Of a stretch of DNA of 64,000 nucleotides, positions 1 to 64,000 are shown piece after piece. The DNA is from a bacterium. Lineage in GTDB: Bacteria; Zhuqueibacterota; Zhuqueibacteria; Residuimicrobiales; Krinioviventaceae. The translations under genes and the position numbers were made by a program. The notes beneath the pieces are model-generated. The model searched no databases. It was not told where the DNA came from and saw only the letters and a list, made by a program, of their open reading frames with translations. Positions within the stretch are counted from its first letter, which is position 1. Each line of letters starts with the position of its first letter. The DNA lies in contig CAXXFV010000003.1 of the NCBI GenBank assembly GCA_963674595.2, forward strand, positions 32,001 through 96,000. The letters are read 5' to 3'.

Positions 1-1520
1 TATACTTTACCGCCGTCAACATCCAGGGCAATACCGGAGGGCCATTCAAGACTGGTAATTACATTCTGGACATCACTGCCATCCAAATTGGCACGTTTAA
101 TACCTCTATAATCTATAGCCCTTTCGGTCCAATATATCTTTTTATGTTTTAAATCAAGAGCAATATCTTCCGGTTGTCCCGAAGACTTGATGATTGTTTG
201 CACTTCGCTGCCATTATTCAAATCAGTACATCCAATCGTATTATATTTTCCATTACCCCCATTACTCCAATAAATCTTTTCACTAAACGGATCAACTACA
301 ACTCCAAACGAAAACCAATAATTGTAATAAGGATATTCAACCTGGCTGCCATCTAAATTTGCGCGGCCAACAGTCGATTTTTCTGACGCCCTACCCCAAT
401 ACACCTTTTCATTCACAATATCCAAAGTGAGGTCATATATATATGCTCCATAATCTATCACATTTGTAAGAAATTCAACATTGGAACCGTCCGTATTACA
501 TTTGTAAATACTGGCAAAAGTATTTGCCCAGTATATTTTATCACCTTCAGGATCAAGAGAAAGGCACACCGGTTTTTGATAACTAACAATCAGCGGTTCG
601 ACATTTTGACCATCCAAACGAGAACGATAAATCGTCATAGACCAATAAAGATGAAACCAATACATCATTCCTTTTGACAGATCCAGACTTAGATTTTGAA
701 CACCATAATTAAAACCTGTAACCAGTTCCTCAAATTCAGTTCCATCAGTGTTCATTCTCCACACCCCGAAATAATGTGTCAGATAAAGCTTTTTATTTTT
801 TGAATCAAGCTGTAGCCTTTTTTGATGATTCCAATATCCAACAACATAAACAATCTTTTCTTCATTGCCGTCCAGGTTCACACTCTTGAGAACTCGACCA
901 TTATTATCAGTAAAATAGATTCGATGCGCTCTTCCATCTACAACATAATCAATTATCTTTTCATTGTGTTCTATGATTGATCTTATTTTTTCACCATCCA
1001 AACCAGCACAATAAAGAGTATCACTTGAGGCATTCATCCAATAGAGATTTTCATAGACCAGATCCAAGGCCAGATTGTTGGGCCGGGTCAGACCACATAA
1101 AAATTCTTGCTGGTTTGAACCGGTCATATCAGCCTGCCAAATCTTGCCGCTGTCTGATACGCTCCAATACATTGTGCTGTGAAGCGTGTCAATAACCATA
1201 CTGCTTACCCGGCCCATTTCGGAAACCAGTGTTTCAACATTTCTTGTTTCCATATTCTCACGTCGGATGGCATTCTCTTCATAATAATAAATATATCCCT
1301 GGGCGGCAGTTAACAACAGCACTCCACGGGAAGAGAGCAGTTCCCTATATTGGTTACCGTCAGCATCTCCGCAATATATCTTTTTGTCCTGTGTGTCTGT
1401 CCAGTAAATTAATCGTTCCTTTGCTGTAACAATATTTAAAAGCGTGAAAAGGTTGGATACAGTGCAGAAAAACACTAATGCTGTTCTTTTTATCATGACT
1501 GTATCCTTTTCATTTTTCAC
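1..1520 (-). CDS. Secreted YWTD/LDL-receptor-type beta-propeller protein (3' end outside the window)
   Basis: GTG at 1520 is in frame with ...IALDVDGGKVY at the window edge; paralog of 1563..3524 and 35316..37253; absent from the ORF track because no stop lies in the window. Confidence 0.85.
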   Translation of the reverse strand, partial: MKNEKDTVMIKRTALVFFCTVSNLFTLLNIVTAKERLIYWTDTQDKKIYCGDADGNQYRELLSSRGVLLLTAAQGYIYYYEENAIRRENMETRNVETLVSEMGRVSSMVIDTLHSTMYWSVSDSGKIWQADMTGSNQQEFLCGLTRPNNLALDLVYENLYWMNASSDTLYCAGLDGEKIRSIIEHNEKIIDYVVDGRAHRIYFTDNNGRVLKSVNLDGNEEKIVYVVGYWNHQKRLQLDSKNKKLYLTHYFGVWRMNTDGTEFEELVTGFNYGVQNLSLDLSKGMMYWFHLYWSMTIYRSRLDGQNVEPLIVSYQKPVCLSLDPEGDKIYWANTFASIYKCNTDGSNVEFLTNVIDYGAYIYDLTLDIVNEKVYWGRASEKSTVGRANLDGSQVEYPYYNYWFSFGVVVDPFSEKIYWSNGGNGKYNTIGCTDLNNGSEVQTIIKSSGQPEDIALDLKHKKIYWTERAIDYRGIKRANLDGSDVQNVITSLEWPSGIALDVDGGKV

Positions 1521-1562
1521 TTCTCATTTAATATCTTGATACTTATAAATTTCACTACCAAC

Positions 1563-3524
1563 TTATTTGATAAACATCATTGTACCGGATTGGGTAAACG
1601 TGCCCGCGACAAGTTTGCAAATATAAGCGCCGCTGGATACCATTTCACCGCTGTTGTCCCGGCCATCCCATATAACCGATTTATATCCATCTCCCTGTGG
1701 GCCGTTCGCCAAAACACGCACCTCTTCTCCCAGCATGTTGTATATTTTTAGGCTGACATGACAGGCTTCCGGTAAGGCATATTTTAACACGGTTTGCGAA
1801 TTAAAGGGATTGGGATAATTTTGATATAATGCGAATTCCTGCGGTATTAAATTCGGTCCATCGTCTTTTTTTTCAACAGCAGTCGAACCGTTATTTTCAA
1901 AAGACAAGGCCAGGCGATAGGGCCAGGTTAGACCGCTAAACAGTTCTTCTATGTCTGTTCCGTCCAGATTTGCCCGTTTTATTTTACCGGGTTCTCTTTC
2001 AATCCAGTATATTTTATTACCTTCAACATCCAGGGCAAGACCACAGGGCCATTTAAGACCGGTAACAACATCATGAATTCCACTGCCATCTAAACTAGCG
2101 CAACAGATTCGACCAACTTTTAAATGTTCGGTCCAAAAGATTTTATTATCTCTCAGGTTGAGAGCAATATCGTCAGGAAATTCAAGACTATCAACAAGCA
2201 TTTCAATGTTTTGACCATTTAAATCAGCACAACTAATTGAAGTGGTCCTTGTTGATCCAAGTTGGCTCCAGTAAACCTTTTCCTGAGACGGATCAACCGC
2301 GATACCGAATGTCCAATGCCAACGAACATTATAGGGAAATTCTACATCAGTGCCGTCAAGATTTGCTCGGCCAAGAGCTTGACCTTCTGCTGCACTGGCA
2401 AAATATAGCTTTTGGTTTACCATATCCAGGTCAATATCCAATAATTCAGCATTTGCAATAAAATCATATATAAGGAACTCTACTTCAGAACCGTCAATAT
2501 TAGAACGATAAATATTATAAAAATTACCTGACCAATACATCTTTTCTCCCTCAAGATCAAGAGCAAGGCAAGTCAAATTTTTATAATTAACAATCACTGG
2601 TTCAATATTACGCCCATTCAAACGGGAACGATAAATCGTATAAGTCCATAGAGGAGTATACCAGTACATGTCTCCCCGTGACAGGTCAAGACTTAAATAT
2701 TGACTGCCTAAATCATAATTATTAACCAGTTCCTTTAATTCTGTTCCATCGGTATTGATTCTCAATATCTGGGAATGATGTGTCAGATAAAGCTTTTTGT
2801 TCCTGGAATCAAGTTGAAGATCTCTATGAAAACTCTCAAATTCAAAGGTATAAACAATCTCTTCTTCGTTGCCGTCCAGGTTCACACTCTTGAGTACGCG
2901 ACCATTATCATCAGTAAAATAGATTCGATACGCTCTTCCATCCACAACATAATCACTTATCTTTTCATTGTGCTCTATGACCGATCTTATTTTTTCACCA
3001 TCCATACCAGCACAATAAACGGTATCACGGGTATCATTCATCCAATAGATATTTTCATAAACATCATCCAGCGCCAGATTGTTGGGCAGAACCAGATTAC
3101 AAAGAAACTCTTGCTTGTTTGAACCGGTTATGTCAGCCTGCCAAATCTTGCCGCTGTCTGATACGCTCCAATAAATTATGCTGTTAAGCGTGTCAATAAC
3201 CATACTGCTAACCCGGCCCGTTTCGGAAATCAGGGTTTCAACCGTTCTTGTCTCCTTATTCTCACGCCGGATAGCATCCTCTTCATAATAATAAATATAT
3301 CCCTGGGCTGCAGTTAACAACCTTACATAACGGGAAGAAAGTACTTTTTCATAATGACCGCCGTCAGCATCTCCGCAATATATCTTGTCGTCAACTCTAT
3401 CGATCCAGTAAATACATCTTTCTTTGGCTGTAACAACATTTAAAAGCGTGAAAAGGTTGTATACAGTGAAGAAAAACACAAACGTTATTCTTTTTAACAT
3501 GGCTGTATCCTTTTCATTTATCAC
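1563..3524 (-). CDS. Secreted YWTD-repeat beta-propeller protein with C-terminal FlgD-Ig/sorting domain
   Basis: Signal peptide, repeated LALD...KIYW...ANLDG units, C-terminal QNYPNPFN...VIWDGRD domain. Confidence 0.9.
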   Translation of the reverse strand: MINEKDTAMLKRITFVFFFTVYNLFTLLNVVTAKERCIYWIDRVDDKIYCGDADGGHYEKVLSSRYVRLLTAAQGYIYYYEEDAIRRENKETRTVETLISETGRVSSMVIDTLNSIIYWSVSDSGKIWQADITGSNKQEFLCNLVLPNNLALDDVYENIYWMNDTRDTVYCAGMDGEKIRSVIEHNEKISDYVVDGRAYRIYFTDDNGRVLKSVNLDGNEEEIVYTFEFESFHRDLQLDSRNKKLYLTHHSQILRINTDGTELKELVNNYDLGSQYLSLDLSRGDMYWYTPLWTYTIYRSRLNGRNIEPVIVNYKNLTCLALDLEGEKMYWSGNFYNIYRSNIDGSEVEFLIYDFIANAELLDIDLDMVNQKLYFASAAEGQALGRANLDGTDVEFPYNVRWHWTFGIAVDPSQEKVYWSQLGSTRTTSISCADLNGQNIEMLVDSLEFPDDIALNLRDNKIFWTEHLKVGRICCASLDGSGIHDVVTGLKWPCGLALDVEGNKIYWIEREPGKIKRANLDGTDIEELFSGLTWPYRLALSFENNGSTAVEKKDDGPNLIPQEFALYQNYPNPFNSQTVLKYALPEACHVSLKIYNMLGEEVRVLANGPQGDGYKSVIWDGRDNSGEMVSSGAYICKLVAGTFTQSGTMMFIK

Positions 3525-3625
3525 TACTCATTTAATATCTTAATACTTTTAAATTTCACTACCAACTTATTTGATAAACATCATTGTACCGGATTGGGTA
3601 AACGTGCCCGCGATCAGTTTGCATA
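3521..3625 (-). repeat. Remnant 3' end of another sorting-domain gene plus intergenic spacer (copy of about 1517-1622)
   Basis: TTATTTGATAAACATCATTGTACCGGATTGGGTAAACGTGCCCGCGA is identical to 1563 onward and nearly identical to 37364 onward; similarity ends abruptly near 3625. Confidence 0.8.
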
Positions 3626-4202
3626 TATATACGTAAAACAGTTTTTAAAACAAATTGAAATTCTCGCATCAGTCAGCCTTTATTTTTGAATTAGTCGTTT
3701 AAAAATAATACGACTGGTGCGGGATTTAATCAATTAAGAAATATGCACAACGGATTATTTAATATTCAGATTATATATTCTTTTATTAACTGGTAAAATT
3801 ATTTTTTATGAGAAACTAAAAAAAATAATATCATACCCCGAGCTCAATATCAGATGAGGAAAAAATAACAAGTGAAAAATAGCCCCGGATATAACAATCC
3901 CGTTACATTAATTTTGTCGATTATGTACTTTTAGATTATAAACTTGTTCATTGATACTCCCCGTAGAGTAGTTAATTTGATTTTGATTAAATTATTTTAG
4001 TTACTTTTATTGACAAAGTCAAGTTTATTTAGACTTGAAATTCATTTTTTTGTGGGGGTAATCCCCCAGTTGTTTGCATTATAGAATACAAATTGCGTTA
4101 CAAATTTACAATCTCATTTTAAGAATCCTCTTGAATAACGAACTCTTTCAGACAAAATAAAATGAATTTATTTATCAAGCCTATAGATCGCTTTTTATAG
4201 TC

Positions 4203-4226
4203 AAACCCCGCATCACTGCAGGGTTT
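4203..4226 (-). terminator. Hairpin terminating the module operon
   Basis: AAACCCC..GGGGTTT stem; the equivalent AAGCCCC..GGGGCTT stem at about 45761-45784 shows a compensatory change. Confidence 0.5.
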
Positions 4227-4422
4227 GATAAACGATTGAATTCCATTATTAAGTTTCAGCTCTCTCTATAATCACCACCTCCTTCTGTATAATTCGATAA
4301 CTGTTTCTATCATCTTACATCAATCCAGACATGGGCAACAGTGCCTTAGTTGTCTATCACTTGAACAATCTTCCGGTCTAATAGTTGATTCTACCAGTCA
4401 GGAATGCATTATAATTCTTGTA

Positions 4423-5013
4423 CTATATATTAATACTTAATTGTTCCGAATAAACTTTTATTAGATCATTCCAAGGCTGTTTTTGAGATAATAAAGGCCA
4501 TTTATGACTTGTGGTTGCCAGTTGATGCAATGCTTCAAATGTCTTGTTCCCGACATACCGATTGGCAAATTGAAACACATATCTTCCAATTAAGGCACTG
4601 TCAATCTCTGGCATATTTCTTAAATTCAACTGTAGAGTCTGTAACGTCATTTGACGCTTCATATAATCCTGGTGTCCGGACCGGTTCCATTGTGACGGGC
4701 TGATGAGGATATGAGAATCAAATATCTCTTTACAGATCGTCAATTGAGTTTGAGTGACATGAGCATCCACTCCCCATGTCATTTTACTGTTTGTGGGCTG
4801 TTCATGGTCTTCAATCACTGCAAAAGCAATATTATGATGTTGCCTGGTTTTGAATAATCTTTCACTGTAATCAAGATGTTTAAAATATTTTATTGTTCCT
4901 GTGTTTATATATTTACCATACTGGTCCCAGACGGTCAACCCGGTAAAACTACCAGGGGAAATACTCACAAAAGTTATATTATTCATAATCACACCTTTTA
5001 TTTTAATTTTCAA
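4423..5013 (-). CDS. RuvC/RNase H-fold resolvase-like protein, probably inactive
   Basis: FVSISPG..TG / AVIED / EIDSALIG motifs parallel the adjacent paralog, but the first catalytic Asp is Ser. Confidence 0.55.
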   Translation of the reverse strand: MKIKIKGVIMNNITFVSISPGSFTGLTVWDQYGKYINTGTIKYFKHLDYSERLFKTRQHHNIAFAVIEDHEQPTNSKMTWGVDAHVTQTQLTICKEIFDSHILISPSQWNRSGHQDYMKRQMTLQTLQLNLRNMPEIDSALIGRYVFQFANRYVGNKTFEALHQLATTSHKWPLLSQKQPWNDLIKVYSEQLSINI

Positions 5014-5587
5014 GCCATGGTTTCAATTGATTGACAGTCGGATATGGCAGTTGTTTAAAAGCCATCTGTTTCATGGCAGTAAATCCACCCCCATTCGTAT
5101 CAAAATCAATAATTTCAAAAGTCAGTTTTCCCATAAGAGCTGAATCCGTCTGATGAGAATTTGGCAATTGTTCTCCGAATAGATCCCTTGCCCATTGTCG
5201 TTTAAATTTATCTTTACATTTATTCCGGTTCCACTGCGTGTGAAAGATCAGGATGTGATCCGGGAACACTTCTTTACAGACCTGGATTTGAATTGATACT
5301 TTATAAGAATTTTTTCTTTTTATGCCGATAAACGGTTTATAATCTTCCAGAAGGATAAATTCAAGGTTGTACTCTTTTTTAATTTGTTCCAGTAACAGTC
5401 TGTATTGTTGTGTGTCTTTAAAAGGTAAATTCTTTGAACAAACCTTTGATCCCATACTGTTAAACACACTGATCCCACCCGGATTACCCGGATCAACCGC
5501 ACCCCAAAATCTGTTTAAATTCGACATGGTTTCTGTCTTTCGAGATTCTACCAAAGCTGTAATCATATTATTCTGTAGTCGAATCAT
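5003..5587 (-). CDS. RuvC-like Holliday junction resolvase
   Basis: GAVDPG.PGG, ILLED and TDSALMG motifs typical of phage RuvC-like nucleases. Confidence 0.65.
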   Translation of the reverse strand: MIRLQNNMITALVESRKTETMSNLNRFWGAVDPGNPGGISVFNSMGSKVCSKNLPFKDTQQYRLLLEQIKKEYNLEFILLEDYKPFIGIKRKNSYKVSIQIQVCKEVFPDHILIFHTQWNRNKCKDKFKRQWARDLFGEQLPNSHQTDSALMGKLTFEIIDFDTNGGGFTAMKQMAFKQLPYPTVNQLKPWLEN

Positions 5588-5601
5588 GTCAAACTCCTTT
5601 T

Positions 5602-6141
5602 CTATTTCTCATTGATACTAGATAATTCAATTTTTTTCCATTTTAATTCTCTGGACATTGTATCTGTCGCAAACTGTTTTTGTTCTTCCCCCTTGCGGTT
5701 ATTTTTATAAGCATCCAAAAAATGCTTACGTGTGGCGGCAATGGCAGTGGTTGATCTTATTTCAGGTCCCCACTGCACAAGAAGAGGATATAAATGTCCT
5801 TCACCGTTTTTCTGCATTCGTTTTTCTATCACCATCATCATACAGGAACCAATGGATGGATCATAAAAATGGTCAAGATACATTTTAATCCGGTTCCAGG
5901 CTACCTGAGCTTGCTGTTGAAGAGGATCCTGTCCCCGTAAATCTGCCGGTGATGGGAAAAAAGCATTTTTATTTCTAAAATATAAAACAGCATTCTTTTC
6001 AATTTCCTTAAAACTCAGGTCCTGTAATATCTTGAAATAAAAGTCTATCTTCTCTACCGTCAAGGGTTGTTTATTATTCACAGCAACAGTTTCCATTTGC
6101 CACATGAGTTTTGAAAAACATTCTCTATCTTTTTCAGTCAT
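5602..6141 (-). CDS. Phage replication-module protein (G39P/DUF6475-like N-terminus)
   Basis: FFPSPADLR...AW motif; position downstream of ssb. Confidence 0.45.
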   Translation of the reverse strand: MTEKDRECFSKLMWQMETVAVNNKQPLTVEKIDFYFKILQDLSFKEIEKNAVLYFRNKNAFFPSPADLRGQDPLQQQAQVAWNRIKMYLDHFYDPSIGSCMMMVIEKRMQKNGEGHLYPLLVQWGPEIRSTTAIAATRKHFLDAYKNNRKGEEQKQFATDTMSRELKWKKIELSSINEK

Positions 6142-6302
6142 ATATCAACCTCTATGATAAGACATTAAGATTTTTTCTTTTTATTAATTTCATCATCAAC
6201 GGATGTTACATCTGTTGATTGATTCTTTCTTAAATCAGACAGGTCGTCGTGTTTAAACGACGACCCGGAGTATTTATAGAACATGGCAACAAAACAAAAA
6301 TC

Positions 6303-6713
6303 CTAAAACGGCAGGTCATCTGCCGGTTCATCAGGGATATTTGTTTGTTGTTCCTGTTCATAGGTTTGACTGAATTGTAAAATCTGTACCTGTTCAGCTT
6401 GTATTTCTGTCATATATTGCTTGTTTCCATCTTTATCATCCCAGGAACGAGTAGCCAACTTGCCTTCGATATAAACCAGATCACCCTTTTTAGCATATTG
6501 AGAAATCATTTCTGCTGTTTTACGCCAAATAACGACACGATGCCATTCTGTTTTTTCGACAATTTCTCCGTCTTGGGATTTATAGGATGTATTGGTTGCC
6601 ATGTTTAACGTCACAACAGCGACCTCAGAAGGAGTATATTTGATTTCCGGGTCTTTACCTAATCGACCGATGAGCATGACTTTGTTTAATGTTGCTTTAC
6701 TATTGAATGCCAT
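6303..6713 (-). CDS. ssb: Single-stranded DNA-binding protein
   Basis: LNKVMLIGRLGKDPE, TEWHRVV, acidic DDLPF tail. Confidence 0.97.
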   Translation of the reverse strand: MAFNSKATLNKVMLIGRLGKDPEIKYTPSEVAVVTLNMATNTSYKSQDGEIVEKTEWHRVVIWRKTAEMISQYAKKGDLVYIEGKLATRSWDDKDGNKQYMTEIQAEQVQILQFSQTYEQEQQTNIPDEPADDLPF

Positions 6714-6718
6714 TTTTA

Positions 6719-7435
6719 TTACCTCACTCTTATATCATCTTTTGAATAAACTCTAATGCCTTGAAATTTATCAACAGCATCTTTTTTTAGTTTTTGTACT
6801 TGAGCATTAATTTTTGAACGGGACGGTTCGCATAGTTCCGGATGATGTCTGCACACCAGGTCTGGGTCCGTTATGTCGTATTTCCAATAGGTCACAACAC
6901 TTGAAGTCGCTTGGATGGATTGAACCGAGGATTTGGCGACGATTTCCTGACTTGCAACATGTTTGACAGCCTTATCCAGTGCCTGTTTGGTTTCTTCATC
7001 TCCCGTCGCTTCTCTGGCTTGTTCAAGTTCTTTGATTTGCTGATCTTTCTCTGCCTTTAATCGTTCCTCTTCTTTGCGCTTTTTCTCTTTTTGATATTCC
7101 AAAAGTTTTGATCGCAGCATGCCATTGAGCTTATCAACTTCACTTATCAAATTTTTAAATGGCTGCTCTTTTGTTTTTATCTGTTCCTTTAATTCTTTTA
7201 CAGATTCTTTTTTAGCGTTTTCAAGGTATTTTATAAATTTTGATATTTTCCCGGTATAATCTGTCACCTCAAAAATAGTAGCATCATCAACCGTTATATC
7301 GACAACTGTTAACCGAATATCTTTATATGTTGATATAATCATGGCATCATTAATCTCTGCCAACTCCGGTAAGGTTTCTATTTCAATGACATCAGGTTCA
7401 CCATTCAAAATGCTGTCGAAAAAATCACTTTCCAT
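6719..7435 (-). CDS. Phage coiled-coil protein (Gam/Gp157-like recombination partner)
   Basis: Long coiled coil followed by WKYDITD...GIRVY C-terminus; lies between the annealase and ssb. Confidence 0.5.
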   Translation of the reverse strand: MESDFFDSILNGEPDVIEIETLPELAEINDAMIISTYKDIRLTVVDITVDDATIFEVTDYTGKISKFIKYLENAKKESVKELKEQIKTKEQPFKNLISEVDKLNGMLRSKLLEYQKEKKRKEEERLKAEKDQQIKELEQAREATGDEETKQALDKAVKHVASQEIVAKSSVQSIQATSSVVTYWKYDITDPDLVCRHHPELCEPSRSKINAQVQKLKKDAVDKFQGIRVYSKDDIRVR

Positions 7436-8360
7436 TATCCGTCTCCTTTTTCTCTTGTTGAACCTGTTGCATTCTCTCTTTTAACTTTTGCAGGAAAAAG
7501 TTTTGTTTTTTCGTTTCGATTTTTTTGGCTGTTGTCACACCCATATCCTCCAGCATTTTTAAATAAACGGTATGCGTTCCAGTCTGTTTAAAAAGCCACT
7601 CTTTGGCATTTTTACATTTGTCCTCAAAGGATGGTTCAGTTTTTGACTCCTGATTTAATTGATTGCTTTTAGTCGTTTTCTTTGAGGAATTATCTTTATT
7701 GAGGGAATTTTGACCATTATTTCCAGAATCACCCTGAGTGTTATTGTTTGAAATTTCATAGGGCCAGCCATATTGAGGATAGTCTTTGCGCCGCCACAAT
7801 AAAACCTTATTATTATCTCTTTTATCTGTGTACCATTCACTAACGGCGAATTCTTCTCTCCATTCCATAATAAAATTGGGAGACCACAGTTCAGTAGCAA
7901 TTCCCAAATCTTTACAACATCGGGTCAGACAATCTGTTTTGGCTCCTTCAACAGCACTGGCATAGGTCATGGACTTGTTGTTTGGATGATACTTTTGTTC
8001 TCCCACAGCTTCAGATATAAACTGTCCGAGAACAAATAAGACCCCGTGATAACAGACCAGATTGATGTTTTTATCATAAAAAATATTTCGGCTATACAAG
8101 GCCCATCCGCCCGCATGAAAAGCCTCGATTAATCTTTTACGATAAAAAACACCCGGCAAATAAATAATACCATCTGGTCGGATGGCAACATCGTTTTTAT
8201 CTATTTCAGCAGACAATTTTCGTTGAACCTGATCTGTCACCGGATTCTCAGCAATGTTATTATACAGATCGATTTCACAATTTTCCTGAACAGTCACTTC
8301 TTTATTTTGATCTGATTTTATTGCCAAAGCAACTTGAGTTTGATTTCCATTTCCATTCAT
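7425..8360 (-). CDS. Mgm101/Rad52-family single-strand annealing protein (Sak-like)
   Basis: RPDGIIYLP..FYRKRLIEAF..GGWAL and EGAKTDCLTRCCKDLGIATELW match the Mgm101 core motifs. Confidence 0.8.
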   Translation of the reverse strand: MNGNGNQTQVALAIKSDQNKEVTVQENCEIDLYNNIAENPVTDQVQRKLSAEIDKNDVAIRPDGIIYLPGVFYRKRLIEAFHAGGWALYSRNIFYDKNINLVCYHGVLFVLGQFISEAVGEQKYHPNNKSMTYASAVEGAKTDCLTRCCKDLGIATELWSPNFIMEWREEFAVSEWYTDKRDNNKVLLWRRKDYPQYGWPYEISNNNTQGDSGNNGQNSLNKDNSSKKTTKSNQLNQESKTEPSFEDKCKNAKEWLFKQTGTHTVYLKMLEDMGVTTAKKIETKKQNFFLQKLKERMQQVQQEKKETDNGK

Positions 8361-8368
8361 GATTCACC

Positions 8369-8635
8369 TCAAAAATTTAATTTATCCTGATCTGTAAATC
8401 CTATTTGCATATTTTCAATGATTTGATTCATAAGGATTTCTTTGACATTCATATTGGAATAGGCTATTTTGACAGCACCTTGTAATGCCACCATTCCAAT
8501 AGAATTGTTTCCACCAAGAATGATTTGTGCAAGTGACACAATATCATGATCAATGGTGATGTCGATGTTTAAATTCTCAATCAGCATTTTTGCTGCTGAG
8601 ACTTGTCTCTCTTTTGAAGGAACTTCTTTTATCAT
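8369..8635 (-). CDS. Hypothetical phage protein
   Basis: 88 aa ORF, identical protein in copy 2, SD present. Confidence 0.7.
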   Translation of the reverse strand: MIKEVPSKERQVSAAKMLIENLNIDITIDHDIVSLAQIILGGNNSIGMVALQGAVKIAYSNMNVKEILMNQIIENMQIGFTDQDKLNF

Positions 8636-8684
8636 TTCTCATCTCCAATTATATTTATGTCATTTCTCATGGCCATACTAAAAT

Positions 8685-9005
8685 TTACATCCAGGTCTCA
8701 AAGAGTCCTGATGCCGGGTCATACTCGACATCAAACATCCTCTTACAATAGCTGATGGGACATGTTATAGAGTCTGTTTCGCCGGATTGAACCCCTTCAA
8801 CTATTTCAGAATCCAAATATCCATCCACAACAGTACCACAATGCGGACAAATAATATGAAAAGCTTTTGTGTTGATTCTTTCTTCTTCAGGAACATCAAA
8901 AGGCGCTACAAATAACGGATTCGTGTACATGTCATCATGATACATCATCGGGATCTCCGTCTCTGCTGCGTTTACTGGTATGATCATACAGATACAAATC
9001 TTCAC
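8685..9005 (-). CDS. Small zinc-finger protein (true start probably near 8948)
   Basis: CPHC and CPISYC motifs conserved in copy 2. Confidence 0.6.
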   Translation of the reverse strand: MKICICMIIPVNAAETEIPMMYHDDMYTNPLFVAPFDVPEEERINTKAFHIICPHCGTVVDGYLDSEIVEGVQSGETDSITCPISYCKRMFDVEYDPASGLFETWM

Positions 9006-9297
9006 AACCCATGATGTTTCTGGCCATGCGAAGCCATCTTAAACGATTAGCTTGTCTGATTAAATTGGATATAATCCGAAAGTCCCCGGCATCTATCGGT
9101 GTCCGGCCACCTTTACATAAATTGTTTAATCGCCCGATTGTCATTTTAGCTTCCTGAGCAAACCATTCCCTGGTCAGTTGTTTATTCTGTGAGATACAAT
9201 CTTTGATCGCATTGTCAATTTCTGAGGCAATAAACCGAAACATTTTCTCTTCTGCTGTTGAGAGTGTATCTTGTTTTTCAAATTGTCTTTCTTTCAT
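8935..9297 (-). CDS. HTH-like phage regulator
   Basis: TREWFAQEAKMTIGRLNNLCKG resembles an HTH; first gene of the leftward operon, divergent from the XRE gene. Confidence 0.55.
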   Translation of the reverse strand: MKERQFEKQDTLSTAEEKMFRFIASEIDNAIKDCISQNKQLTREWFAQEAKMTIGRLNNLCKGGRTPIDAGDFRIISNLIRQANRLRWLRMARNIMGCEDLYLYDHTSKRSRDGDPDDVS

Positions 9298-9427
9298 TTT
9301 TTTACTCGCTTTTTTATGTGGTTTTATAATGGACGATTAATTTTTGCACATTCCTGCAAAAATTAATGGCACTGCCCATTGAAAAAACCATTCACCCATA
9401 TTATATTGAATTGTCAACTTTTAAAAA

Positions 9428-9712
9428 ATGAGGTCAATTATGAAAGCAAAGAAAAGAGAACCTGTTGAATATACACTGAATTTAAGCTGTGAAATCAACT
9501 TTGATTTATTGATGATTATCGAAGCAGCATGTATTTTTCAGAAAGCTTTTATTTCTTTATTGTTAAAAGACAAGAATTTCACTATCTTAAAATACAAAGG
9601 CTGCTCTGGTGCTTATGTTGATATTCAACAAGCTCTTTGCAGTTCTTTTACGTCACCCTCTGGTTTGCGACGTTTGGCGACAGAACAGACCAGGGGGTTT
9701 TATTTTAATTGA
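9428..9712 (+). CDS. Hypothetical protein (uncertain)
   Basis: ORF conserved in copy 2, but its 3' end overlaps a conserved hairpin. Confidence 0.3.
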   Translation: MRSIMKAKKREPVEYTLNLSCEINFDLLMIIEAACIFQKAFISLLLKDKNFTILKYKGCSGAYVDIQQALCSSFTSPSGLRRLATEQTRGFYFN

Positions 9713-10019
9713 CCTGAAAATTCTGTTTTAACAGGGATCACGGATTTTCAGGTAAGAGCAATTTAATTCCATGATAGTTAAATGCTCTATGGTTTGAATT
9801 GTGTCCTGACAGATCAATGGATTAAATGACCTTTTATTTATTATTGATTTTAAATGTTTTTTTCTTTAAAATAAAAATCAGCATAACCATATAAAAATAA
9901 ATGTGTACGGAGTCTGTTCCCGGTCCGCAGAGGGTCACCAAATTATAGGATTAAAAATTAATATGTCCTATCGTACACATTACACCATAGTTTAATTAAT
10001 GTTATTATAAGTAGTTAAC

Positions 10020-10427
10020 ATGACAATGGCAAGAAAAGAATATAATAATCACATTTTTTTTGAAAATCTTTTACATCTGTGCAAAGAAAAAAATTGGTCC
10101 CCAAACAGATTGGCAAAAGAAACACATGTGTCAGCGTCTTTTATATCAAAAATTAAAAATCTGGGTGCACATCCATCGAATACGCTTTTATTAAATTTGT
10201 ACAATATTTTTTCAGACGAAACCAAAATATTAAATCCGTTTTGGCTTTTTTATAATGAAGGTCCGCAATACTTGTACCTGAAAAAAGAAAATATTTTAAA
10301 ATCAGATCCGCTTCAAAACGAACCCGATCAAATTGTTCAGACTGTTAAAAAGATTCGGACCCTCCCTAAAGTAAAACAGGATTCCTTATTACAAATTGTT
10401 AATGGATTTATTACATTTAATAAATAA
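10020..10427 (+). CDS. XRE-family HTH repressor (CI-like)
   Basis: WSPNRLAKETHVSASFISKIKN..PS HTH; divergent from the module operon. Confidence 0.85.
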   Translation: MTMARKEYNNHIFFENLLHLCKEKNWSPNRLAKETHVSASFISKIKNLGAHPSNTLLLNLYNIFSDETKILNPFWLFYNEGPQYLYLKKENILKSDPLQNEPDQIVQTVKKIRTLPKVKQDSLLQIVNGFITFNK

Positions 10428-10745
10428 TTTGAAATGTCTGGCCGCTAACAGAATTATATAAAAATTGTATTAATTTCTGTAAGGACCACCCCGGGGATAA
10501 ACTGATAAATTACTTGTCGAATTAAAATGTTAACTTACTACATACTGCTCTACCCATCCGGCTTTGGATCATTCCGGTGAATTCTAAAATTTAATCAAAT
10601 CAAATATTATTAATTAAAAGATTACAAGAAATCAGGGGTATAAAGAAAATCAAAGCGTCAATACACCTTTTGTGGTACATTTTCAACTACCCCTTCACAA
10701 AATGGGTTACATCCATTCAGTTAACAACTGTTTTAACTATTTTTT

Positions 10746-11657
10746 TTATACATTGCTGTGTGGTCGTACTTTAATTAACCTGTCAAATAAATCTGTCTTT
10801 GTAATATATTTTATCGAATCAAATCCCTTACCTTTCTCATCAATTTTAATCAACCCGAAATAATCCAAAAATCTATCAAAAGTCCGGATTGAATAGCATC
10901 TTGTTGAATAACTCTCCAACGTTCCATAAGTCGGTTCAATCAAATCTAATAAGTTAGGATATGCATTAAAATATTTCTCAGCGTAAAATGAATCCATTCG
11001 TTTTGCTTGTCCGAATTTAGACAACAGAATCAATGAAAATCCAAACCCAAGTTGCCCAATTTGATTATCACCATATCCGTCATAATAAGCCCAATTAAAT
11101 TTCATCGCAAAAGTCTCAAAAATACTTTTCAAAAGTAGAAAATTATCTTGTATCGTTTTTTCTCCGTTTTTAGTCAAACTTAATTTTCCACTCCGCTTTT
11201 TAACTAATCCAGTCAGTTCAATTAATATTCTTGAAAGATTCACCGTCATTGAATCAGTCTCTTTACGCAACTTCGAAATCCCCTTTTCAATGTGTTCCTC
11301 CTTCATAAAGCCCTGTTGATAAAGCTCTGAAACAACTTTTGTCGGTAAAAATCCCTTGTTCGTTAGTTTAATTTCCCCATTTTTCGCAACCAAATCCGTT
11401 AAATATTTAATCTGATTGAGTATTGGAATTTTTTTTAAATCAGAATCAGAAAGTTTTTGAATTTTAATCGGACTTTCCGTTCCAAATGTGAAATGTAATA
11501 TATGGTGCATTTCAAACGGAGAATATCCTTCAAATTCAGGAATAGACCGATTGTTATGCTCAACCATAACCTTGTTTATATGTTTTTGTATGTCTTCTAA
11601 ATCCATGCAGTTATCTCTTAATTTGCTGCTAGTATGCAAAATAACGGTTGTGTACAC
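10746..11657 (-). CDS. Conserved hypothetical protein
   Basis: 303 aa ORF with normal coding pattern (FEGYSPFEMH, KLTNKGFLP, FNWAYYDGY); start may be at MDLED. Confidence 0.75.
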   Translation of the reverse strand: MYTTVILHTSSKLRDNCMDLEDIQKHINKVMVEHNNRSIPEFEGYSPFEMHHILHFTFGTESPIKIQKLSDSDLKKIPILNQIKYLTDLVAKNGEIKLTNKGFLPTKVVSELYQQGFMKEEHIEKGISKLRKETDSMTVNLSRILIELTGLVKKRSGKLSLTKNGEKTIQDNFLLLKSIFETFAMKFNWAYYDGYGDNQIGQLGFGFSLILLSKFGQAKRMDSFYAEKYFNAYPNLLDLIEPTYGTLESYSTRCYSIRTFDRFLDYFGLIKIDEKGKGFDSIKYITKTDLFDRLIKVRPHSNV

Positions 11658-12718
11658 TCATTTTTTTTATTTAACGAAAATAATAGTAAAAAAACAATTA
11701 TTATTTAAATCAAATAACCAGGTATAAATAAAAAACGGACCAATGAGCGACAATGCACTATAATGAAGGCAGGGCCGGGTACTCCATATCCTTCGGTTAG
11801 TACGATGCGGTCAGAGGTCCGATAAAGTCTCAATCCCTCCATAGAAATCAAGTCTCTACTCATAATTTCCGATCTTAAAATGTCTCAATCTCAGCGGAGT
11901 GTAGCGACGTAAGGCCGCCTGCCATAGGGTATTGCTTTTGAAACATTGCAAAGTACCTCATAAAGAACAGCTCTTTTGAACCAGCCTCAAACGGCCCCTC
12001 CGTAGTAATTAGGTCTATTTCCACGGAGGATATGATTAATTTACTTAATCAAATAAATGGTTTTGTGTCTCAATCCCTCCGTGTTGATTAGGTCTATTTC
12101 CACAAAGCCGGACCGATGAGGCGCTTACTCGTGCCCAGAAGTCTGTCTCAATCCCTCCGTAATGATTAGGTCTATTTCCACAAAAGAATCAGGCAGTTTC
12201 TAAACGGTTTAAAGAAAGGTCTCAATCCCTCCGTAATGATTAGGTCTATCTCCACAGTGGTATAAATATTACTTTAGTAGCCCGATTTTTAGTCTCAATC
12301 CCTCCGTGGTGATTAGGTCTATTTCTACATTAATATTGATTTGAATGACAAACAGTACTGTTTTAAAGGTGTCTCAATCCCTCCGTGGTGATTAGGTCTA
12401 TTTCTACTCGAAGAAACAGACAAAAAGGCATTCGGTGAACAAACCAAGTCTCAATCCCTCCGTGTTGATTAGGTCTATTTCCACTATTGACGATTGCGAG
12501 TGGGTTTATTTTATCCATCGTGGCAATCCGTCTCAATCCCTCCGTGTTGATTAGGTCTATTTCCACGGATTGAAATGAAAATAATAGACAATCACGCTTG
12601 TGTCTCAATCCCTCCGTAATGATTAGGTCTATTTCCACAAATAAATATTAAGCTTGCTATATTTTAGTGGACACAAAGTTAAGCACTTTTTATATTATAA
12701 ACCAAAGGAGGTGTCCAC

Positions 12719-13015
12719 ATGACAAACAGAAGACGACGTTACACAAAAGAATTCAAAATAGAAGCTGTTCAGCTTGTACTTTCTAAAAGCAATGGTAATG
12801 CTTCAGAAGTTGCCAGAAATCTTGGTATTGAGCCTAACCTTCTCTCCAAGTGGGTTCGAGAATACAAAATTGATAAAGAACATTCCTTTCCAGGACTAGG
12901 GAACAGCAAAGAAAGTGATGAAATACAGAAACTGCGTAAAGAACTTGCAGACGTAAAACTGGAGCGGGATATATTAAAAAAAGCTGTGGCCATTTTCTCA
13001 AAACCGTCCCATTAA
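12719..13015 (+). CDS. IS3 transposase OrfA
   Basis: RRYTKEFKIEAV HTH; ERDILKKA end. Confidence 0.93.
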   Translation: MTNRRRRYTKEFKIEAVQLVLSKSNGNASEVARNLGIEPNLLSKWVREYKIDKEHSFPGLGNSKESDEIQKLRKELADVKLERDILKKAVAIFSKPSH

Positions 13016-13056
13016 AGTTTGGGTTTATCCAAAAGCATCAACAGGAATTCCCAATA

Positions 13057-13878
13057 GTGAAAATGTGCCAGGTTCTCAATGTCAGCCGGGGCGGGTTTTA
13101 TACCTGGAGCAAGCGACCAATGAGTCAACGAGAACTGGAAAACAAAAAGATACTTGAACGGATCAAACATATCCACAAGGAATCCAGAGGAAGCTATGGC
13201 AGTCCCAGAATAACACAAGAGTTACATAAGGAAAACTTGATTGTCAGCCGTCCGCGTGTTGCTCGTTTAATGAGAAAGAACAAAATTTGTGCAAAAACAA
13301 AACGTAAATTCAAAGTAACCACAAATAGTGATCACAGACTGCCAATATCACCAAATCTTTTACAACAGAATTTTACAGTCAATCAACCCAATAAAGTCTG
13401 GGTTTCTGATATTACATACATCCCGACTCGCAAAGGATGGTTGTACCTGACAGTGATCATTGATTTATACAATCGCCAGGTTGTCGGCTGGGCCATGAGT
13501 AACAACCTGCATGCTTCTTCAACAACAATCCCGGCCCTAAAACATGCATATCATCGTTTTCGTCCTTCAACAGATTTGATTTTTCATTCGGACCGTGGTG
13601 TTCAATATGCATGTAAAGAATTCAGAAAAATGTTAGCTCTTTTTCAAATGGTCCAAAGTATGTCCGGAAAAGGAAACTGCTACGACAACGCTGTTGCTGA
13701 AAGCTTTTTTGGTACTTTGAAAAAAGAACTGATTTATCATCATACTTATGAAACACGATTAATTGCGAAGCAATCAATATTTGAATATATTGAAATATTT
13801 TACAACCGAAAAAGAATTCATTCCTTTTTGGGCAATATGTCACCAGTACAATTCTTAAAATTTAATAAAGCAGCTTAA
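13057..13878 (+). CDS. IS3 transposase OrfB (DDE)
   Basis: WVSDITYI, HSDRGVQY, DNAVAESFF motifs. Confidence 0.95.
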   Translation: MKMCQVLNVSRGGFYTWSKRPMSQRELENKKILERIKHIHKESRGSYGSPRITQELHKENLIVSRPRVARLMRKNKICAKTKRKFKVTTNSDHRLPISPNLLQQNFTVNQPNKVWVSDITYIPTRKGWLYLTVIIDLYNRQVVGWAMSNNLHASSTTIPALKHAYHRFRPSTDLIFHSDRGVQYACKEFRKMLALFQMVQSMSGKGNCYDNAVAESFFGTLKKELIYHHTYETRLIAKQSIFEYIEIFYNRKRIHSFLGNMSPVQFLKFNKAA

Positions 13879-16800
13879 ACTTAACTAGGTGTCCATTTTT
13901 TTATTGCAATTTCATATTGCCATGCTCATAGAACATGCAGAAAGATAGTCTCAATCCCTCCGTAATGATTAGGTCTATTTCCACTTGAGTTTCATGATCA
14001 TGTGAAACGTAAAATCCCACTGTCTCAATCCCTCCGTAATGATTAGGTCTATTTCCACAAAGCTGAGCTTTGGTGATGCTGGTGGCATTGATGCAGTCTC
14101 AATCCCTCCGTAATGATTAGGTCTATTTCCACTAGAATAATTAGAATTGCGGTTTCACCCTTTTAAAATGTCTCAATCCCTCCGTAATGATTAGGTCTAT
14201 TTCCACGGGAATTGGATTAGAATTGTACCAAACTGAGTATTTTAGTCTCAATCCCTCCGTAATGATTAGGTCTATTTCCACTTCTTATGCCGGTGGAAAA
14301 GCAACAAAAATCACGGTTGAACAGTCTCAATCCCTCCGTAATGATTAGGTCTATTTCCACTCTTAATGGTGATGTTCGCACAAAATTGCACAAAATTGAA
14401 GTCTCAATCCCTCCGTAATGATTAGGTCTATTTCTACTCTCTTGTAACAGCACACAAAGAAATAAAATCAATTCTCACAAAGTCTCAATCCCTCCGTGGT
14501 GATTAGGTCTATTTCTACAAGAAATAAAAGAAAGTCGCGACGAATATCGCAAACTTTGTCTCAATCCCTCCGTGGTGATTAGGTCTATTTCTACATAGAC
14601 ATCTCAACATCAAAAGTGCAAGTAACTGCGTCTCAATCCCTCCGTGGTGATTAGGTCTATTTCTACTTGGAGCGGTAGCCTTGTGTTTTACAATGGCCGC
14701 TGGTCCAAAATGTCTCAATCCCTCCGTGGTGATTAGGTCTATTTCTACACCTCATAAAAATAGAGCTATTGACTCTACCATTACCAGTCTCAATCCCTCC
14801 GTGGTGATTAGGTCTATTTCTACATTTACTGCCGTGCAGTTTTCCTTCTTTTAAATCACTCAAAGTCTCAATCCCTCCGTGGTGATTAGGTCTATTTCTA
14901 CAACACCTTACCTCTAATATCATGTCTTGAAAGAAATTCCAGTCTCAATCCCTCCGTGGTGATTAGGTCTATTTCTACCTTAACTGTGAAAGAGTTGGCA
15001 CTAAGGATTCTAACTGTGAAAGAGTTGGCAAGAATGTCTCAATCCCTCCGTGGTGATTAGGTCTATTTCTACAAAAGTGGCGTGACGATTGGTATTTAAA
15101 CCTTAATAACGACGTCTCAATCCCTCCGTGGTGATTAGGTCTATTTCTACCGCACCGGAAATTTTGTATAAAATAGCTGCTATTCCGCAGTCTCAATCCC
15201 TCCGTGGTGATTAGGTCTATTTCTACCATTCGTACTGATTGCTGAAAAGTTATTTGGTTGGTCTGGGTCTCAATCCCTCCGTGGTGATTAGGTCTATTTC
15301 TACTCTTTTTATTGGCTATCGTTGCGTTGAATGGTTGCTGTCTCAATCCCTCCGTGGTGATTAGGTCTATTTCTACGTATTTAATACACGTCAATACAAA
15401 TACGGCGTTGATGACCGTAAAAAGTCTCAATCCCTCCGTGGTGATTAGGTCTATTTCTACCACAATCATAAATGTTTTGGAGCACAGAAAGAAATAAGTA
15501 TTGTCTCAATCCCTCCGTGGTGATTAGGTCTATTTCTACACCTTCAAGACCATCAAGCTTGGCACCCTGAAGGACGTTGCCGGTCTCAATCCCTCCGTGG
15601 TGATTAGGTCTATTTCTACACGATTGAAGTACTAACACTGTCATTGGTCCCAATACCGTCTCAATCCCTCCGTGGTGATTAGGTCTATTTCTACAAGATA
15701 AATTTTTTGATTCACTAAAATCAAGTAGCGTATGTCTCAATCCCTCCGTGGTGATTAGGTCTATTTCTACAAATTCAATATTAACTTGGGAATTAAGTTC
15801 TCAAAAGAAGTCTCAATCCCTCCGTGGTGATTAGGTCTATTTCTACTTTTTAATAAAATTGGAATTAGGTTGTGACAATTGGATGTCTCAATCCCTCCGT
15901 GGTGATTAGGTCTATTTCTACAAAACCAGATGGAACATCATATTACGCAATCAATTCTGATGTCTCAATCCCTCCGTGGTGATTAGGTCTATTTCTACCT
16001 AACGACGAAGCGCTAAGTGTTATCTTCCGGGAAGGATTGAGTCTCAATCCCTCCGTGGTGATTAGGTCTATTTCTACATGGCTTGATGCCAGGTTGTCCG
16101 TATGGGTTGACGAACAGATCGAAAAGTCTCAATCCCTCCGTGGTGATTAGGTCTATTTCTACCACATCGTCACTGTCCGTCTCAGCAGAATTGGCAATGT
16201 CTCAATCCCTCCGTGGTGATTAGGTCTATTTCTACGACTTTTGGTCAACACATGCGTTGATTAAAAGGAAAGTCTCAATCCCTCCGTGGTGATTAGGTCT
16301 ATTTCTACAGCTTTTCAGAAGTTTGGGATTTAGTTGCTCAAGTTAAAGTCTCAATCCCTCCGTGGTGATTAGGTCTATTTCTACAGGTATAATAAAGGGG
16401 AAGAGAAAGAACAAAAATTTGTCTCAATCCCTCCGTGGTGATTAGGTCTATTTCTACTGCCGATCTTGTTGATGCATTCAAGGCCAGAATGAAAGAGCGG
16501 TCTCAATCCCTCCGTGGTGATTAGGTCTATTTACCACTACTTAATATGAACAGCAAACTCTGGAAACAATCGCCAAAAAAAGTCTCAATCCCTCCGTGGT
16601 GATTAGGTCTATTTCTACTTAAAGCTTTGCCGGACCGTATTCGGTATGCAATGCTGTCTCAATCCCTCCGTGGTGATTAGGTCTATTTCTACTCTTTCTC
16701 AGGATTAAAAGCGTCTCTTTTCGGAGATGAGTCTCAATCCATCCGTGGTGATTAGGTCTATTTCTACCCATTTGCAATAGTGAATTTTGAACAAGATATT

Positions 16801-18132
16801 AAGCGTCTCAATCCCTCCGTGGTGATTAGGTCTATTTCTACATATTCGTTAAATCAATAATGGCTTTACCGGCTTTAAAGGTCTCAATCCCTCCGTGGTG
16901 ATTAGGTCTATTTCTACGATGAGCTGGAGGAATTGTTTCAGGATTATCAGCTCTGGTCTCAATCCCTCCGTGGTGATTAGGTCTATTTCTACAGGAAGAG
17001 ATAAGAATGATCCAACAAGCTTACGGGGACCTTGTGTCTCAATCCCTCCGTGGTGATTAGGTCTATTTCTACTTTCTGGTAAAGTTGAGTTTGAAAGTTC
17101 AGAGAATACTGTCTCAATCCCTCCGTGGTGATTAGGTCTATTTCTACATCTTTAAATAACAGTGTAAAGATCTCGACCGGCGGTCTCAATCCCTCCGTGG
17201 TGATTAGGTCTATTTCTACGCTGAAAAAGTTGATCGTCAACTTAAGCACAGATGATGTCTCAATCCCTCCGTGGTGATTAGGTCTATTTCTACAAATAAT
17301 ACGTCTTCTCAGACCCAGCAGACCATAACGTCTCAATCCCTCCGTGGTGATTAGGTCTATTTCTACAAAAATTTACGACTGTTCCCTGGTTGTAAAAAGA
17401 CGTCTCAATCCCTCCGTGGTGATTAGGTCTATTTCTACAAGGATGTACGAATACACCCAACTCAGAAACCTGTTGCGTCTCAATCCCTCCGTGGTGATTA
17501 GGTCTATTTCTACAAATTAAAGAAGCTCAGAACCAAATTCTGAATACTTTGTCTCAATCCCTCCGTGGTGATTAGGTCTATTTCTACGAACATTTACTAA
17601 AAGACCTTAATGAAGCCGGAAAGATAAAGATGTCTCAATCCCTCCGTGGTGATTAGGTCTATTTCTACATTGCGGGTCCAGCAAGAACTCGTCTTCTAAC
17701 AAAACCTTGTTGTAAGTCTCAATCCCTCCGTGGTGATTAGGTCTATTTCTACTGGAATGGTATGGTACAGGTGCTTGGAGTAAGGTAAATGTCTCAATCC
17801 CTCCGTGGTGATTAGGTCTATTTCTACTGGAAATAATATCGCCGAGGTATCCCGCAGACTACAAATAAGTCTCAATCCCTCCGTGGTGATTAGGTCTATT
17901 TCTACTCCAAAAAGAGATTCCCTCTTTCAAAAATTTCTTTGTCGTCTCAATCCCTCCGTGGTGATTAGGTCTATTTCTACATAATATATTGTGCTTCTGT
18001 CTTTTAGTGCTTATGGTGATGTCTCAATCCCTCCGTGGTGATTAGGTCTATTTCTACACATGCTACACAGATTTGGAACAGACATGCTCAGAACCGTCTC
18101 AATCCCTCCGTGGTGATTAGGTCTATTTCTAC

Positions 18133-18341
18133 TGCCAGCTTTGCAACTCATTTATATTTAGATAGATACAAGGGTGATTACCGTTACCCCTTATTTTGGG
18201 CCACTTTTTGTGCATTTTTTCCCTTTTCTGGTTTAATTTTCTGTGCATTATTTAAATAATAATTAATTACTTACATTAAAGTCCGTTACCCCCTGTCAAA
18301 AAGTGCCGTATTTTTCTGGCATTTCGTTTGCATACACATTT
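18133..18341 (-). promoter_or_regulatory. CRISPR leader 1
   Basis: AT-rich region between cas2 and the first repeat; GGGGTAACGG motif occurs twice; conserved in leader 2. Confidence 0.8.
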
Positions 18342-18623
18342 TTACGCAATGTAAATGTCTTTATCTTCCGTTATTTCCCCCTGACCCCATATTTTAATTT
18401 TGCTTTTACAGGTTTCACATATCGTATAGAGTCTGATGCTGTCGTTATCGTCCAGTTTAATTTTTGATAGCATGGTATCCATTTTTTCCAGTTCTTCCCT
18501 GGTAATATCTGCTTCAAATACTGAGTACTGAACGCGTGGCCCAAAATCTTTTAATTTTTTATGTAGCCGTGTGCGTTTTTTGTCTTTTTCTATATCGTAT
18601 GTAACAATTACCAACATAATCAA
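18342..18623 (-). CDS. cas2: CRISPR-associated endonuclease Cas2
   Basis: VTYDI..DKKRT, RVQYSVFE, DSIRLY motifs. Confidence 0.96.
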   Translation of the reverse strand: MIMLVIVTYDIEKDKKRTRLHKKLKDFGPRVQYSVFEADITREELEKMDTMLSKIKLDDNDSIRLYTICETCKSKIKIWGQGEITEDKDIYIA

Positions 18624-18738
18624 TACCCGGCAGGCCGGAGTTCCTGCCTTTTTATGCCAAAGAACTGTTGTATCTTTACATGGTGTTTTTCATTATTTAT
18701 ATTATTTCTTTTTTTTGATCTGCTCTTCTATTATTAAA

Positions 18739-18767
18739 ATTGTAACAACATTTTTTGTATTTGTCAA
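18739..18767 (-). promoter_or_regulatory. Sigma70-like promoter for cas2/array 1
   Basis: TTGACA-17 nt-TACAAT; retained in the inverted copy at 32720-32748. Confidence 0.65.
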
Positions 18768-18768
18768 G

Positions 18769-19800
18769 TTAAAGTTTTAGAGGGGTATACATTGCATCAT
18801 GTTGGACTGTTTTGGCAAGTGCGGCAACCTGTGTTTGAAATTTTTTTCGGAATCCTGATTTTTCCGGGTGCATTGTATCGCTGTCAAATTGTCCAAGCAT
18901 TTGTTCGAATTGTTTGAAAAATACTTTCTTACCAGAAATGGATAAATAAACACCTCCGGTGGGTGGTTTATAAAAATCCTCTTCAGAAAGGGCATTGGTA
19001 TTAAAAAGATTTAATGCCAACCTGTCTATAAATCAATGACGGAATTCTTCCACAAGGTCTAAAGCCAAACTTGGTCGTCCATATTTTATTTGATGATAAA
19101 AGCCAAGATATGGATCAAATCCGATTCCATCCAGTAATGATTGCAACTCTGAAGATACAATAACATAGCCATAGGAGAGAACAGCATTTACCGGATCTTG
19201 TGGTGGTCTTTTTGTTCTGGCGTCAAAGTTCCACGGCGGTTTTATCATTTTGCTGAATAATTTAAAATAAAAAGCGCTGCCGCTACCCTCATATCCTCTC
19301 AGTTCATCCAAGTCTTTGGCATTTTCTGCTTTTGTTTTATAGTCTGAAAATTTTTGAACTTGCTGTGTGGTAAACAAACCCGGATGGTTTGCTAAATGTT
19401 TTTTTATGTTAATATATGCGCTGTTTAGTTTGGACGATACGATTTGTTTTGAAAAAGTGAGGCAAAAATCTGTTTGATGGAATTTTTCAAATTGAGCGAT
19501 TCTCAGTTCAATGTTCTTTTGTTTTGGAGGTGTTAATTGTCCTAATAATGTTCCTGTTAAGGTAAAAAAAGCAAGCTCAATGTTGTGGGTCAACAATTGA
19601 TGAATAGCCGGAGTTGTCACTTCAATATTCCCAAAAATCATGACCTGGTCTATATCAGCACACGGAAGATCCAGTTTTATATCATCCTGAGTGAGATGAG
19701 TTGTGGTGGTCTTTTTTGTTGACGGTTTTTTACATATAAGCAGCCGATCACCACTTTTTCGAAGTATCGTGTTTTGTTCAACAAGGTAAAGTGTAGCCAT
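18769..19800 (-). pseudogene. cas1: Cas1 with one in-frame TGA at 19033-19035
   Basis: LRGYEG, RPPQDPVNAVLSYGY, SLALDLVEEFRH*FIDRLALNLFN; the two ORFs are in the same frame. Confidence 0.9.
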
Positions 19801-20765
19801 TACAACTCCTGTTTATTTTTCAATTCCAGGTATTTTTTTAATGTCAATGGCGGCGGCAGTTTTACCGCATGTGCTCTGTTGCGTTTTTGGGGTTGAGGCA
19901 AATAAACGTCGTCAAATAAAAATATGGCACCCAGAAATTTAAATCCTTCATCAAAAGAGACGATTTTTGTTTTTAACGGATTCAGGTCAAGCTGTAAATC
20001 TTCCAGCAGCATATCTGTCAGTTCGACATTTTCAACAGCTTCTTTTTCAGTCTTTGACAGGATCAAAAAATCATCTGCATAACGTACCAGTTTGCGGTCA
20101 AAGCTTATCAAAATTTCATCCAGTTCATCCAGATACAGATTAGCCAAAATCGGGGAAACTACCGATCCCTGTGGAATGCCTTTTTCCAGCGTCCAAATTT
20201 TTTCACCATCGTAAACGTCTGCTTTAATCCATTTTATAAACAGGTCCGTCACTTTTTTTTCAAGAATGAGTTTGTGTAGTTTTTTAATGAGCTGGTTATG
20301 GGGAACATTGTCAAAATAAGCGTCAATGTCAGCGTCTACAGCATATCGAAAACCAAGGTCGCGCCAGTATTTAATATCCTTAATGGCGGTCTGCACGCTT
20401 CTATTAGGGCGATAGGCGTGAGAAATGGTTTCAAATTCTTTTTCAAAGATATCGCGCGTAGCTAAATAAACCGCAGCCTGGGCAATTCTATCCCGTACAG
20501 AGGGAACTGACAAATAGCGAAAGCTGTTGGAACTTTTCTTTGCAATGGCAAACCGCAATAGCGGGTAGGGGTGATATGTTTGTTGTTTCAAGTCGGTTTG
20601 CAGGGATTGCAGGTTTGTTTCACAACGATATTCAAATCGATTAATTGTTACGCCGTCACTGCCCCTACAGCCTTTGTTTTCACGGACACGGGTAAAGGCA
20701 AGGGAAAGAGCGTTAGAGGAGTGGATCACGTTAAATATCTCATTATTCATTGATAATCGTTCCAA
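19800..20765 (-). CDS. CRISPR-associated group II intron-like reverse transcriptase
   Basis: GIPQGSVVSPILANLYL and RYADD motifs; no maturase X domain seen; stop overlaps the cas1 start (TAATG). Confidence 0.93.
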   Translation of the reverse strand: MERLSMNNEIFNVIHSSNALSLAFTRVRENKGCRGSDGVTINRFEYRCETNLQSLQTDLKQQTYHPYPLLRFAIAKKSSNSFRYLSVPSVRDRIAQAAVYLATRDIFEKEFETISHAYRPNRSVQTAIKDIKYWRDLGFRYAVDADIDAYFDNVPHNQLIKKLHKLILEKKVTDLFIKWIKADVYDGEKIWTLEKGIPQGSVVSPILANLYLDELDEILISFDRKLVRYADDFLILSKTEKEAVENVELTDMLLEDLQLDLNPLKTKIVSFDEGFKFLGAIFLFDDVYLPQPQKRNRAHAVKLPPPLTLKKYLELKNKQEL

Positions 20766-20767
20766 CT

Positions 20768-21694
20768 TTATGTTATATCTAAATTATTTTCCTTGATGAA
20801 TTCTTTAGCTTCAGTACAAAGTTGATCCGCAGAAACATACATAATTTTTTGGTCCTTATTGCGAAATCCATTATAAAGAACATCTGGAATTGGCAATGTA
20901 TCTTTGCGGATCATATAAATTTTTGTTTGGATATCTCTACTAATACCTTCGAGATTTATAGTGTCTATTTTCTGTTCAAGGGCATCATCCCAAGTTTTGC
21001 GTAAATGAACTTTTAAAAATTCTTGATCATTTGCAGCATTGCGTTGAGAAAAAAACTGAATTATTCCCCAAATATATGCTGGAACAACCGGCACTAACCA
21101 GGAAAACACAAAAGACGGAACATCTGTTTTTAATAATGAAGCAATAATGAAAATGCCTATACCTAATATTATAAGCCCCCAAAGTAGAATACTAGCGAAG
21201 CGACGACGAAGACTGCTATCCCAAAAGAGATTTGCTCTTTGACATATAAGCCGGGAATAAGCTAATGACAAACAATCTGTATTTTCAAAGTACCAATTCA
21301 ATAACTTTTCTTTGTTTTGAGGTTTTCTCAAATGCTTGTTTGCTTTCGCGATATAATCTTCACTTTCAGGTTTGGCCTGGCAAACAACATCATTCCACTT
21401 GAGCTGTAACACACGTGTATCAAACAGTTCTTGAATTTTAGCAGCTCTATTTCTAAAACTGTTTTCTTTTTTTAATATAATTACCTCAAAAAGCGTTATA
21501 ATTACACCCCATATTGACGCAAATGTTTCCAATGGACTAATAACTTTTCCTAATATAAATACAAGTATAGTAAGAGGCACAACAAGAACAAACAAATACC
21601 ACTGAATCATTTTACCCTCAGAGTATAATTGCCGTTGAGCAGCTAACAAAATAATATTTTTCTCTTCGTTTTGTGCTTCAAAAATTGTTTTCAT
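20768..21694 (-). CDS. S-4TM (SMODS-associated 4TM) pore-forming effector
   Basis: IFEAQNE..LLAAQRQLYS, AAKIQELFD..V..L.WN, NWY, CQRANLFWDSSLRR motifs; two TM pairs. Confidence 0.8.
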   Translation of the reverse strand: MKTIFEAQNEEKNIILLAAQRQLYSEGKMIQWYLFVLVVPLTILVFILGKVISPLETFASIWGVIITLFEVIILKKENSFRNRAAKIQELFDTRVLQLKWNDVVCQAKPESEDYIAKANKHLRKPQNKEKLLNWYFENTDCLSLAYSRLICQRANLFWDSSLRRRFASILLWGLIILGIGIFIIASLLKTDVPSFVFSWLVPVVPAYIWGIIQFFSQRNAANDQEFLKVHLRKTWDDALEQKIDTINLEGISRDIQTKIYMIRKDTLPIPDVLYNGFRNKDQKIMYVSADQLCTEAKEFIKENNLDIT

Positions 21695-21716
21695 ATGTCA
21701 CTCCTGCGTAAATAAT

Positions 21717-23360
21717 TTAGATTGCTTGTTCATATGTGCGGCTATTTATTGTTGAAAAGCTATTTGATTTTTCTCTGTAAACTTGAAAATGTAATGCTTT
21801 TCTAATATTTTCATTAAAAAGTTTTAAAGCAATTTCTTTTCCTTGTTCGTCATCAATAAATAATATATCATTAGATTGGTTATATTCTTGTAACATCTCA
21901 TTATTCATTACTCGTTTCAAGTCTTTTTCTTTAATCGTAGGTAAGAATGAGGCAGGAACGCACTCCGCCAGACTTAAAGCTTTTGTTATATCCTTGTTAT
22001 ACTCTCTATTGTTAACAGAATTGGGTAAAAGTTTTTTCAAACTTTGACTTGTATAGATAGTCTCTTTTTGTAATTTCCTAAACTCTGAAATTACATCGCC
22101 ATTGATTTCTTCTTCCTCCATCGCATGCAGAACATCCTCCGTTATTTTATGCCCGGAAGCAAACAATGGATATGTAAATAAGTGTTTCAGGTCAGAGTCA
22201 TACCATAAAATTTTTGAAATAGAGTTTAAACTTGGATAGTGCAATAAATCACTAAATGTATTTGGGTGTTTATGTAATACTAGGTTATATATTTCATCTA
22301 TATTGATTGAATATTGTGCTGGTGGTGCAGTATCAAATGGATCACTGTTTTTTATTACAATAGTGTTTATGGAAAACTCAATGGAACCATAGCCGTAAGA
22401 CTTGCCATTTCCAATTTTATGACGAAGCCTTTTACCCGGAATGAGTGAAAATACGAAAAAATCCAATATACTCTTGGGGATATCTGAAAAGTAAATTCGG
22501 AAAGGAAGACTTTGTGCCCCTGCTTTTAAGCACTCTATACTGTAAAAATAAAGTGGCCGTTCCAAATCTTTCGGCCAATTATTAGAATTGCCATACCAAC
22601 TTGTGCATTTTTTATGATCTTGATGAAAATAGAATTTTCTCCCCCGATAACCTGAACCAATAAATTTAGGTAGCCAATCCTTTTGAATTTTATATGCTTT
22701 TTGATACCACCAGCTTGAAGCACTTGGATGAGCCCCTCCCATGAATGCGGAATTATTGATATCCGGCAACAGGTAAGAATCATTATTGAATTCAATGTTA
22801 TTGGATGCGATATTAGCATCCTCAATAGCAATTCGTCCTCTAAAAGTACTACCATTCGTCCCAGATATAGCCCCAAATAAAAAAGATGCAATATCAAATC
22901 TTTCTATTTTCTCAGGAAAAGTTATTTTCTCAGGTAATGAATATGGAATGCTACTATCAACACTGACAATATCATTATTGAGTTTTAATTCTTTTATTGA
23001 ATTAACTACTTGGAATCCTATTGCATGCTTTTTCTTCTCCTTTTTGTAATAAGGACTTACCTGTGAAACCCACCCATTTGTTATGGCTTCAATAAACGAT
23101 CTTAATAAGCCTGAAATTGAAGTGCCTGGTATTTGATTTAAACCATTATTTTTATAAAAATAGCTTTTTTCTATTTTTTCCCCTTTTGAATTAACTTTTT
23201 GATGGCCACAAATATGTACAGGGGACAATGCTTGAATTTGAACATCCATATAACCAGTTAAAAGGTTATCATCGTAATCAAGCCATTCATCCATTGTTTT
23301 AAGTATAGGATCTTCATCAGCAAAAGGAACAAAATCAAATGGATTCATGTTATGTGCCAT
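21717..23360 (-). CDS. Cas7-group RAMP with insertion (TIGR03986-like)
   Basis: NPFDFVP, IPGTSISGLLRS, RGRKFYFHQ, IGNGKSYGYGS. Confidence 0.85.
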   Translation of the reverse strand: MAHNMNPFDFVPFADEDPILKTMDEWLDYDDNLLTGYMDVQIQALSPVHICGHQKVNSKGEKIEKSYFYKNNGLNQIPGTSISGLLRSFIEAITNGWVSQVSPYYKKEKKKHAIGFQVVNSIKELKLNNDIVSVDSSIPYSLPEKITFPEKIERFDIASFLFGAISGTNGSTFRGRIAIEDANIASNNIEFNNDSYLLPDINNSAFMGGAHPSASSWWYQKAYKIQKDWLPKFIGSGYRGRKFYFHQDHKKCTSWYGNSNNWPKDLERPLYFYSIECLKAGAQSLPFRIYFSDIPKSILDFFVFSLIPGKRLRHKIGNGKSYGYGSIEFSINTIVIKNSDPFDTAPPAQYSINIDEIYNLVLHKHPNTFSDLLHYPSLNSISKILWYDSDLKHLFTYPLFASGHKITEDVLHAMEEEEINGDVISEFRKLQKETIYTSQSLKKLLPNSVNNREYNKDITKALSLAECVPASFLPTIKEKDLKRVMNNEMLQEYNQSNDILFIDDEQGKEIALKLFNENIRKALHFQVYREKSNSFSTINSRTYEQAI

Positions 23361-23362
23361 AA

Positions 23363-24406
23363 TTATGCTCCTTTCGTTTGTGTTAATTTTGATAAATCTA
23401 TACCCAGCATCGGTTCTATTTTATTAAATTTACAACCAGACCATATCCCTGCCAAATGATCCAAATCTGATAAAATATCTTTTTGTGATTCCCATAAAAT
23501 ATCTTCATGTAAAGCTGACTTTTGGGATATATACAAGCCATAAATCTCCTTTTCAACCGAAAGTTCGCCCTTGCCATGCTGAGTAAGAGCACCAAATCTT
23601 ATCATTCCATTATTTATATTATTTTTCCACAAGTTTAAAAGTTTAATATCGAATAATGTAGGATTTAGAATGTGGAGTTTCAAAGTTAACTCTTGTTTCG
23701 CACACATTTCCACCCAGGAATGTAATCCTTTAGCTTTAGCTCCCTGTGTTACTCTATCAATTGGATTTCTAATCCCAATTTCGGTGTTAACATTTCGAGG
23801 TCCATTTTTGATATCGACATTTTTTCCTGAATATTGCATTGTGCTGTTGTCTTTTTGATTTTCAATTTTTGTTTCTACTCTTAAACGACCTGCCCACGTA
23901 TAATCGGCTGGTTCCTCGCTATTTATTTCAAATGTATTTCCAAAAAGAGAAAGAATATCGAACCAATAACTTTTTCTTGTATTTAATATTTGCTTTACAT
24001 CAGATATTTTTTTTTCAATCTCTTCAAGTGTCAACTTACTGTCCTGCTTATTGGGTAAATCAAATAGATTTCTTTCCTTTATATTAACCAGGAAATTAAT
24101 TGCTGCGTTTCTTAAACAGCCTCTAATGCTGCTTGCTGGAATTGAATATGAAGGAATTATATTATCATTATCCAGTAGAAATTCATAATTAAAATCAGAT
24201 GTTTTGGAAAAATTACTATTTACATTATCTGAAAGATTGGGCACTTCCCAATTAAACTCTAAATTTGTACCTCTTCCTTTAGTTGTATCACTTTGCTTAA
24301 ATGAAGATACATAGCCATTGCGAACCACGAGAGGAGTTTTTGTTAGACAAAGCCATTGTGTATATAAAACTCCCAGAACACCTTTTTCATATGGAATATA
24401 TGTCAT
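23363..24406 (-). CDS. Cas7-group RAMP (Csm3-like)
   Basis: IPASSIRGCLR, PIDRVTQGA, FGALTQHGKG. Confidence 0.8.
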   Translation of the reverse strand: MTYIPYEKGVLGVLYTQWLCLTKTPLVVRNGYVSSFKQSDTTKGRGTNLEFNWEVPNLSDNVNSNFSKTSDFNYEFLLDNDNIIPSYSIPASSIRGCLRNAAINFLVNIKERNLFDLPNKQDSKLTLEEIEKKISDVKQILNTRKSYWFDILSLFGNTFEINSEEPADYTWAGRLRVETKIENQKDNSTMQYSGKNVDIKNGPRNVNTEIGIRNPIDRVTQGAKAKGLHSWVEMCAKQELTLKLHILNPTLFDIKLLNLWKNNINNGMIRFGALTQHGKGELSVEKEIYGLYISQKSALHEDILWESQKDILSDLDHLAGIWSGCKFNKIEPMLGIDLSKLTQTKGA

Positions 24407-24417
24407 AGCAAATACTC

Positions 24418-25311
24418 CTATAAGCTTTTAATAAAGGTAGTTTTAAACTTTTTTATCAAGTTAATTTGATCTTCTTTTTTCATCCCTAATCCTAACATAA
24501 TTTGATAACCTGCATCTGTTTTTTCTGAAGCCAAACTGAGCCATTGTTTGATATTATCTTTATTAAGGCGATAAAGTCCATCAAGTTCAAATTTCATCCT
24601 ACCAAATCCTCTTCCTATCATTGCTCCAATTGAAAGAGGATAAATAGGTGAATTAAATCCCTCAAGTCCAAGAAGAAGAAAACCCATTTCTTCGTCGCTC
24701 AAATTTCGCCCAATAATTGTTAACTTATATTTTTGACCTACCGGAGCAACATCAAAAGAATACAGTTTGTTTGCTGCTGCTGCTCCTGTTAGCGGGTCAA
24801 TAGCGACAGATCTGAACACGTAGCTTTGCAGATCGTGATTCCAACCTTTTTCAGCAAATTTTGGAGAATCAATTTGTATGGTGGATGGGGCATCCCAAAA
24901 CTCAACTTTGCTTTCACAGAAAGGGGTACCAAATACCTGTTCTAACAGACTCGCTTCTGTTTGTATATATTCTTTTTGATCATCTTGGTTCATTTCTCGA
25001 AATTTACTTTCCTTATCAAATTCCGGTTCGGATGCAATGTTTTTATCGAATGAACTAAAAAGAGAATACAAATAATGACGAACGACTCCCCTCAATGCAC
25101 TACCTGGTAAATATGGAAGGCATCGATAGTCCCGTTCAATTTCAGCAATTTCAGGAGTATCCTCATCAGTTTCGTCTATTTTTAACATCTCATCCTTTCG
25201 TACTTGTCCGGTGCCTATGTGTAATGGCGATATTGATGTCAATGTTGCTTCGATGCGATACAAGTTTTCAAGTGTATCACCTTTAAACCAATATTTATTT
25301 TCTGCTTCCAT
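24418..25311 (-). CDS. Cas7-group RAMP (Csx7/Csm3-like)
   Basis: SPLHIGTG, PYLPGSALRGVVR, VAIDPLTGAA, IGAMIGRGFG. Confidence 0.88.
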   Translation of the reverse strand: MEAENKYWFKGDTLENLYRIEATLTSISPLHIGTGQVRKDEMLKIDETDEDTPEIAEIERDYRCLPYLPGSALRGVVRHYLYSLFSSFDKNIASEPEFDKESKFREMNQDDQKEYIQTEASLLEQVFGTPFCESKVEFWDAPSTIQIDSPKFAEKGWNHDLQSYVFRSVAIDPLTGAAAANKLYSFDVAPVGQKYKLTIIGRNLSDEEMGFLLLGLEGFNSPIYPLSIGAMIGRGFGRMKFELDGLYRLNKDNIKQWLSLASEKTDAGYQIMLGLGMKKEDQINLIKKFKTTFIKSL

Positions 25312-25313
25312 TA

Positions 25314-27143
25314 TTATTTCTCCTGTTCTGCATTAAATCTTTTTGTCCAGTGCCAATTAAGATTTATAGAAATTTCCCCATAACCATTTTCGGCTACAAA
25401 GGGGCATACTTTCCAGCTATCACCATCTGAGATACCAAGATTTTCTACTTCAGAAGCAATGTCTATTGGCAGAGGAAGTCCATCAATTTTTAGCCGTGAT
25501 AGCTGAGTATTTGCCAGATCATTATCATATGCTTTTAGTACAAAGACACTACCGGCTTCCGTTAACACCCAAGGATAATATCTATTATTATGCAATTGTT
25601 TATACTGATGTCCAAAATATCCACCTACCATCTTTTGTCGTGCAAAAAAATTGACAAGATACATATTTCCATTAGTCGCTTCACTCCAATATTTGTTATA
25701 TAGTTCGCGGAGATTTTCGAGATTCGATTGTTTAAACGCATGAAACAGCAATGCATCACTTTGAAGTACAACGACTGCATGATCATCAATTATTGTCTCG
25801 GAACGTTCTTTAATAGCAGAGGTTGCCAATCCTTGATTTATTTTAAAATCAAAACGTGAATCCCTCTTGCCAAGATATTTCCAAGCCTGCTGTATTGCGT
25901 CAAATAGTTCAGAGGCAGTCTCTCTAGTATTATTTTTGGGAAAAATAATATTTGAAATCCATATGATCCTTTTTTTGTTTGCTTTAGTTCCAGAGTAATT
26001 ACAATAAGGCGAGATATATTGGAAGGTGTATAATTGATTTTCAGATGCTGTCCTTGATTTTATATCGATGCTAGTTCTTGTTTTATTAATAGTAATACAA
26101 TCTTCCCAACCAAATTCTTTTTCAATATACTCAGATCCCTTCCAATCGATTCTAAAGGTAGGTGCCTTTTTTGTCGTGTGATCCAGGGCAAATTTATTGA
26201 CATGAGCAACATCTTTGTATTCTTTGTTATCGCTGTAAACAGTTGACATTGGAATAAACACCGGCCGTTTTGTCTCATCACCAGAAGGAAAAGCATTAGT
26301 AAAACGAATTTTGGAAAAATTTGTTGCTAGATTGGGAAATTGGCTATAAACATTCTTGTTTTCATTATTTATATCTTCATTCAATTCCGCACCACAGAGG
26401 TCATTTATAGCACGGGCAACAGAACCTTTTAATACCGATCCTGAGATTATTTTTACTGATTCTCGATAATTAGATGAATTTACCTTTCCCCCAACAAACA
26501 AATCATCTATCATTCGAATTGTTAAATGATATTCTCGTGTTGTGTTTGTTATTGCTATTTCTGTTTTTTGTTTGTTTGGATTCAATTGTACATCAATTTT
26601 TGTTAATCGTCCAAAACCACATCCTTTCATGCTTCCAAAACCGCCTATCCACTTTAATCCTACCTTCAAAGATTCAGCAATAGATGATGCTTCTTTATCA
26701 TTTTCTGCCCAAAACTGAATGCAACCTTTCCAGGCAGAAGTAGATCCAGAAACAAACAAATTTTCATTTATTTGGAGAAATTTATCTCTAGCTGTTCCAG
26801 TCTTTCTATCTATAGAATTTCTTGTTGACGGCTTTAACTTTTGGATGTTAGTTTCCATTAAATCAAAATCACTAAAAAATAATTTGCCCTTTCCTGTGTC
26901 AAAAGCTTCTTGCATTTTTTTTCCAAACCATCCATCTATTGTGAAGTTATTTAAATTCACTAATTTTTCTAAATCATGAAACGAATCTCGTAATTTTCCT
27001 TTTACATGAGAACCTTTTAATGCTATTAAACCATCAGATTTACGATAAAAGATACTATCAAGACCCATAGTATTGGTCGTACCCTTACTTAAAATTGGAC
27101 CTTTTAGATATAAAATTATATTAAACGAAAAAAACTTTCTCAT
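25314..27143 (-). CDS. Cas7-Cas5 fused RAMP (Csx10-like)
   Basis: N-terminal GSHVKGKLR..GGFGSMKGCGFG; C-terminal ISGSVLKG, AGSVF, ENGYGE. Confidence 0.8.
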   Translation of the reverse strand: MRKFFSFNIILYLKGPILSKGTTNTMGLDSIFYRKSDGLIALKGSHVKGKLRDSFHDLEKLVNLNNFTIDGWFGKKMQEAFDTGKGKLFFSDFDLMETNIQKLKPSTRNSIDRKTGTARDKFLQINENLFVSGSTSAWKGCIQFWAENDKEASSIAESLKVGLKWIGGFGSMKGCGFGRLTKIDVQLNPNKQKTEIAITNTTREYHLTIRMIDDLFVGGKVNSSNYRESVKIISGSVLKGSVARAINDLCGAELNEDINNENKNVYSQFPNLATNFSKIRFTNAFPSGDETKRPVFIPMSTVYSDNKEYKDVAHVNKFALDHTTKKAPTFRIDWKGSEYIEKEFGWEDCITINKTRTSIDIKSRTASENQLYTFQYISPYCNYSGTKANKKRIIWISNIIFPKNNTRETASELFDAIQQAWKYLGKRDSRFDFKINQGLATSAIKERSETIIDDHAVVVLQSDALLFHAFKQSNLENLRELYNKYWSEATNGNMYLVNFFARQKMVGGYFGHQYKQLHNNRYYPWVLTEAGSVFVLKAYDNDLANTQLSRLKIDGLPLPIDIASEVENLGISDGDSWKVCPFVAENGYGEISINLNWHWTKRFNAEQEK

Positions 27144-28615
27144 AATATCCCTCCAGAATAATCCAAAAGATTATAGGCCAGTAACCAACGATTGTAATTA
27201 TCAATAATTAATTGATCTATAGCATTTTTTAAAATTTCTTTAGTTTTTGCATTCATTCTCTTATATATGCTGTTGAGAATATCATCTATTTTTTCTGGTT
27301 GGCCATTTTTAATTGTATGGAGAATTGCGTACAATTTATTTCTCGGTAAATATTTGTCAATTACTTGCAAATTTGACATTAGCCCGCCAAAATTACCTGC
27401 TTCAATTACCATTGTTTCGGGTGGTATTGGTTTATAATAGTTATTCAAAAATTCTAATATATCACCGCTAATCATATCTATTGAAGTCATATTCAAGATT
27501 GCAATTTTATTAGAATGTTCATCAATTTGTTCAACATCTTGCGGTATATCAAATTTCGCAAGTTCGCATAATCTGTGCACATATTCCCGGACTTGGAGTA
27601 TTGGAAGGTTGTGGGGGCAAAATATTACTCCAGCTGTATGCGTTACGTGCAAATCATTGAAAAAGATTTTATTACTCATGCTGTTAAAAATACTTTGAAG
27701 TACATTAAATCCTTGCCAGGCTGGCACAATTAATTCCAACTCATCGCCTCCCCAAAGTAGTATCTCAGCTCTTATTTGATTTTTAGTACTAGTTTGTAAT
27801 AAAAATGATTTATTTTCAGGTTTTTGGGCAAATCTAACAACATTTTCTATAGCTGGAACACGTAAATCTTGTTGAATTTTGCTTTGGAATTCTTGATAAT
27901 CTTTTTCCGTATTGCAGACTTTATCTCGCAACTTCCCAAATCTATTGCCATCAATATATATAAATGCCATTTTACCATCAAGCCTACCAGCAGCAGCATC
28001 TTTAGTTAATGATTCCAAATCATTTGTGAAAGGATAATCAATATTTATTAAACTGGGATTAAGTAAATTAGGAGTATTTGATAATCGCAATATCAAATTT
28101 TTACGAAGTATTCTCCCGTTGTCTTGCCTTACCTTCACGGCCTGTGAACGTCTAATATCTTCGTTCCCCTTTTTAATAGGATCTACAAAGGGTCTTACTC
28201 CGTCGAATTCACAAAAGTTGTCTCTGTTTTTTTCCTCGGGTAGTTTGAAAGAAGGAGATTGATATTGTTGCCAACGGCATTCTGCCATTAACTCTTGTAG
28301 CTGTTCCTGAAAGAGTTTATCAGGCGATATTTTTTGCATAGAATGTACAATAGTAGCAAAAGGGATTTTGGATTCTACTTGAGCTAAAATATCATCACAA
28401 ACCTGCTTGGCTTCTTTTTCATTTGGCACCTCCATACGCAATAATGCAACACTTGCTGTTGATCCCAAATCTTTAATTTTAGCTTTTTTATGTGTGATTT
28501 CATAGAATGCATCATGCTGCATAAAACTACCACCACGTATAGTCGATATATCATATGTGTCATAAATGGTAAAATCAAGATTAACAGCTTCAATTCTTAA
28601 ATGATAACTCGCCAT
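27140..28615 (-). CDS. cas10: Compact Cas10, no HD domain, palm motif GGDE
   Basis: IRGGS, C..DG.RP, YIDGNRFG, WGGDE motifs. Confidence 0.85.
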   Translation of the reverse strand: MASYHLRIEAVNLDFTIYDTYDISTIRGGSFMQHDAFYEITHKKAKIKDLGSTASVALLRMEVPNEKEAKQVCDDILAQVESKIPFATIVHSMQKISPDKLFQEQLQELMAECRWQQYQSPSFKLPEEKNRDNFCEFDGVRPFVDPIKKGNEDIRRSQAVKVRQDNGRILRKNLILRLSNTPNLLNPSLINIDYPFTNDLESLTKDAAAGRLDGKMAFIYIDGNRFGKLRDKVCNTEKDYQEFQSKIQQDLRVPAIENVVRFAQKPENKSFLLQTSTKNQIRAEILLWGGDELELIVPAWQGFNVLQSIFNSMSNKIFFNDLHVTHTAGVIFCPHNLPILQVREYVHRLCELAKFDIPQDVEQIDEHSNKIAILNMTSIDMISGDILEFLNNYYKPIPPETMVIEAGNFGGLMSNLQVIDKYLPRNKLYAILHTIKNGQPEKIDDILNSIYKRMNAKTKEILKNAIDQLIIDNYNRWLLAYNLLDYSGGIL

Positions 28616-28653
28616 AAAATCCTCCCGTTTAATTCAAATTTTCGAAAAAAAAA

Positions 28654-29622
28654 TTACGTTACTAGATTATATTCAATCAATATCTTTCCCAACCCAAAAC
28701 TCGTTCCCTTACCCACATGTAATACTTTTGCGGCATTGAGCAGTTCGCTAAAGGGTTTTAAATCACCTTCTAACGAAATATTACCAATAAAACCGCCGAT
28801 ATCCATTTTGGTATGTTGACGACTGCTAAAGCGGCGCCAGTCCTCCCAACGGAGATTTTTATCGACCACTTTTACGGCATTGGCAAGTTTTAAAAAATTA
28901 TAAAATTCCCAGTTTGGCTGTTCATCCGGGACATAAAAGTGCGTCAGTTCCAGATGACGGCGGAGTATTTTAAAAACCAGCATTCGAAAATTGAATTCCA
29001 TCGAATATTGGCTCTGAAATTTTATTCGGGTGGGCGTGAGGAACGACAAATTCATCTTTTCTGAAAAACCATTCTCCAGACCGGTTACAGAAAGATCAGC
29101 GTTTTCACACAAGTGTTGGTCAGTACCCCGGTATAATAACCGCTCTTCAAAATCGTGATCATGTTGTTTATACCAGTAGGCTTCTGAACATAAAAAAGGA
29201 CTTTTATGCACAGTAAATCCGCTTTCTGCCATGCGGCTGACGGCAAAAATGATATAGGGGTAATAGTCACAGGCGTTGCCAATCAGCGTCAACATAAAGT
29301 CCAGATTTTCACCCTTTTGTAGGTGTGTTTGTTGATGATTACAATCAATGATAAAAGGTTTCGGTGCTTCTTCAATGCCTTTTAAAAAGGGAGGAGGCTC
29401 ATCCTTAATATATACATCGAATATTTTGGTAAACACACATTGATTTTGCAGCATACATGTTTTACACGTATGTTTTGGCGGCATAACACAAACGGTTTTC
29501 CTTAAGGCGTGACCAAATGCACCACGAAGCATGGAGCCTTTGTTGTGCGGGAGATACGTATCCTGCAAAGCCGTTAATACAAAACGGATTTTCAGAAAAG
29601 GTATTTTGGGTAAATTATACAC
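28654..29622 (-). CDS. cas6: Cas6 pre-crRNA endoribonuclease
   Basis: GSMLRGAFG, Cys cluster, HVGKGTSFGLG G-rich loop. Confidence 0.93.
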   Translation of the reverse strand: MYNLPKIPFLKIRFVLTALQDTYLPHNKGSMLRGAFGHALRKTVCVMPPKHTCKTCMLQNQCVFTKIFDVYIKDEPPPFLKGIEEAPKPFIIDCNHQQTHLQKGENLDFMLTLIGNACDYYPYIIFAVSRMAESGFTVHKSPFLCSEAYWYKQHDHDFEERLLYRGTDQHLCENADLSVTGLENGFSEKMNLSFLTPTRIKFQSQYSMEFNFRMLVFKILRRHLELTHFYVPDEQPNWEFYNFLKLANAVKVVDKNLRWEDWRRFSSRQHTKMDIGGFIGNISLEGDLKPFSELLNAAKVLHVGKGTSFGLGKILIEYNLVT

Positions 29623-29903
29623 AAAAATCCTCCCGAAAAGTGTATTTTTTTAGAATATTATTTTACAAAATAATCTTTGTTGATTGATATAAAAATCCGG
29701 ATGTGTATTTAAATTTAATATGGATATTAATCTAATGCATATTCCGGATCAAAATTGCCACCCAATCCGGTGAAAGTTGCCACCTGTTCCGTTTGAAAAC
29801 TGCCACCCAATCCGGTTGAAAATTGCCACCCCAATTTTTTCGGTTTTCTTTTTCTCCAAACATTTAGACATAATTATTAATTTTCTCCATTGGACAAAAG
29901 CCG

Positions 29904-31493
29904 ATGGAGGAACATATTATGCCTATGAGGAGAATACCCATGGAAAAGATACGGGAAATCATCCGATTAAAAGAAACAGCAAATTTAAGCGACCGGGCCA
30001 TAGCTCGTGCGCTAAATATTTCCAGACCCGTTATAAAACAATATTTTGTACAAATCAAAAATGCCGGTCTAAATTATGATGCCATAAAAGACATGGATGA
30101 CGACACACTTGTAGCCCTCGTACAAGATAGAAATATATCCAACTCCCAACGATATAAAATTATATCCAGCCAATTCGATTATTTATCTAAAGAATTAAAA
30201 CGAACAGGGGTCACTCTACATCGACTATGGCAAGAGTATCTAGCTGAATATCCTGATGGGTATGGATATTCTCAATTTTGTTATCATTTCCAGCAATGGC
30301 GAAACAGCAGCGAATTGACCATGCATATTCATCACAAAGCAGGGGATAAAATGTTTGTCGACTTTACTGGTAAACATCTCGAGATTGTCGACAGACATAC
30401 CGGTGAAATTAAGGAGGTTGAAGTTTTTGTTGCCGTTCTTGGCGCCAGTCAACACACTTATGTGGAAGCCACCATCAGCCAGAAAAAGGAAGACTGGATA
30501 AAAGCAAATCAAAATGCACTTTACTATTTTGGCGGTGTTCCCAAAGCCATCGTGCCGGACTGTCTAAAGTCGGCAGTAAACATCGGAAATAAATATGAAC
30601 CTGATATCAATCCGGAGTATATAGATTTCGCCCGTCATTTTCAGACAACTATTTTACCGGCCAGACCAAACGCTCCAAAAGATAAAGCTCTTGTTGAAGG
30701 TGCCGTGAAAATCGTATATGCCTGGATATTTGCAAGTTTACGTAATCGTATATTTCATACCCTTGAAGAGCTTAATCAGGCGATTATGGAGGAACTCGAA
30801 AAATATAACTCAAAACCCATGCAAAAACTAAAAGTCTCAAGAAAAGCATTATTTGATGAGACAGAGAAGGCGGCACTCCGGGACCTGCCAAAAGAAAAAT
30901 ATACAAGACGTCGGTTTAAATGCCTGAAAGCTCAATTCAACTATCATGTTTACCTCAGTGAGGACAAACATTATTACAGTGTGCCCTATCGTTACCGTGG
31001 CAAGCAAATCACTGTAATTTATACCGATAGCATTGTCGAACTTTTTTTCAAAAACAAGAGAATTGCTTTTCATAAAAGAGACTGTTCTCCAAATCATTAT
31101 ACAACTGTAAAAGAACATATGCCGTCACATCACAGGTTTGTCAATGATTGGAGTCCGAATAGATTTATCAGTTGGGCACAAAAGTCAGGTGACCATGTAA
31201 AGCACGTCATAGAGCAGGTTTTGGCTCAAAGAAAACATCCGGAGCAAGCATATAAAGTCTGTATGGGGATACTTGGTTTAGAGAAAAAATATACCAAAGA
31301 ACGTTTGAACAATGCTTGTCGAATTGCTATTCGCTTTCAATATTATTCCTACAGAGGCATAAAAAGAATTTTAGAAAACAAAATGGACACATATCAACCC
31401 GAACAGTACAAACCATTGCCGGAGCATCAAAACGTCAGAGGACAAAAATACTATAACAGGGAGAATTACCATGATTCATCAAGCAACCTATGA
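29904..31493 (+). CDS. istA: IS21 transposase IstA
   Basis: MFVDFTG, VPDCLKSAV, PKDKALVE motifs. Confidence 0.95.
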   Translation: MEEHIMPMRRIPMEKIREIIRLKETANLSDRAIARALNISRPVIKQYFVQIKNAGLNYDAIKDMDDDTLVALVQDRNISNSQRYKIISSQFDYLSKELKRTGVTLHRLWQEYLAEYPDGYGYSQFCYHFQQWRNSSELTMHIHHKAGDKMFVDFTGKHLEIVDRHTGEIKEVEVFVAVLGASQHTYVEATISQKKEDWIKANQNALYYFGGVPKAIVPDCLKSAVNIGNKYEPDINPEYIDFARHFQTTILPARPNAPKDKALVEGAVKIVYAWIFASLRNRIFHTLEELNQAIMEELEKYNSKPMQKLKVSRKALFDETEKAALRDLPKEKYTRRRFKCLKAQFNYHVYLSEDKHYYSVPYRYRGKQITVIYTDSIVELFFKNKRIAFHKRDCSPNHYTTVKEHMPSHHRFVNDWSPNRFISWAQKSGDHVKHVIEQVLAQRKHPEQAYKVCMGILGLEKKYTKERLNNACRIAIRFQYYSYRGIKRILENKMDTYQPEQYKPLPEHQNVRGQKYYNRENYHDSSSNL

Positions 31494-32211
31494 TAAAATG
31501 CACACCATGAAACTTTATGGCATGGCCAATGCTTTTCATGCGACTTTGCAAAAAAACTTTAACCAAAACTTTACTGCTGATGAACTGGTCGCTCATCTTG
31601 TCGATTCAGAGTGGGAAGAACGATACAACAGACGGCTCGAACGAATTTTAAAAGCTGCCAGGTTTCGTCATCAGTGTTGTTTGGAACAAATTGATTTTAA
31701 CTATAAAAGGGAATTGGATAAAAACTTGTTCCTTCGTCTTTCTAACTGCGACTGGGTACAAAAAAGTGAAAACATACTTATCACAGGACCAACCGGTATC
31801 GGTAAAAGTTTTATTGCTTGTGCTCTCGGACATCAGGCTTGCGTAAATGGTTTTACTGTTTTTTATTTCAATGCGGCCAAACTCTTTTCGAAATTGAAAT
31901 TTGCCAAGGCAGAGGGAACATATGTCAAAGAGCTGCTAAAAATTCAAAAACAAAACGTCTTGATAATTGATGATTTCGGCTTGCATCCTATCGATGAACA
32001 GTGTAAATTAATTTTGCTCGAGTTGTTGGAAGACAGATATAACATTCAGTCTACTATCATGACTTCGCAACTTCCGGTTACTCATTGGCACGAGCTGATG
32101 GCCAGTTCGACTATTGCTGATGCTATCTGTGATCGTCTCGTGCATAATTCATATAAAATTGAAATGAATGGAGATTCTATGAGAAAAATTCTCAGTAAAC
32201 ATTCCGGCTGA
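31471..32211 (+). CDS. istB: IS21 ATPase IstB
   Basis: GPTGIGKS, LIIDDFG, ADAICDRL. Confidence 0.96.
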   Translation: MIHQATYDKMHTMKLYGMANAFHATLQKNFNQNFTADELVAHLVDSEWEERYNRRLERILKAARFRHQCCLEQIDFNYKRELDKNLFLRLSNCDWVQKSENILITGPTGIGKSFIACALGHQACVNGFTVFYFNAAKLFSKLKFAKAEGTYVKELLKIQKQNVLIIDDFGLHPIDEQCKLILLELLEDRYNIQSTIMTSQLPVTHWHELMASSTIADAICDRLVHNSYKIEMNGDSMRKILSKHSG

Positions 32212-32719
32212 AAATTGCCACTATGATAAATTAAAATTGTCTAAATGTTTGGATTGTTCAGTGGTAAACTTTCAGCCGGAATCAGTGGCAACTTTCACCG
32301 GAATACGCAATCTAATATTATTCTTTAATCTAAAAATATGAAAGATATGTTGATTTGTTTCGCAATGAGAGGAAAGTAATTTTATTAAATCGTAATAAGT
32401 TTGAGATATTTTTAGCAAAAGCCGGGCATAATTATCCTGATACAATAATCGTGTCATTGGGACAACAGGAATATGACATTGAATACAATGCAAACTTATC
32501 CTCTTATGCCGTTAAAGCCCATGTTTAAATAAATGTGAAAAATCAGTCAACTATCCCACACATCCCGACCACTTAAAAAATCAAGACCGACAAAGAATTT
32601 TAATAAATAAAAATGATTAGTGCAAGTTATTTTAGAGAAATATTTTGGATTCATAATATATCCTAAACTCACTTCTCTTGAAATTTAATAAAAGTATTAT
32701 ACCCCTCTAAAACTTTGAC

Positions 32720-32748
32720 TTGACAAATACAAAAAATGTTGTTACAAT
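32720..32748 (+). promoter_or_regulatory. Sigma70-like promoter for the cas2 copy and array 2
   Basis: TTGACA-17 nt-TACAAT. Confidence 0.65.
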
Positions 32749-32863
32749 TTTAATAATGGAAGAGCAGATCAAGAAAAAGAAATAATATAAATAATCAAAA
32801 ACACCATGTAAAGATACAACAGTTCTTTGGCATAAAAAGGCAGGAACTCAGACCTGCCGGGTA

Positions 32864-33144
32864 TTGATTATGTTGGTAATTGTTACATACGATATAGAAA
32901 AAGACAAAAAACGCACACGGCTACATAAAAAATATAAGATTTTGGGCCACGCGTTCAGTACTCAGTATTTGAAGCAGATATTACCAGGGAAGAGCTGGAA
33001 AAAATGAATACCATGCTATCAAAAATTAAACTGGACGATAACGACAGCATCAGACTATATACGATATGTGAAACCTGTAAAAGCAAAATTAAAATATGGG
33101 GTCAGGGGGAAATAACGGAAGATAAAGACATATACATTGCGTAA
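32864..33144 (+). pseudogene. cas2: Frameshifted cas2 copy
   Basis: Net 1-nt loss near 32933 (TATAAG versus TTAAAAG in the intact copy). Confidence 0.85.
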
Positions 33145-33353
33145 AAATGTGTATGCAAACGAAATGCCAGAAAAATACGGCACTTTTTGACAGGAGGTAA
33201 CGGACTTTAATGTAAATAATTAATTATTAATCAAATAACAAGTTGAAAATTTAACCAGAAAAGGAAAAATATGCACAAAAAGTGGCCCAAAATAAGGGGT
33301 AACGGTATTCGCCCTTGTATCTATCTAAATATAAATGAGTTGTAAAACAAGCT

Positions 33354-34460
33354 GTGGAAATAGACCTAATCATTACGGAGGGATTGAGACACTCAAAAAA
33401 TCAAGGTCAAGATGACAAGAATTATCAAAGTGGAAATAGACCTAATCATTACGGAGGGATTGAGACGATTTAAAAAATCATAAAAATCATTAAAAGGCTG
33501 TACTGAGTGGAAATAGACCTAATCATTACGGAGGGATTGAGACATGACCATCAAAATTGACAGACTTTAGAACTTCGTTCGCCGTGGAAATAGACCTAAT
33601 CATTACGGAGGGATTGAGACACAAAAATTATTTGCAAATAAAACTCTATTATTGTATGAGTGGAAATAGACCTAATCATTACGGAGGGATTGAGACTTTT
33701 CTGGATTATTGTTTGCTATGGCCAAATGAGAAGGTGGAAATAGACCTAATCATTACGGAGGGATTGAGACTAACAATCCATATGTAAATACGCTAGCCAG
33801 TTGTTTGATCGTGGAAATAGACCTAATCATTACGGAGGGATTGAGACGTCAACTGTAAAAGCCTGACAAAACACAACATCCACATCGTGGAAATAGACCT
33901 AATCATTACGGAGGGATTGAGACTCACTCGGCACCGGTTTAAACGGGGCAACGTCAGACCAGTGGAAATAGACCTAATCATTACGGAGGGATTGAGACCG
34001 TATTGTGTTATTACATTAGTGGGAAAGTTGGCTGAGTACTTGTGGAAATAGACCTAATCATTACGGAGGGATTGAGACTACTGATAAATTTAATGCGGCT
34101 AGTGCTAATATTTCTATGGCGTGGAAATAGACCTAATCATTACGGAGGGATTGAGACTTTTTAATATCACATTCTTTTTTATAAGCAAGTAAAAGATGTG
34201 GAAATAGACCTAATCATTACGGAGGGATTGAGACATAACGGTAATGATAATCAGAAGTAAAATTGAACAAAAAGTAGAAATAGACCTAATCACCACGGAG
34301 GGGCCGTTTGAGGCGTGTTCAGTAGAACAGTTCCTTATGTTTTGTTGCGAAATGTTTTAGAAAAAATCCCCGAAGGCAGGCGGCCTTGCGTCGCTACGCT
34401 CCGCTTAGATTGAGACAGTGAAAACATGAAAAGGCCTAATTACCACGGAACGATTGAGAC
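33354..34460 (+). CRISPR. CRISPR array 2 (GTGGAAATAGACCTAATCATTACGGAGGGATTGAGAC)
   Basis: 12 intact repeats, a split repeat at 34274-34416 and a degenerate repeat ending at 34460. Confidence 0.97.
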
Positions 34461-35147
34461 CCCACCCTCAATTAATAATACAAATGTCGGGTCACCGATC
34501 CTGACAACAGCATTCTTGATAGACTGCTGTATTCTTAACAATATCTCAGCAACAAAAGGCATGGAATTAAACAGACTCACACCCTGGGGATGACCATCTC
34601 TTAGATCAAATGTCAAATACTGAACAAATTCCGGGTGTTCCAAAAGAACAGGTTTTGCAGCATCATGAGGTATGGAAGCCAACCACAGTCTGCCGTCTTT
34701 CCGGATAAATCGGACCTTTGAAGCATCACCGACTTTTAACCGGTCAACTCCGTTCAAACCGGCAAAAGGAACAGTCTCAAAGACACCATAACCATTTGCC
34801 AGAGCAGAATCATAGAGTTGTTGTAAACACCCATGCAGCCCTTTGTGAAAATGTCCGACCTTGATCTCTTTTTTAAAATTATTCAGAGCTTTTAAAACGT
34901 TCGGATTATCACAACGGTATTCAAAATCACCGATTAATCTCCGAAGTTTTAACACAGCGACATCTAAAATGGGAATGGCTTCTCGGAGAATATTATAAAT
35001 CTTTAAATTGTATCTTAACGGTTCATATCCGTTTAAATAGGTCTGGAATGGGCTGTCACTTGCAGAATAAAGTTGGGATTTAACAATAACATTGTTGGAT
35101 TGTTTTGGTGGGAAATATTTATTAAGATTGAATTTTGGAAGGTTCAT
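34440..35147 (-). pseudogene. Truncated phage portal-like gene
   Basis: YNILREAIPILDVAV.KL and HPQGVSL motifs resemble portal N-termini; the frame runs into the degenerate CRISPR repeat. Confidence 0.6.
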
Positions 35148-35269
35148 TAACTGCCCATATATAGAATGTATTCAAACAACACGCTCTATATATAGCAGAA
35201 TAGGGGTAATTAATCAATATTTTGTGGGTAATTCACCCATAGCTAGTAAAAAATTGTTAGGTATAAGGA

Positions 35270-35306
35270 CAAGAACTCGGAGGGTAAATAAGTCTCCGAG
35301 TTCTTG
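35270..35306 (-). terminator. Hairpin after the propeller gene
   Basis: 13-bp perfect stem CAAGAACTCGGAG/CTCCGAGTTCTTG. Confidence 0.6.
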
Positions 35307-35315
35307 AAAGCTAAT

Positions 35316-37253
35316 TTACTTAAGGAGGATCATTTTTTTAATTTCATTCATACCACCGCCTTTAAGGCGATAAAAATAAGTTCCTGAAGGCAAGTTGGAA
35401 GCATCAAACAACACCTGATGCGTACCAGCCTGACAGTCATCGTCTAACAATACGGCAACCTTTTGTCCACTAATATTGTAAACCTTCAGGCTGTAATGAT
35501 CGTCTTTTGCCGCCCGGAATGTGATTGTCGTTTCCGGGTTAAAGGGATTGGGATAATTTTGATATAGCGCAAATTCCTGCGGGATTAAATTCGGTCCATC
35601 GTCTTTTTTCTCAACACCGGTCGAACCGTTATTTTCAAAGGACAAGGCCAGGCGATAGGGTGAAGACAAACCGGTATACAGTTCTTCTATATCTGTTCCG
35701 TCCAGATTTGCCCGTTTTATTTTACCGGCTTGATCTTCAATCCAATATACTTTACCACCGTCAACATCCAGGGCAATACCGGAGGGCCATTCAAGACTGG
35801 TAATTACATTCTGAATATCACTGCCATCCAAATTGGCACGTTTAATACCTCTATAATCTATAGCCCTTTCGGTCCAATATATCTTTTTATTTTTTAAATC
35901 AAGAGCAATATCGTCCGGTTGTCCAGTAGACTTTATAATTTTTTCAACATCATTACTGTCATTATTCAAATTGGCACCTAGAACCGTATTAAGTGAATTA
36001 CTCCAATATAATGTTCCATCAAAAGGGTCAACTGCAACTCCATACGCAAATCCATGTATGTAATAAGGGTATTCAACCCGGCTGCCATCTAAATTAGCAA
36101 AACCAACAGTTATGCCCTCTGATTGCCTGGCCCAATACATCTTTTCATTTACAACATCCAAAGCAATATCATTTAATGAAGCATTCGGATAAATTTCGTT
36201 TGTAAGAAACTCAACATTGGAACCGTCTGTATTACATTTGTAAATATTGGCATAAGAATTTGCCCAGTATATCTTTTCCCTTTCAGGGTCAAGAGCAATA
36301 CAAACAGGATATTCATAATTAACAATCAGTGGTTCGACATTTCGACCATCCAAATGGGAACGATAAATCGTCATAGACCAATAAAGATAAAACCAGTACA
36401 TCTCTCCCTTTGACAAATCCAGACTTAGATTTTGAACACCATAAATAAAACCGCTAACCAGTTCTATAAATTCAGTTCCATCGGTGTTCATGCTCCATAT
36501 CCCGCACCAATCGGTTAAATAAATCTTTTGGTTATTATGATCTAATTGAATCTCCATTTGAGGATTTATATTATCAAAGACATACACAATCTCTTCTTCA
36601 TTCCCGTCCAGATTTACACTCTTGAGAACACGACCGTTATCATCTAAAAAATAAATTCGACGATCTCTTCCATCTACAACATAATCAATTATCTTTTCAG
36701 TATGTTCTATGACTGATTTTATTTTTTCCCCATCCAAACCAGTGCAAAAGAGTGTATCACGCGTGTCATTCATCCAATAGAGATTTTCATAGACCAGATC
36801 CAGGGCCAGATTGTTGGGCCGGGTCAGTCCACAAATAAACTCCTGTTTGTTTGAACCGGTTATATCAGCCCGCCAAATCTTGCCGCTATCAGCGCTCCAA
36901 TACATTGTGCTGTGAAGCGTGTCAATAACCATACTGCTTGCCCGGCTTGTTTCGGAAATCAACGTTTCAACCTTTCGTGTCTCCATATTCTCACGCCGGA
37001 TGGCGTTCTCTTCATAATAATAAATATATCCCTGGGCTGCGGTTAACAACGTTACATCACGGGAAGAAAGCACTTTTTCATATTGACCGCCGTCAGCATC
37101 TCCGCAATATATCTTTTTGTCCTGTGTATCTGTCCAGTAAATTAATCTTTCCTTTGCTGTTACAACATTTAAAAGCGTGAAAAGGTTGTATACAGTAAAG
37201 AAAAACACAAATGTTGTTCTTTTTAACATGGCTGTATCCTTTTCATATATCAC
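35316..37253 (-). CDS. Secreted YWTD beta-propeller protein with sorting domain
   Basis: Paralog of 1563..3524; QNYPNPFNPET...KKMILLK C-terminal domain. Confidence 0.9.
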   Translation of the reverse strand: MIYEKDTAMLKRTTFVFFFTVYNLFTLLNVVTAKERLIYWTDTQDKKIYCGDADGGQYEKVLSSRDVTLLTAAQGYIYYYEENAIRRENMETRKVETLISETSRASSMVIDTLHSTMYWSADSGKIWRADITGSNKQEFICGLTRPNNLALDLVYENLYWMNDTRDTLFCTGLDGEKIKSVIEHTEKIIDYVVDGRDRRIYFLDDNGRVLKSVNLDGNEEEIVYVFDNINPQMEIQLDHNNQKIYLTDWCGIWSMNTDGTEFIELVSGFIYGVQNLSLDLSKGEMYWFYLYWSMTIYRSHLDGRNVEPLIVNYEYPVCIALDPEREKIYWANSYANIYKCNTDGSNVEFLTNEIYPNASLNDIALDVVNEKMYWARQSEGITVGFANLDGSRVEYPYYIHGFAYGVAVDPFDGTLYWSNSLNTVLGANLNNDSNDVEKIIKSTGQPDDIALDLKNKKIYWTERAIDYRGIKRANLDGSDIQNVITSLEWPSGIALDVDGGKVYWIEDQAGKIKRANLDGTDIEELYTGLSSPYRLALSFENNGSTGVEKKDDGPNLIPQEFALYQNYPNPFNPETTITFRAAKDDHYSLKVYNISGQKVAVLLDDDCQAGTHQVLFDASNLPSGTYFYRLKGGGMNEIKKMILLK

Positions 37254-37363
37254 AATTCTCTTATAACGTTATGATATCCTGTCATCAAACAGTTATAACC
37301 GAATGATGACAGGTTTGATTAACTTTTAATTCAAAATACTAGAACTTTTATTTCACTACCAAC

Positions 37364-39575
37364 TTACTTGATAAACATCATTGTACCGGATTGGGTAAAC
37401 GTGCCTGCGACGAGTTTGCAAATATAAGCGCCGCTGGATACCAGTTCACCGCTATTGTCCCGGCCGTCCCATAAAACCGATTTATAACCTTCTCCCTGCG
37501 GTCCGTTCGCCAAAACACGCACCTCTTCTCCCAGCATGTTGTATATTTTTAGGCTAACATGACAGGCTTCCGGCAAGGCATATTTTAGCACGGTTTGTGA
37601 ATTAAAGGGATTGGGATAATTTTGAAAAACAGATGATCTTTTAACACTATTATCGGCAAGGGCCATTACAGGTGCACCTTGTGAAACAGTCAGCTTTGAC
37701 ACACCGCCGCCCTGCGTCCCAAACCAGAATTCGTTTTTATCAATCGCTATCGCACGAACAGTATTAAAAGATAATCCCGAATTATTATAATTATAGTGAA
37801 ACCAGTTTTCTCCATCATATTTATATATGCCAAATGCATATCCCGCAAACCATACATTTCCATCACAGTCAGTCTCAATATCATAGGTATTCTGATTAGC
37901 ATCGTTTAAAACATCAAAAGTGGTCCATTGTTCTCCGTCATATTTATGCACGCCAAAAGCATGACCGCACCAAATGTTATTAAAACTATCAACGCCCACA
38001 GAATAGAGTGGAAAATCCCCGTAATGATCAGCAGGCATAATTTTTTCCCCCAATGTCATTTTCAAGTTTCAACAATCCTTGCCAGGTGCCAAACCAGACA
38101 CATCCATTTTTGTCAATAGCAAGAGAAGAAACATGATTATTTCTTATACCGTAATTCGTCGGATAGTACCGTTTCCAGTTTTCTCCATCAAACATTGCTA
38201 TACCGGAATCTGTTGTTATCCAGGCATTATCGTTCTTGTCAAATCTTATACAATAAACTCTGTCAGACTGCAAAACACTGTTTGATGTATTAATCCATGT
38301 CCAGCTTGTGTCATCCAATACCGAAATGCCTTCAAAAACATGTCCAAACCATATTTGCCCTGATTTACTAATAGCAATCGTCGTTATTCTATTATCTTTT
38401 ATACCGGAATTAGACTCGTTATAATATTTCCAGTTTCCATGATCATAGCATATAACACCGCCTTCATCGATAAAATCCCAATCACCCGTACCGGAACCAA
38501 ACCATACAGCACCATCATTGTCAACGGCTATTGACTGGATGTTGGGATGCGTCAATCCTCCATTAAGGGTTTTCCCGGTTTCAAAAATTTGCCAGGTCGC
38601 TCCGTCATAAACAGAGACGCCTTTAGATGTTCCAAACCAGATTCTGTTATCCTTGCCGAAAACAATTGAAGAAATATAATTACTGGATATACCAGAATTA
38701 TTCGTATTAAACGTGGTCCAGTTTAAGCCGTCCCAAACGCAAACGCCTTGATCTGTGCCAAACCATTTTCTCCCGGATGAATCAATCGCAATTGAAATAA
38801 TATTGTTACTGCAAATGTCACAATTATCTTTATTATAACCGGTCCATTTCTCGCCATCGTAAATGGACACACCCTTATCTAAACCGAAGATAACAGAACC
38901 GTGCCCATCCGAACACATTGCCTGAATATTATTGTTCTGCAAATAACTATTTTCAGTTGTGTAACTTCTCCAGTCATCACCATTTTTAATACTGACGCCT
39001 TCTGTTGTTCCAACCCATATTTGATCGTTTTCAGCGATTAACAATGACGTAACATAATCCGAAATGAGTCCGCTATTTTCAGAATTGAATGAATGCCATT
39101 GCGTTCCGTCAAAAAAACAAACACCACCGCTACGAGGAATCTCCCAATTAGAATAAGTGTCAACCTTGTGAAACCCAATCCAGATATTATTGTTACTATT
39201 GACGGCAATAGAACGCACCTCTCCTAATGATTGACCATTAAATAAATTGCTATTATCTATAGTTTCAAACCCGACATCATCAAAAACTGAAATTCCATAT
39301 TTTGAGGTACCAATCAGTTTATGTCCATCAACATCACCTGTAATGAATGTAAGAGAGTTACATGGCAAACCATCATCTTTTTCGTATTCTTTATATGAAA
39401 AATCTGTTTGATCCAATTTTATGAGCCCACCTTCTGTAGTAATCCAACAAAACTCATCATCGAGATAAAGAAAAGTAACATTCTCCTTACAGGTGTAATT
39501 ATCCCAAACATCTTTCTGCGAAAAAACAGGAACAATAATGACTAGTAATTGTATTGAGATTAATATTTTTTTCAT
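37364..39575 (-). pseudogene. Secreted two-component-regulator-type propeller protein, frameshifted at a G5A6 tract (38041-38051)
   Basis: WFGT..GVS.YDG..W repeats continue across ORFs 38028..39575 and 37364..38065; one extra base. Confidence 0.8.
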
Positions 39576-39923
39576 AACAAATGCTCCTTTCGCAGGAGAT
39601 TTTGGATCCCCTGAGATACCAATGAAACCGGGATTTTATCCCAAAAACCAAAAAGTGACATCCCTTCGACTCCGCCCTGGGAAAACGACAGGTTGGATTC
39701 ATGTTTTTGATTTCAACATTTATTCAAGTGATTTTATATTCAACATCGTATTTCAGATTTAAAATATTATTTGAGATCTGAAAGTAGAAATTTTTTATTC
39801 TCTTGTTCGGGGAAAATGCCCCGATTACTGTCATATTGAGACGACTCTGATTCCCATGTTGAGCAAAAAAATGCGTTTTGATTCTGGATTTACACCTGTG
39901 CTAGTTGCTAAGTAATTTAACCA

Positions 39924-40403
39924 TTAGTTAATAACCTCAACACCTTCAATTTTAGTATTTCCATTTTTAAATTCTAAATTATCACCAAACTTTGACATAT
40001 CCAGAAAATAATTTAAGTGTTTTGGAAATTTCATTATTAAAAATTGTTCATTAAGATTTAGAATACTTGTAACTGTATTTAGAAATTTTAATTCATTGTC
40101 ATCAATTTTTTTATCAGCCTCTATAATTTTAAGTATAACTTCAACCAATAATAATTTTTGCTTTTCTTTTATTTCAAATTTTTGAAGAACTTTAAGATAA
40201 TTTTCTATATAATTAATACCTTGTGATTTTATATCATCGACAACTGATTTTAACTCATTCTCAAAATCAAGATTTAAAAAATATGGATTTGTCTTTGCAA
40301 TATTTTTGAATAAAGAAATTTCATTTCTATGAATCTCACCATCACAAGCCATAACAGCAAAAGCCGTTTTGAAAAGAACTCTATCAAAAGAAATATTTTC
40401 CAT
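39924..40403 (-). CDS. TerB-family protein
   Basis: AVMACDGEIH..E and IIEADKKIDDNE motifs. Confidence 0.85.
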   Translation of the reverse strand: MENISFDRVLFKTAFAVMACDGEIHRNEISLFKNIAKTNPYFLNLDFENELKSVVDDIKSQGINYIENYLKVLQKFEIKEKQKLLLVEVILKIIEADKKIDDNELKFLNTVTSILNLNEQFLIMKFPKHLNYFLDMSKFGDNLEFKNGNTKIEGVEVIN

Positions 40404-40431
40404 TTTAATACCCTTTCTTCACAAAGAAAGA

Positions 40432-42912
40432 TTAATAAAAACCAATTTTTGATTTTAGCTCATCTTGAGATAACTCAGGTAACAAATTGAATAAGTCATA
40501 GACTACTTCTGCAAGCCTATCAAAATTCTCACAATTTATTGCAAACTTGCCCGCTTCAATCAAACCTTTTGCTTTTTCCTGATCATTAAATCTTTGACGC
40601 TCACTTGTAAGCCATTGAAATGTATCAATTAAGAATGAAGGTGTTCGCCAATTTATAGTCCACATTAAATCTTTTAATTTATCAGTTTGTTCTCTAATTT
40701 TTAGTATACTTTTAGAACTTAAGATAGTATGTTCCTGGTTAACAATGCCATTAAAATGTTTTTGCTCAACATCATTTCCATTTTCATTTATTGTTTCATA
40801 ACATATTTGTTTGACTTCAAGATACCGACTTTTTGCCATCTCAATCTCTTTATCTTGAGTAGCAATATATATTTTTTGGGCAACACTGCACTTCTTGTCT
40901 TCTAATTGATAACGTTTATCAGTTACATCATCTATTGATAAAATAAGAGATTCACCTATTAGCTCATCAATTTCAGATTTTAGACTCTTCAGGTCTTTTG
41001 CAGATTCATAATTTTCTAACTCAATAGCAAATTTTATTTCTTTATCTATTTTCTCAGATAATTCAGATATTTGTTCAGACAATACTTCTTGTGGAACACT
41101 TCTCATAGTTGGGCTAAAGATCTCTTTAAATTCTTGATCAGTCATTGTAAGATAAGCAGAAACTGTTAAATCACGTGATTCAGACATCTCTAATGAAATT
41201 TCAATATCAGAGCCTTTTGCAATATTCCGATTTATACCTTTACCTGAAATCTCTAGAAAACCAATACTTCTATTGGCTTCTGGGAGGGCATAATGTGGCC
41301 CTTCTAAAATATTGATACGAAGAAAATCATCTGAACCTTTCACAATTATTCTATTAATTTCTTTTATCTTTGAGTATCTTAAAGGGAGAATAGAATTTTT
41401 TTGAAAAACCAATTCACAACGAGTATGTTTACTCTCAAAGTCATCAACTTCCAAACAAATATCATTTGGAAGCGGCTGACCTGCAATACTAAATTTCCCC
41501 TGAGCGATTCCTATTGGCTCAACATCAACAGGAATCTTGTTATTTTGTTCATCATAAATAGAAATATTAAAATAATTATAACTATCATTTACAAGCGGCA
41601 AATCTTCGGATATTTTTTTTGATAGCAGTTTTAATCCGGTATCAAATCCCCCGTCTTCTCTTACAATTCTGTAAAATAGACCTTCAACATTACCTTCTAT
41701 TTTTGCTGCAAAAAATTCTTCAGATTCTTTAGTAGCTTTCTGGTAGGCGGTTTTAATTATAAGTTTATTTTCAACATATGATTTGGGTTTTTCATCTTTT
41801 ATAACTTTTTGTTTTGTTCCTGCATAATATGCAGCACCAATTGCAATTGCAGTAGTCGGATCAATCTCACAGTTTATAGGGAGTTGCATAATTTCATTTA
41901 CACGGTTTCTTACTAATGGAATATATGTAGAACCTCCAACCATAAGTATAAAATCAATATCATTAGATGTAAGTGAATTTTGAACCATTATCTTTTTAAT
42001 CATTTCAATTGATTTATCAATATATTGCTGAATCATAGATTCAAATTCAGAACGAGTAATAGTGATAATTATTTCATGAGTTTCACCATCTTCATCGGTT
42101 ATATCAAATTCAATTTCAGCAGATGACTTTGCTGATAATTGAATTTTTGCCTGTTCTGCCTGATGAAGTGCTATATAAAATACTGAATTATACTTCCCAG
42201 AAGCGCTTTTCATTTCCTTTTCTAAATTTTTAAAATTATATTCAGCTTCTAAATATGGTATTATCTTCTTCTCAACAATAAGTCGGTCGAAATCAGATCC
42301 ACCTAAAAAATTATCACCTTCATGATCTAGTATTTTCATTTCACCGTCATTAATTTTTACAAGAGCAACATCAAAGGTACCTCCACCAAGATCGTATACA
42401 ATCCATTGGCCATCTTTTAAATCATTCATTCTTTTGTTGGCATAAGCCAAACTAGCTGCGATTGGTTCTTGTAATAGAACAACCTGTTTAAAACCGGCTA
42501 ATCTACCAGCTTCCTTTGTTGCATTTGATTGAATTGTATCGAAAGATGCAGGAATTGTAATCACTGTAGAATCAATTTGTGTCCCAGATTGTACAAAATT
42601 CTTTAGCTCTTTTATTATATGGGCGGATAACTCAATAGGTGTAACAGATTTTCCTATTGAATTTATTTTATATGCTTCATTTGTCCCCATTTTCCGCTTA
42701 AAAGAAGAAATAACATTTTTTGGAGATTTCTCTAAATAACTTTTTGCCTGTTCACCGACTATAATTTTATCTTTTCTAAAAAGGACAACTGAAGGTAAGG
42801 TGTCTTTCCAACTTATAGGATTTTTGTAAATATTTACTTCACCTTTTGTAAATTTTGCGATTACAGAATTTGTTGTGCCGAGATCAATACCAAAATTAAT
42901 CATATTTTCCAT
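40432..42912 (-). CDS. Non-housekeeping Hsp70/DnaK-family protein
   Basis: GIDLGTTNS, VYDLGGGTFD, MVGGST motifs; 826 aa with atypical C-terminus. Confidence 0.92.
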   Translation of the reverse strand: MENMINFGIDLGTTNSVIAKFTKGEVNIYKNPISWKDTLPSVVLFRKDKIIVGEQAKSYLEKSPKNVISSFKRKMGTNEAYKINSIGKSVTPIELSAHIIKELKNFVQSGTQIDSTVITIPASFDTIQSNATKEAGRLAGFKQVVLLQEPIAASLAYANKRMNDLKDGQWIVYDLGGGTFDVALVKINDGEMKILDHEGDNFLGGSDFDRLIVEKKIIPYLEAEYNFKNLEKEMKSASGKYNSVFYIALHQAEQAKIQLSAKSSAEIEFDITDEDGETHEIIITITRSEFESMIQQYIDKSIEMIKKIMVQNSLTSNDIDFILMVGGSTYIPLVRNRVNEIMQLPINCEIDPTTAIAIGAAYYAGTKQKVIKDEKPKSYVENKLIIKTAYQKATKESEEFFAAKIEGNVEGLFYRIVREDGGFDTGLKLLSKKISEDLPLVNDSYNYFNISIYDEQNNKIPVDVEPIGIAQGKFSIAGQPLPNDICLEVDDFESKHTRCELVFQKNSILPLRYSKIKEINRIIVKGSDDFLRINILEGPHYALPEANRSIGFLEISGKGINRNIAKGSDIEISLEMSESRDLTVSAYLTMTDQEFKEIFSPTMRSVPQEVLSEQISELSEKIDKEIKFAIELENYESAKDLKSLKSEIDELIGESLILSIDDVTDKRYQLEDKKCSVAQKIYIATQDKEIEMAKSRYLEVKQICYETINENGNDVEQKHFNGIVNQEHTILSSKSILKIREQTDKLKDLMWTINWRTPSFLIDTFQWLTSERQRFNDQEKAKGLIEAGKFAINCENFDRLAEVVYDLFNLLPELSQDELKSKIGFY

Positions 42913-42917
42913 AATTA

Positions 42918-43292
42918 TTACCTTTTATTGTTTTTCTGGGACTCAACAATGACCACTGCTTTTTGAATAATAAACATTCTTTCTTTCTGATGGAGTCTTA
43001 TTATTGGCTTAATTACTTCTGTTATTACAAGATTTTCTGTTTTCTCTCCAGCAATACTTGCTTCACAATCAGTTCTTGTCTCATTAAATTTTTCACCTAT
43101 TGGATTGTAGTAAGATAACCCTCCTTCTTTTCCAATTATACTTGTTTTGAAATGATCTTTCAATTGCTGGAGGTTCCTTGAAATTGAATTTTCGTCACTT
43201 AGCTTTTTAACCTTTTTTTCTATTTCAAAAATTTGATTTAAAATAAAAGAAAAGTACTTAATCTCATCGGAAATTTTTTGTTGAATATGCAT
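42918..43292 (-). CDS. GrpE-like protein
   Basis: NPIGEKFNE and ITEVIKPII...QKAVVIV resemble the GrpE beta-domain; adjacent to Hsp70. Confidence 0.6.
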   Translation of the reverse strand: MHIQQKISDEIKYFSFILNQIFEIEKKVKKLSDENSISRNLQQLKDHFKTSIIGKEGGLSYYNPIGEKFNETRTDCEASIAGEKTENLVITEVIKPIIRLHQKERMFIIQKAVVIVESQKNNKR

Positions 43293-43301
43293 ATTTTATC
43301 C

Positions 43302-45333
43302 TTATTTAAAAAAATCATATTCATTAATAGTAGATTGTTTCATATTACCCCCGATTACGCTAAGTTTAATATGTATGGTTGAATATTGATAACCATTATC
43401 CTGTAATTTAAAAACATCATTGCTGCTTGAAGATTCGCTAAAATGAAAATCTGTCTCAAAACCACCTTTAATACTACCATTTTTAAATTTTTTATTTGGA
43501 TTCCAATCTTTACCAAAGAATTCTTTAATATAATATGTTCCATTCGGAACATTTGTCATTTGAAAAGAAGAACCGGCCCTAATGTATTCATTTCTAATAG
43601 TTTTCCCAGAGTAGTAGTTTACCAAACAAACTACTGCATCATAATTTTTATCTGTTTCTATTTGAATCCAATTTTGATGTGATTTATTATAGATACCTTT
43701 TCCAAAATAACTATCATAAGGAGATGTACCATTTTTCAAGAAATTACCTTTGTATTTACTAAAGGTACCAGTCTCATCTAGTATATACCGATTTTCATTC
43801 GTGGAATTATTATTATCGGATTCGTTTTGTGAATAGCTACTAGATTTATAATTATTACCAGATTCATTGTATGAATAGTTGCTAGAGCTAGAATTGTTTG
43901 AATTTAAAATTACAGTAATTAGCCAAATACAAAGCAATAAAATTACGCTATATTTCCAAATTTTTTGCAATGTATATAATTGTAATTTCCCATAAAATTT
44001 ATATTGGCCAGTATATGTTTTGTCATAAGAATACCGGGCGATAGGTAATATAGGTATACCGAATAATACAAAATATAGAGTTTTTCCATAGATTATAGTA
44101 CCACAACCATTAATCAATTTTAAACTTGGTGCGGATTTAATTGGTTCACCATACTTTTTTTTTTTCTTCTAATAAACTTGATAGAGAATATTTATCTTCT
44201 TCTATTTTATTCTTGAGATCATTTGGGATTTCTATCTTGAGTGCCATTTCTATGAATATAATTGAAGTTTCAACATCGTTGCACATATTCCAGGTAGACA
44301 CCGATAGATTTCTTAGTGTGAGAGCAAGCTGAATTCGGACTTCATCGAATAAGCTTGGTAAAGAATTCAGCTCAAAAATATCAATATTTTTTTGTAATTC
44401 TTGCAGAACAATTGTTGGCCTAATATCTTTATTATCTATTTTTTCTATAAACTTTTTCGAATTAACAAACAATAATGCATATTTTTTTAAAGTAGGTTCA
44501 TACTTTTCTGTTTCTTTTCGCTCTAAATTTATTTCTTCAATTTTTGTTAAATCATGCCTTATCTTATCATTCGATAAACCATCAATTTTAATACCCAAGG
44601 CAAACCTTATCATACTTATCGAAACTTCAGCATCACCGATGTTATTAAATATATCTATTGACAAATTGCGTAATGCAAAAGATAAATTATTTCTAGACTC
44701 TTGAAAATAAAAAGGAAGTAAATTTATACTTTGGTGATGTATTTTATCTTTGATATTTTCATCTAATTTACAAATATTTTCTTCATTATATTCGCTCGTT
44801 TCATTTTTAATATTTTTGGATATTTGCTCAAGCCATTTAATTTTATTTTGAATATAATTATATGTTCCTTGAAAAGCTTGGTCTTTAAAATCATTGTTTA
44901 CTAACAATGGTAAAGAATTAAGTATATTTAGGGCTTTTACACTTTTTTTTTCCAAAGCTTTTATTAATAATTCAGAATATTTGGGGGCATAATATGGGCT
45001 GATGAAATCAATGAATTTAGATAAATTAAATATTGATTCGTGTCTAAAATTGATAAAAAATTTAGTTTCACCATTGAATAAAAAATTGTTTAATTCTTTA
45101 TAATTATACAGAAAAAAATAGAACTCTTTTTTATTATCATCTTCCAGTTCATCAAAGGATTTTAAAATATCTGATTTATTGAATTTCTGATTTTTAATAT
45201 TAATTGAATTATCATCACTTAATTCTATTTCGGCAAGAATTCTTTTTTTGCTCTTTTTTATTGTTATAGAATCAAGTTCTGATATTGACTTGAGGGGAAT
45301 TTTAAATAAATCTAAAGGATTAAGATATCGCAT
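43302..45333 (-). pseudogene. Helical-repeat plus membrane-anchored protein split at an A11 tract (44155-44165)
   Basis: With A10 the ORFs 44146..45333 and 43302..44117 fuse through KYGEPIKSAPSLKLINGCGT. Confidence 0.7.
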
Positions 45334-45980
45334 AAAATTTGTCCAGATTTAACAGGAAAAAATATAACATTTGTAAACGAAAGAACACTAATCATAGTAT
45401 CATATTTGAAACATCAAAATATAGTTTAGATGTCTTAATCAAGTGGTAAATATTTTCTCTCAAAAAAACGTTTCGATTAGTTTTGATATAAACAACCCAC
45501 ACCCTACCGCACTCAAAAATATTGACCGCAAACCAACAGGAATGTAATACCGTAACCGACGCAATCTCTTCCTCGTATGTGTATAAGAATCCCATAATTA
45601 TAAAAATGGTGGTAAATCAGTCAGGGATCTCAGAAACTCCCGTGCTCGACCAAATCGTCCTGAAAAATCGTCCTTTTACCTGATAAAATAATGATACAAA
45701 CTTTTTATTTTTCCCGCAAGCTGTTTTTAAAAAATTTATCTGCTACTTCCATCACAAAAAAAGCCCCATATTACGACGGGGCTTATTAACGATTGAATTC
45801 CAATAATATTAATGTTCAGTTCTCTATAATCACCACCTCCTTTTATATAATTCAACATCTATATCTATCATCTTGCATCAATCCAGACGCAGGCAACACA
45901 GCCCTGGTCACCTATCACTTGAACGACCTTCCGGTCTAATAGTTGATTTTAAGAGTCAGGAATGCATTATAATCTTTGTA

Positions 45981-46571
45981 CTATATATTAATACTTAATT
46001 GTTCCGAATAAACTTTTATTAATTCATTCCAGGGCTGCTTTTGAGATAATAAAGGCCATTTATGACTCGTGGTTGCCAATTGATGCAATGCCTCAAATGT
46101 CTTGTGCCCAACATACCGATTAGCGAATTGAAACACATATCGTCCAATTAAGGCACTGTCGATCTCTGGTATATTTCTTAAATTCAACTGAAGAGTCTGT
46201 AACGTCATTTGACGCTTCATATAATCCTGGTGTCCGGACCGGTTCCATTGTGCCGGATTAATGAGAATATGCGAATCAAATATCTCTTTACAGATCGTCA
46301 ATTGAGTTTGACTGACATGGGCATTTACTTCCCATGTCATGTTCCCGTTTGTATACTGCTCATGATCCTCAATCACTGCAAAAGCAATATTATGATGTTG
46401 CCTGGTTTTGAATAATCTTTCACTGTAATCAAGATGTTTAAAATATTTTATTGTTCCTGTGTTTATATATTTACCATACTGGTCCCAGATGGTCAAACCG
46501 GTAAAATTACCAGGGGAAATACTCACAAAAGTTACATTATTCATAATCACACCTTTTATTTTAATTTTCAA
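45981..46571 (-). CDS. RuvC-like protein, probably inactive
   Basis: Counterpart of 4423..5013; same ISPG motif. Confidence 0.55.
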   Translation of the reverse strand: MKIKIKGVIMNNVTFVSISPGNFTGLTIWDQYGKYINTGTIKYFKHLDYSERLFKTRQHHNIAFAVIEDHEQYTNGNMTWEVNAHVSQTQLTICKEIFDSHILINPAQWNRSGHQDYMKRQMTLQTLQLNLRNIPEIDSALIGRYVFQFANRYVGHKTFEALHQLATTSHKWPLLSQKQPWNELIKVYSEQLSINI

Positions 46572-47145
46572 GCCATGGTTTTAATTGATTGACCGTCGGA
46601 TATGGCAGTTGTTTTAAAGCCATCTGCTTCATGGCAACAAATCCGCCACCATTTGTGTCAAAATCAATAATTTCAAAAGTCAGTTTGCCCATAAGAGCAG
46701 AATCCGTCTGATGAGAATTTGGCAGTTGTTCTCCGAATAGATCCCTGGACCATTGTCGTTTGAATTTATCTTTACATTTATTCCGGTTCCATTGTGTGTG
46801 AAAGATCAGGATATGATCCGGAAACACTTCTTTACATACCTGGATTTGAATTGATACTTTATACGAGTTTTTTCTTTTCATACCGATAAACGGTTTGTAA
46901 TCTTCAAGAAGAATAAATTCAAGGTTGTACTCTTTTTTAATTTGTTCCAGTAACAGTCTGTATTGTTGTGTGTCTTTAAAGGGTAGATTCTTTGAACAAA
47001 CCTTTGATCCCATACTGTTAAAAACACTGATCCCACCCGGATTACCCGGATCAACAGCACCCCAAAATCTGTTTAAATTCGACATGGTTTCTATCTTTCG
47101 AGATTCCACCAAAGCTGTAATCATATTATTCTGTAGTCGAATCAT
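46561..47145 (-). CDS. RuvC-like resolvase
   Basis: Counterpart of 5003..5587. Confidence 0.65.
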   Translation of the reverse strand: MIRLQNNMITALVESRKIETMSNLNRFWGAVDPGNPGGISVFNSMGSKVCSKNLPFKDTQQYRLLLEQIKKEYNLEFILLEDYKPFIGMKRKNSYKVSIQIQVCKEVFPDHILIFHTQWNRNKCKDKFKRQWSRDLFGEQLPNSHQTDSALMGKLTFEIIDFDTNGGGFVAMKQMALKQLPYPTVNQLKPWLEN

Positions 47146-47159
47146 GTCAAACTCCTTTT

Positions 47160-47700
47160 CTATTTCTCATTGATATTCAATAATTCAATCTTTTTCCAAT
47201 TTAATTCTCTGGACATCGTATCTGTCGCAAAGTGTTTTTGCTCTTCCACCTTGCTGTTATTTTTATAAGCATCCAAAAAATGTTTACGTGTAGCAGCAAT
47301 GGCAGTGGTTGATCTTATTTCAGGACCCCACTGTACAAGCAAAGGATATAAATGCCCTTCACCGTTTTTCTGCATTCGCTTTTCTATCATCATCATCATA
47401 CAGGAACCAATGGATGGGTCATAAAAATGGTCAAGATACATTTTAATCCGGTTCCAGGCTACCTGAGCTTGTTGTTGAAGAGGGTCCTGTCCCCGTAAAT
47501 CTGCCGGTGACGGGAAAAAAAGCATTTTTATTTCTAAAATATAAAACAGCATTCTTTTCAATTTCCTTAAAACTCAAGTCCTGTAATACCTTGAAATAAA
47601 AATCTATCTTCTCTGCTGTCAATGGTTGGTTATTATTCACAGCAACAGTTTCCATTTGCAACATGAGTTTTGAAAAACATTCTCTATCTTTCTCAGTCAT
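47160..47700 (-). pseudogene. Frameshifted G39P/DUF6475-like gene
   Basis: A7 at 47515-47521 versus A6 in copy 1. Confidence 0.7.
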
Positions 47701-47864
47701 ATATCAACCTCTATGATAAGACATTAAGATGTTACCTTTTTATTAATTTCATCATCAACGGATGTTACATCTGTTGATGGATTCTTTTTGCTCGAATCTC
47801 TCAGGTCGTCGTATTTAATCGACGACCCGGAGTATTTATAGAACATGGCAACAAACCAAAAATC

Positions 47865-48275
47865 CTAAAACGGCAGGTCTTCTGCTTGTTCATCAGGAAA
47901 GTTTGTTTGTTGTTCCTGTTCATAGGTTTGGCTGAATTGTAAAATCTGTACCTGTTCAGCTTGTATTTCAGTCATATATTGCTTGTTTCCATCTTTATCA
48001 TCCCAGGAACGAGTGGCTAACTTGCCTTCGATATAAACCAGATCACCCTTTTTAGCATATTGAGAAATCATTTCTGCTGTTTTTCGCCAAACAACAACAC
48101 GATGCCATTCTGTTTTTTCGACAATTTCTCCGTCCTGTGATTTATAAGATGTATTGGTTGCCATGTTTAACGTCACAACAGCCACTTCAGAAGGAGTGTA
48201 TTTGATTTCCGGGTCTTTACCTAATCGACCGATTAACATGACTTTGTTTAATGTAGCTTTACTATTGTATGCCAT
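47865..48275 (-). CDS. ssb: Single-stranded DNA-binding protein
   Basis: SSB motifs, EDLPF tail. Confidence 0.97.
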   Translation of the reverse strand: MAYNSKATLNKVMLIGRLGKDPEIKYTPSEVAVVTLNMATNTSYKSQDGEIVEKTEWHRVVVWRKTAEMISQYAKKGDLVYIEGKLATRSWDDKDGNKQYMTEIQAEQVQILQFSQTYEQEQQTNFPDEQAEDLPF

Positions 48276-48280
48276 TTTTA

Positions 48281-49003
48281 TTACCTCACTCGTATATCAT
48301 CTTTTGAATAAACTCTAATGCCCTGAAATTTATCAACAGCACTTTTTTTTAATTTTTGTACTTGAGCGTTAATTTTTGAACGGGACGGTTCGCATAGTTC
48401 CGGATGATGTTGGCACACCAGGTCCGGATCTGTTATGTCGTATTTCCAGTAGGTCACAACACTGGACGTCGCTTGAATGGATTGAACCGATGATTTGGCG
48501 ACGATTTCCTGACTTGCTACATGTTTGACAGCCTTATCCAGTGCCTGTTTGGTTTCTTCTTCAACCGTCGCTTCTTTGGCTTGTTCAAGTTCTTTGATTT
48601 GCTGATCTTTCTCTGCTTTTAAACGTTGTTCCTCTTTGTACTTTTTCCCCTTTTGATATTCCAAAAGTTTAGAACGCAGCATGCCATTCAGTTTATCAAC
48701 TTCACCTATCAGTGTTTTAAATGGCTGCTCTTTTGTTTTTATCTGTTCTTTTAATTCCCTGACCGATTCTTTTTTGGCTGTTTCAAGGTACTTTATAAAT
48801 TTTGATATTTTTCCGGTATAATCGGTCACCTCAAAAATGGTAGCATCATCAACCGTTATATCAACCACTTTTAGTTTAATATCTTTATAGGTTGATATAA
48901 TCATGGCATCATTAATCTCTGCCAATTCCGGTAAAGCTTCTGCTTCCATCACATCAGGTTCACCATTCAAAATACTGTCGAAAAAATCATTTTCCATGAT
49001 CAC
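48281..49003 (-). CDS. Phage coiled-coil protein (Gam/Gp157-like)
   Basis: Counterpart of 6719..7435. Confidence 0.5.
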   Translation of the reverse strand: MIMENDFFDSILNGEPDVMEAEALPELAEINDAMIISTYKDIKLKVVDITVDDATIFEVTDYTGKISKFIKYLETAKKESVRELKEQIKTKEQPFKTLIGEVDKLNGMLRSKLLEYQKGKKYKEEQRLKAEKDQQIKELEQAKEATVEEETKQALDKAVKHVASQEIVAKSSVQSIQATSSVVTYWKYDITDPDLVCQHHPELCEPSRSKINAQVQKLKKSAVDKFQGIRVYSKDDIRVR

Positions 49004-49928
49004 TCTCCTTTTTCTCTTGTTGAACCTGTTGCATTCTCTCTTTTAACTTTTGCAGGAAAAAGTTTTGTTTTTTCGTTTCGATTTTTTGGGCTGTTGTCAC
49101 TCCCATATCCTCAAGCATTTTTAAATAAATGGCATGCGTGCCTGTCTGTTTAAAAAGCCATTCTTTGGCATTTTTACATTTGTCCTCAAAGGACGGCTCA
49201 GTTTTTGATTCCTGATTTGATTGATTGCTTTTAGTCGTTTTTTTGGAGGAATTATCTTTATTGAGGGAATTTGGGCCATTATTTCCTGAATCACTCTGTG
49301 TGTTCTTGTTTGAAATCTCATAGGGCCAGCCATATTGCGGATAGTCTTTGCGACGCCACAATAGAACTTTATTATTATCTCTTTTATCTGTATACCATTC
49401 ACTCATGGCGAATTCATTCTTCCATTCCATGATAAAATTGGGAGACCATAGTTCTGTAGCAATTCCCAAATCTTTACAACATCGGGTTAGACAATCTGTT
49501 TTGGCACCTTCAACTGCACTGGCATAGGTCATGGACTTGTTGTTCGGATGATACTTTTGTTCTCCCACAGCTTCAGAGATAAACTGGCCAAGAACAAATA
49601 AAACCCCGTGATAACAGACCAGATTTATGTTTTTATCATAAAAAATATTTCGACTATACAAGGCCCATCCACCAGCATGAAAAGCTTCTATTAATCTTTT
49701 ACGATAAAAAACACCCGGTAAATAAATAATGCCATCTGGCCGGATGGCAACATCGTTTTTATCGATTTCAGCAGACAATTTTCGTTGAACCTGATCTGTA
49801 ACAGGATTCTCAGCAATGTTATTATACAGATCGATTTCACAATTTTCCTGTACAGTCACTTCTTTATTTTGGTCTGACTTTATTGCCAAAGCAACCTGAG
49901 ATTGATTTCCATTTCCGTTTCCATTCAT
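48987..49928 (-). CDS. Mgm101/Rad52-family annealase
   Basis: Counterpart of 7425..8360. Confidence 0.8.
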   Translation of the reverse strand: MNGNGNGNQSQVALAIKSDQNKEVTVQENCEIDLYNNIAENPVTDQVQRKLSAEIDKNDVAIRPDGIIYLPGVFYRKRLIEAFHAGGWALYSRNIFYDKNINLVCYHGVLFVLGQFISEAVGEQKYHPNNKSMTYASAVEGAKTDCLTRCCKDLGIATELWSPNFIMEWKNEFAMSEWYTDKRDNNKVLLWRRKDYPQYGWPYEISNKNTQSDSGNNGPNSLNKDNSSKKTTKSNQSNQESKTEPSFEDKCKNAKEWLFKQTGTHAIYLKMLEDMGVTTAQKIETKKQNFFLQKLKERMQQVQQEKKESDHGK

Positions 49929-49936
49929 AATTCACC

Positions 49937-50203
49937 TCAAAAATTTAATTTATCCTGATCTGTAAATCCTATTTGCATATTCTCAATGATTTGATTCATA
50001 AGGATTTCTTTGACATTCATATTGGAATAGGCTATTTTGACAGCCCCTTGTAATGCCACCATTCCAATAGAATTGTTCCCACCAAGAATGATTTGTGCCA
50101 GAGACACAATATCATGATCAATGGTGATGTCGATGTTTAAATTCTCTATTAGCATTTTTGCTGCTGAGACTTGTCTCTCCTTTGAAGGAACTTCTTTTAT
50201 CAT
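49937..50203 (-). CDS. Hypothetical phage protein
   Basis: Identical protein to 8369..8635 with synonymous changes only. Confidence 0.7.
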   Translation of the reverse strand: MIKEVPSKERQVSAAKMLIENLNIDITIDHDIVSLAQIILGGNNSIGMVALQGAVKIAYSNMNVKEILMNQIIENMQIGFTDQDKLNF

Positions 50204-50251
50204 TTCTCATCTCCAATTATATTTATGTCATTTCTCATGGCCATATAAACT

Positions 50252-50572
50252 TTACATCCATGTCTCAAAGAGTCCTGATGCCGGATCATACTCTATATCA
50301 AACATCCTCTTACAATAGCTTATGGGACATTGTATAGAGTCTGCTTCTCTGGATTGAATCCGGTCCAATATTTCAGAATCCAAATATCCATCCACAACAG
50401 TACCACAGTTAGGACAAATAATATGAAAAGCTTTTGTGTCGTTTTTTTCCTCTTCAGGCACATCAAAAGGAGCCGTAAATAACGGATTCGTGTACATGTC
50501 ATCATGATACATCATCAGGATCTCCGTCTCTTTGGCGTTTACTGGTATGATCATACAAGTACAAATCTTCAC
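50252..50572 (-). CDS. Small zinc-finger protein
   Basis: CPNC and CPISYC motifs. Confidence 0.6.
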   Translation of the reverse strand: MKICTCMIIPVNAKETEILMMYHDDMYTNPLFTAPFDVPEEEKNDTKAFHIICPNCGTVVDGYLDSEILDRIQSREADSIQCPISYCKRMFDIEYDPASGLFETWM

Positions 50573-50864
50573 AACCCATGATGTTTCTGGCCATGCGAAG
50601 CCATCTTAAACGATTAGCTTGTCTGATTAAATTGGATATAATCCGAAAGTCCCCGGCATCTATTGGTGTCCGGCCACCTTTACATAAATTGTTTAATCGC
50701 CCGATGGTCATTTTAGCTTCCTGAGCAAACCATTCCCTGGTCAGTTGTTTATTCTGTGAGATACAATCCTTGATAGCATTATCAATTTCTGATGCAATAA
50801 ACCGAAACAGTTTCTCTTCTGCTGTTGAGAGTGTATCTTGTTTTTCAAATTGTCTTTCTTTCAT
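50502..50864 (-). CDS. HTH-like phage regulator
   Basis: Counterpart of 8935..9297. Confidence 0.55.
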   Translation of the reverse strand: MKERQFEKQDTLSTAEEKLFRFIASEIDNAIKDCISQNKQLTREWFAQEAKMTIGRLNNLCKGGRTPIDAGDFRIISNLIRQANRLRWLRMARNIMGCEDLYLYDHTSKRQRDGDPDDVS

Positions 50865-51586
50865 TTTTTTACTCGCTTTTTTATGTGGTTTTATAATGGA
50901 CGATTAATTTTTACACATTCCTGCAAAAATTAATGGCACTGCCCATTGAAAAAACCATTCACCCATATTATATTGAATTGTCAACTTTTAAAAAATGAGG
51001 TCAATTATGAAAGCAAAGAAAAGAGAACCTGTTGAATATACACTGAATTTAAGCTGTGAAATCAACTTTGATTTATTGAGGATTATCGAAACGGCATGTA
51101 TTTTTCAGAAAGCTTTTATTTCTTTATTGTTAAAAGACAAGAATTTCACTATCTTAAAATACAAAGGCTGCTCAGGTGCTTATGTTGATATTCAACAGGC
51201 TCTTTGCAGTGCTTTGTTAACTCCACCCTCTGGTTTGACTAGTGGCCAAACTTTACAGACCAGGGGGTTTTATTTTAATTGACCTGAAAATTCAATTTAA
51301 CAGGGATCACGGATTTTCAGGCGAGAGCAGTTTTCCATTATAGTTAAATGCTCGATGGTTTGAATGTCGTCCTGATGGATCAATTGAGTAAATGACCTCT
51401 TATTTATTATTGATTTTAAATGTTTTTTTCTTTAAAATAAAAATCAGCATAACCATATAAAAATAAATGTGTACGGTGTTTGTATCCGATTCAAAGAGGC
51501 TCAGCAGATTATAGGATCGGAAAATTAACGTGTCCTACCGTACATATTGCACCATAGTTTAATTAATGTTATTATAAGTAGTAAAC

Positions 51587-51994
51587 ATGACAATGGCAAG
51601 CAAAGAATATAATAATCATATTTTTTTTGAAAATCTTTTACATCTGTGCAAAGAAAAAAAATGGTCCCCAAACAGATTGGCAAAAGAAACAGGTGTGTCA
51701 GCTTCTTTTATATCAAAAATTAAAAATCTGGGCGCACATCCTTCAAATACTCTTTTATTAAATTTGTACAATATTTTTTCAGACGAAACCAAAATATTAA
51801 ATCCATTTTGGCTGTTTTACAATGAAGGTCCGCAATACTTGTACCTGAAAAAAGAAAATATTTTAAAATCAGATCCGCTTCAAAACGAACCCGATCAAAT
51901 TGTTCAGACTGTTAAAAAGATTCGGACCCTCCCTAAAGTAAAACAGGATTCCTTATTACAAATTATTAATGGATTTATTACATTTAATAAATAA
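51587..51994 (+). CDS. XRE-family HTH repressor
   Basis: Counterpart of 10020..10427. Confidence 0.85.
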   Translation: MTMASKEYNNHIFFENLLHLCKEKKWSPNRLAKETGVSASFISKIKNLGAHPSNTLLLNLYNIFSDETKILNPFWLFYNEGPQYLYLKKENILKSDPLQNEPDQIVQTVKKIRTLPKVKQDSLLQIINGFITFNK

Positions 51995-52279
51995 GTAGAA
52001 ATGTCTGGCCGCTAACAGAATTATATAAAAATTGTATTAATTTCTGTAAGGACCACCCTCATAATAAACTCGATTTGTTATTGCCAAAAAACTGGGAAAA
52101 GATCGTCATATCTCATTAATTTTTTTTGTCAAGGTGTAGATCAACGGATGCATACATAAATGCTATAATGAGTCCCGTTAGCACCGATATTTAATTATTC
52201 CTTAACCATAATCTATATATCTTACTTTTTATGATAATATACTATATAAATTAAATTTAAAATAAAGCTAATGATCATA

Positions 52280-52740
52280 TTGGATTCGATATATATGTGC
52301 AATGCGGTACAAAATTTTCCGAAAATTTAAAGATGATGACAAGTGCTTGAAATAGCAGGATATTGATTGGAAGAAGAATAGGACAAAGCTGTATGACAAA
52401 TCCAAAGAAAAATATGTTCCTATGCATCCTAAATTGCGGAAAATATTGCTTTCCAGAAAAGTGCAACTTGAGGATGAATTTGATCCTGTTATTCATGTCA
52501 TAAAATAGAGAAACGAAACACTATCGGCGTACATCGGAAGAGCAATTGAAAAGGTTGGAATAAACAAACCAGGGGCCTTATACATTTTACGTCATACGGC
52601 AGCTACAACACTCTTCAATCAGGTGCACATTTGCGAGAAGTACAGGAATTTCTGGGGCCGTCAAAAGTAACAACAGCTCAGATTTAAACACATATTAATA
52701 AAGAGAGACTGGTAAAACAGCCTTCCGAGCTTTTAACTAA
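52280..52740 (+). pseudogene. Tyrosine recombinase/integrase relic
   Basis: ILRHTAATTL / GAHLREVQEFLG.SKVTTAQI*THI (box II region) with a frameshift and a stop; the 5' limit is approximate. Confidence 0.75.
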
Positions 52741-52984
52741 ATTAAAGACATCTATATTGAAGGCTTTATTATTTTAACAAATTATTAACACAAATGCCCT
52801 ATTGTGCAATAAATAAAAAAATAACTTACACAGTTTGCCCATCGGTTTAGTAGAGCAATGGGCAAACTGATTTATTTTCATCTCTTTTTAACATACTCGA
52901 TTGTGAAAAATATCTTGACTTTAATTGAAAAGTTTCTTATGAATAAAAAAACATTTTGATGAGGTAGTGAGATGATGAAAATAT

Positions 52985-53032
52985 AAGGCATTTCGGCAAA
53001 TTTTATATTGAGTCGGTGAAATGCCTTTTTTT
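52985..53032 (+). terminator. Intrinsic terminator-like hairpin in the cas10 leader
   Basis: AAGGCATTTC/GAAATGCCTT stem followed by a T run. Confidence 0.6.
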
Positions 53033-53085
53033 ATGCTACCTGTTTTTAATAATTTTTCATTAATATCAGATTGGGAGAATTTAGT

Positions 53086-54705
53086 ATGAGCCAGTACCAA
53101 TTGTGCCTTTTGGATTGCCAGTCGATACAGCAGTATGTGTTTGGGAGTAATAAGCTGAGGACAAATATTGGCGCATCGGAGAATGTTTCAGCGATATTTG
53201 AGGAAAAATTGAAGAAATTCATAGGGGATGATTATCAACTCGATGCCTGGAAATCTAATTCACAAAAAATAGAAATCTTTGAGAACAAAAATATGCTGGT
53301 TGATATTGGCTATATTGGCGGTGGCAATGCGCTGATGATCTTTCGCAAAAGCGATAAGGATAATCCGGCACAAGATTTTGTTCAAAAATGGAGCCGTCAA
53401 GTGTTGATTGATTTTCCAGGAATTGTACCGGCGGCTGCGATTGGGAATTTATTTAATAAACCAAGTGATGGTAAAATCACGAACGCCATGCTTTCCTCCT
53501 TGTTTCGCCATATTAGTGTGAAGAAAAATCAGTTTGTACCCATAACGACATTACCACGTCATGGTATTACAGCAGAATGCAAGGTCACGGGATTGTCAGT
53601 AGAGAAATTTGACGACGAAAACAAGTCAAAGAAGTGGGTTTCTTCAGTTAATATTGCAAAAACACGGGCTGCTGCTACGTTAATGAAAAAAGAATTCACT
53701 GATGATGAAAAAACCGGTTTGTTTAAGGAATGTAAAAATCCAGATTATCGCTTTTCACATACTGAAGAAAAACTCGGGCAAACCGAAGCTCACAACCATA
53801 TTGCTATTGTGCACATTGACGGCAACAGCATGGGAAATCAATTTCAGCAATGCAAAGATTTAGCGGAACGACGTCATCTTTCTAAAGCTGTTGAGAATCA
53901 AATCCAAACAGCATGGAATAATACGGCTCTTGGATTGACAGGTGAAATGGAAGAACTCTTGAGAAATAAAATTATAAAGTCGGAGCATCATAAAAAATAT
54001 GAGTTACTCCCTTTGCGAAAAATTATTCTCAATGGCGATGATCTCACTTTTGCCTGTAACGCTCAATTAGCCTTTTGGTTGACGGAAAAATTGATTGAGA
54101 AACTGTGCGGATTTGAGTTGGATATTGATGAGGCCGGAAAACCTATCCGTATGTCTGCTTGTGCTGGAATCGCCATTGTCAAAACAAAATTTCCGTTTTA
54201 TCGTGCTTATAATCTTGCCGAAGAACTGTGTCGTAACGCCAAAACAAAGGCTCGTGAGAAAAAAGAATCCTGGCTCGATTTCGAAATAGTCTATGGCGGT
54301 CTTTCCGGTAATTTAAAGCAAATTCGAGAAAAAAAGTACAAAATAGGGAATGAAGAATTAATCTCCCGACCATGGCGAGTGCTTGATGACAAAGGCAAAA
54401 CTGTTAACACTGCTTACAATGACTGGGGCTGTTTAAAAAATTCTGCACAAGAATTCTATACTACTGATGGACAAGGAAAAAGCAGATGGCCCCGCTCTAA
54501 ACAAAAAGAATTGTTGCAGCGCATGGCTCGGGGTATTGAATCGTTTAAAGATTACGAACTTGTTCTCAGTGCACGAGAACTAAATTTACCATTCCAATGT
54601 GAATCTAATCTTAAAGATTGGCAGAAGCTACAATTTTATTATGATACATTACAGGCGAGTGAATTTTATCCCGATATTTTATTAAAGGGAGGCACCAATG
54701 GCTAA
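53086..54705 (+). CDS. cas10: Cas10 (III-D, no HD domain; palm motif NGDD)
   Basis: IQQYVFGSNKL, YIGGGN, VHIDGNSMG, LNGDDLTF, PFYRAY motifs. Confidence 0.92.
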   Translation: MSQYQLCLLDCQSIQQYVFGSNKLRTNIGASENVSAIFEEKLKKFIGDDYQLDAWKSNSQKIEIFENKNMLVDIGYIGGGNALMIFRKSDKDNPAQDFVQKWSRQVLIDFPGIVPAAAIGNLFNKPSDGKITNAMLSSLFRHISVKKNQFVPITTLPRHGITAECKVTGLSVEKFDDENKSKKWVSSVNIAKTRAAATLMKKEFTDDEKTGLFKECKNPDYRFSHTEEKLGQTEAHNHIAIVHIDGNSMGNQFQQCKDLAERRHLSKAVENQIQTAWNNTALGLTGEMEELLRNKIIKSEHHKKYELLPLRKIILNGDDLTFACNAQLAFWLTEKLIEKLCGFELDIDEAGKPIRMSACAGIAIVKTKFPFYRAYNLAEELCRNAKTKAREKKESWLDFEIVYGGLSGNLKQIREKKYKIGNEELISRPWRVLDDKGKTVNTAYNDWGCLKNSAQEFYTTDGQGKSRWPRSKQKELLQRMARGIESFKDYELVLSARELNLPFQCESNLKDWQKLQFYYDTLQASEFYPDILLKGGTNG

Positions 54706-55477
54706 TTACACACTAAAAATAGAATGTAATTCTGCGGTCTGTCCGGCCTCCGGCGAAACCTGGGGTGGTGTCGTTGATAATGACGTGATCTACGACGATA
54801 TTGGCATTCCCTTCATACCAGCCAAACGACTCAAGGGGCTGCTGGTTGAAAGTGCAATGGATGTCTGTTATGCGATGCAAAAGATTGCACGAGATGAAAA
54901 AAAAGAGAACTGGAATGTCAAAAACATGTTTGATCTTTTTGGACTTGATGGAAATCAAGAACCAGCTCCAATAATTATTGATGACGCTAAAATTGATCAA
55001 TATGATGAAAAACGTGCATGGCTGGCCTGGGCACAAAATAATGTACGTGATCTTGCTTCACCAATGCAAGTATTGTCACTTTTTACAACACTCCGTGCAC
55101 AAACATCCATTGGATGTGATGATAATAATGAAAAAAAAGCTGAGGATGAAATTTTGTTAGATTACAAAGATAGCCATGCCGGGGAAAAAAGTGATGATGA
55201 TTTCAATCTTGCCGGTATCTCTAAACCTCACAGCCTGAGAGTGCAAAGAGTATTGCGACGAGGACTGGTCTTTGAATCAAAGATTCAAATCACTGAAAAT
55301 ATAAACAAACAAGGTATGGAATATAAATCTTTATTGGTGTTAGCTGCCGCAGCGACACAACATATAGGCCTTAATCGCAATCGTGGCATGGGAGACGTCA
55401 CAATGCGACTGTTGGAAAATAGCAGCCCAATAGATGTTAAAGTTATACTAAACAGGGAGGTGTCACATGTCAGATAA
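54698..55477 (+). CDS. Cas7-group RAMP
   Basis: GIPFIPAKRLKGLL, IGLNRNRGMG. Confidence 0.88.
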   Translation: MANYTLKIECNSAVCPASGETWGGVVDNDVIYDDIGIPFIPAKRLKGLLVESAMDVCYAMQKIARDEKKENWNVKNMFDLFGLDGNQEPAPIIIDDAKIDQYDEKRAWLAWAQNNVRDLASPMQVLSLFTTLRAQTSIGCDDNNEKKAEDEILLDYKDSHAGEKSDDDFNLAGISKPHSLRVQRVLRRGLVFESKIQITENINKQGMEYKSLLVLAAAATQHIGLNRNRGMGDVTMRLLENSSPIDVKVILNREVSHVR

Positions 55478-57302
55478 TACATTATATCAACTCCCATTAA
55501 CAATCGAACTCAAAGCACCGACGCTTTTTGCTAATACAGTCGGCGATGAAAATATGATTTGTAGTGTGGACTATATTCCCGGTTCGGTGTTGCTTGGAGC
55601 TTTTGCCGGAATGTATATAAAAAAACACGGTTCAGTTGATCACTCAGATACAGATAAATTTAGTCAGTTTGCCACTCTTTTCCTAAAAGATCAAGTGCGG
55701 TTTTTAAACGGATACATACAAATAGAAAAAACTATTCAGCCAGACAGCGAGGAAACTGAATTTAATCAGGAACCTGTAACAGTCTATAAACGATCCTTAC
55801 CTGTCCCACTATCCATCCAGTATGGCAAGAAGGAAAAAGCGCCTGCTGAGGAAAAGCTTTTTCGACAAGCAAAGGGTGAAAATGGCAAATTGGAGCTCGT
55901 AACCTTTAATTATCTTTTAAAAGAACCATCGGAAATGACAGAAAATTCTGACAGTCCTCAAAATGGAGTCGAGCCGACCAAGTACTATGGAGGATATTGT
56001 TTGCTTGAGACAGATGGTGAATTATTAACTATAACGACAGCCAATGTTGCCAGGCAATATCAGATACATCACAAACGTACTAACCAGCGTGCAGGACGCA
56101 GTACTGATGCAGAGATTTATAATTACGAATCGATTTTGCCAAGACAAATTTTTAAAGCAATTGTTGTTGGACCGAACGAAAAGCTCAATGAATTGAAAAC
56201 ACTTTTACAGGAAAATGACAATATCATGCGCCTTGGCCGTTCACGACACACACAATATGGTAATGCAGAGGTGATTGCCGGTAATATTAAGCCATATCAG
56301 GATGAAACTGACTTTTTACAAACGACTAGGTCTTTAAAAAATCAGTTTATCCTTACTTGTACGTCTGATGTGGTTTTTGACCAATCAATAACAAAAATTT
56401 GCATTGAAGAAATAACCCAAATGATAAAAACAGCTCTCAGTCCGAAAGATACAGATTTAAAATGTCTTAACGCATTTTTCAAAATCAACACCGTTGAACG
56501 ATATAATGCCACATGGAAAGCACGAACACCATCACAGTTCTATCTTGTTAAGGGAAGCTGTTTCGTTTTTGAACTCAATCCGGGTATGAACAATGATTTT
56601 GAATCGGCGTTTGAGAAAATACAACAAAATGGGATCGGCCTCCGTCGCAATGAAGGTTATGGGCGTGTTTTAATAAACTGGCAGGGATTACCGTTGGCCG
56701 AGGATTTCGAAGGTAAAACAAATACACTGGAAGAACCTGAGGGCGGAGTTGCACCCGACACGGTTTTGCCTCTGCTACAAGGTCTATTAAAACAATGGCT
56801 GGTAGAAAAGGCCCAAGTTTATGCATCAAAAATCGTTGAAAAAGAGACGGATGATAAAGGATTTACGAAACTCACATCAACCCAATTGAACAAGTTGAAG
56901 CGAATGGCTCTTGATGCGAAAGATTTTAGCGATTTCAAACCCAAAATTGGCCAGTTAACCAACAAAGGCGATCTGGAAAATATATATTTCCAAAATATGT
57001 CATTCTACAATTTCTTATGCTTTGATCATTTTGCGTGCTTGAAAGAGAGCAATTGGATAGAAAACGACAAGGATACGATGTTTTCTTTTAAAATTATTGA
57101 GCATAGCAATAATAATGATGAATTAAAAAAAATTTTAAAGCACGCAAATAGTACAGCATTTTTACAAAATGCAAAGTTGCAGAAATCCCTGTTTCAAACT
57201 TTTTACGACACCCTCTTTACACTTTTGGACAAATCCACTAATAAGAATATCAAGCAAAAAAATATGAGGGAAAAAACAAGGGGGGAGAAAAATCATGAAT
57301 AA
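55467..57302 (+). CDS. Csx10-like Cas5 with a probable Cas11-like C-terminus
   Basis: DYIPGSVLLGA, RLGRSR..YG, GIGLRRNEGYG, helical LTSTQLNKL tail. Confidence 0.8.
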   Translation: MSDNTLYQLPLTIELKAPTLFANTVGDENMICSVDYIPGSVLLGAFAGMYIKKHGSVDHSDTDKFSQFATLFLKDQVRFLNGYIQIEKTIQPDSEETEFNQEPVTVYKRSLPVPLSIQYGKKEKAPAEEKLFRQAKGENGKLELVTFNYLLKEPSEMTENSDSPQNGVEPTKYYGGYCLLETDGELLTITTANVARQYQIHHKRTNQRAGRSTDAEIYNYESILPRQIFKAIVVGPNEKLNELKTLLQENDNIMRLGRSRHTQYGNAEVIAGNIKPYQDETDFLQTTRSLKNQFILTCTSDVVFDQSITKICIEEITQMIKTALSPKDTDLKCLNAFFKINTVERYNATWKARTPSQFYLVKGSCFVFELNPGMNNDFESAFEKIQQNGIGLRRNEGYGRVLINWQGLPLAEDFEGKTNTLEEPEGGVAPDTVLPLLQGLLKQWLVEKAQVYASKIVEKETDDKGFTKLTSTQLNKLKRMALDAKDFSDFKPKIGQLTNKGDLENIYFQNMSFYNFLCFDHFACLKESNWIENDKDTMFSFKIIEHSNNNDELKKILKHANSTAFLQNAKLQKSLFQTFYDTLFTLLDKSTNKNIKQKNMREKTRGEKNHE

Positions 57303-58962
57303 AATAGAAAGAATTTTGGAAAATAAAAAGTACCACCTTGTCGGCAAAATTTATATCAGCGCCGATTTTGAATTAAAAAGTCCTCTGCTCATCGGTTCAG
57401 GTGAATCTGAACATTCCGACATTGATATAATTCGAGATATACCATTTGAAGGCGAATCACAGCCGATGATTCCTGCGACATCCATCATTGGCGTGTTTCG
57501 GCATCTGTTTGATCGGCTTTTCACCAAAGAACAAAAAATAATGCTGTCCGGATCAAATGAAAATAAAGTGGATGTACGTGACGCTTTATATGAATTTTTT
57601 GGCGTTTCAGATGATATGAACGACAAGACTTTGAAATGGTTACGATATAACGAGAAAAAAGAAAAGTGGAATTTGAATCAAAGCGCTCTAATAATGCGAG
57701 ATATTATTTTGGATCAAGCCAAGTACCAGGTTACCCAGCGTGACAGCGTTCGTATCGACCCGAGAACCGGCACAGCTATGGAACATGCCAAATTTGATTA
57801 CGAAATTGTTGAGCCGCCAAAGGAAAGAAAAGATGGCAAAGAAGCACCGGTTACCATGACTTTTGAAATCAATCTACGAAATAAAATCGAAGCCGATTAT
57901 AATAAATTGTTCAAAACCTTTGTCGGTTATTTTTTGCAGGAAATTGATGGTGGCCATATCCGATTCGGCGCTAAAACCAACAAGGGATTCGGGCGGTTGA
58001 AATTGATCCCGGGTTCGATTAGAATAGAGCAACTCAATTTGGAAACAGCAGACGATCTTAAAAAGTGGTTGACCAACAGAATTTTTCAGGTGGAACCGGA
58101 AGAAAAAGCGTCAAATGTTGTTGACATCAATGCTCTCAAAGGCGGCATCAAGCTTGATCTCTATACAAAGACTTTTACAATTGATGCAGAGTTTCGAATT
58201 AAAAATTCAATGCTGGTACGTTCTTATTCCACAGATCCAAAGGCACCTGATGTATCCCACATTCAGCGAAATGGTCACTATATTCTCCCCGGCACCTCAA
58301 TCATGGGGGCTATTCGTCATCGGGCGTGGAAAATTATCAATACTATGTTTGAAGATGCAGAGAACAAAAAAGATAAATTTTACAAATTGTTCGGATATGT
58401 CTATACCCATGATGAATATCCAGAATTCCCAGCAAACTTTTTTAAACGTGATGAAAATGGAAAATTGGTTATTAAGCACCCTGCAAGAAAAGGACGTGTG
58501 ACGGTTAACGAGACCATCATTGAAAATCAAAAACAGAGCATCGTCGATCAAATCCAAACCCGCATAAAAATCGATCGCTTTACCGGCGGAACAATTGCCG
58601 GTGCCTTGCTGCAGGAACTGGCCCTGTGGCAAAAAGATGACGAGTCAGTGATTAACATCAACCTGCATATCAAGGATTATACAGACTGGGAGCCGGCACT
58701 GTTTATGTTCATCCTCAAAGACCTTGTCACCGGCGATTTGCCCATTGGCGGTGAAAAGAGTATTGGGCGTGGGGTGTTGATTGGCAATAAAGCGACAGTA
58801 TCCTGGACTGACCGGTCGGAGCCAATTGACCTGGAATTTGACCAGAGTGGTTTCGTGATAGAAAAGGATCAGCAAGAGTTGAAAAAGTTTGATAATTTTA
58901 TGGAAGCCTGGCGTAAGGTGCGTGAAGAGAAAACGACCAGCGGAGGTGACAAAAATGAATAG
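57295..58962 (+). CDS. Double Cas7 RAMP (Cas7-2x)
   Basis: Two RAMP units: IPATSIIG..FGAKTNKGFG and LPGTSIMG..IGGEKSIGRG. Confidence 0.88.
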   Translation: MNKIERILENKKYHLVGKIYISADFELKSPLLIGSGESEHSDIDIIRDIPFEGESQPMIPATSIIGVFRHLFDRLFTKEQKIMLSGSNENKVDVRDALYEFFGVSDDMNDKTLKWLRYNEKKEKWNLNQSALIMRDIILDQAKYQVTQRDSVRIDPRTGTAMEHAKFDYEIVEPPKERKDGKEAPVTMTFEINLRNKIEADYNKLFKTFVGYFLQEIDGGHIRFGAKTNKGFGRLKLIPGSIRIEQLNLETADDLKKWLTNRIFQVEPEEKASNVVDINALKGGIKLDLYTKTFTIDAEFRIKNSMLVRSYSTDPKAPDVSHIQRNGHYILPGTSIMGAIRHRAWKIINTMFEDAENKKDKFYKLFGYVYTHDEYPEFPANFFKRDENGKLVIKHPARKGRVTVNETIIENQKQSIVDQIQTRIKIDRFTGGTIAGALLQELALWQKDDESVININLHIKDYTDWEPALFMFILKDLVTGDLPIGGEKSIGRGVLIGNKATVSWTDRSEPIDLEFDQSGFVIEKDQQELKKFDNFMEAWRKVREEKTTSGGDKNE

Positions 58963-59620
58963 TAATAATAAAGCTAATGGGCTGACGCTGATTACACTAA
59001 AAACCGAAAAAATGACAGGCCTTCTTGATTCATGGCCCGAGATAAAAGACAGGCTGGGGGACTCTGCTAAATACGTTGTTTTTTATTTTGATTACGGAAT
59101 AAGATTCGGCGTACAAAATGGCGATAAGATATTTTTTCAGGAGGGACCTGCCGAGATTGAGAAACTGCAACTCGATTATTTGCAATTAGCTCGATTTTTT
59201 GACAAGAATATGGAATTGAAAATCTGGCGTGATGGTGAAAGGAAACACCATTATAGGAGTTATCACGATTCTCCCGATAATGGTGGAAAAACCGAAATTG
59301 TTGAAGCAAAGCAAATATTATGGGGCACTCGTGCGTGCTCAACGACCATGGATGTACCTGATTCATTTACAATTAACGATAAAACATTCTCTCAAATCTA
59401 CTGGATAAATCTAACCGAAGATCGTGGCACCGAGTTGGTAATCCCTTTTCATGAGCCATTCAATATCCCTGAGAAAACTGACCACCCGAGGCTTGCAGTA
59501 AAAACCTATAATTACATTGACTATTTGGAAAACGGACTGGCGACCTATGTAGATAGCCGGTTTGTGGATATAGAAACAGTTTCGGAATATTCCTCAAAAT
59601 CAAAAATGGAGGATAAATAA
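58955..59620 (+). CDS. csx19: Csx19 (type III-D)
   Basis: LQLARFFD...ELKIWR, ILWGT, YIDY...DSRF motifs; position in operon. Confidence 0.85.
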   Translation: MNSNNKANGLTLITLKTEKMTGLLDSWPEIKDRLGDSAKYVVFYFDYGIRFGVQNGDKIFFQEGPAEIEKLQLDYLQLARFFDKNMELKIWRDGERKHHYRSYHDSPDNGGKTEIVEAKQILWGTRACSTTMDVPDSFTINDKTFSQIYWINLTEDRGTELVIPFHEPFNIPEKTDHPRLAVKTYNYIDYLENGLATYVDSRFVDIETVSEYSSKSKMEDK

Positions 59621-59621
59621 A

Positions 59622-61817
59622 ATGATAGCAGGAAAAATAAAACGAGTATTTATTGATAAAGGATATGGCTTCATTACATATGAAAAGGGCAAAAAAGTCT
59701 TTTTTCATATAAATGGCATGGTTAATCGAAATATTTTCAATTTATTAAGTGAAAACGATGAAGTTTTCTTTGAGGGGATAAAAAAAACAGCAAAAGGAGA
59801 AGAAGCTTTCAATATTTTTTGCGAAAAAAAAGATTTTGGTTCACAAATAGCTCAAAAAAAGACAAAACATAGATTTCGTAATCCTTATAATTTTGTTCGA
59901 TTTGATCCAACTCTAAATTATTCGTATAGCTATCGTCAAAATCCACTTAGATGCAATGATGACCAAATTTTATATGACGGATATATCAACGTAACAATGC
60001 AAATAAACTCTCCTCTTTTTTGCAGTGGGAAAGAAAGTAATCCCACTCATACGGGCCACAAATTATATGATTTCTACAAAATTGACGGAACACCAAGAAT
60101 CCCTGCAAGTTCATTGCGAGGTATGATTCGTAACGTATTTGAAACTATTACAAATTCTTGCATGTGTATGTTTGAAGGTCAACATTTAACAAGAAGAATG
60201 AGTGCTACGGAGGCACAAAAAATGATTCCCGCGATCGTCGAAGAAGATCATAATCATAAGACCTTACACGCACGTCTTTTGAGAGGACACGTGAAAAAAA
60301 ACGAACAAAATCATAGCCTACAGTTCGCTGCATGGTATAAAATGTATCATCGGCATGATACTGTAGGTTCAACAAATGGCATTCAACATGGCGATAAATG
60401 CTGGGCCGTAATCGAGAACAAACCGGTATTAAAAGAGAAAGGGAGAAACAAGTTTTATTATTGGAAAGTACGTGATATCCATCCAAAGACGATGGATCAA
60501 TCAAGTATTAGTTACAACTTGAACGAATGCTTTCTTGTTAATGGTTATTTTTTCAAATCAAATAACAATATTAATAGGAAACATGACGAGAGAATATTTT
60601 TTGATTTGGGAGAAACGCCTAAATCATTACCTTTAGAATCTGGAATACTCGATGAATATGAAACTGTATTAAATGATTACATCCGACGACATAGCGACGA
60701 TATTGAGAAACGGAGTGAAAGCAGTTATCCTTGCAAACCCGATCAAGCCGACGAAAAACATAAAGCTATTAGCCATTTTATAATCAGTAAAAAAACTAAA
60801 TTACAGAATGGTGATCTGATATACGTTGCAGTTGATAACGTAAAGGATCCAACCTCAATCAAATTTGTTGCTCCTGTTTCCATCGCTCGTCTTTTATTTG
60901 ATAACTCTATTGAAGATATATTAGATAGCTCTTATCCTGACTTAAGAAGCTGTGATTTTTTTAATACTTCGAATAACTTTGAAAATCTTAAATTATGTCC
61001 TGCATGCAGAACTTTTGGATGGGTTCGCACTAAAAATTCCGCCTCTAATGCCATATCATCATGTGGAAGCAAAATATTTTTTGATGATGGCAAAATAACT
61101 GATGCTGAATTTTTAGATGAAATTACTCTTCCTATCTTAGGCCAGCCGAAACCTACAACTCAACCATTTTATTTGTTAACAAAAGATGGAAAAGAATCAT
61201 TTTCAGTCGACTATAACATATACAAGAGTCAACTTAGAGGAAGAAAATACTACTGGCATCAAGAGAAGTTAAATAAATCAGAATATTCTATCAGAAAACG
61301 AGGAATTCAAAACAGAACAATAAAAAATATTATCCAAAAAGGGAAAATAAAATTTCGAGTTCGTTTTAATGATTTGAGCGATTTTGAGTTAGGTGCACTT
61401 TTGTATGCTATAAAACTCGAAAAAGGCTGGCAGCACAGCCTTGGACTTGCCAAGCCTCTTGGATTCGGTTCTTTAGAAGCAACAGAGTTAAAATTGTATT
61501 TAAAAAACGATGAATATTATCACAGTTTTACAAAATCTCTCAAATCTGAAAAAGATGAATTTGTTACACAAAAAATCAACACATTTAATGAAAAATATAA
61601 AACTATATTTGGAAAACTCTTTTCGGAAACGATAACTTTTCTTGATCTTAAACAGCTATTAGGAAATCCTCAGAGTGTAGCAGTTCATTATCCTAGAACA
61701 ACTGACACACTAGACGAAAACGGTAAACAATTCAAGTGGTTTATGGATAATAAGAATATATGGAAAAAAGCACTTCCGATAGCTGGAGATAAAACGGACT
61801 TTGACTTTGAGATTTAA
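59622..61817 (+). CDS. Cas7 with insertion (TIGR03986) and N-terminal cold-shock domain
   Basis: KGYGFI..VFFHI; NPYNFV; IPASSLRGMIR; RGRKYYWH; LGLAKPLGFGS. Confidence 0.9.
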   Translation: MIAGKIKRVFIDKGYGFITYEKGKKVFFHINGMVNRNIFNLLSENDEVFFEGIKKTAKGEEAFNIFCEKKDFGSQIAQKKTKHRFRNPYNFVRFDPTLNYSYSYRQNPLRCNDDQILYDGYINVTMQINSPLFCSGKESNPTHTGHKLYDFYKIDGTPRIPASSLRGMIRNVFETITNSCMCMFEGQHLTRRMSATEAQKMIPAIVEEDHNHKTLHARLLRGHVKKNEQNHSLQFAAWYKMYHRHDTVGSTNGIQHGDKCWAVIENKPVLKEKGRNKFYYWKVRDIHPKTMDQSSISYNLNECFLVNGYFFKSNNNINRKHDERIFFDLGETPKSLPLESGILDEYETVLNDYIRRHSDDIEKRSESSYPCKPDQADEKHKAISHFIISKKTKLQNGDLIYVAVDNVKDPTSIKFVAPVSIARLLFDNSIEDILDSSYPDLRSCDFFNTSNNFENLKLCPACRTFGWVRTKNSASNAISSCGSKIFFDDGKITDAEFLDEITLPILGQPKPTTQPFYLLTKDGKESFSVDYNIYKSQLRGRKYYWHQEKLNKSEYSIRKRGIQNRTIKNIIQKGKIKFRVRFNDLSDFELGALLYAIKLEKGWQHSLGLAKPLGFGSLEATELKLYLKNDEYYHSFTKSLKSEKDEFVTQKINTFNEKYKTIFGKLFSETITFLDLKQLLGNPQSVAVHYPRTTDTLDENGKQFKWFMDNKNIWKKALPIAGDKTDFDFEI

Positions 61818-61920
61818 AACTACTTATTTTTTATTGAAGACTAAAATATTATTCATTTGCATAAAAACATAGAAAGAAATCTAATAAAGAATATTTACTC
61901 CAGTAAAGAAAGAGTTATTT

Positions 61921-63018
61921 GTGAACACTTTTATTCTCTCACCCTGCGGTATTAGTATTTTGATCAACGAAGTTGATAGCACGCTGCGCAAATTGTTGAA
62001 TGAATATGCCAACGAACCGGAAATCAACAATGTGCCTAAAGAAGTACAGAAACGAATTGAGCAACTTGTAATTAACTTTGAGAAAAAAAAGAACACAATG
62101 GATATTCACAATATCCGCAACCTCTCAGCTGAACTTATTGGCATAATTCTTTATTATAATAACCAGCTTGAATTGAAAGATGACTATCATCTAATCTTAA
62201 GCACCGACACCTGGCTCGGCGAAGTGTGCGCTACCCTCATTCAAAAATGGCTGCTAAATAAAGGGGCTGTTTGCGAGATTTTTCGTCAACAAGGTTTACA
62301 AACGAGAAATGTTCAAGATTTCCACTACGCCCTATCCGAAATGGCACCCAAACTTTTTAAACGAATCAATGATTTCAAGACAGCGAAAAACAGGATTATT
62401 TTTAATCTAACAGCCGGATTCAAGGTGGTTGTCGGTTTTTTACAATCTCTTGGCATGCTACACGCAGGCGAGCTAATCTATGTCTTTGAATTTACTAGTC
62501 ATCCTATCCGTATGCCCAAGGTGCCAATCAATATAAGCGTAACGAAGTATATCCGAGAGTACCTGCAAACATTCAGAAAATTAATAAATGGACTGGAAAT
62601 ATCGGAGCCGGAAATAAAAAATGTACCGGAAACTATGATTTTAAAAATCGGTGATGAATATCTACTATCGACATGGGGCAATATTTTTATGACGGAAGCA
62701 AAAAATGAAAGATACACTAAGAAACTTTTACCGCCCATTTGTTCTAAAGTGCAATACTAGCCAAAATTTGAAAGGATTGTTACCAATCTTGAAAGCGAAA
62801 GAATTAGCATTCTAAACCATAGGCTCAACCAACAATGCAGGCTCTTTCAGAAGAACGATAATCCGACATCTTTAAGTTTCAGAGTTGAAAGGCAGGCCTG
62901 TTCCCGGACCAACACACGAATTTTACGCATGGTCGGATAAAGGTGCGGAACGCTATTTTGGCCATTTTGTAAATGATAAAAAAGTATTTATTATAAATAC
63001 ACTAGCAAAGCAATTGTA
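61921..63018 (+). pseudogene. CARF (APE2256-like)-RelE effector, Cami1-like, disrupted
   Basis: SPCGISIL, SAEL, TDTWLG, NLTAGFK motifs; TAG at 62758, reading continues, frameshift near 62880 into ELKG..PTHEFYAWSDKGAERYFGHF. Confidence 0.7.
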
Positions 63019-63032
63019 AAAGGAGTCCCTAA

Positions 63033-63419
63033 ATGCCAATAGATACCACAATGTCCCCCCTCATTACCAACGTCTTCCCCTTCTCCCTCGTGCGTCGAAA
63101 AATGTTAGCCGAACCGATAGAGATGGATGATGTAATTAAAATGACTAAGGCAGGACAATTTAAATCTGCGTGGGGACATAAAAATACAATTACGGCTGTG
63201 AATAATGTTCTGGGAGTTGATATTACACCAAAAGAAGATCGACCCGCATTAGTACTGGATGAAAACAATTTTCCAACACTCTATGGCATTAAATTTAGTA
63301 CAGTTATAATAATTAGCCCCAATTTTATGCCTGGCTTTAGACCAGCAATTGGTGAGGAAGTATGTGAAAAAAAAATAAAGAGCTGGACAGCTTTAAAACT
63401 AAATTTTGACGTAAAATAA
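63033..63419 (+). CDS. Crn2/AcrIII-1 (DUF1874) ring nuclease-like protein
   Basis: N.FPFSL, SAWGH.NT, LGVDI..R, R..GE motifs; located among type III effectors. Confidence 0.65.
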   Translation: MPIDTTMSPLITNVFPFSLVRRKMLAEPIEMDDVIKMTKAGQFKSAWGHKNTITAVNNVLGVDITPKEDRPALVLDENNFPTLYGIKFSTVIIISPNFMPGFRPAIGEEVCEKKIKSWTALKLNFDVK

Positions 63420-63529
63420 AATCACTCATTCTCGGTCTTGTAAAGCAATAATGCTTTTTTTATATTCAATAATAAATAATAGAATAGATTTTATTCTCAA
63501 CCAAAATCCACATTAATGGAGCCTATATT

Positions 63530-64000
63530 ATGAAATTCCTTAACGGCTTATTTCTACTCATTTTTGCTATTATAATTGGTCTTCTTTTTTGGTTTCCAGT
63601 ATTTTGGTTTAGCGATTCATTCTTAAATCATATGGACAAAGCAGGTATTATTCTCGGCTATGGTTTATCATGTTTCAGTATTGCTTTAGGAGCAATTGCC
63701 TGGTTTAAAAGACGTGATATACGGATATGGGCATTTCGTAAAAAATTTGAAAACGTTGGTGAAGAGTTCGATTTAGATAAAGAACTAGTTGACGCAATGG
63801 TCATTCCAGTAAGCCCTCACCCCGATCAGCCAGAATGGATACTCCGATGGCTAAAACCCAAACACGTATCTTTTCTTTATACAGACCAAAGTCAATCGGT
63901 AGCTCAAAAACTGGCGGATGAGTTTTCCAAACCGCCATATAATATAAATTTTTATCCAAACTCGAAAGATATTGAACTTGGTAAGCACAAAATAGAATCA
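63530..64000 (+). CDS. Cam1-like TM-CARF effector (partial)
   Basis: Two N-terminal TM helices, then VIPVS..QPEWILRWLKPKHVSFLYT CARF start; frame open to the window end. Confidence 0.65.
   Translation, partial: MKFLNGLFLLIFAIIIGLLFWFPVFWFSDSFLNHMDKAGIILGYGLSCFSIALGAIAWFKRRDIRIWAFRKKFENVGEEFDLDKELVDAMVIPVSPHPDQPEWILRWLKPKHVSFLYTDQSQSVAQKLADEFSKPPYNINFYPNSKDIELGKHKIES

What the first reader, a model, noticed from the sequence alone, without database searches (positions are those of the whole stretch)
11882..12024. 106-nt structured insert at the Cas6 cut position of a repeat, present in both arrays
Seen: the next-to-last repeat of each array is split as ...ACGGAGG[106 nt]GATTGAGAC (11891-11996 on minus, 34302-34407 on plus). 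Length and site are identical, the ends are conserved (GGCCGTTTGAGGC...GGCAGGCGGCCTTRCGTCGCTACRCTCCGCTKA) and the interior has diverged. GGGCCGTTTG pairs with CAGGCGGCCT, repeat-derived CGGAG pairs with insert CTCCG, and an inner arm covaries (GGTTC-AAAA-GAGCT vs TGTTC-AGTA-GAACA). A shared G allows the junction to fall exactly before the 8-nt ATTGAGAC tag, where Cas6 normally cuts (established). No clear target duplication. Inference: an array-encoded ncRNA released by Cas6, a repeat-targeting mini-element, or an RNA captured by the adjacent RT.
Basis: partly seen in the sequence, partly recalled or inferred. Interest (0 to 1): 0.78.

Follow-up and report, generated by a model that had tools for sequence, protein, structure and literature searches.

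The report
Insert splitting the last CRISPR repeat
A 106-base stretch sits inside the last full repeat of every CRISPR array of one repeat family in this bacterium, exactly between the part that the Cas6 enzyme reads and the 8-base tag that guide RNAs keep; it is real and found nowhere else, but whether it is a working RNA or an inherited scar stays open.

Summary
The 106-nt block lies between ...ACGGAGG and GATTGAGAC in both window arrays. It also lies in two further loci of the same genome, a 3-spacer array and a spacer-less solitary unit. So 4 of 4 arrays of this repeat family carry it, always in the last repeat with an intact 5' part (4 of 83 repeat 5' parts). Two truncated copies exist; none lies outside arrays. 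It matches no Rfam family. I found no homolog in 124 other genomes of the class or in exact-pattern scans of three public collections. Contigs of three other public runs do hold it, once as a tandem pair. Its ends are conserved (8 of 40 columns vary) and its interior drifts (33 of 66). The proposed helices can form in all copies. However, fold energies equal those of shuffles and covariation is not significant, so "structured" is unproven. Relatives (3 of 7 readable trailers) carry other long, tandem elements at array trailers. Best reading (0.4): a single old insertion between the Cas6-read part and the tag, inherited with the trailer and cut off by Cas6 as a tag-less by-product. Rivals: a working ncRNA, or the scar or mini-derivative of a repeat-integrating element. 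Prophages here carry a repeat-like unit fused to a structured RNA.

The parts
11997..12024 (-). 5' 28 nt of the split repeat, array A
11891..11996 (-). 106-nt insert, copy A
11882..11890 (-). GATTGAGAC: last 9 nt of the split repeat (G plus the 8-nt tag)
11860..11881 (-). 22-nt spacer-like stretch, shared with the truncated copy at C3:112.9k
11827..11859 (-). Degenerate terminal repeat of array A. Its 5' part has diverged, its tag is intact, and it folds on itself.
11730..11826 (-). RNA2: a closed long-stem element ending in a U run. Five copies in the genome; three of them sit behind a repeat-like unit with its own promoter-like hexamers, and two of those three lie upstream of a portal gene.
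11827..18132 (-). Array A (64 matches to the repeat 5' part), interrupted by an IS3-family element at about 12648-13918
33354..34460 (+). Array B: 12 intact repeats, the split repeat and a degenerate terminal repeat
34274..34301 (+). 5' 28 nt of the split repeat, array B
34302..34407 (+). 106-nt insert, copy B
34408..34416 (+). GATTGAGAC of the split repeat
34417..34427 (+). 11-nt spacer-like stretch, identical in the solitary C9 unit
34428..34460 (+). Degenerate terminal repeat of array B
34440..35147 (-). First 229 codons of a 467-aa phage portal gene, fused to the outer end of the terminal repeat. The same junction occurs at three loci.
19033..29622 (-). Type III-D-like operon: cas6, a cas10-like gene, four RAMP genes, an S_4TM effector gene, a group-II-intron-like RT and cas1. 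cas2 lies at 18342-18623.

Best explanation
The block is lineage-specific DNA found only in arrays. It entered one trailer-end repeat of an ancestral array once. The entry point lies exactly between the part of the repeat that precedes the Cas6 cut (nt 1-29, kept intact because the block starts with G) and the 8-nt tag.

Since then it has travelled with the trailer whenever arrays were duplicated, recombined or unit-duplicated by unequal crossing-over between repeats. It has not spread by transposition.

It is transcribed as part of the pre-crRNA. Cas6 most likely cuts at its 5' border as at any repeat, and perhaps again at the degenerate repeat behind it. The block would then leave the transcript as a long by-product without a 5' tag. 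The tag behind it is never exposed at a 5' end, which keeps the trailing pseudo-unit out of the type III effector.

Its termini are held by pairing with each other and with the repeat's CGGAG, or by processing constraints. Its interior drifts.

Shown: existence, site, orientation, copy distribution, conservation pattern. Inferred: the single origin, the Cas6 cut, and exclusion from the effector.
For: Distribution in the genome:
- 4 of 4 arrays of the family carry it, each time in the trailer-most repeat with an intact 5' part. That is 4 of 83 repeat 5' parts.
- No copy lies outside arrays: BLAST, nhmmer and a covariance model find only the 4 full and 2 truncated copies.

Signs of inheritance with flanks:
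- Copies share their trailer flanks. B and C9 share the 11-nt stretch, the degenerate repeat and the portal fragment (93.8% identity over 837 nt). A and C3:112.9k share the 22-nt stretch, the degenerate repeat and RNA2.
- The region upstream of array B is a decayed copy of cas2 plus the leader of array A (88% identity). Arrays have therefore been duplicated here.
- Tandem units occur: a second, cut copy behind the first in C29, and a go-back joint of 116 nt in a contig of run X3.

The site:
- The repeat nt 1-29 are unchanged upstream of the block.

Background from the literature and relatives:
- Trailer repeats are known to decay and terminal spacers to persist (PMC12839519, abstract and passages).
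- 3 of 7 relatives with a readable trailer have other long tandem elements there, one containing a genome-wide REP hairpin.
- Fold energies equal those of shuffles.
Against: - The ends are much better kept than the interior: 8 of 40 against 33 of 66 variable columns, Fisher p = 0.002. This asks for selection or gene conversion, not plain decay.
- Between B and C9 the interior differs at 25 of 66 sites, but the third codon positions of the adjacent portal fragment differ at only 39 of 236. Either the copies are older than their flanks or the interior evolves fast.
- No indel occurs among the four genomic copies. One 1-nt deletion is seen in run X5.
- The helices are intact in all copies.
- Array-restricted elements recur in relatives: G098, 11 of 11 hits inside arrays. 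This may point to a function.
- No RNA data exist, and the Cas6 cut is inferred from general Cas6 knowledge that I recall and did not test.
Confidence: 0.4

Rival explanations
1. A working non-coding RNA encoded in the array trailer. It would be freed by Cas6 cuts on both sides and act in trans, for example by titrating Cas6, regulating cas genes or stabilising the 3' end of the pre-crRNA. Its conserved 3' block would be a binding site.
For: - Conserved 5' 9 nt and 3' 28 nt against a drifting interior (5 of 37 against 36 of 69 variable columns, p = 0.0001).
- All proposed helices can form in 4 of 4 copies, with one compensatory pair in the hairpin.
- No indels among the four copies.
- The block is flanked by an intact Cas6-read part and a degenerate repeat.
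- It is kept in three other public runs.
- Relatives have array-restricted elements in like positions.
- There is a possible shared 5' motif with the G029 element (16 of 18 nt; p < 0.002 for copy A and 0.004-0.012 for copy B).
Against: - Z-scores are near 0.
- Covariation is not above shuffles (144 of 500).
- No Rfam match.
- No homolog in 124 other genomes of the class with the covariance model, nor in three collections by exact pattern.
- The motif match fails for copies C9 and C29, and the covariance model does not see G029.
- No promoter or terminator consensus inside the block.
- No complementarity to the repeat, leader or RNA2 above shuffles.
Confidence: 0.25
2. The scar or miniature derivative of an element that integrates site-specifically into this CRISPR repeat, in the way the PhiAP1.1 prophage integrates into S. 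pyogenes repeats. The conserved termini would be the recombinase-binding ends. It might still be movable in trans.
For: - Same site and orientation in all copies, conserved ends, and no target duplication beyond 1 nt.
- Prophage DNA abuts array trailers. A portal fragment is fused to the outer end of a terminal repeat at 3 loci. A prophage module lies behind array A.
- The truncated copy at C3:112.9k lies 3 kb from a tyrosine integrase gene, next to a prophage.
- Precedent: prophages integrate into CRISPR repeats and are mostly seen in the terminal repeat (bioRxiv 10.1101/2020.10.09.333658, abstract and section 5).
Against: - No full-length element with these ends exists in the genome.
- 0 of 79 other repeat 5' parts carry it.
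- No att-like direct repeat at the integrase segment.
- No terminal inverted repeats.
- Copies share flanks, as expected from duplication.
- The C29 partial copy is cut by an unrelated dispersed repeat, not by cargo.
Confidence: 0.2
3. A module of phage origin recombined into the arrays: a decoy or anti-CRISPR RNA of the solitary-repeat kind that ended up at the trailers through repeat homology.
For: - Three further loci in this genome carry a repeat-like unit with promoter-like hexamers upstream, fused to RNA2 and a terminator. Two of them lie upstream of a portal gene (C10, C9), and C10 is annotated as phage head genes.
- The trailer of array A holds the same RNA2.
- The C9 copy is a solitary unit without spacers, next to phage DNA.
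- Solitary repeat units of viruses are described as RNA anti-CRISPRs (PMC10651486, abstract and passages).
Against: - The block itself is never found in the native phage copies C10, C9-right and C25.
- It lies inside arrays that have leaders and spacers.
- No relatives in the viral collection.
Confidence: 0.1
4. A cellular or phage RNA that the neighbouring RT and Cas1 ligated and copied into a repeat by mistake.
For: A group-II-intron-like RT and Cas1 are encoded beside array A. RT-Cas1 systems take spacers from RNA (search listing and abstracts only).
Against: - No source gene in the genome.
- The site is not a repeat border, which is where integration takes place (recalled, not tested).
- The length is three times that of a spacer.
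Confidence: 0.03

Closest known systems
Decayed terminal repeats and conserved trailer ends of CRISPR arrays
   Same: It sits at the leader-distal end, where repeats accumulate changes and old units persist (PMC12839519, abstract and passages). It is followed by a degenerate last repeat.
   Different: It is not point decay. It is a 106-nt block at one exact site, the repeat halves are otherwise intact, its own ends are conserved, and it is present in all four arrays. That paper's main text does not use the word insertion (0 occurrences).
Prophage integration into CRISPR repeats (PhiAP1.1 of S. pyogenes)
   Same: A foreign sequence splits a repeat at a fixed site, mostly in the terminal repeat. 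Phage DNA lies beside the arrays here too.
   Different: Only 106 nt, with no genes. No integrase-bearing full-length form with these ends was found. This is a type III system, not type II-A.
Viral solitary repeat units / RNA anti-CRISPRs (Racr)
   Same: A repeat-derived RNA that Cas6 could bind and cut. The C9 copy stands alone without spacers. The phage-borne repeat-like unit plus RNA2 has promoter-like hexamers directly upstream.
   Different: The block lies inside host arrays and is not itself repeat-like. Cas6 binding was not tested. The described Racr was studied in a type I-F system (PMC10651486, passages).
MITE / REP / IS insertions in arrays
   Same: Short, non-coding, conserved ends and variable middle. 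A relative (G029) has a genome-wide REP hairpin in its trailer units. IS3 copies sit in two arrays here.
   Different: 0 copies outside arrays, no terminal inverted repeats, no target duplication, no parent element.
crRNA-like regulatory RNAs (CreA/CreR, crlRNA)
   Same: A degenerate repeat pair around a very short spacer-like stretch (11-22 nt) follows the block.
   Different: These are known from DNA-binding type I and V systems (recalled; bioRxiv 10.1101/2024.12.27.630466 seen as search listing and abstract only). No target could be sought meaningfully with 11-22 nt. The block has no counterpart there.

Membership tests
Generic dispersed repeat (REP/MITE) | Many copies at unrelated, mostly intergenic sites | tested here: not met
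   BLAST, nhmmer and the covariance model find 4 full and 2 truncated copies, all at array trailers; nothing else convincing in 6.6 Mb
Generic dispersed repeat (REP/MITE) | Terminal inverted repeats and target-site duplication | tested here: not met
   The sequence shows no terminal inverted repeats. The only inverted pair is insert 1-9 with 76-84, which is subterminal on the 3' side. The only shared flank letter is one G.
Site-specific integrative element in a CRISPR repeat (PhiAP1.1-like) | Repeat split at a fixed core, the two halves flanking the element | tested here: met
   Same split (28 nt | block | 9 nt) in 4 of 4 copies
Site-specific integrative element in a CRISPR repeat (PhiAP1.1-like) | Full-length form with a recombinase gene between the same ends | tested here: not met
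   No such form in the own genome. An integrase lies 3 kb from a truncated copy, but no matching left end or att repeat was found.
Site-specific integrative element in a CRISPR repeat (PhiAP1.1-like) | Insertion polymorphism among repeats or strains | tested here: inconclusive
   0 of 79 other repeat 5' parts are filled. Contigs of other runs show the filled form only, once in tandem. No empty allele of the same unit could be looked for.
Structured ncRNA family (Rfam or new) | Match to a curated family | tested here: not met
   0 matches at gathering score in the window and in six loci. The best E-value near the block is 0.95, for a CRISPR repeat model.
Structured ncRNA family (Rfam or new) | Fold more stable than shuffles, and covariation | tested here: not met
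   Z-scores run from -1.47 to +0.47. Covariation is reached by 144 of 500 shuffles, with one compensatory pair. Only four sequences, so power is low.
Viral solitary repeat unit / Racr | Repeat-like unit in a virus or other mobile element, outside arrays, with a promoter directly upstream | tested here: not met
   For the block: it lies in arrays with leaders and spacers. For the separate phage unit before RNA2: met at 3 loci by sequence (hexamers read by eye, not scanned), with phage context.
Viral solitary repeat unit / Racr | Binding and cutting by Cas6, and inhibition of interference | not testable with these tools
   Needs biochemistry or genetics
IS200/IS605-type miniature element (PATE) | Subterminal hairpins, insertion 3' of a fixed short target without duplication, a cognate Y1 transposase, several copies | tested here: inconclusive
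   No duplication, and small hairpins near both ends (insert 15-28 and 78-94) fit. The two hairpins are unlike each other. No full-length partner and no copy at other sites with the short target. The family features are recalled.

The most novel reading that the evidence does not exclude
Arrays of these RT-linked type III-D-like systems may encode, at their trailers, a class of long RNAs bounded by Cas6 sites and deliberately deprived of a proper 5' tag. The 106-nt block here would be one member. The array-restricted elements in G098 (91 and 207 nt), the about 190-nt units in G010 and the 88-113-nt units in G029 would be others. They would act as built-in Cas6 or effector decoys or regulators, for instance to buffer against the phage-borne repeat-plus-RNA2 units found in the same genome.
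Probability: 0.18. Interest if true: 0.8.

Novelty: new variant of a known kind. Interest (0 to 1): 0.5.

Why it matters
If the block is only an inherited insertion, it still marks how array trailers evolve. They act as a protected place where foreign pieces persist, are duplicated with the flanking repeats and are passed on when arrays are copied. It also shows that an insertion placed between the Cas6-read part and the tag is tolerated.

If it is a working RNA, it would be a new product of CRISPR arrays besides crRNAs, in a system with a reverse transcriptase. It would give a direct handle, by Cas6 cleavage assay and small RNA-seq, on what array trailers do.

The side finding matters for the search for RNA anti-CRISPRs against type III systems. 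Prophages carry a repeat-like unit fused to a structured RNA. The same RNA sits at an array trailer, and portal fragments are fused to terminal repeats.

Tried and rejected
Searches for homologs that found nothing real
- The exact 21-letter pattern of the 3' block gave 3 stretches in genome contigs and 6 in metagenome contigs. None has a repeat context or a matching 5' end, so I read them as chance.
- Two patterns in viral contigs gave 0 and 5 chance stretches.
- BLAST of the block in 18 other genomes of the family: 0 matches.
- The repeat pattern in 42 other genomes of the order: 0 matches.
- The covariance model in 124 other genomes of the class gave 1 hit, which lies inside a glycosyltransferase gene.
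- nhmmer on 40 loci of relatives: best E = 0.28.
- The covariance model on 9 further loci: best E = 2.4.
- The portal protein in viral contigs: no relative.

Ideas dropped
- Coding. Frame 0 is open through the split repeat in copy A only; B, C9 and C29 have stops. tblastn of all frames (stops read as X) gave no consistent hit.
- A weak nhmmer hit in a histidine-kinase gene (E = 0.015) was not borne out.
- Diversity-generating retroelement. By my reading of the alignment, the changes are not tied to A positions and no copy has A at all variable columns. I ran no count.
- Leader relic. No similarity to the leaders.
- Promoter or terminator inside the block: 0 consensus sites.
- Pairing with RNA2, the repeat-like unit, the repeat or the leader: not above shuffles.
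- Self-targeting. 143 spacers gave no off-array match longer than 22 nt; one internal duplication of ten spacers turned up.
- An apparent coincidence of breakpoints. The C29 partial copy seemed to end at about position 63 and the C3 partial copy to start at 61. This dissolved: the C29 copy is cut earlier by a dispersed repeat of about 150 nt.
- No att-like repeat at the integrase segment.

RNA evidence
- No RNA holder was listed among the sequencing runs. The laid runs are contigs only.

Tools and papers
- No paper describing a conserved insert between the Cas6-read part and the tag came up in searches. Supplementary files were not opened and may hold array catalogues that bear on this.
Full report
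**What is there**

The window holds a type III-D-like CRISPR-Cas operon on the minus strand (19033-29622). It encodes Cas6, a Cas10-like protein, four RAMP proteins, an S_4TM effector, a group-II-intron-like reverse transcriptase and Cas1. cas2 lies at 18342-18623.

Array A follows on the same strand. It has 64 matches to the repeat's 5' part (window 11997-18132) and is interrupted by an IS3-family element.

Array B (33354-34460, plus strand) lies behind an IS21 element. Upstream of it is a decayed copy of cas2 plus leader, 88% identical to the region upstream of array A.

The repeat is 37 nt long and ends in the tag ATTGAGAC.

**The observation**

The two stretches align without a gap.

The block begins with G. 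The 29 nt that precede the cut position in a normal repeat are therefore unchanged upstream of it. The junction can equally be placed directly before the tag.

**Copies in the genome**

The genome of the window (6.6 Mb, 37 contigs) has two more full copies at the same site and in the same orientation:
- One closes a 3-spacer array on contig C29.
- One, on C9, has no spacers before it. It consists of the repeat 5' part, the block, the tag, the same 11-nt stretch and the same degenerate repeat as in array B.

Of 83 matches to the repeat 5' part, only these four are followed by the block.

A profile of the four copies finds two truncated ones:
- Positions 61-105, before a tag, on C3 at about 112.9k.
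- A second copy directly behind the first in C29. It is cut after about 35-45 nt by a dispersed repeat of about 150 nt with at least 17 copies.

No copy lies outside array trailers. A second repeat family in the genome, with the same tag, has normal trailers without the block.

**Elsewhere**

No Rfam family matches.

Searches of other genomes and collections found nothing real:
- The block is not found in 18 other genomes of the family.
- The repeat is not found in 42 other genomes of the order.
- A covariance model finds only one coding-region hit in 124 other genomes of the class.
- Exact-pattern scans of three public collections give only chance-like hits.

Near-identical DNA does occur in contigs of public runs from three further studies:
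- In run X3, one contig covers 10827-12018 with 20 differences and one gap. It shows a go-back joint of 116 nt with 34 letters between. I read this as two block-bearing repeats in tandem.
- In run X5, one contig covers 10748-11998 with 72 differences and 6 gaps, among them a 1-nt deletion inside the block. Upstream it runs into a diverged repeat 5' part.
- Run X4 holds the repeat 5' part and two thirds of the block.

The block is thus kept in a shallow lineage and nothing deeper is in reach.

**Is it structured?**

They are the repeat's own UAAUC/GAUUG, the repeat's CGGAG with the block's CUCCG, block 1-9 with 76-84, and a 5-bp hairpin at 15-28. Together, 95.8% of cells pair, against 35-52% when partners are slid.

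The evidence for a real structure is weak:
- Most pairs never vary.
- Only one pair changes on both sides.
- 144 of 500 shuffles reach the observed covariation.
- Fold energies are those of shuffled sequence, with z from -1.47 to +0.47.
- A competing 3' hairpin (block 78-94) is predicted as well.

"Structured" is therefore possible but not shown.

The conservation pattern is clear. The ends (1-9 and 76-106) vary in 8 of 40 columns and the interior in 33 of 66 (p = 0.002). Between copies B and C9 the interior differs at 25 of 66 sites. The third codon positions of the adjacent portal fragment differ at 39 of 236, and the ends of the block at 3 of 40.

**Surroundings**

The trailers are entangled with prophages.

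The 235-aa ORF behind array B is the first 229 codons of a 467-aa portal gene. It is fused to the outer end of the terminal repeat. The same junction occurs at three loci.

Behind the degenerate last repeat of array A lies RNA2, a long closed stem of about 95 nt ending in a U run (z = -2.67 together with that repeat). RNA2 has five copies.
- Three of them (C10, C9, C25) sit behind a repeat-like unit. I read hexamers resembling a -35 and a -10 box directly upstream in the output, but did not scan for them.
- Two of these three (C10, C9) lie upstream of a portal gene.
- Only C10 is annotated as a phage head module: portal and head morphogenesis genes follow.

This is the layout described for viral solitary repeat units that act as RNA anti-CRISPRs (PMC10651486, abstract and passages). 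It is a lead of its own.

The truncated copy on C3 abuts a 3.9-kb segment with a tyrosine integrase gene, followed by a prophage shared with C10.

Prophage integration into CRISPR repeats, seen mostly in the terminal repeat, is known from S. pyogenes (bioRxiv 10.1101/2020.10.09.333658, abstract and section 5).

**Relatives**

48 of 125 genomes of the class, the own one included, have a Cas6 relative; the best is 53% identical.

I fetched its neighbourhood in 26 genomes. A crude repeat finder saw arrays in 11 of them, and 7 have a trailer end inside the fetched stretch.

Three of these 7 carry long elements in tandem between truncated or tag-mutated repeats at the trailer:
- G098 has a 91-nt and a 207-nt form in both arrays. 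All 11 genome hits lie inside the arrays.
- G010 has five units of about 190 nt. Related copies lie before a cas-adjacent mini-array and near cas6, plus three short matches elsewhere.
- G029 has three units of 88-113 nt. The 3' half is a genome-wide REP hairpin (36 partial hits on five other contigs). The 5' half occurs only in the array.

These elements start 0-8 nt behind the expected Cas6 cut and end at a repeat that keeps the cut site.

None is detectably homologous to the block. The one exception is a 16-of-18-nt match between block positions 3-20 and the G029 5' half. It is significant for copies A and B but not for C9 and C29.

Normal trailers were seen in G119, G079, G051 and G019, and in one array of G010.

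**Reading**

The distribution fits one old insertion that is inherited with the trailer and sometimes unit-duplicated. The points in favour are: always the trailer-most unit, flanks shared between copies, duplicated arrays, tandem units, and no copy elsewhere.

The site matters for what the RNA does. Everything upstream of the Cas6 cut is intact, so Cas6 should cut at the 5' border of the block. The tag behind it is then buried behind 105 nt. The pseudo-unit that follows (tag, 11-22 nt, degenerate repeat) should not mature into an effector-loaded crRNA. This step rests on general Cas6 knowledge that I recall and did not test.

The well-kept ends and the recurrence of array-restricted trailer elements in relatives keep a functional RNA in play. 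The fixed site, the conserved ends and the phage neighbourhood keep a repeat-integrating element in play.

I put the inherited-insertion reading at 0.4, a working RNA at 0.25, a scar or mini-derivative of an integrating element at 0.2, a phage-derived decoy at 0.1 and RT capture at 0.03.

**Novelty and score**

Decay of terminal repeats and prophage or IS insertion into arrays are known. A conserved, array-restricted block placed between the Cas6-read part and the tag in every array of a family did not come up in five literature searches. Supplements were not seen.

I rate it a new variant of a known kind, with interest 0.5. It is a real and odd feature with a testable mechanism, but it has shallow conservation and no expression data.

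Noticed in passing
window 11730-11826 (-); L101:2761-2901 (-); L002:497-632 (+); L102:2055-2196 (+); L013:1337-1467 (-): RNA2: a closed long-stem element of about 95 nt with a U run, in five copies. At three loci (C10, C9, C25) it follows a solitary repeat-like unit with promoter-like hexamers upstream (read by eye). At C10 and C9 it lies upstream of a portal gene. It is a candidate type III RNA anti-CRISPR or phage sRNA. The same RNA closes array A.
   Followed up: partly
window 34440-35147 (-); also C9:148891-149595 and C3:111903-112607: The first 229 codons of a 467-aa portal gene are fused to the outer end of a terminal repeat. The identical junction occurs at three loci. Full-length copies lie at C3:10218.. 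and C10:44948...
   Followed up: partly
C3:108300-111925 (outside the window): A hybrid array. Repeats of a second family with the same 8-nt tag end in one terminal repeat of the first family. Inside this array a block of ten spacers is duplicated (108726-109433 = 110136-110843).
   Followed up: partly
window 12648-13918; C3:100135-101398: Two of five near-identical IS3-family copies sit inside CRISPR arrays, one in each repeat family.
   Followed up: no
window 4221-10491 and 45779-52058: A prophage module of 6.3 kb (SSB, exonuclease, helicase loader, regulators) is repeated on both sides of the CRISPR-Cas locus at 93% identity. Further copies lie on C9, C5, C10 and C3.
   Followed up: partly
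window 32698-33353: A decayed copy of cas2 plus leader upstream of array B, 88% identical to 18137-18789. No open cas2 frame of 50 aa or more is left.
   Followed up: partly
window 53071-62760 (+): A second type III-D-like gene set (Csx10-like, TIGR03986-family RAMP). The 731-aa RAMP protein (59622-61817) starts with a cold-shock-like domain by NCBIfam.
   Followed up: no
window 20768-21694 (-): An S_4TM (SMODS-associated 4TM) effector gene sits between the RAMP genes and the RT inside the type III operon.
   Followed up: no
L080 (G098:C12:215900-235899): Palindromic 91-nt and 207-nt elements lie between truncated repeats, in tandem at both array trailers, plus one internal pair. All 11 genome hits lie inside the arrays. 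A RAYT-like transposase with other REP arrays lies between the two arrays (read from a translation by eye).
   Followed up: partly
L098 500-2000 and L079 4076-4262 (G010): Five tandem units of about 190 nt follow repeats cut after GGGATTG, at the trailer of one array. A related 187-nt copy precedes a small cas-adjacent array, and a 57-nt piece lies near cas6.
   Followed up: partly
L119 3546-4010 (G029): Three trailer units of 88-113 nt lie behind repeats with a mutated tag. The 3' half is a genome-wide REP hairpin. The 5' half occurs only in the array and shares 16 of 18 nt with the start of the block.
   Followed up: partly
L130 85-265 (C29:107885-108065): A dispersed repeat of about 150 nt with at least 17 copies (C13, C29, C26) cuts the second block copy of the C29 array.
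   Followed up: no

Follow-up and report, generated by a model that had tools for sequence, protein, structure and literature searches.

A CBASS-type S-4TM protein in the usual slot of CorA points to a possible new type of cell-suicide switch under CRISPR control

The 64,000-nt stretch of bacterial DNA analysed here (the window) encodes an S-4TM protein, a membrane effector of CBASS type, within a type III CRISPR-Cas operon; the pairing of S-4TM with cas10 recurs in other genomes, the usual SMODS cyclase is missing, and the Cas10 of the operon combines an intact active site with acceptor residues of the SAM type. In all likelihood this S-4TM is a Cas10-dependent effector, and with a probability of about one half it would be the ancillary membrane effector of a III-D2-like system, gated by a Cas10-made signal and replacing CorA, with SAM-AMP as that signal. 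The ancillary effectors known to receive signals from type III CRISPR systems are increasing in number and, to our knowledge, CorA is the sole receptor described to date for the SAM-AMP branch. We found no published description of S-4TM as a type III CRISPR effector; supplementary tables of accessory-gene surveys might list S-4TM beside cas10.

Results

The S-4TM gene is an intact ORF whose ATG start is preceded, 6 nt on its 5' side, by an AGGAG read from the sequence. Its product covers positions 2-291 of the 291-position Pfam S_4TM profile (PF18159) with a score of 254 bits (cut-off 26.9), and nine PADLOC CBASS '4TM effector' models match it as well (Table 1), which bears out the family named in the original prediction. 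The four transmembrane helices paired as two hairpins that characterize S_4TM are found both in the hydropathy profile, with four hydrophobic segments whose peaks begin at residues 34, 55, 169 and 194, and in the AF2 model, which is all-helical (pLDDT 95, pTM 0.91) and has long helices at these four peaks. Known sensor domains (CARF, SAVED, REC) were not found in the protein by domain search, nor did literature and PDB searches return a solved structure or a ligand for the family. Foldseek found no fold relative of the AF2 model in the PDB (the best hits were transmembrane domains of ABC exporters, E 0.31, TM <=0.26), and a profile search found no sequence relative there (best E 0.16). It is worth noting that the conserved cytoplasmic residues of the family are identical in SMODS-linked and cas-linked proteins, so that the comparison gives no sign of a ligand pocket adjusted from one setting to the other. 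Q88, D92, W134 and R263 of the window protein are invariant.

The gene sits where the prediction had placed it, in one cas operon, 22 nt from the last RAMP gene on one side and 2 nt from the reverse transcriptase (RT) gene on the other. The surrounding locus 1 contains the components of a type III CRISPR-Cas system, namely a Cas10 palm, Cas5 and Cas7 RAMPs, cas6 and an array; the last RAMP has a match in the Cas7 at the C-terminus of Cas7-11 and, alone among the three separate Cas7 ORFs, a weak one (1.6e-4) in that of 9wxh_D. Searches of ten locus-1 ORFs gave no match to SMODS, CARF or SAVED, again as predicted, and the CARF_RelE protein encoded in the window at 61921-62760 is part of a second type III-D locus (locus 2) at a distance of 30 kb. 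Locus 1 bears signs of decay in the form of an in-frame TGA in cas1, an insertion sequence within array 1 whose transposase ORFs carry HTH_Tnp_1 and rve, and an IS21 element adjoining cas6; a frameshift in cas1 was ruled out, the break being the in-frame TGA. No Rfam family reached its gathering score in 10-36 kb of the window, and promoter and terminator scans were no better than shuffles (58 vs 49.1 +/- 6.4 and 7 vs 7.1, respectively). On the minus strand this terminator scan, overall not above shuffles, placed no terminator-like site between the RAMP, S-4TM and RT genes.

Table 1. Features of locus 1 and its arrays, in window coordinates
Feature	Coordinates	Strand	Evidence and remarks
CRISPR array 1	11996..18132	-	63 well-matched 37-nt repeats and one degenerate terminal repeat; interrupted by an insertion sequence at ~12639-13947
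cas2	18342..18623	-	CRISPR_Cas2 3.3e-23
cas1	18769..19800	-	Cas_Cas1 2.4e-69 (first 255 aa); in-frame TGA at 19033-19035, C-terminal piece in the same frame
Reverse transcriptase (adaptation module)	19800..20765	-	RVT_1 3.9e-36; group II intron RT-like 6.4e-79, below the model cut-off
S-4TM membrane effector, 308 aa	20768..21694	-	Pfam S_4TM 2.5e-75; PADLOC CBASS '4TM effector' 2.6e-75
Last RAMP: Cas7 with insertion, TIGR03986-like, 547 aa	21717..23360	-	TIGR03986 9.1e-36
Cas7-like RAMP, 347 aa	23363..24406	-	RAMPs 2.2e-10
Cas7 (Csx7/Csm3-like RAMP), 297 aa	24418..25311	-	RAMPs 8.1e-20; TIGR02581 4e-19
Cas7-Cas5 fusion (Cas7-5-like), 609 aa	25314..27143	-	9wxh_C, E 1.7e-71 over residues 7-596; two RAMP stretches
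cas10, 491 aa, without HD domain, GGDE palm, type III-D2-like	27140..28615	-	PDB 9wxh_B; PADLOC Cas10/Cas10d
cas6	28654..29622	-	Pfam CRISPR_Cas6 6.9e-19; TIGR01877 1e-10
CRISPR array 2	33354..34310	+	Repeat of array 1 in 12 copies, with one more that is degenerate; array-1 leader region also present as a copy

The genome to which the window belongs (6.6 Mb, 97.6% complete) encodes one S_4TM protein and, at this completeness, gave no SMODS match; SAVED was not matched either, with a control that likewise matched nowhere. The combination of a CD-NTase/SMODS cyclase with an effector, by which CBASS is defined, is thus not found, the cyclase being missing genome-wide, and the usual S_4TM context of a neighbouring SMODS is missing at the locus and in the genome, which leaves membership in the family by sequence unaffected. 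CorA was not found in locus 1, and elsewhere in the genome the CorA model gave a weak match (1.3e-6) to its transmembrane end on another contig, this model also matching 8 of 14 control genomes. A search for NrN-type DHH_CorA found none in this genome (G000) or in three related cases described below (G163, G140 and G167), while the positive control G220 was matched at 6e-49.

A set of 160 loci chosen for S-4TM in other genomes and metagenomes (80 species genomes and 80 metagenome contigs, among the matches listed) was used to ask what accompanies the gene, with a SMODS HMM built from the neighbour cluster, three members of which were verified by Pfam/PADLOC. As the prediction had held, S-4TM usually partners SMODS: the HMM matched in 138 of the loci, and within 300 bp in 133. 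Type III cas10 or RAMP genes flank S-4TM in 11 loci, and in only one of these (L002) is SMODS also present. Searches starting from Cas10 are unbiased as to the effector, and among 167 genomes of the same phylum they gave four other strong matches; the two loci whose 3' end is visible (L176 in G163 and L177 in G140, both of the same class as the window) each have S-4TM 19-33 nt past the last RAMP. The concern that the association might be a one-off is answered by these 10 cyclase-free loci of 160 together with the two of two determinable Cas10-first loci. Among 401 genomes of Acidobacteriota, the same approach gave three matches: S-4TM lies immediately upstream of cas10 in G167, and a PADLOC CorA holds this place in G220 and G310 (3.8e-46 and 4e-42), G220 also carrying DHH_CorA. 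Altogether, 13 other cas-linked S-4TM loci were collected from at least four phyla, in three gene orders. A genome-wide search for SMODS in five genomes with cas-linked S-4TM returned none in four (G000, G167, G168 and G170) and one in G169. In a tree of 87 S-4TM proteins the cas-linked members fall in several places, and well-supported branches force at least 2+1 changes of context.

The nearest solved structure to the window Cas10 is 9wxh_B (E 5.6e-27 alone, 6.3e-104 as a six-sequence profile), which belongs to a III-D2 complex described in PMC13294483 as a SAM-AMP/SAM-AMP2 synthase. The palm is intact, with the GGDE motif and the DGNxFG metal/phosphate loop; D222, D291 and E292 align with D286, D347 and E348 of the III-D2 enzyme. 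In the profile alignment to 9wxh_B, E9, N12, L13, S30, S55 and Q117 stand at the positions of E8, N11, L12, S29, S123 and Q186, given in the same source as the SAM-contacting residues of the III-D2 acceptor site. This catalytic and SAM-contact pattern is shared by all group-D Cas10s compared, eight of eight linked to S-4TM and two of two linked to CorA, and in the CARF-linked Cas10 of locus 2, aligned at 17% identity, the columns of E8 and Q186 hold D and K. At the position of D307, whose replacement by alanine abolished synthesis in the III-D2 enzyme (PMC13294483), the window Cas10 has Gln, as do those of L176 and L177, and the CorA-linked L182 has Ser. Judged by its sequence, the window Cas10 is a member of the SAM-AMP-making III-D2 lineage.

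A separate III-B clade shows a comparable linkage, S-4TM being directly upstream of Cmr2 in L022, L046, L049 and L131. The Cmr2 proteins of L046, L022 and L049 have Asp70 and Glu166, as opposed to Asn and Lys in all 29 unlinked cyanobacterial Cmr2s, in a survey that covered 1.5 kb on each side and in which unlinked refers to S-4TM and not to CorA; the same Asp70 and Glu166 residues occur in the Cmr2 of L131 in a separate four-sequence alignment. The Asp70 column probably corresponds to N300 of P. furiosus. As far as can be judged from the alignments, the Asp70/Glu166 pair parallels D70/E151, the residue pair that marks the SAM-AMP synthase of B. fragilis (PMC10600005). A search with group-B Cas10s brought up none of the B. 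fragilis entries 9lq5-8 at E <=0.01, and the link to B. fragilis thus rests on the position of the motif and on the contrast with the 29 relatives.

Discussion

The systems that most resemble the window operon are the SAM-AMP CorA systems, of III-B type in B. fragilis (PMC10600005) and of III-D2 type in Gammaproteobacteria HyVt-522 (PMC13294483), which likewise have a membrane effector in the cas operon, a Cas10 without HD domain and a non-basic acceptor pocket. The window Cas10 and Cas7-5 fusion are homologous to chains B and C of the III-D2 complex 9wxh, and in the Acidobacteriota sister loci S-4TM and CorA occupy the same position, upstream of cas10. Nevertheless the two effectors are unrelated in sequence, S-4TM having no fold match in the PDB, and the NrN off-switch of the SAM-AMP systems was not found with the window system in the DHH_CorA search whose G220 control was positive. 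According to PMC13294483, the III-D2 system further differs in having a Cas7x3 fusion where the window has three separate Cas7 ORFs (297, 347 and 547 aa), in a Cas7-5 insert bearing W351, required for SAM-AMP2 and missing from the window Cas7-5, and in a CorA effector accompanied by a VapBC-like toxin-antitoxin module, where the window locus is without CorA. From the side of CBASS, type I operons combining a SMODS/CD-NTase with 4TM, such as EcCdnD12-4TM (bioRxiv 10.1101/2023.05.21.541620), appear to use the same effector family by Pfam/PADLOC with its conserved residues kept, the '4TM' of that preprint being likened to S_4TM by name; these operons have a cyclase, whereas the window locus and genome have none. 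Since the upstream enzyme would be an RNA-guided Cas10 complex, activation of S-4TM would be sequence-specific, unlike that of CBASS. In PMC11229360, Cam1, Cam2, Cam3 and Csx23 are, like S-4TM, small helical membrane proteins of type III loci and are thought to be signal-triggered depolarisers, but they sense through CARF, REC or a Csx23-specific soluble domain, which S-4TM lacks, coming instead from the pool of CBASS effectors; the main text of that survey mentions neither S-4TM, 4TM nor SMODS.

A genuine S-4TM, the usual pairing of this family with SMODS, an intact Cas10 palm and the recurrent cyclase-free pairing with cas10 make a Cas10-made signal acting on S-4TM the best reading. In such a system, the crRNA-guided complex of Cas10, the Cas7-Cas5 fusion and three Cas7 proteins would bind a foreign transcript, and target binding would activate the GGDE palm of Cas10 to make a small nucleotide signal. 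This signal may dock on the cytoplasmic side of S-4TM, where the N-terminal helix, an 89-aa middle region and a 93-aa C-terminal region make up a conserved helical face, whereupon the two transmembrane hairpins would permeabilise or depolarise the inner membrane and the infected cell would be arrested or killed. S-4TM would have been acquired from SMODS/CBASS operons to fill the functional slot held by CorA in sister loci, and RT-cas1-cas2 downstream would serve as the adaptation module. The gating of S-4TM by a Cas10 product, the identity of that product and the permeabilisation of the membrane are what we infer from these comparisons. The placement of the Cas10 in the III-D2 SAM-AMP lineage and of S-4TM at the place of CorA changes the likely signal with respect to the original prediction: the proposed ligand would most likely be SAM-AMP rather than a cyclic oligoadenylate.

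An unlikely alternative, which nonetheless deserves attention, is that the same architecture runs on a cyclic oligoadenylate (cA3, cA4), with S-4TM a moonlighting CBASS effector in the manner of NucC and TIR-SAVED. These two are a precedent for exchange of effectors between CBASS and type III systems and respond to cyclic oligonucleotides (PMC11229360); they are also soluble enzymes whose sensing, of cA3 or through SAVED, is known, whereas S-4TM is a membrane protein beside a SAM-AMP-synthase-like Cas10. A cyclic signal would sit well with the defensive type I CBASS operon EcCdnD12-4TM (its '4TM', as noted, likened to S_4TM by name), with the sameness of conserved residues in cas-linked and CBASS-linked proteins, and with the accessory genes of cyclic oligoadenylate type in two S-4TM/cas10 loci, namely Csx15 (3.9e-43) and Csx23 (2.5e-27) between S-4TM and cas6 in L077 and a CARF_2M ORF in L002. 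It is opposed by the acceptor sites of both S-4TM-linked Cas10 lineages, which bear the non-basic signature of SAM-AMP synthases, by the Asn/Lys pair kept in the unlinked cyanobacterial Cmr2s, and by CorA and DHH_CorA in the group-D sister loci. The CorA of these loci also speaks against the improbable idea that S-4TM works without any diffusible signal, be it by anchoring the effector complex to the membrane, as a partner of that complex or as a toxin restrained by a cas protein, given that S-4TM exchanges positions with CorA, a signal-gated effector; the partnership with a nucleotide cyclase in most S-4TM loci likewise argues that the protein is nucleotide-gated, and the Cas10 palm is kept in all eight linked group-D loci. 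What this idea has in its favour is that S-4TM has neither CARF, SAVED nor REC and no fold relative in the PDB.

We consider it more improbable still that S-4TM is a passenger, the orphan half of a CBASS pair in a defence island and functionally unconnected to CRISPR. Simple juxtaposition does happen, as the adjoining SMODS, S-4TM and cas10 of L002 indicate, and six SMODS and S-4TM pairs located inside type I R-M operons show that such pairs enter other defence operons. The tight operonic gaps, the 13 further loci with their spread of phyla and gene orders, the lack of SMODS in four of five linked genomes tested and the full-length, conserved S-4TM ORFs are all at odds with a passenger. The original prediction had offered either a Cas10 signal or an RT product as the opener of the pore; the first part stands as the best reading, and the second, control of S-4TM by the RT or by its cDNA product, now seems scarcely credible. 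An RT follows S-4TM immediately in the window, L082 and L119, and PADLOC includes RT-associated SLATT effectors of DRT systems, which gave weak cross-hits. However, only 4 of the 13 other fetched loci have an RT match, adjacent to S-4TM in L082 and L119 and elsewhere in L131 and L177; the neighbours of S-4TM in L077, L157, L176, L042, L002, L158, L022, L046 and L049 are cas10, RAMP, cas6 or unrelated ORFs, and cas1 and cas2 come after the window RT, an order also seen in RT-assisted adaptation modules.

If the recurrent cyclase-free pairing of S-4TM with SAM-type Cas10 holds true, type III immunity would gain a new effector family, and the gating of membrane proteins by SAM-AMP, or by whichever signal this Cas10 makes, could be approached through a second, unrelated handle. 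The S-4TM family would in turn gain a tractable trigger, since an RNA-programmable Cas10 can be switched at will, and the nucleotide used by S-4TM-type CBASS operons would become directly testable. It is tempting, though doubtful, to go further and regard S-4TM as a second family of SAM-AMP receptors and pores unrelated to CorA, recruited several times from CBASS into just those Cas10 lineages, the III-D2-like one and a III-B clade, whose acceptor pocket would now take SAM in place of ATP. Should this be so, the partner SMODS cyclases may signal with a SAM-AMP-like non-cyclic nucleotide, which would extend SAM-AMP signalling from CRISPR to CBASS. As to the relatives of the window S-4TM, the nearest are P0003 (56% identity) and P0004 (49%), and the closest protein of the metagenome scan, among the matches listed, has 41% identity.

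A CBASS-type membrane protein in a type III CRISPR operon

[quoted passage not shown] Pfam S_4TM matches the protein over profile positions 2-291 of 291 (E 2.5e-75, 254 bits), as do nine PADLOC CBASS "4TM effector" models (top E 2.6e-75), and AGGAG stands 6 bases 5' of the ATG. Hydropathy reveals four hydrophobic segments (first residues 34, 55, 169 and 194) arranged as two hairpins with loops of few residues; the N-terminal 29 residues, the 89 residues of the middle region (17 of them Lys or Arg) and the C-terminal 93 residues lie on one face, which is probably cytoplasmic judging from its charge. The AlphaFold2 model (65 sequences) is all helix (pLDDT 95, pTM 0.91), and fold and sequence searches of the PDB found no solved relative.

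As had been noticed, locus-1 proteins match neither SMODS, CARF nor SAVED, and the whole genome (6.6 Mb, 97.6% complete) contains one S_4TM and no SMODS. It seems reasonable to argue, with a probability of about 0.8, that S-4TM is an ancillary effector of type III CRISPR. The protein would take the slot of CorA, a known type III membrane effector, in an unfused III-D2-like system, as a predicted effector and putative pore. NucC and TIR-SAVED are described as effectors common to CBASS and type III (PMC11229360), and Cam1-3, Csx23 and CorA are precedents for a membrane effector in this role. In the literature that we searched, no paper links S-4TM with CRISPR, although supplementary tables may contain listings. 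Neither the type III effector survey (PMC11229360) nor the 2025 classification (PMC12669027) mentions "4TM" in its main text, and the former does not mention "SMODS" there either.

Features of the window
Feature	Position	Strand	Remarks
Secreted protein	3-3524		LDL-receptor class B repeats, T9SS C-terminal sorting domain
6.3-kb segment, copy 1	4221-10491
CRISPR array 1	12067-18132		63 well-matched 37-nt repeats, spacers 35-57 nt
IS in array 1	12639-13947		between two repeats
HTH_Tnp_1 ORF of IS	12719-13015
rve integrase ORF of IS	13057-13878
Leader region, array 1	17869-18789
cas2	18342-18623	-
cas1	18769-19800	-	in-frame TGA at 19033-19035
RT	19800-20765	-	group-II-intron-like
S-4TM	20768-21694	-	308 codons, ATG start, open frame
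Cas7-type RAMP	21717-23360	-	last of three, TIGR03986-like with insertion
Cas7-type RAMP	23363-24406	-	separate gene
Cas7-type RAMP	24418-25311	-	separate gene
Cas7-Cas5 fusion	25314-27143	-	609 aa
cas10	27140-28615	-	491 aa, without HD domain
cas6	28654-29622	-
IS21 (istA/istB)	29904-32211		directly upstream of cas6, between it and array 2
Leader region, array 2	32698-33620
CRISPR array 2	33354-34310		inverted, repeat identical to array 1's
Secreted protein	35316-37253		as 3-3524
Hsp70/actin-fold ATPase region	39924-42912	-	826-aa ATPase
6.3-kb segment, copy 2	45779-52058
Type III-D locus 2	53071-62760	+	complete-looking; own Cas10d, Cas7, Csx10, Csx19, CARF_RelE protein
Cold-shock-RAMP fusion	59622-61817		731 aa, N-terminal cold-shock domain
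CARF_RelE-type protein	61921-62760		positions 1-275 of 359-position model

Recurrence of the association

We sampled 80 species-genome and 80 metagenome S-4TM loci by pattern-based scans, which yield samples rather than totals, and searched them with a SMODS HMM built from a neighbour cluster and checked with Pfam/PADLOC. The expected pairing with SMODS cyclases was borne out in 138 of the 160 loci, at 300 bp or less in 133 and nearly always immediately upstream. Type III cas10/RAMP genes adjoin S-4TM in 11 loci, only one of which (L002) also has SMODS. S-4TM follows the last RAMP in L077, L157, L082 and L119, as in the window, stands immediately 5' of cas10 in L002, L042 and four III-B loci (L022, L046, L049, L131), and is divergent from cas10 in L158. 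Twelve loci have neither SMODS nor cas genes, including six whose context cannot be judged, S-4TM lying about 510 bp or less from the contig start. The S-4TM frames of L024 and L074 escaped our ORF caller, so that neither locus entered the first neighbour clustering; both count in the HMM survey, where L074 has a SMODS match and L024 is among the twelve.

The SMODS cyclase of L002, a locus with features at 8433-9311 and 19405-20016, lies 690 bp upstream of S-4TM. In L042 (Pyrinomonadaceae) the S-4TM/cas10 operon is preceded, at a distance of about 600 bp, by an ORF of SAM-dependent methyltransferase fold (8584-9384). In six other loci (L013, L015, L016, L018, L021, L039) S-4TM is part of a type I restriction-modification operon arranged hsdM, hsdS, SMODS, S-4TM, hsdR, with a SMODS match in all six.

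A search starting from Cas10 used a profile of six Cas10s of the window's III-D2-like lineage (group D) against 167 genomes of its phylum. Strong matches (E 1e-122 or lower) came from four genomes beside the window's own, all of its class. Downstream on the contig, S-4TM follows the last RAMP in G163 (L176; gap 33 nt) and G140 (L177; 19 nt), with E values of 3.3e-102 and 3.5e-81 for our S-4TM HMM and 9.6e-78 and 2.6e-66 for PADLOC 4TM, respectively; the contigs of G153 and G060 stop within the RAMP genes. Between cas6 and cas10 of G060 lies a 171-aa ORF (L175, 7794-8309) matching a CBASS "2TM effector" (5.5e-9) and weakly SLATT_5, and thus a second CBASS-type membrane effector may serve this Cas10 lineage. 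Among 401 sampled genomes of Acidobacteriota, three have this Cas10: G167 (= L042) with S-4TM immediately 5' of cas10, and G220 and G310 with a CorA-like protein directly upstream of it (E 3.8e-46 and 4e-42), G220 also carrying the CorA-associated DHH hydrolase. SMODS was absent genome-wide from G167, G168 (L077) and G170 (L046), and in G169 (L002) occurs only as the copy adjacent to S-4TM. Since one Cas10 lineage carries S-4TM in some loci and CorA in sister loci, S-4TM is a regular component of group D that alternates with CorA. The two surveys rule out a one-off association, and the observation holds, recurs and is sharper than originally proposed.

Among 87 S-4TMs placed in a maximum-likelihood tree by a quick method (branch support from SH-aLRT alone, rooted at the midpoint for display), the window protein clusters with its closest relatives P0003 and P0004 and with L082, L119 and L177 (support 99); L077, L157 and L176 lie near one another, and L002 and L042 separately. 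The four III-B-linked proteins form one clade (support 100) within cyanobacterial SMODS-linked sequences. At least two changes of context for group D and one for the III-B Cmr2 lineage (group B) already follow from the well-supported branches, and five and one from parsimony on the full tree, the exact placement of several cas-linked S-4TMs being uncertain on their long branches.

Which signal activates S-4TM

The palm motifs of the window Cas10 are intact: six homologues show no change in the metal/phosphate loop D222-G-N-x-F-G or in GGDE (D291, E292). In the PDB this Cas10 has a single relative, chain B of 9wxh (E 5.6e-27 for the sequence by itself, 6.3e-104 for a profile), and chain C is matched by the Cas7-Cas5 fusion (E 1.7e-71). 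This gammaproteobacterial type III-D2 complex is reported to make SAM-AMP and SAM-AMP2 and to act via CorA, the typical III-D2 partners being CorA and a TA module (PMC13294483). In the profile alignment (PDB numbering = paper numbering + 20), SAM contacts E8, N11, L12, S29, S123 and Q186 correspond to E9, N12, L13, S30, S55 and Q117 of the window Cas10, and catalytic D286, D347 and E348 to D222, D291 and E292. E8 and Q186 stand where a type III-A enzyme making cyclic oligoadenylate has Asp and Lys, and the E8A/Q186A mutant loses SAM-AMP synthesis (PMC13294483). We aligned 13 Cas10s, namely eight linked to S-4TM, two to CorA, one to 2TM, that of G153 and that of locus 2. The E8, N11, S123 and Q186 columns are constant in all S-4TM-, CorA- and 2TM-linked enzymes, with Ile at L12 in L077 and L157 and Gly at S29 in L002 and L176; G153, whose contig ends within the RAMP genes, has Asp at the E8 position, and the CARF-partnered Cas10d of locus 2, aligned at only 17% identity, carries Asp and Lys in the columns of E8 and Q186. 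The partner Cas10 of S-4TM bears the SAM-AMP-synthase signature. As Cas7-5 W351 is required for SAM-AMP2 (PMC13294483) and the insert carrying it is absent from the window protein, the complex would produce SAM-AMP alone if the analogy with III-D2 holds.

The four group-B Cmr2s downstream of S-4TM retain GGDD and have Asp70 and Glu166, whereas all Cmr2s of 29 other cyanobacterial genomes (from a 401-genome sample with 49 matching genomes), none with S-4TM within 1.5 kb, have Asn and Lys; at two further positions linked enzymes have Leu or Glu and unlinked ones Arg (28/29 and 26/29). Judging from motif and numbering rather than superposition, we infer that Asp70 and Glu166 are the positions of Chi et al. 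(PMC10600005), in whose work D70N/E151R abolished SAM-AMP synthesis and raised pppApA synthesis. Although the linked Cmr2s form one clade and so count as one evolutionary event, group B appears to be a second Cas10 lineage in which S-4TM linkage coincides with loss of basic ATP-acceptor residues.

Several observations speak against SAM-AMP. Cas-linked S-4TMs keep nearly all residues that are conserved in their SMODS-linked counterparts (Y24, Q88, F91, D92, W134, Y135, Q152, N155, W158, D159, R163, Q256, R263), the sole recurrent difference noticed being at window position 282, where the window clade and all four III-B-linked proteins have Gln instead of Glu. The paper's D307 column is Gln in the window, L176 and L177 Cas10s and Ser in one CorA-linked enzyme, and DHH_CorA was not found in four S-4TM genomes by a search whose positive control worked. 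A cyclic oligoadenylate signal would suit L077, in which the 4 kb after S-4TM hold Csx15 (3.9e-43), Csx23 (2.5e-27) and cas6 (13056-14816), Csx23 being described as a cA4-binding membrane effector (PMC11229360) and Csx15 as a ring nuclease (PMC13148439), and L002, whose cas operon closes, after the RAMP genes, with a CARF_2M ORF (one TAG within the match). We therefore give SAM-AMP as the ligand an even chance and consider cyclic oligoadenylate rather unlikely. An RT product, also proposed as trigger, finds little favour: among 13 other cas-linked loci, RT matches occur in the fetched DNA of four (L082, L119, L131, L177) and directly after S-4TM in two, some contigs being short and a more distant RT possible. 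Elsewhere S-4TM neighbours are cas10, RAMP, cas6 or unrelated ORFs. In the window, cas1 and cas2 come after the RT, which is best taken for a component of the adaptation module.

Other features of the window

The cas1 TGA falls in a conserved stretch, both pieces sharing a frame and jointly spanning the Cas1 profile, and may reflect a nonsense mutation, an error in sequencing or read-through. The leader regions of the two arrays are copies (88% identity). In locus 2, the CARF_RelE-type protein is followed by an ORF of 128 aa whose STIV B116-like match is weak. The 6.3-kb copies (93% identity) encode SSB, a Mgm101/Rad52-like annealase, an HTH protein and several ORFs without family, and look like a mobile or prophage-derived module on either side of the CRISPR region. 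The Hsp70/actin-fold ATPase, whose long C-terminal half is unmatched, lies beside a TerB-domain protein and two family-less ORFs and may belong to a further defence or stress module. Finally, the two secreted proteins are paralogues (80-86% DNA identity) whose sorting domains point to a T9SS in the host lineage.
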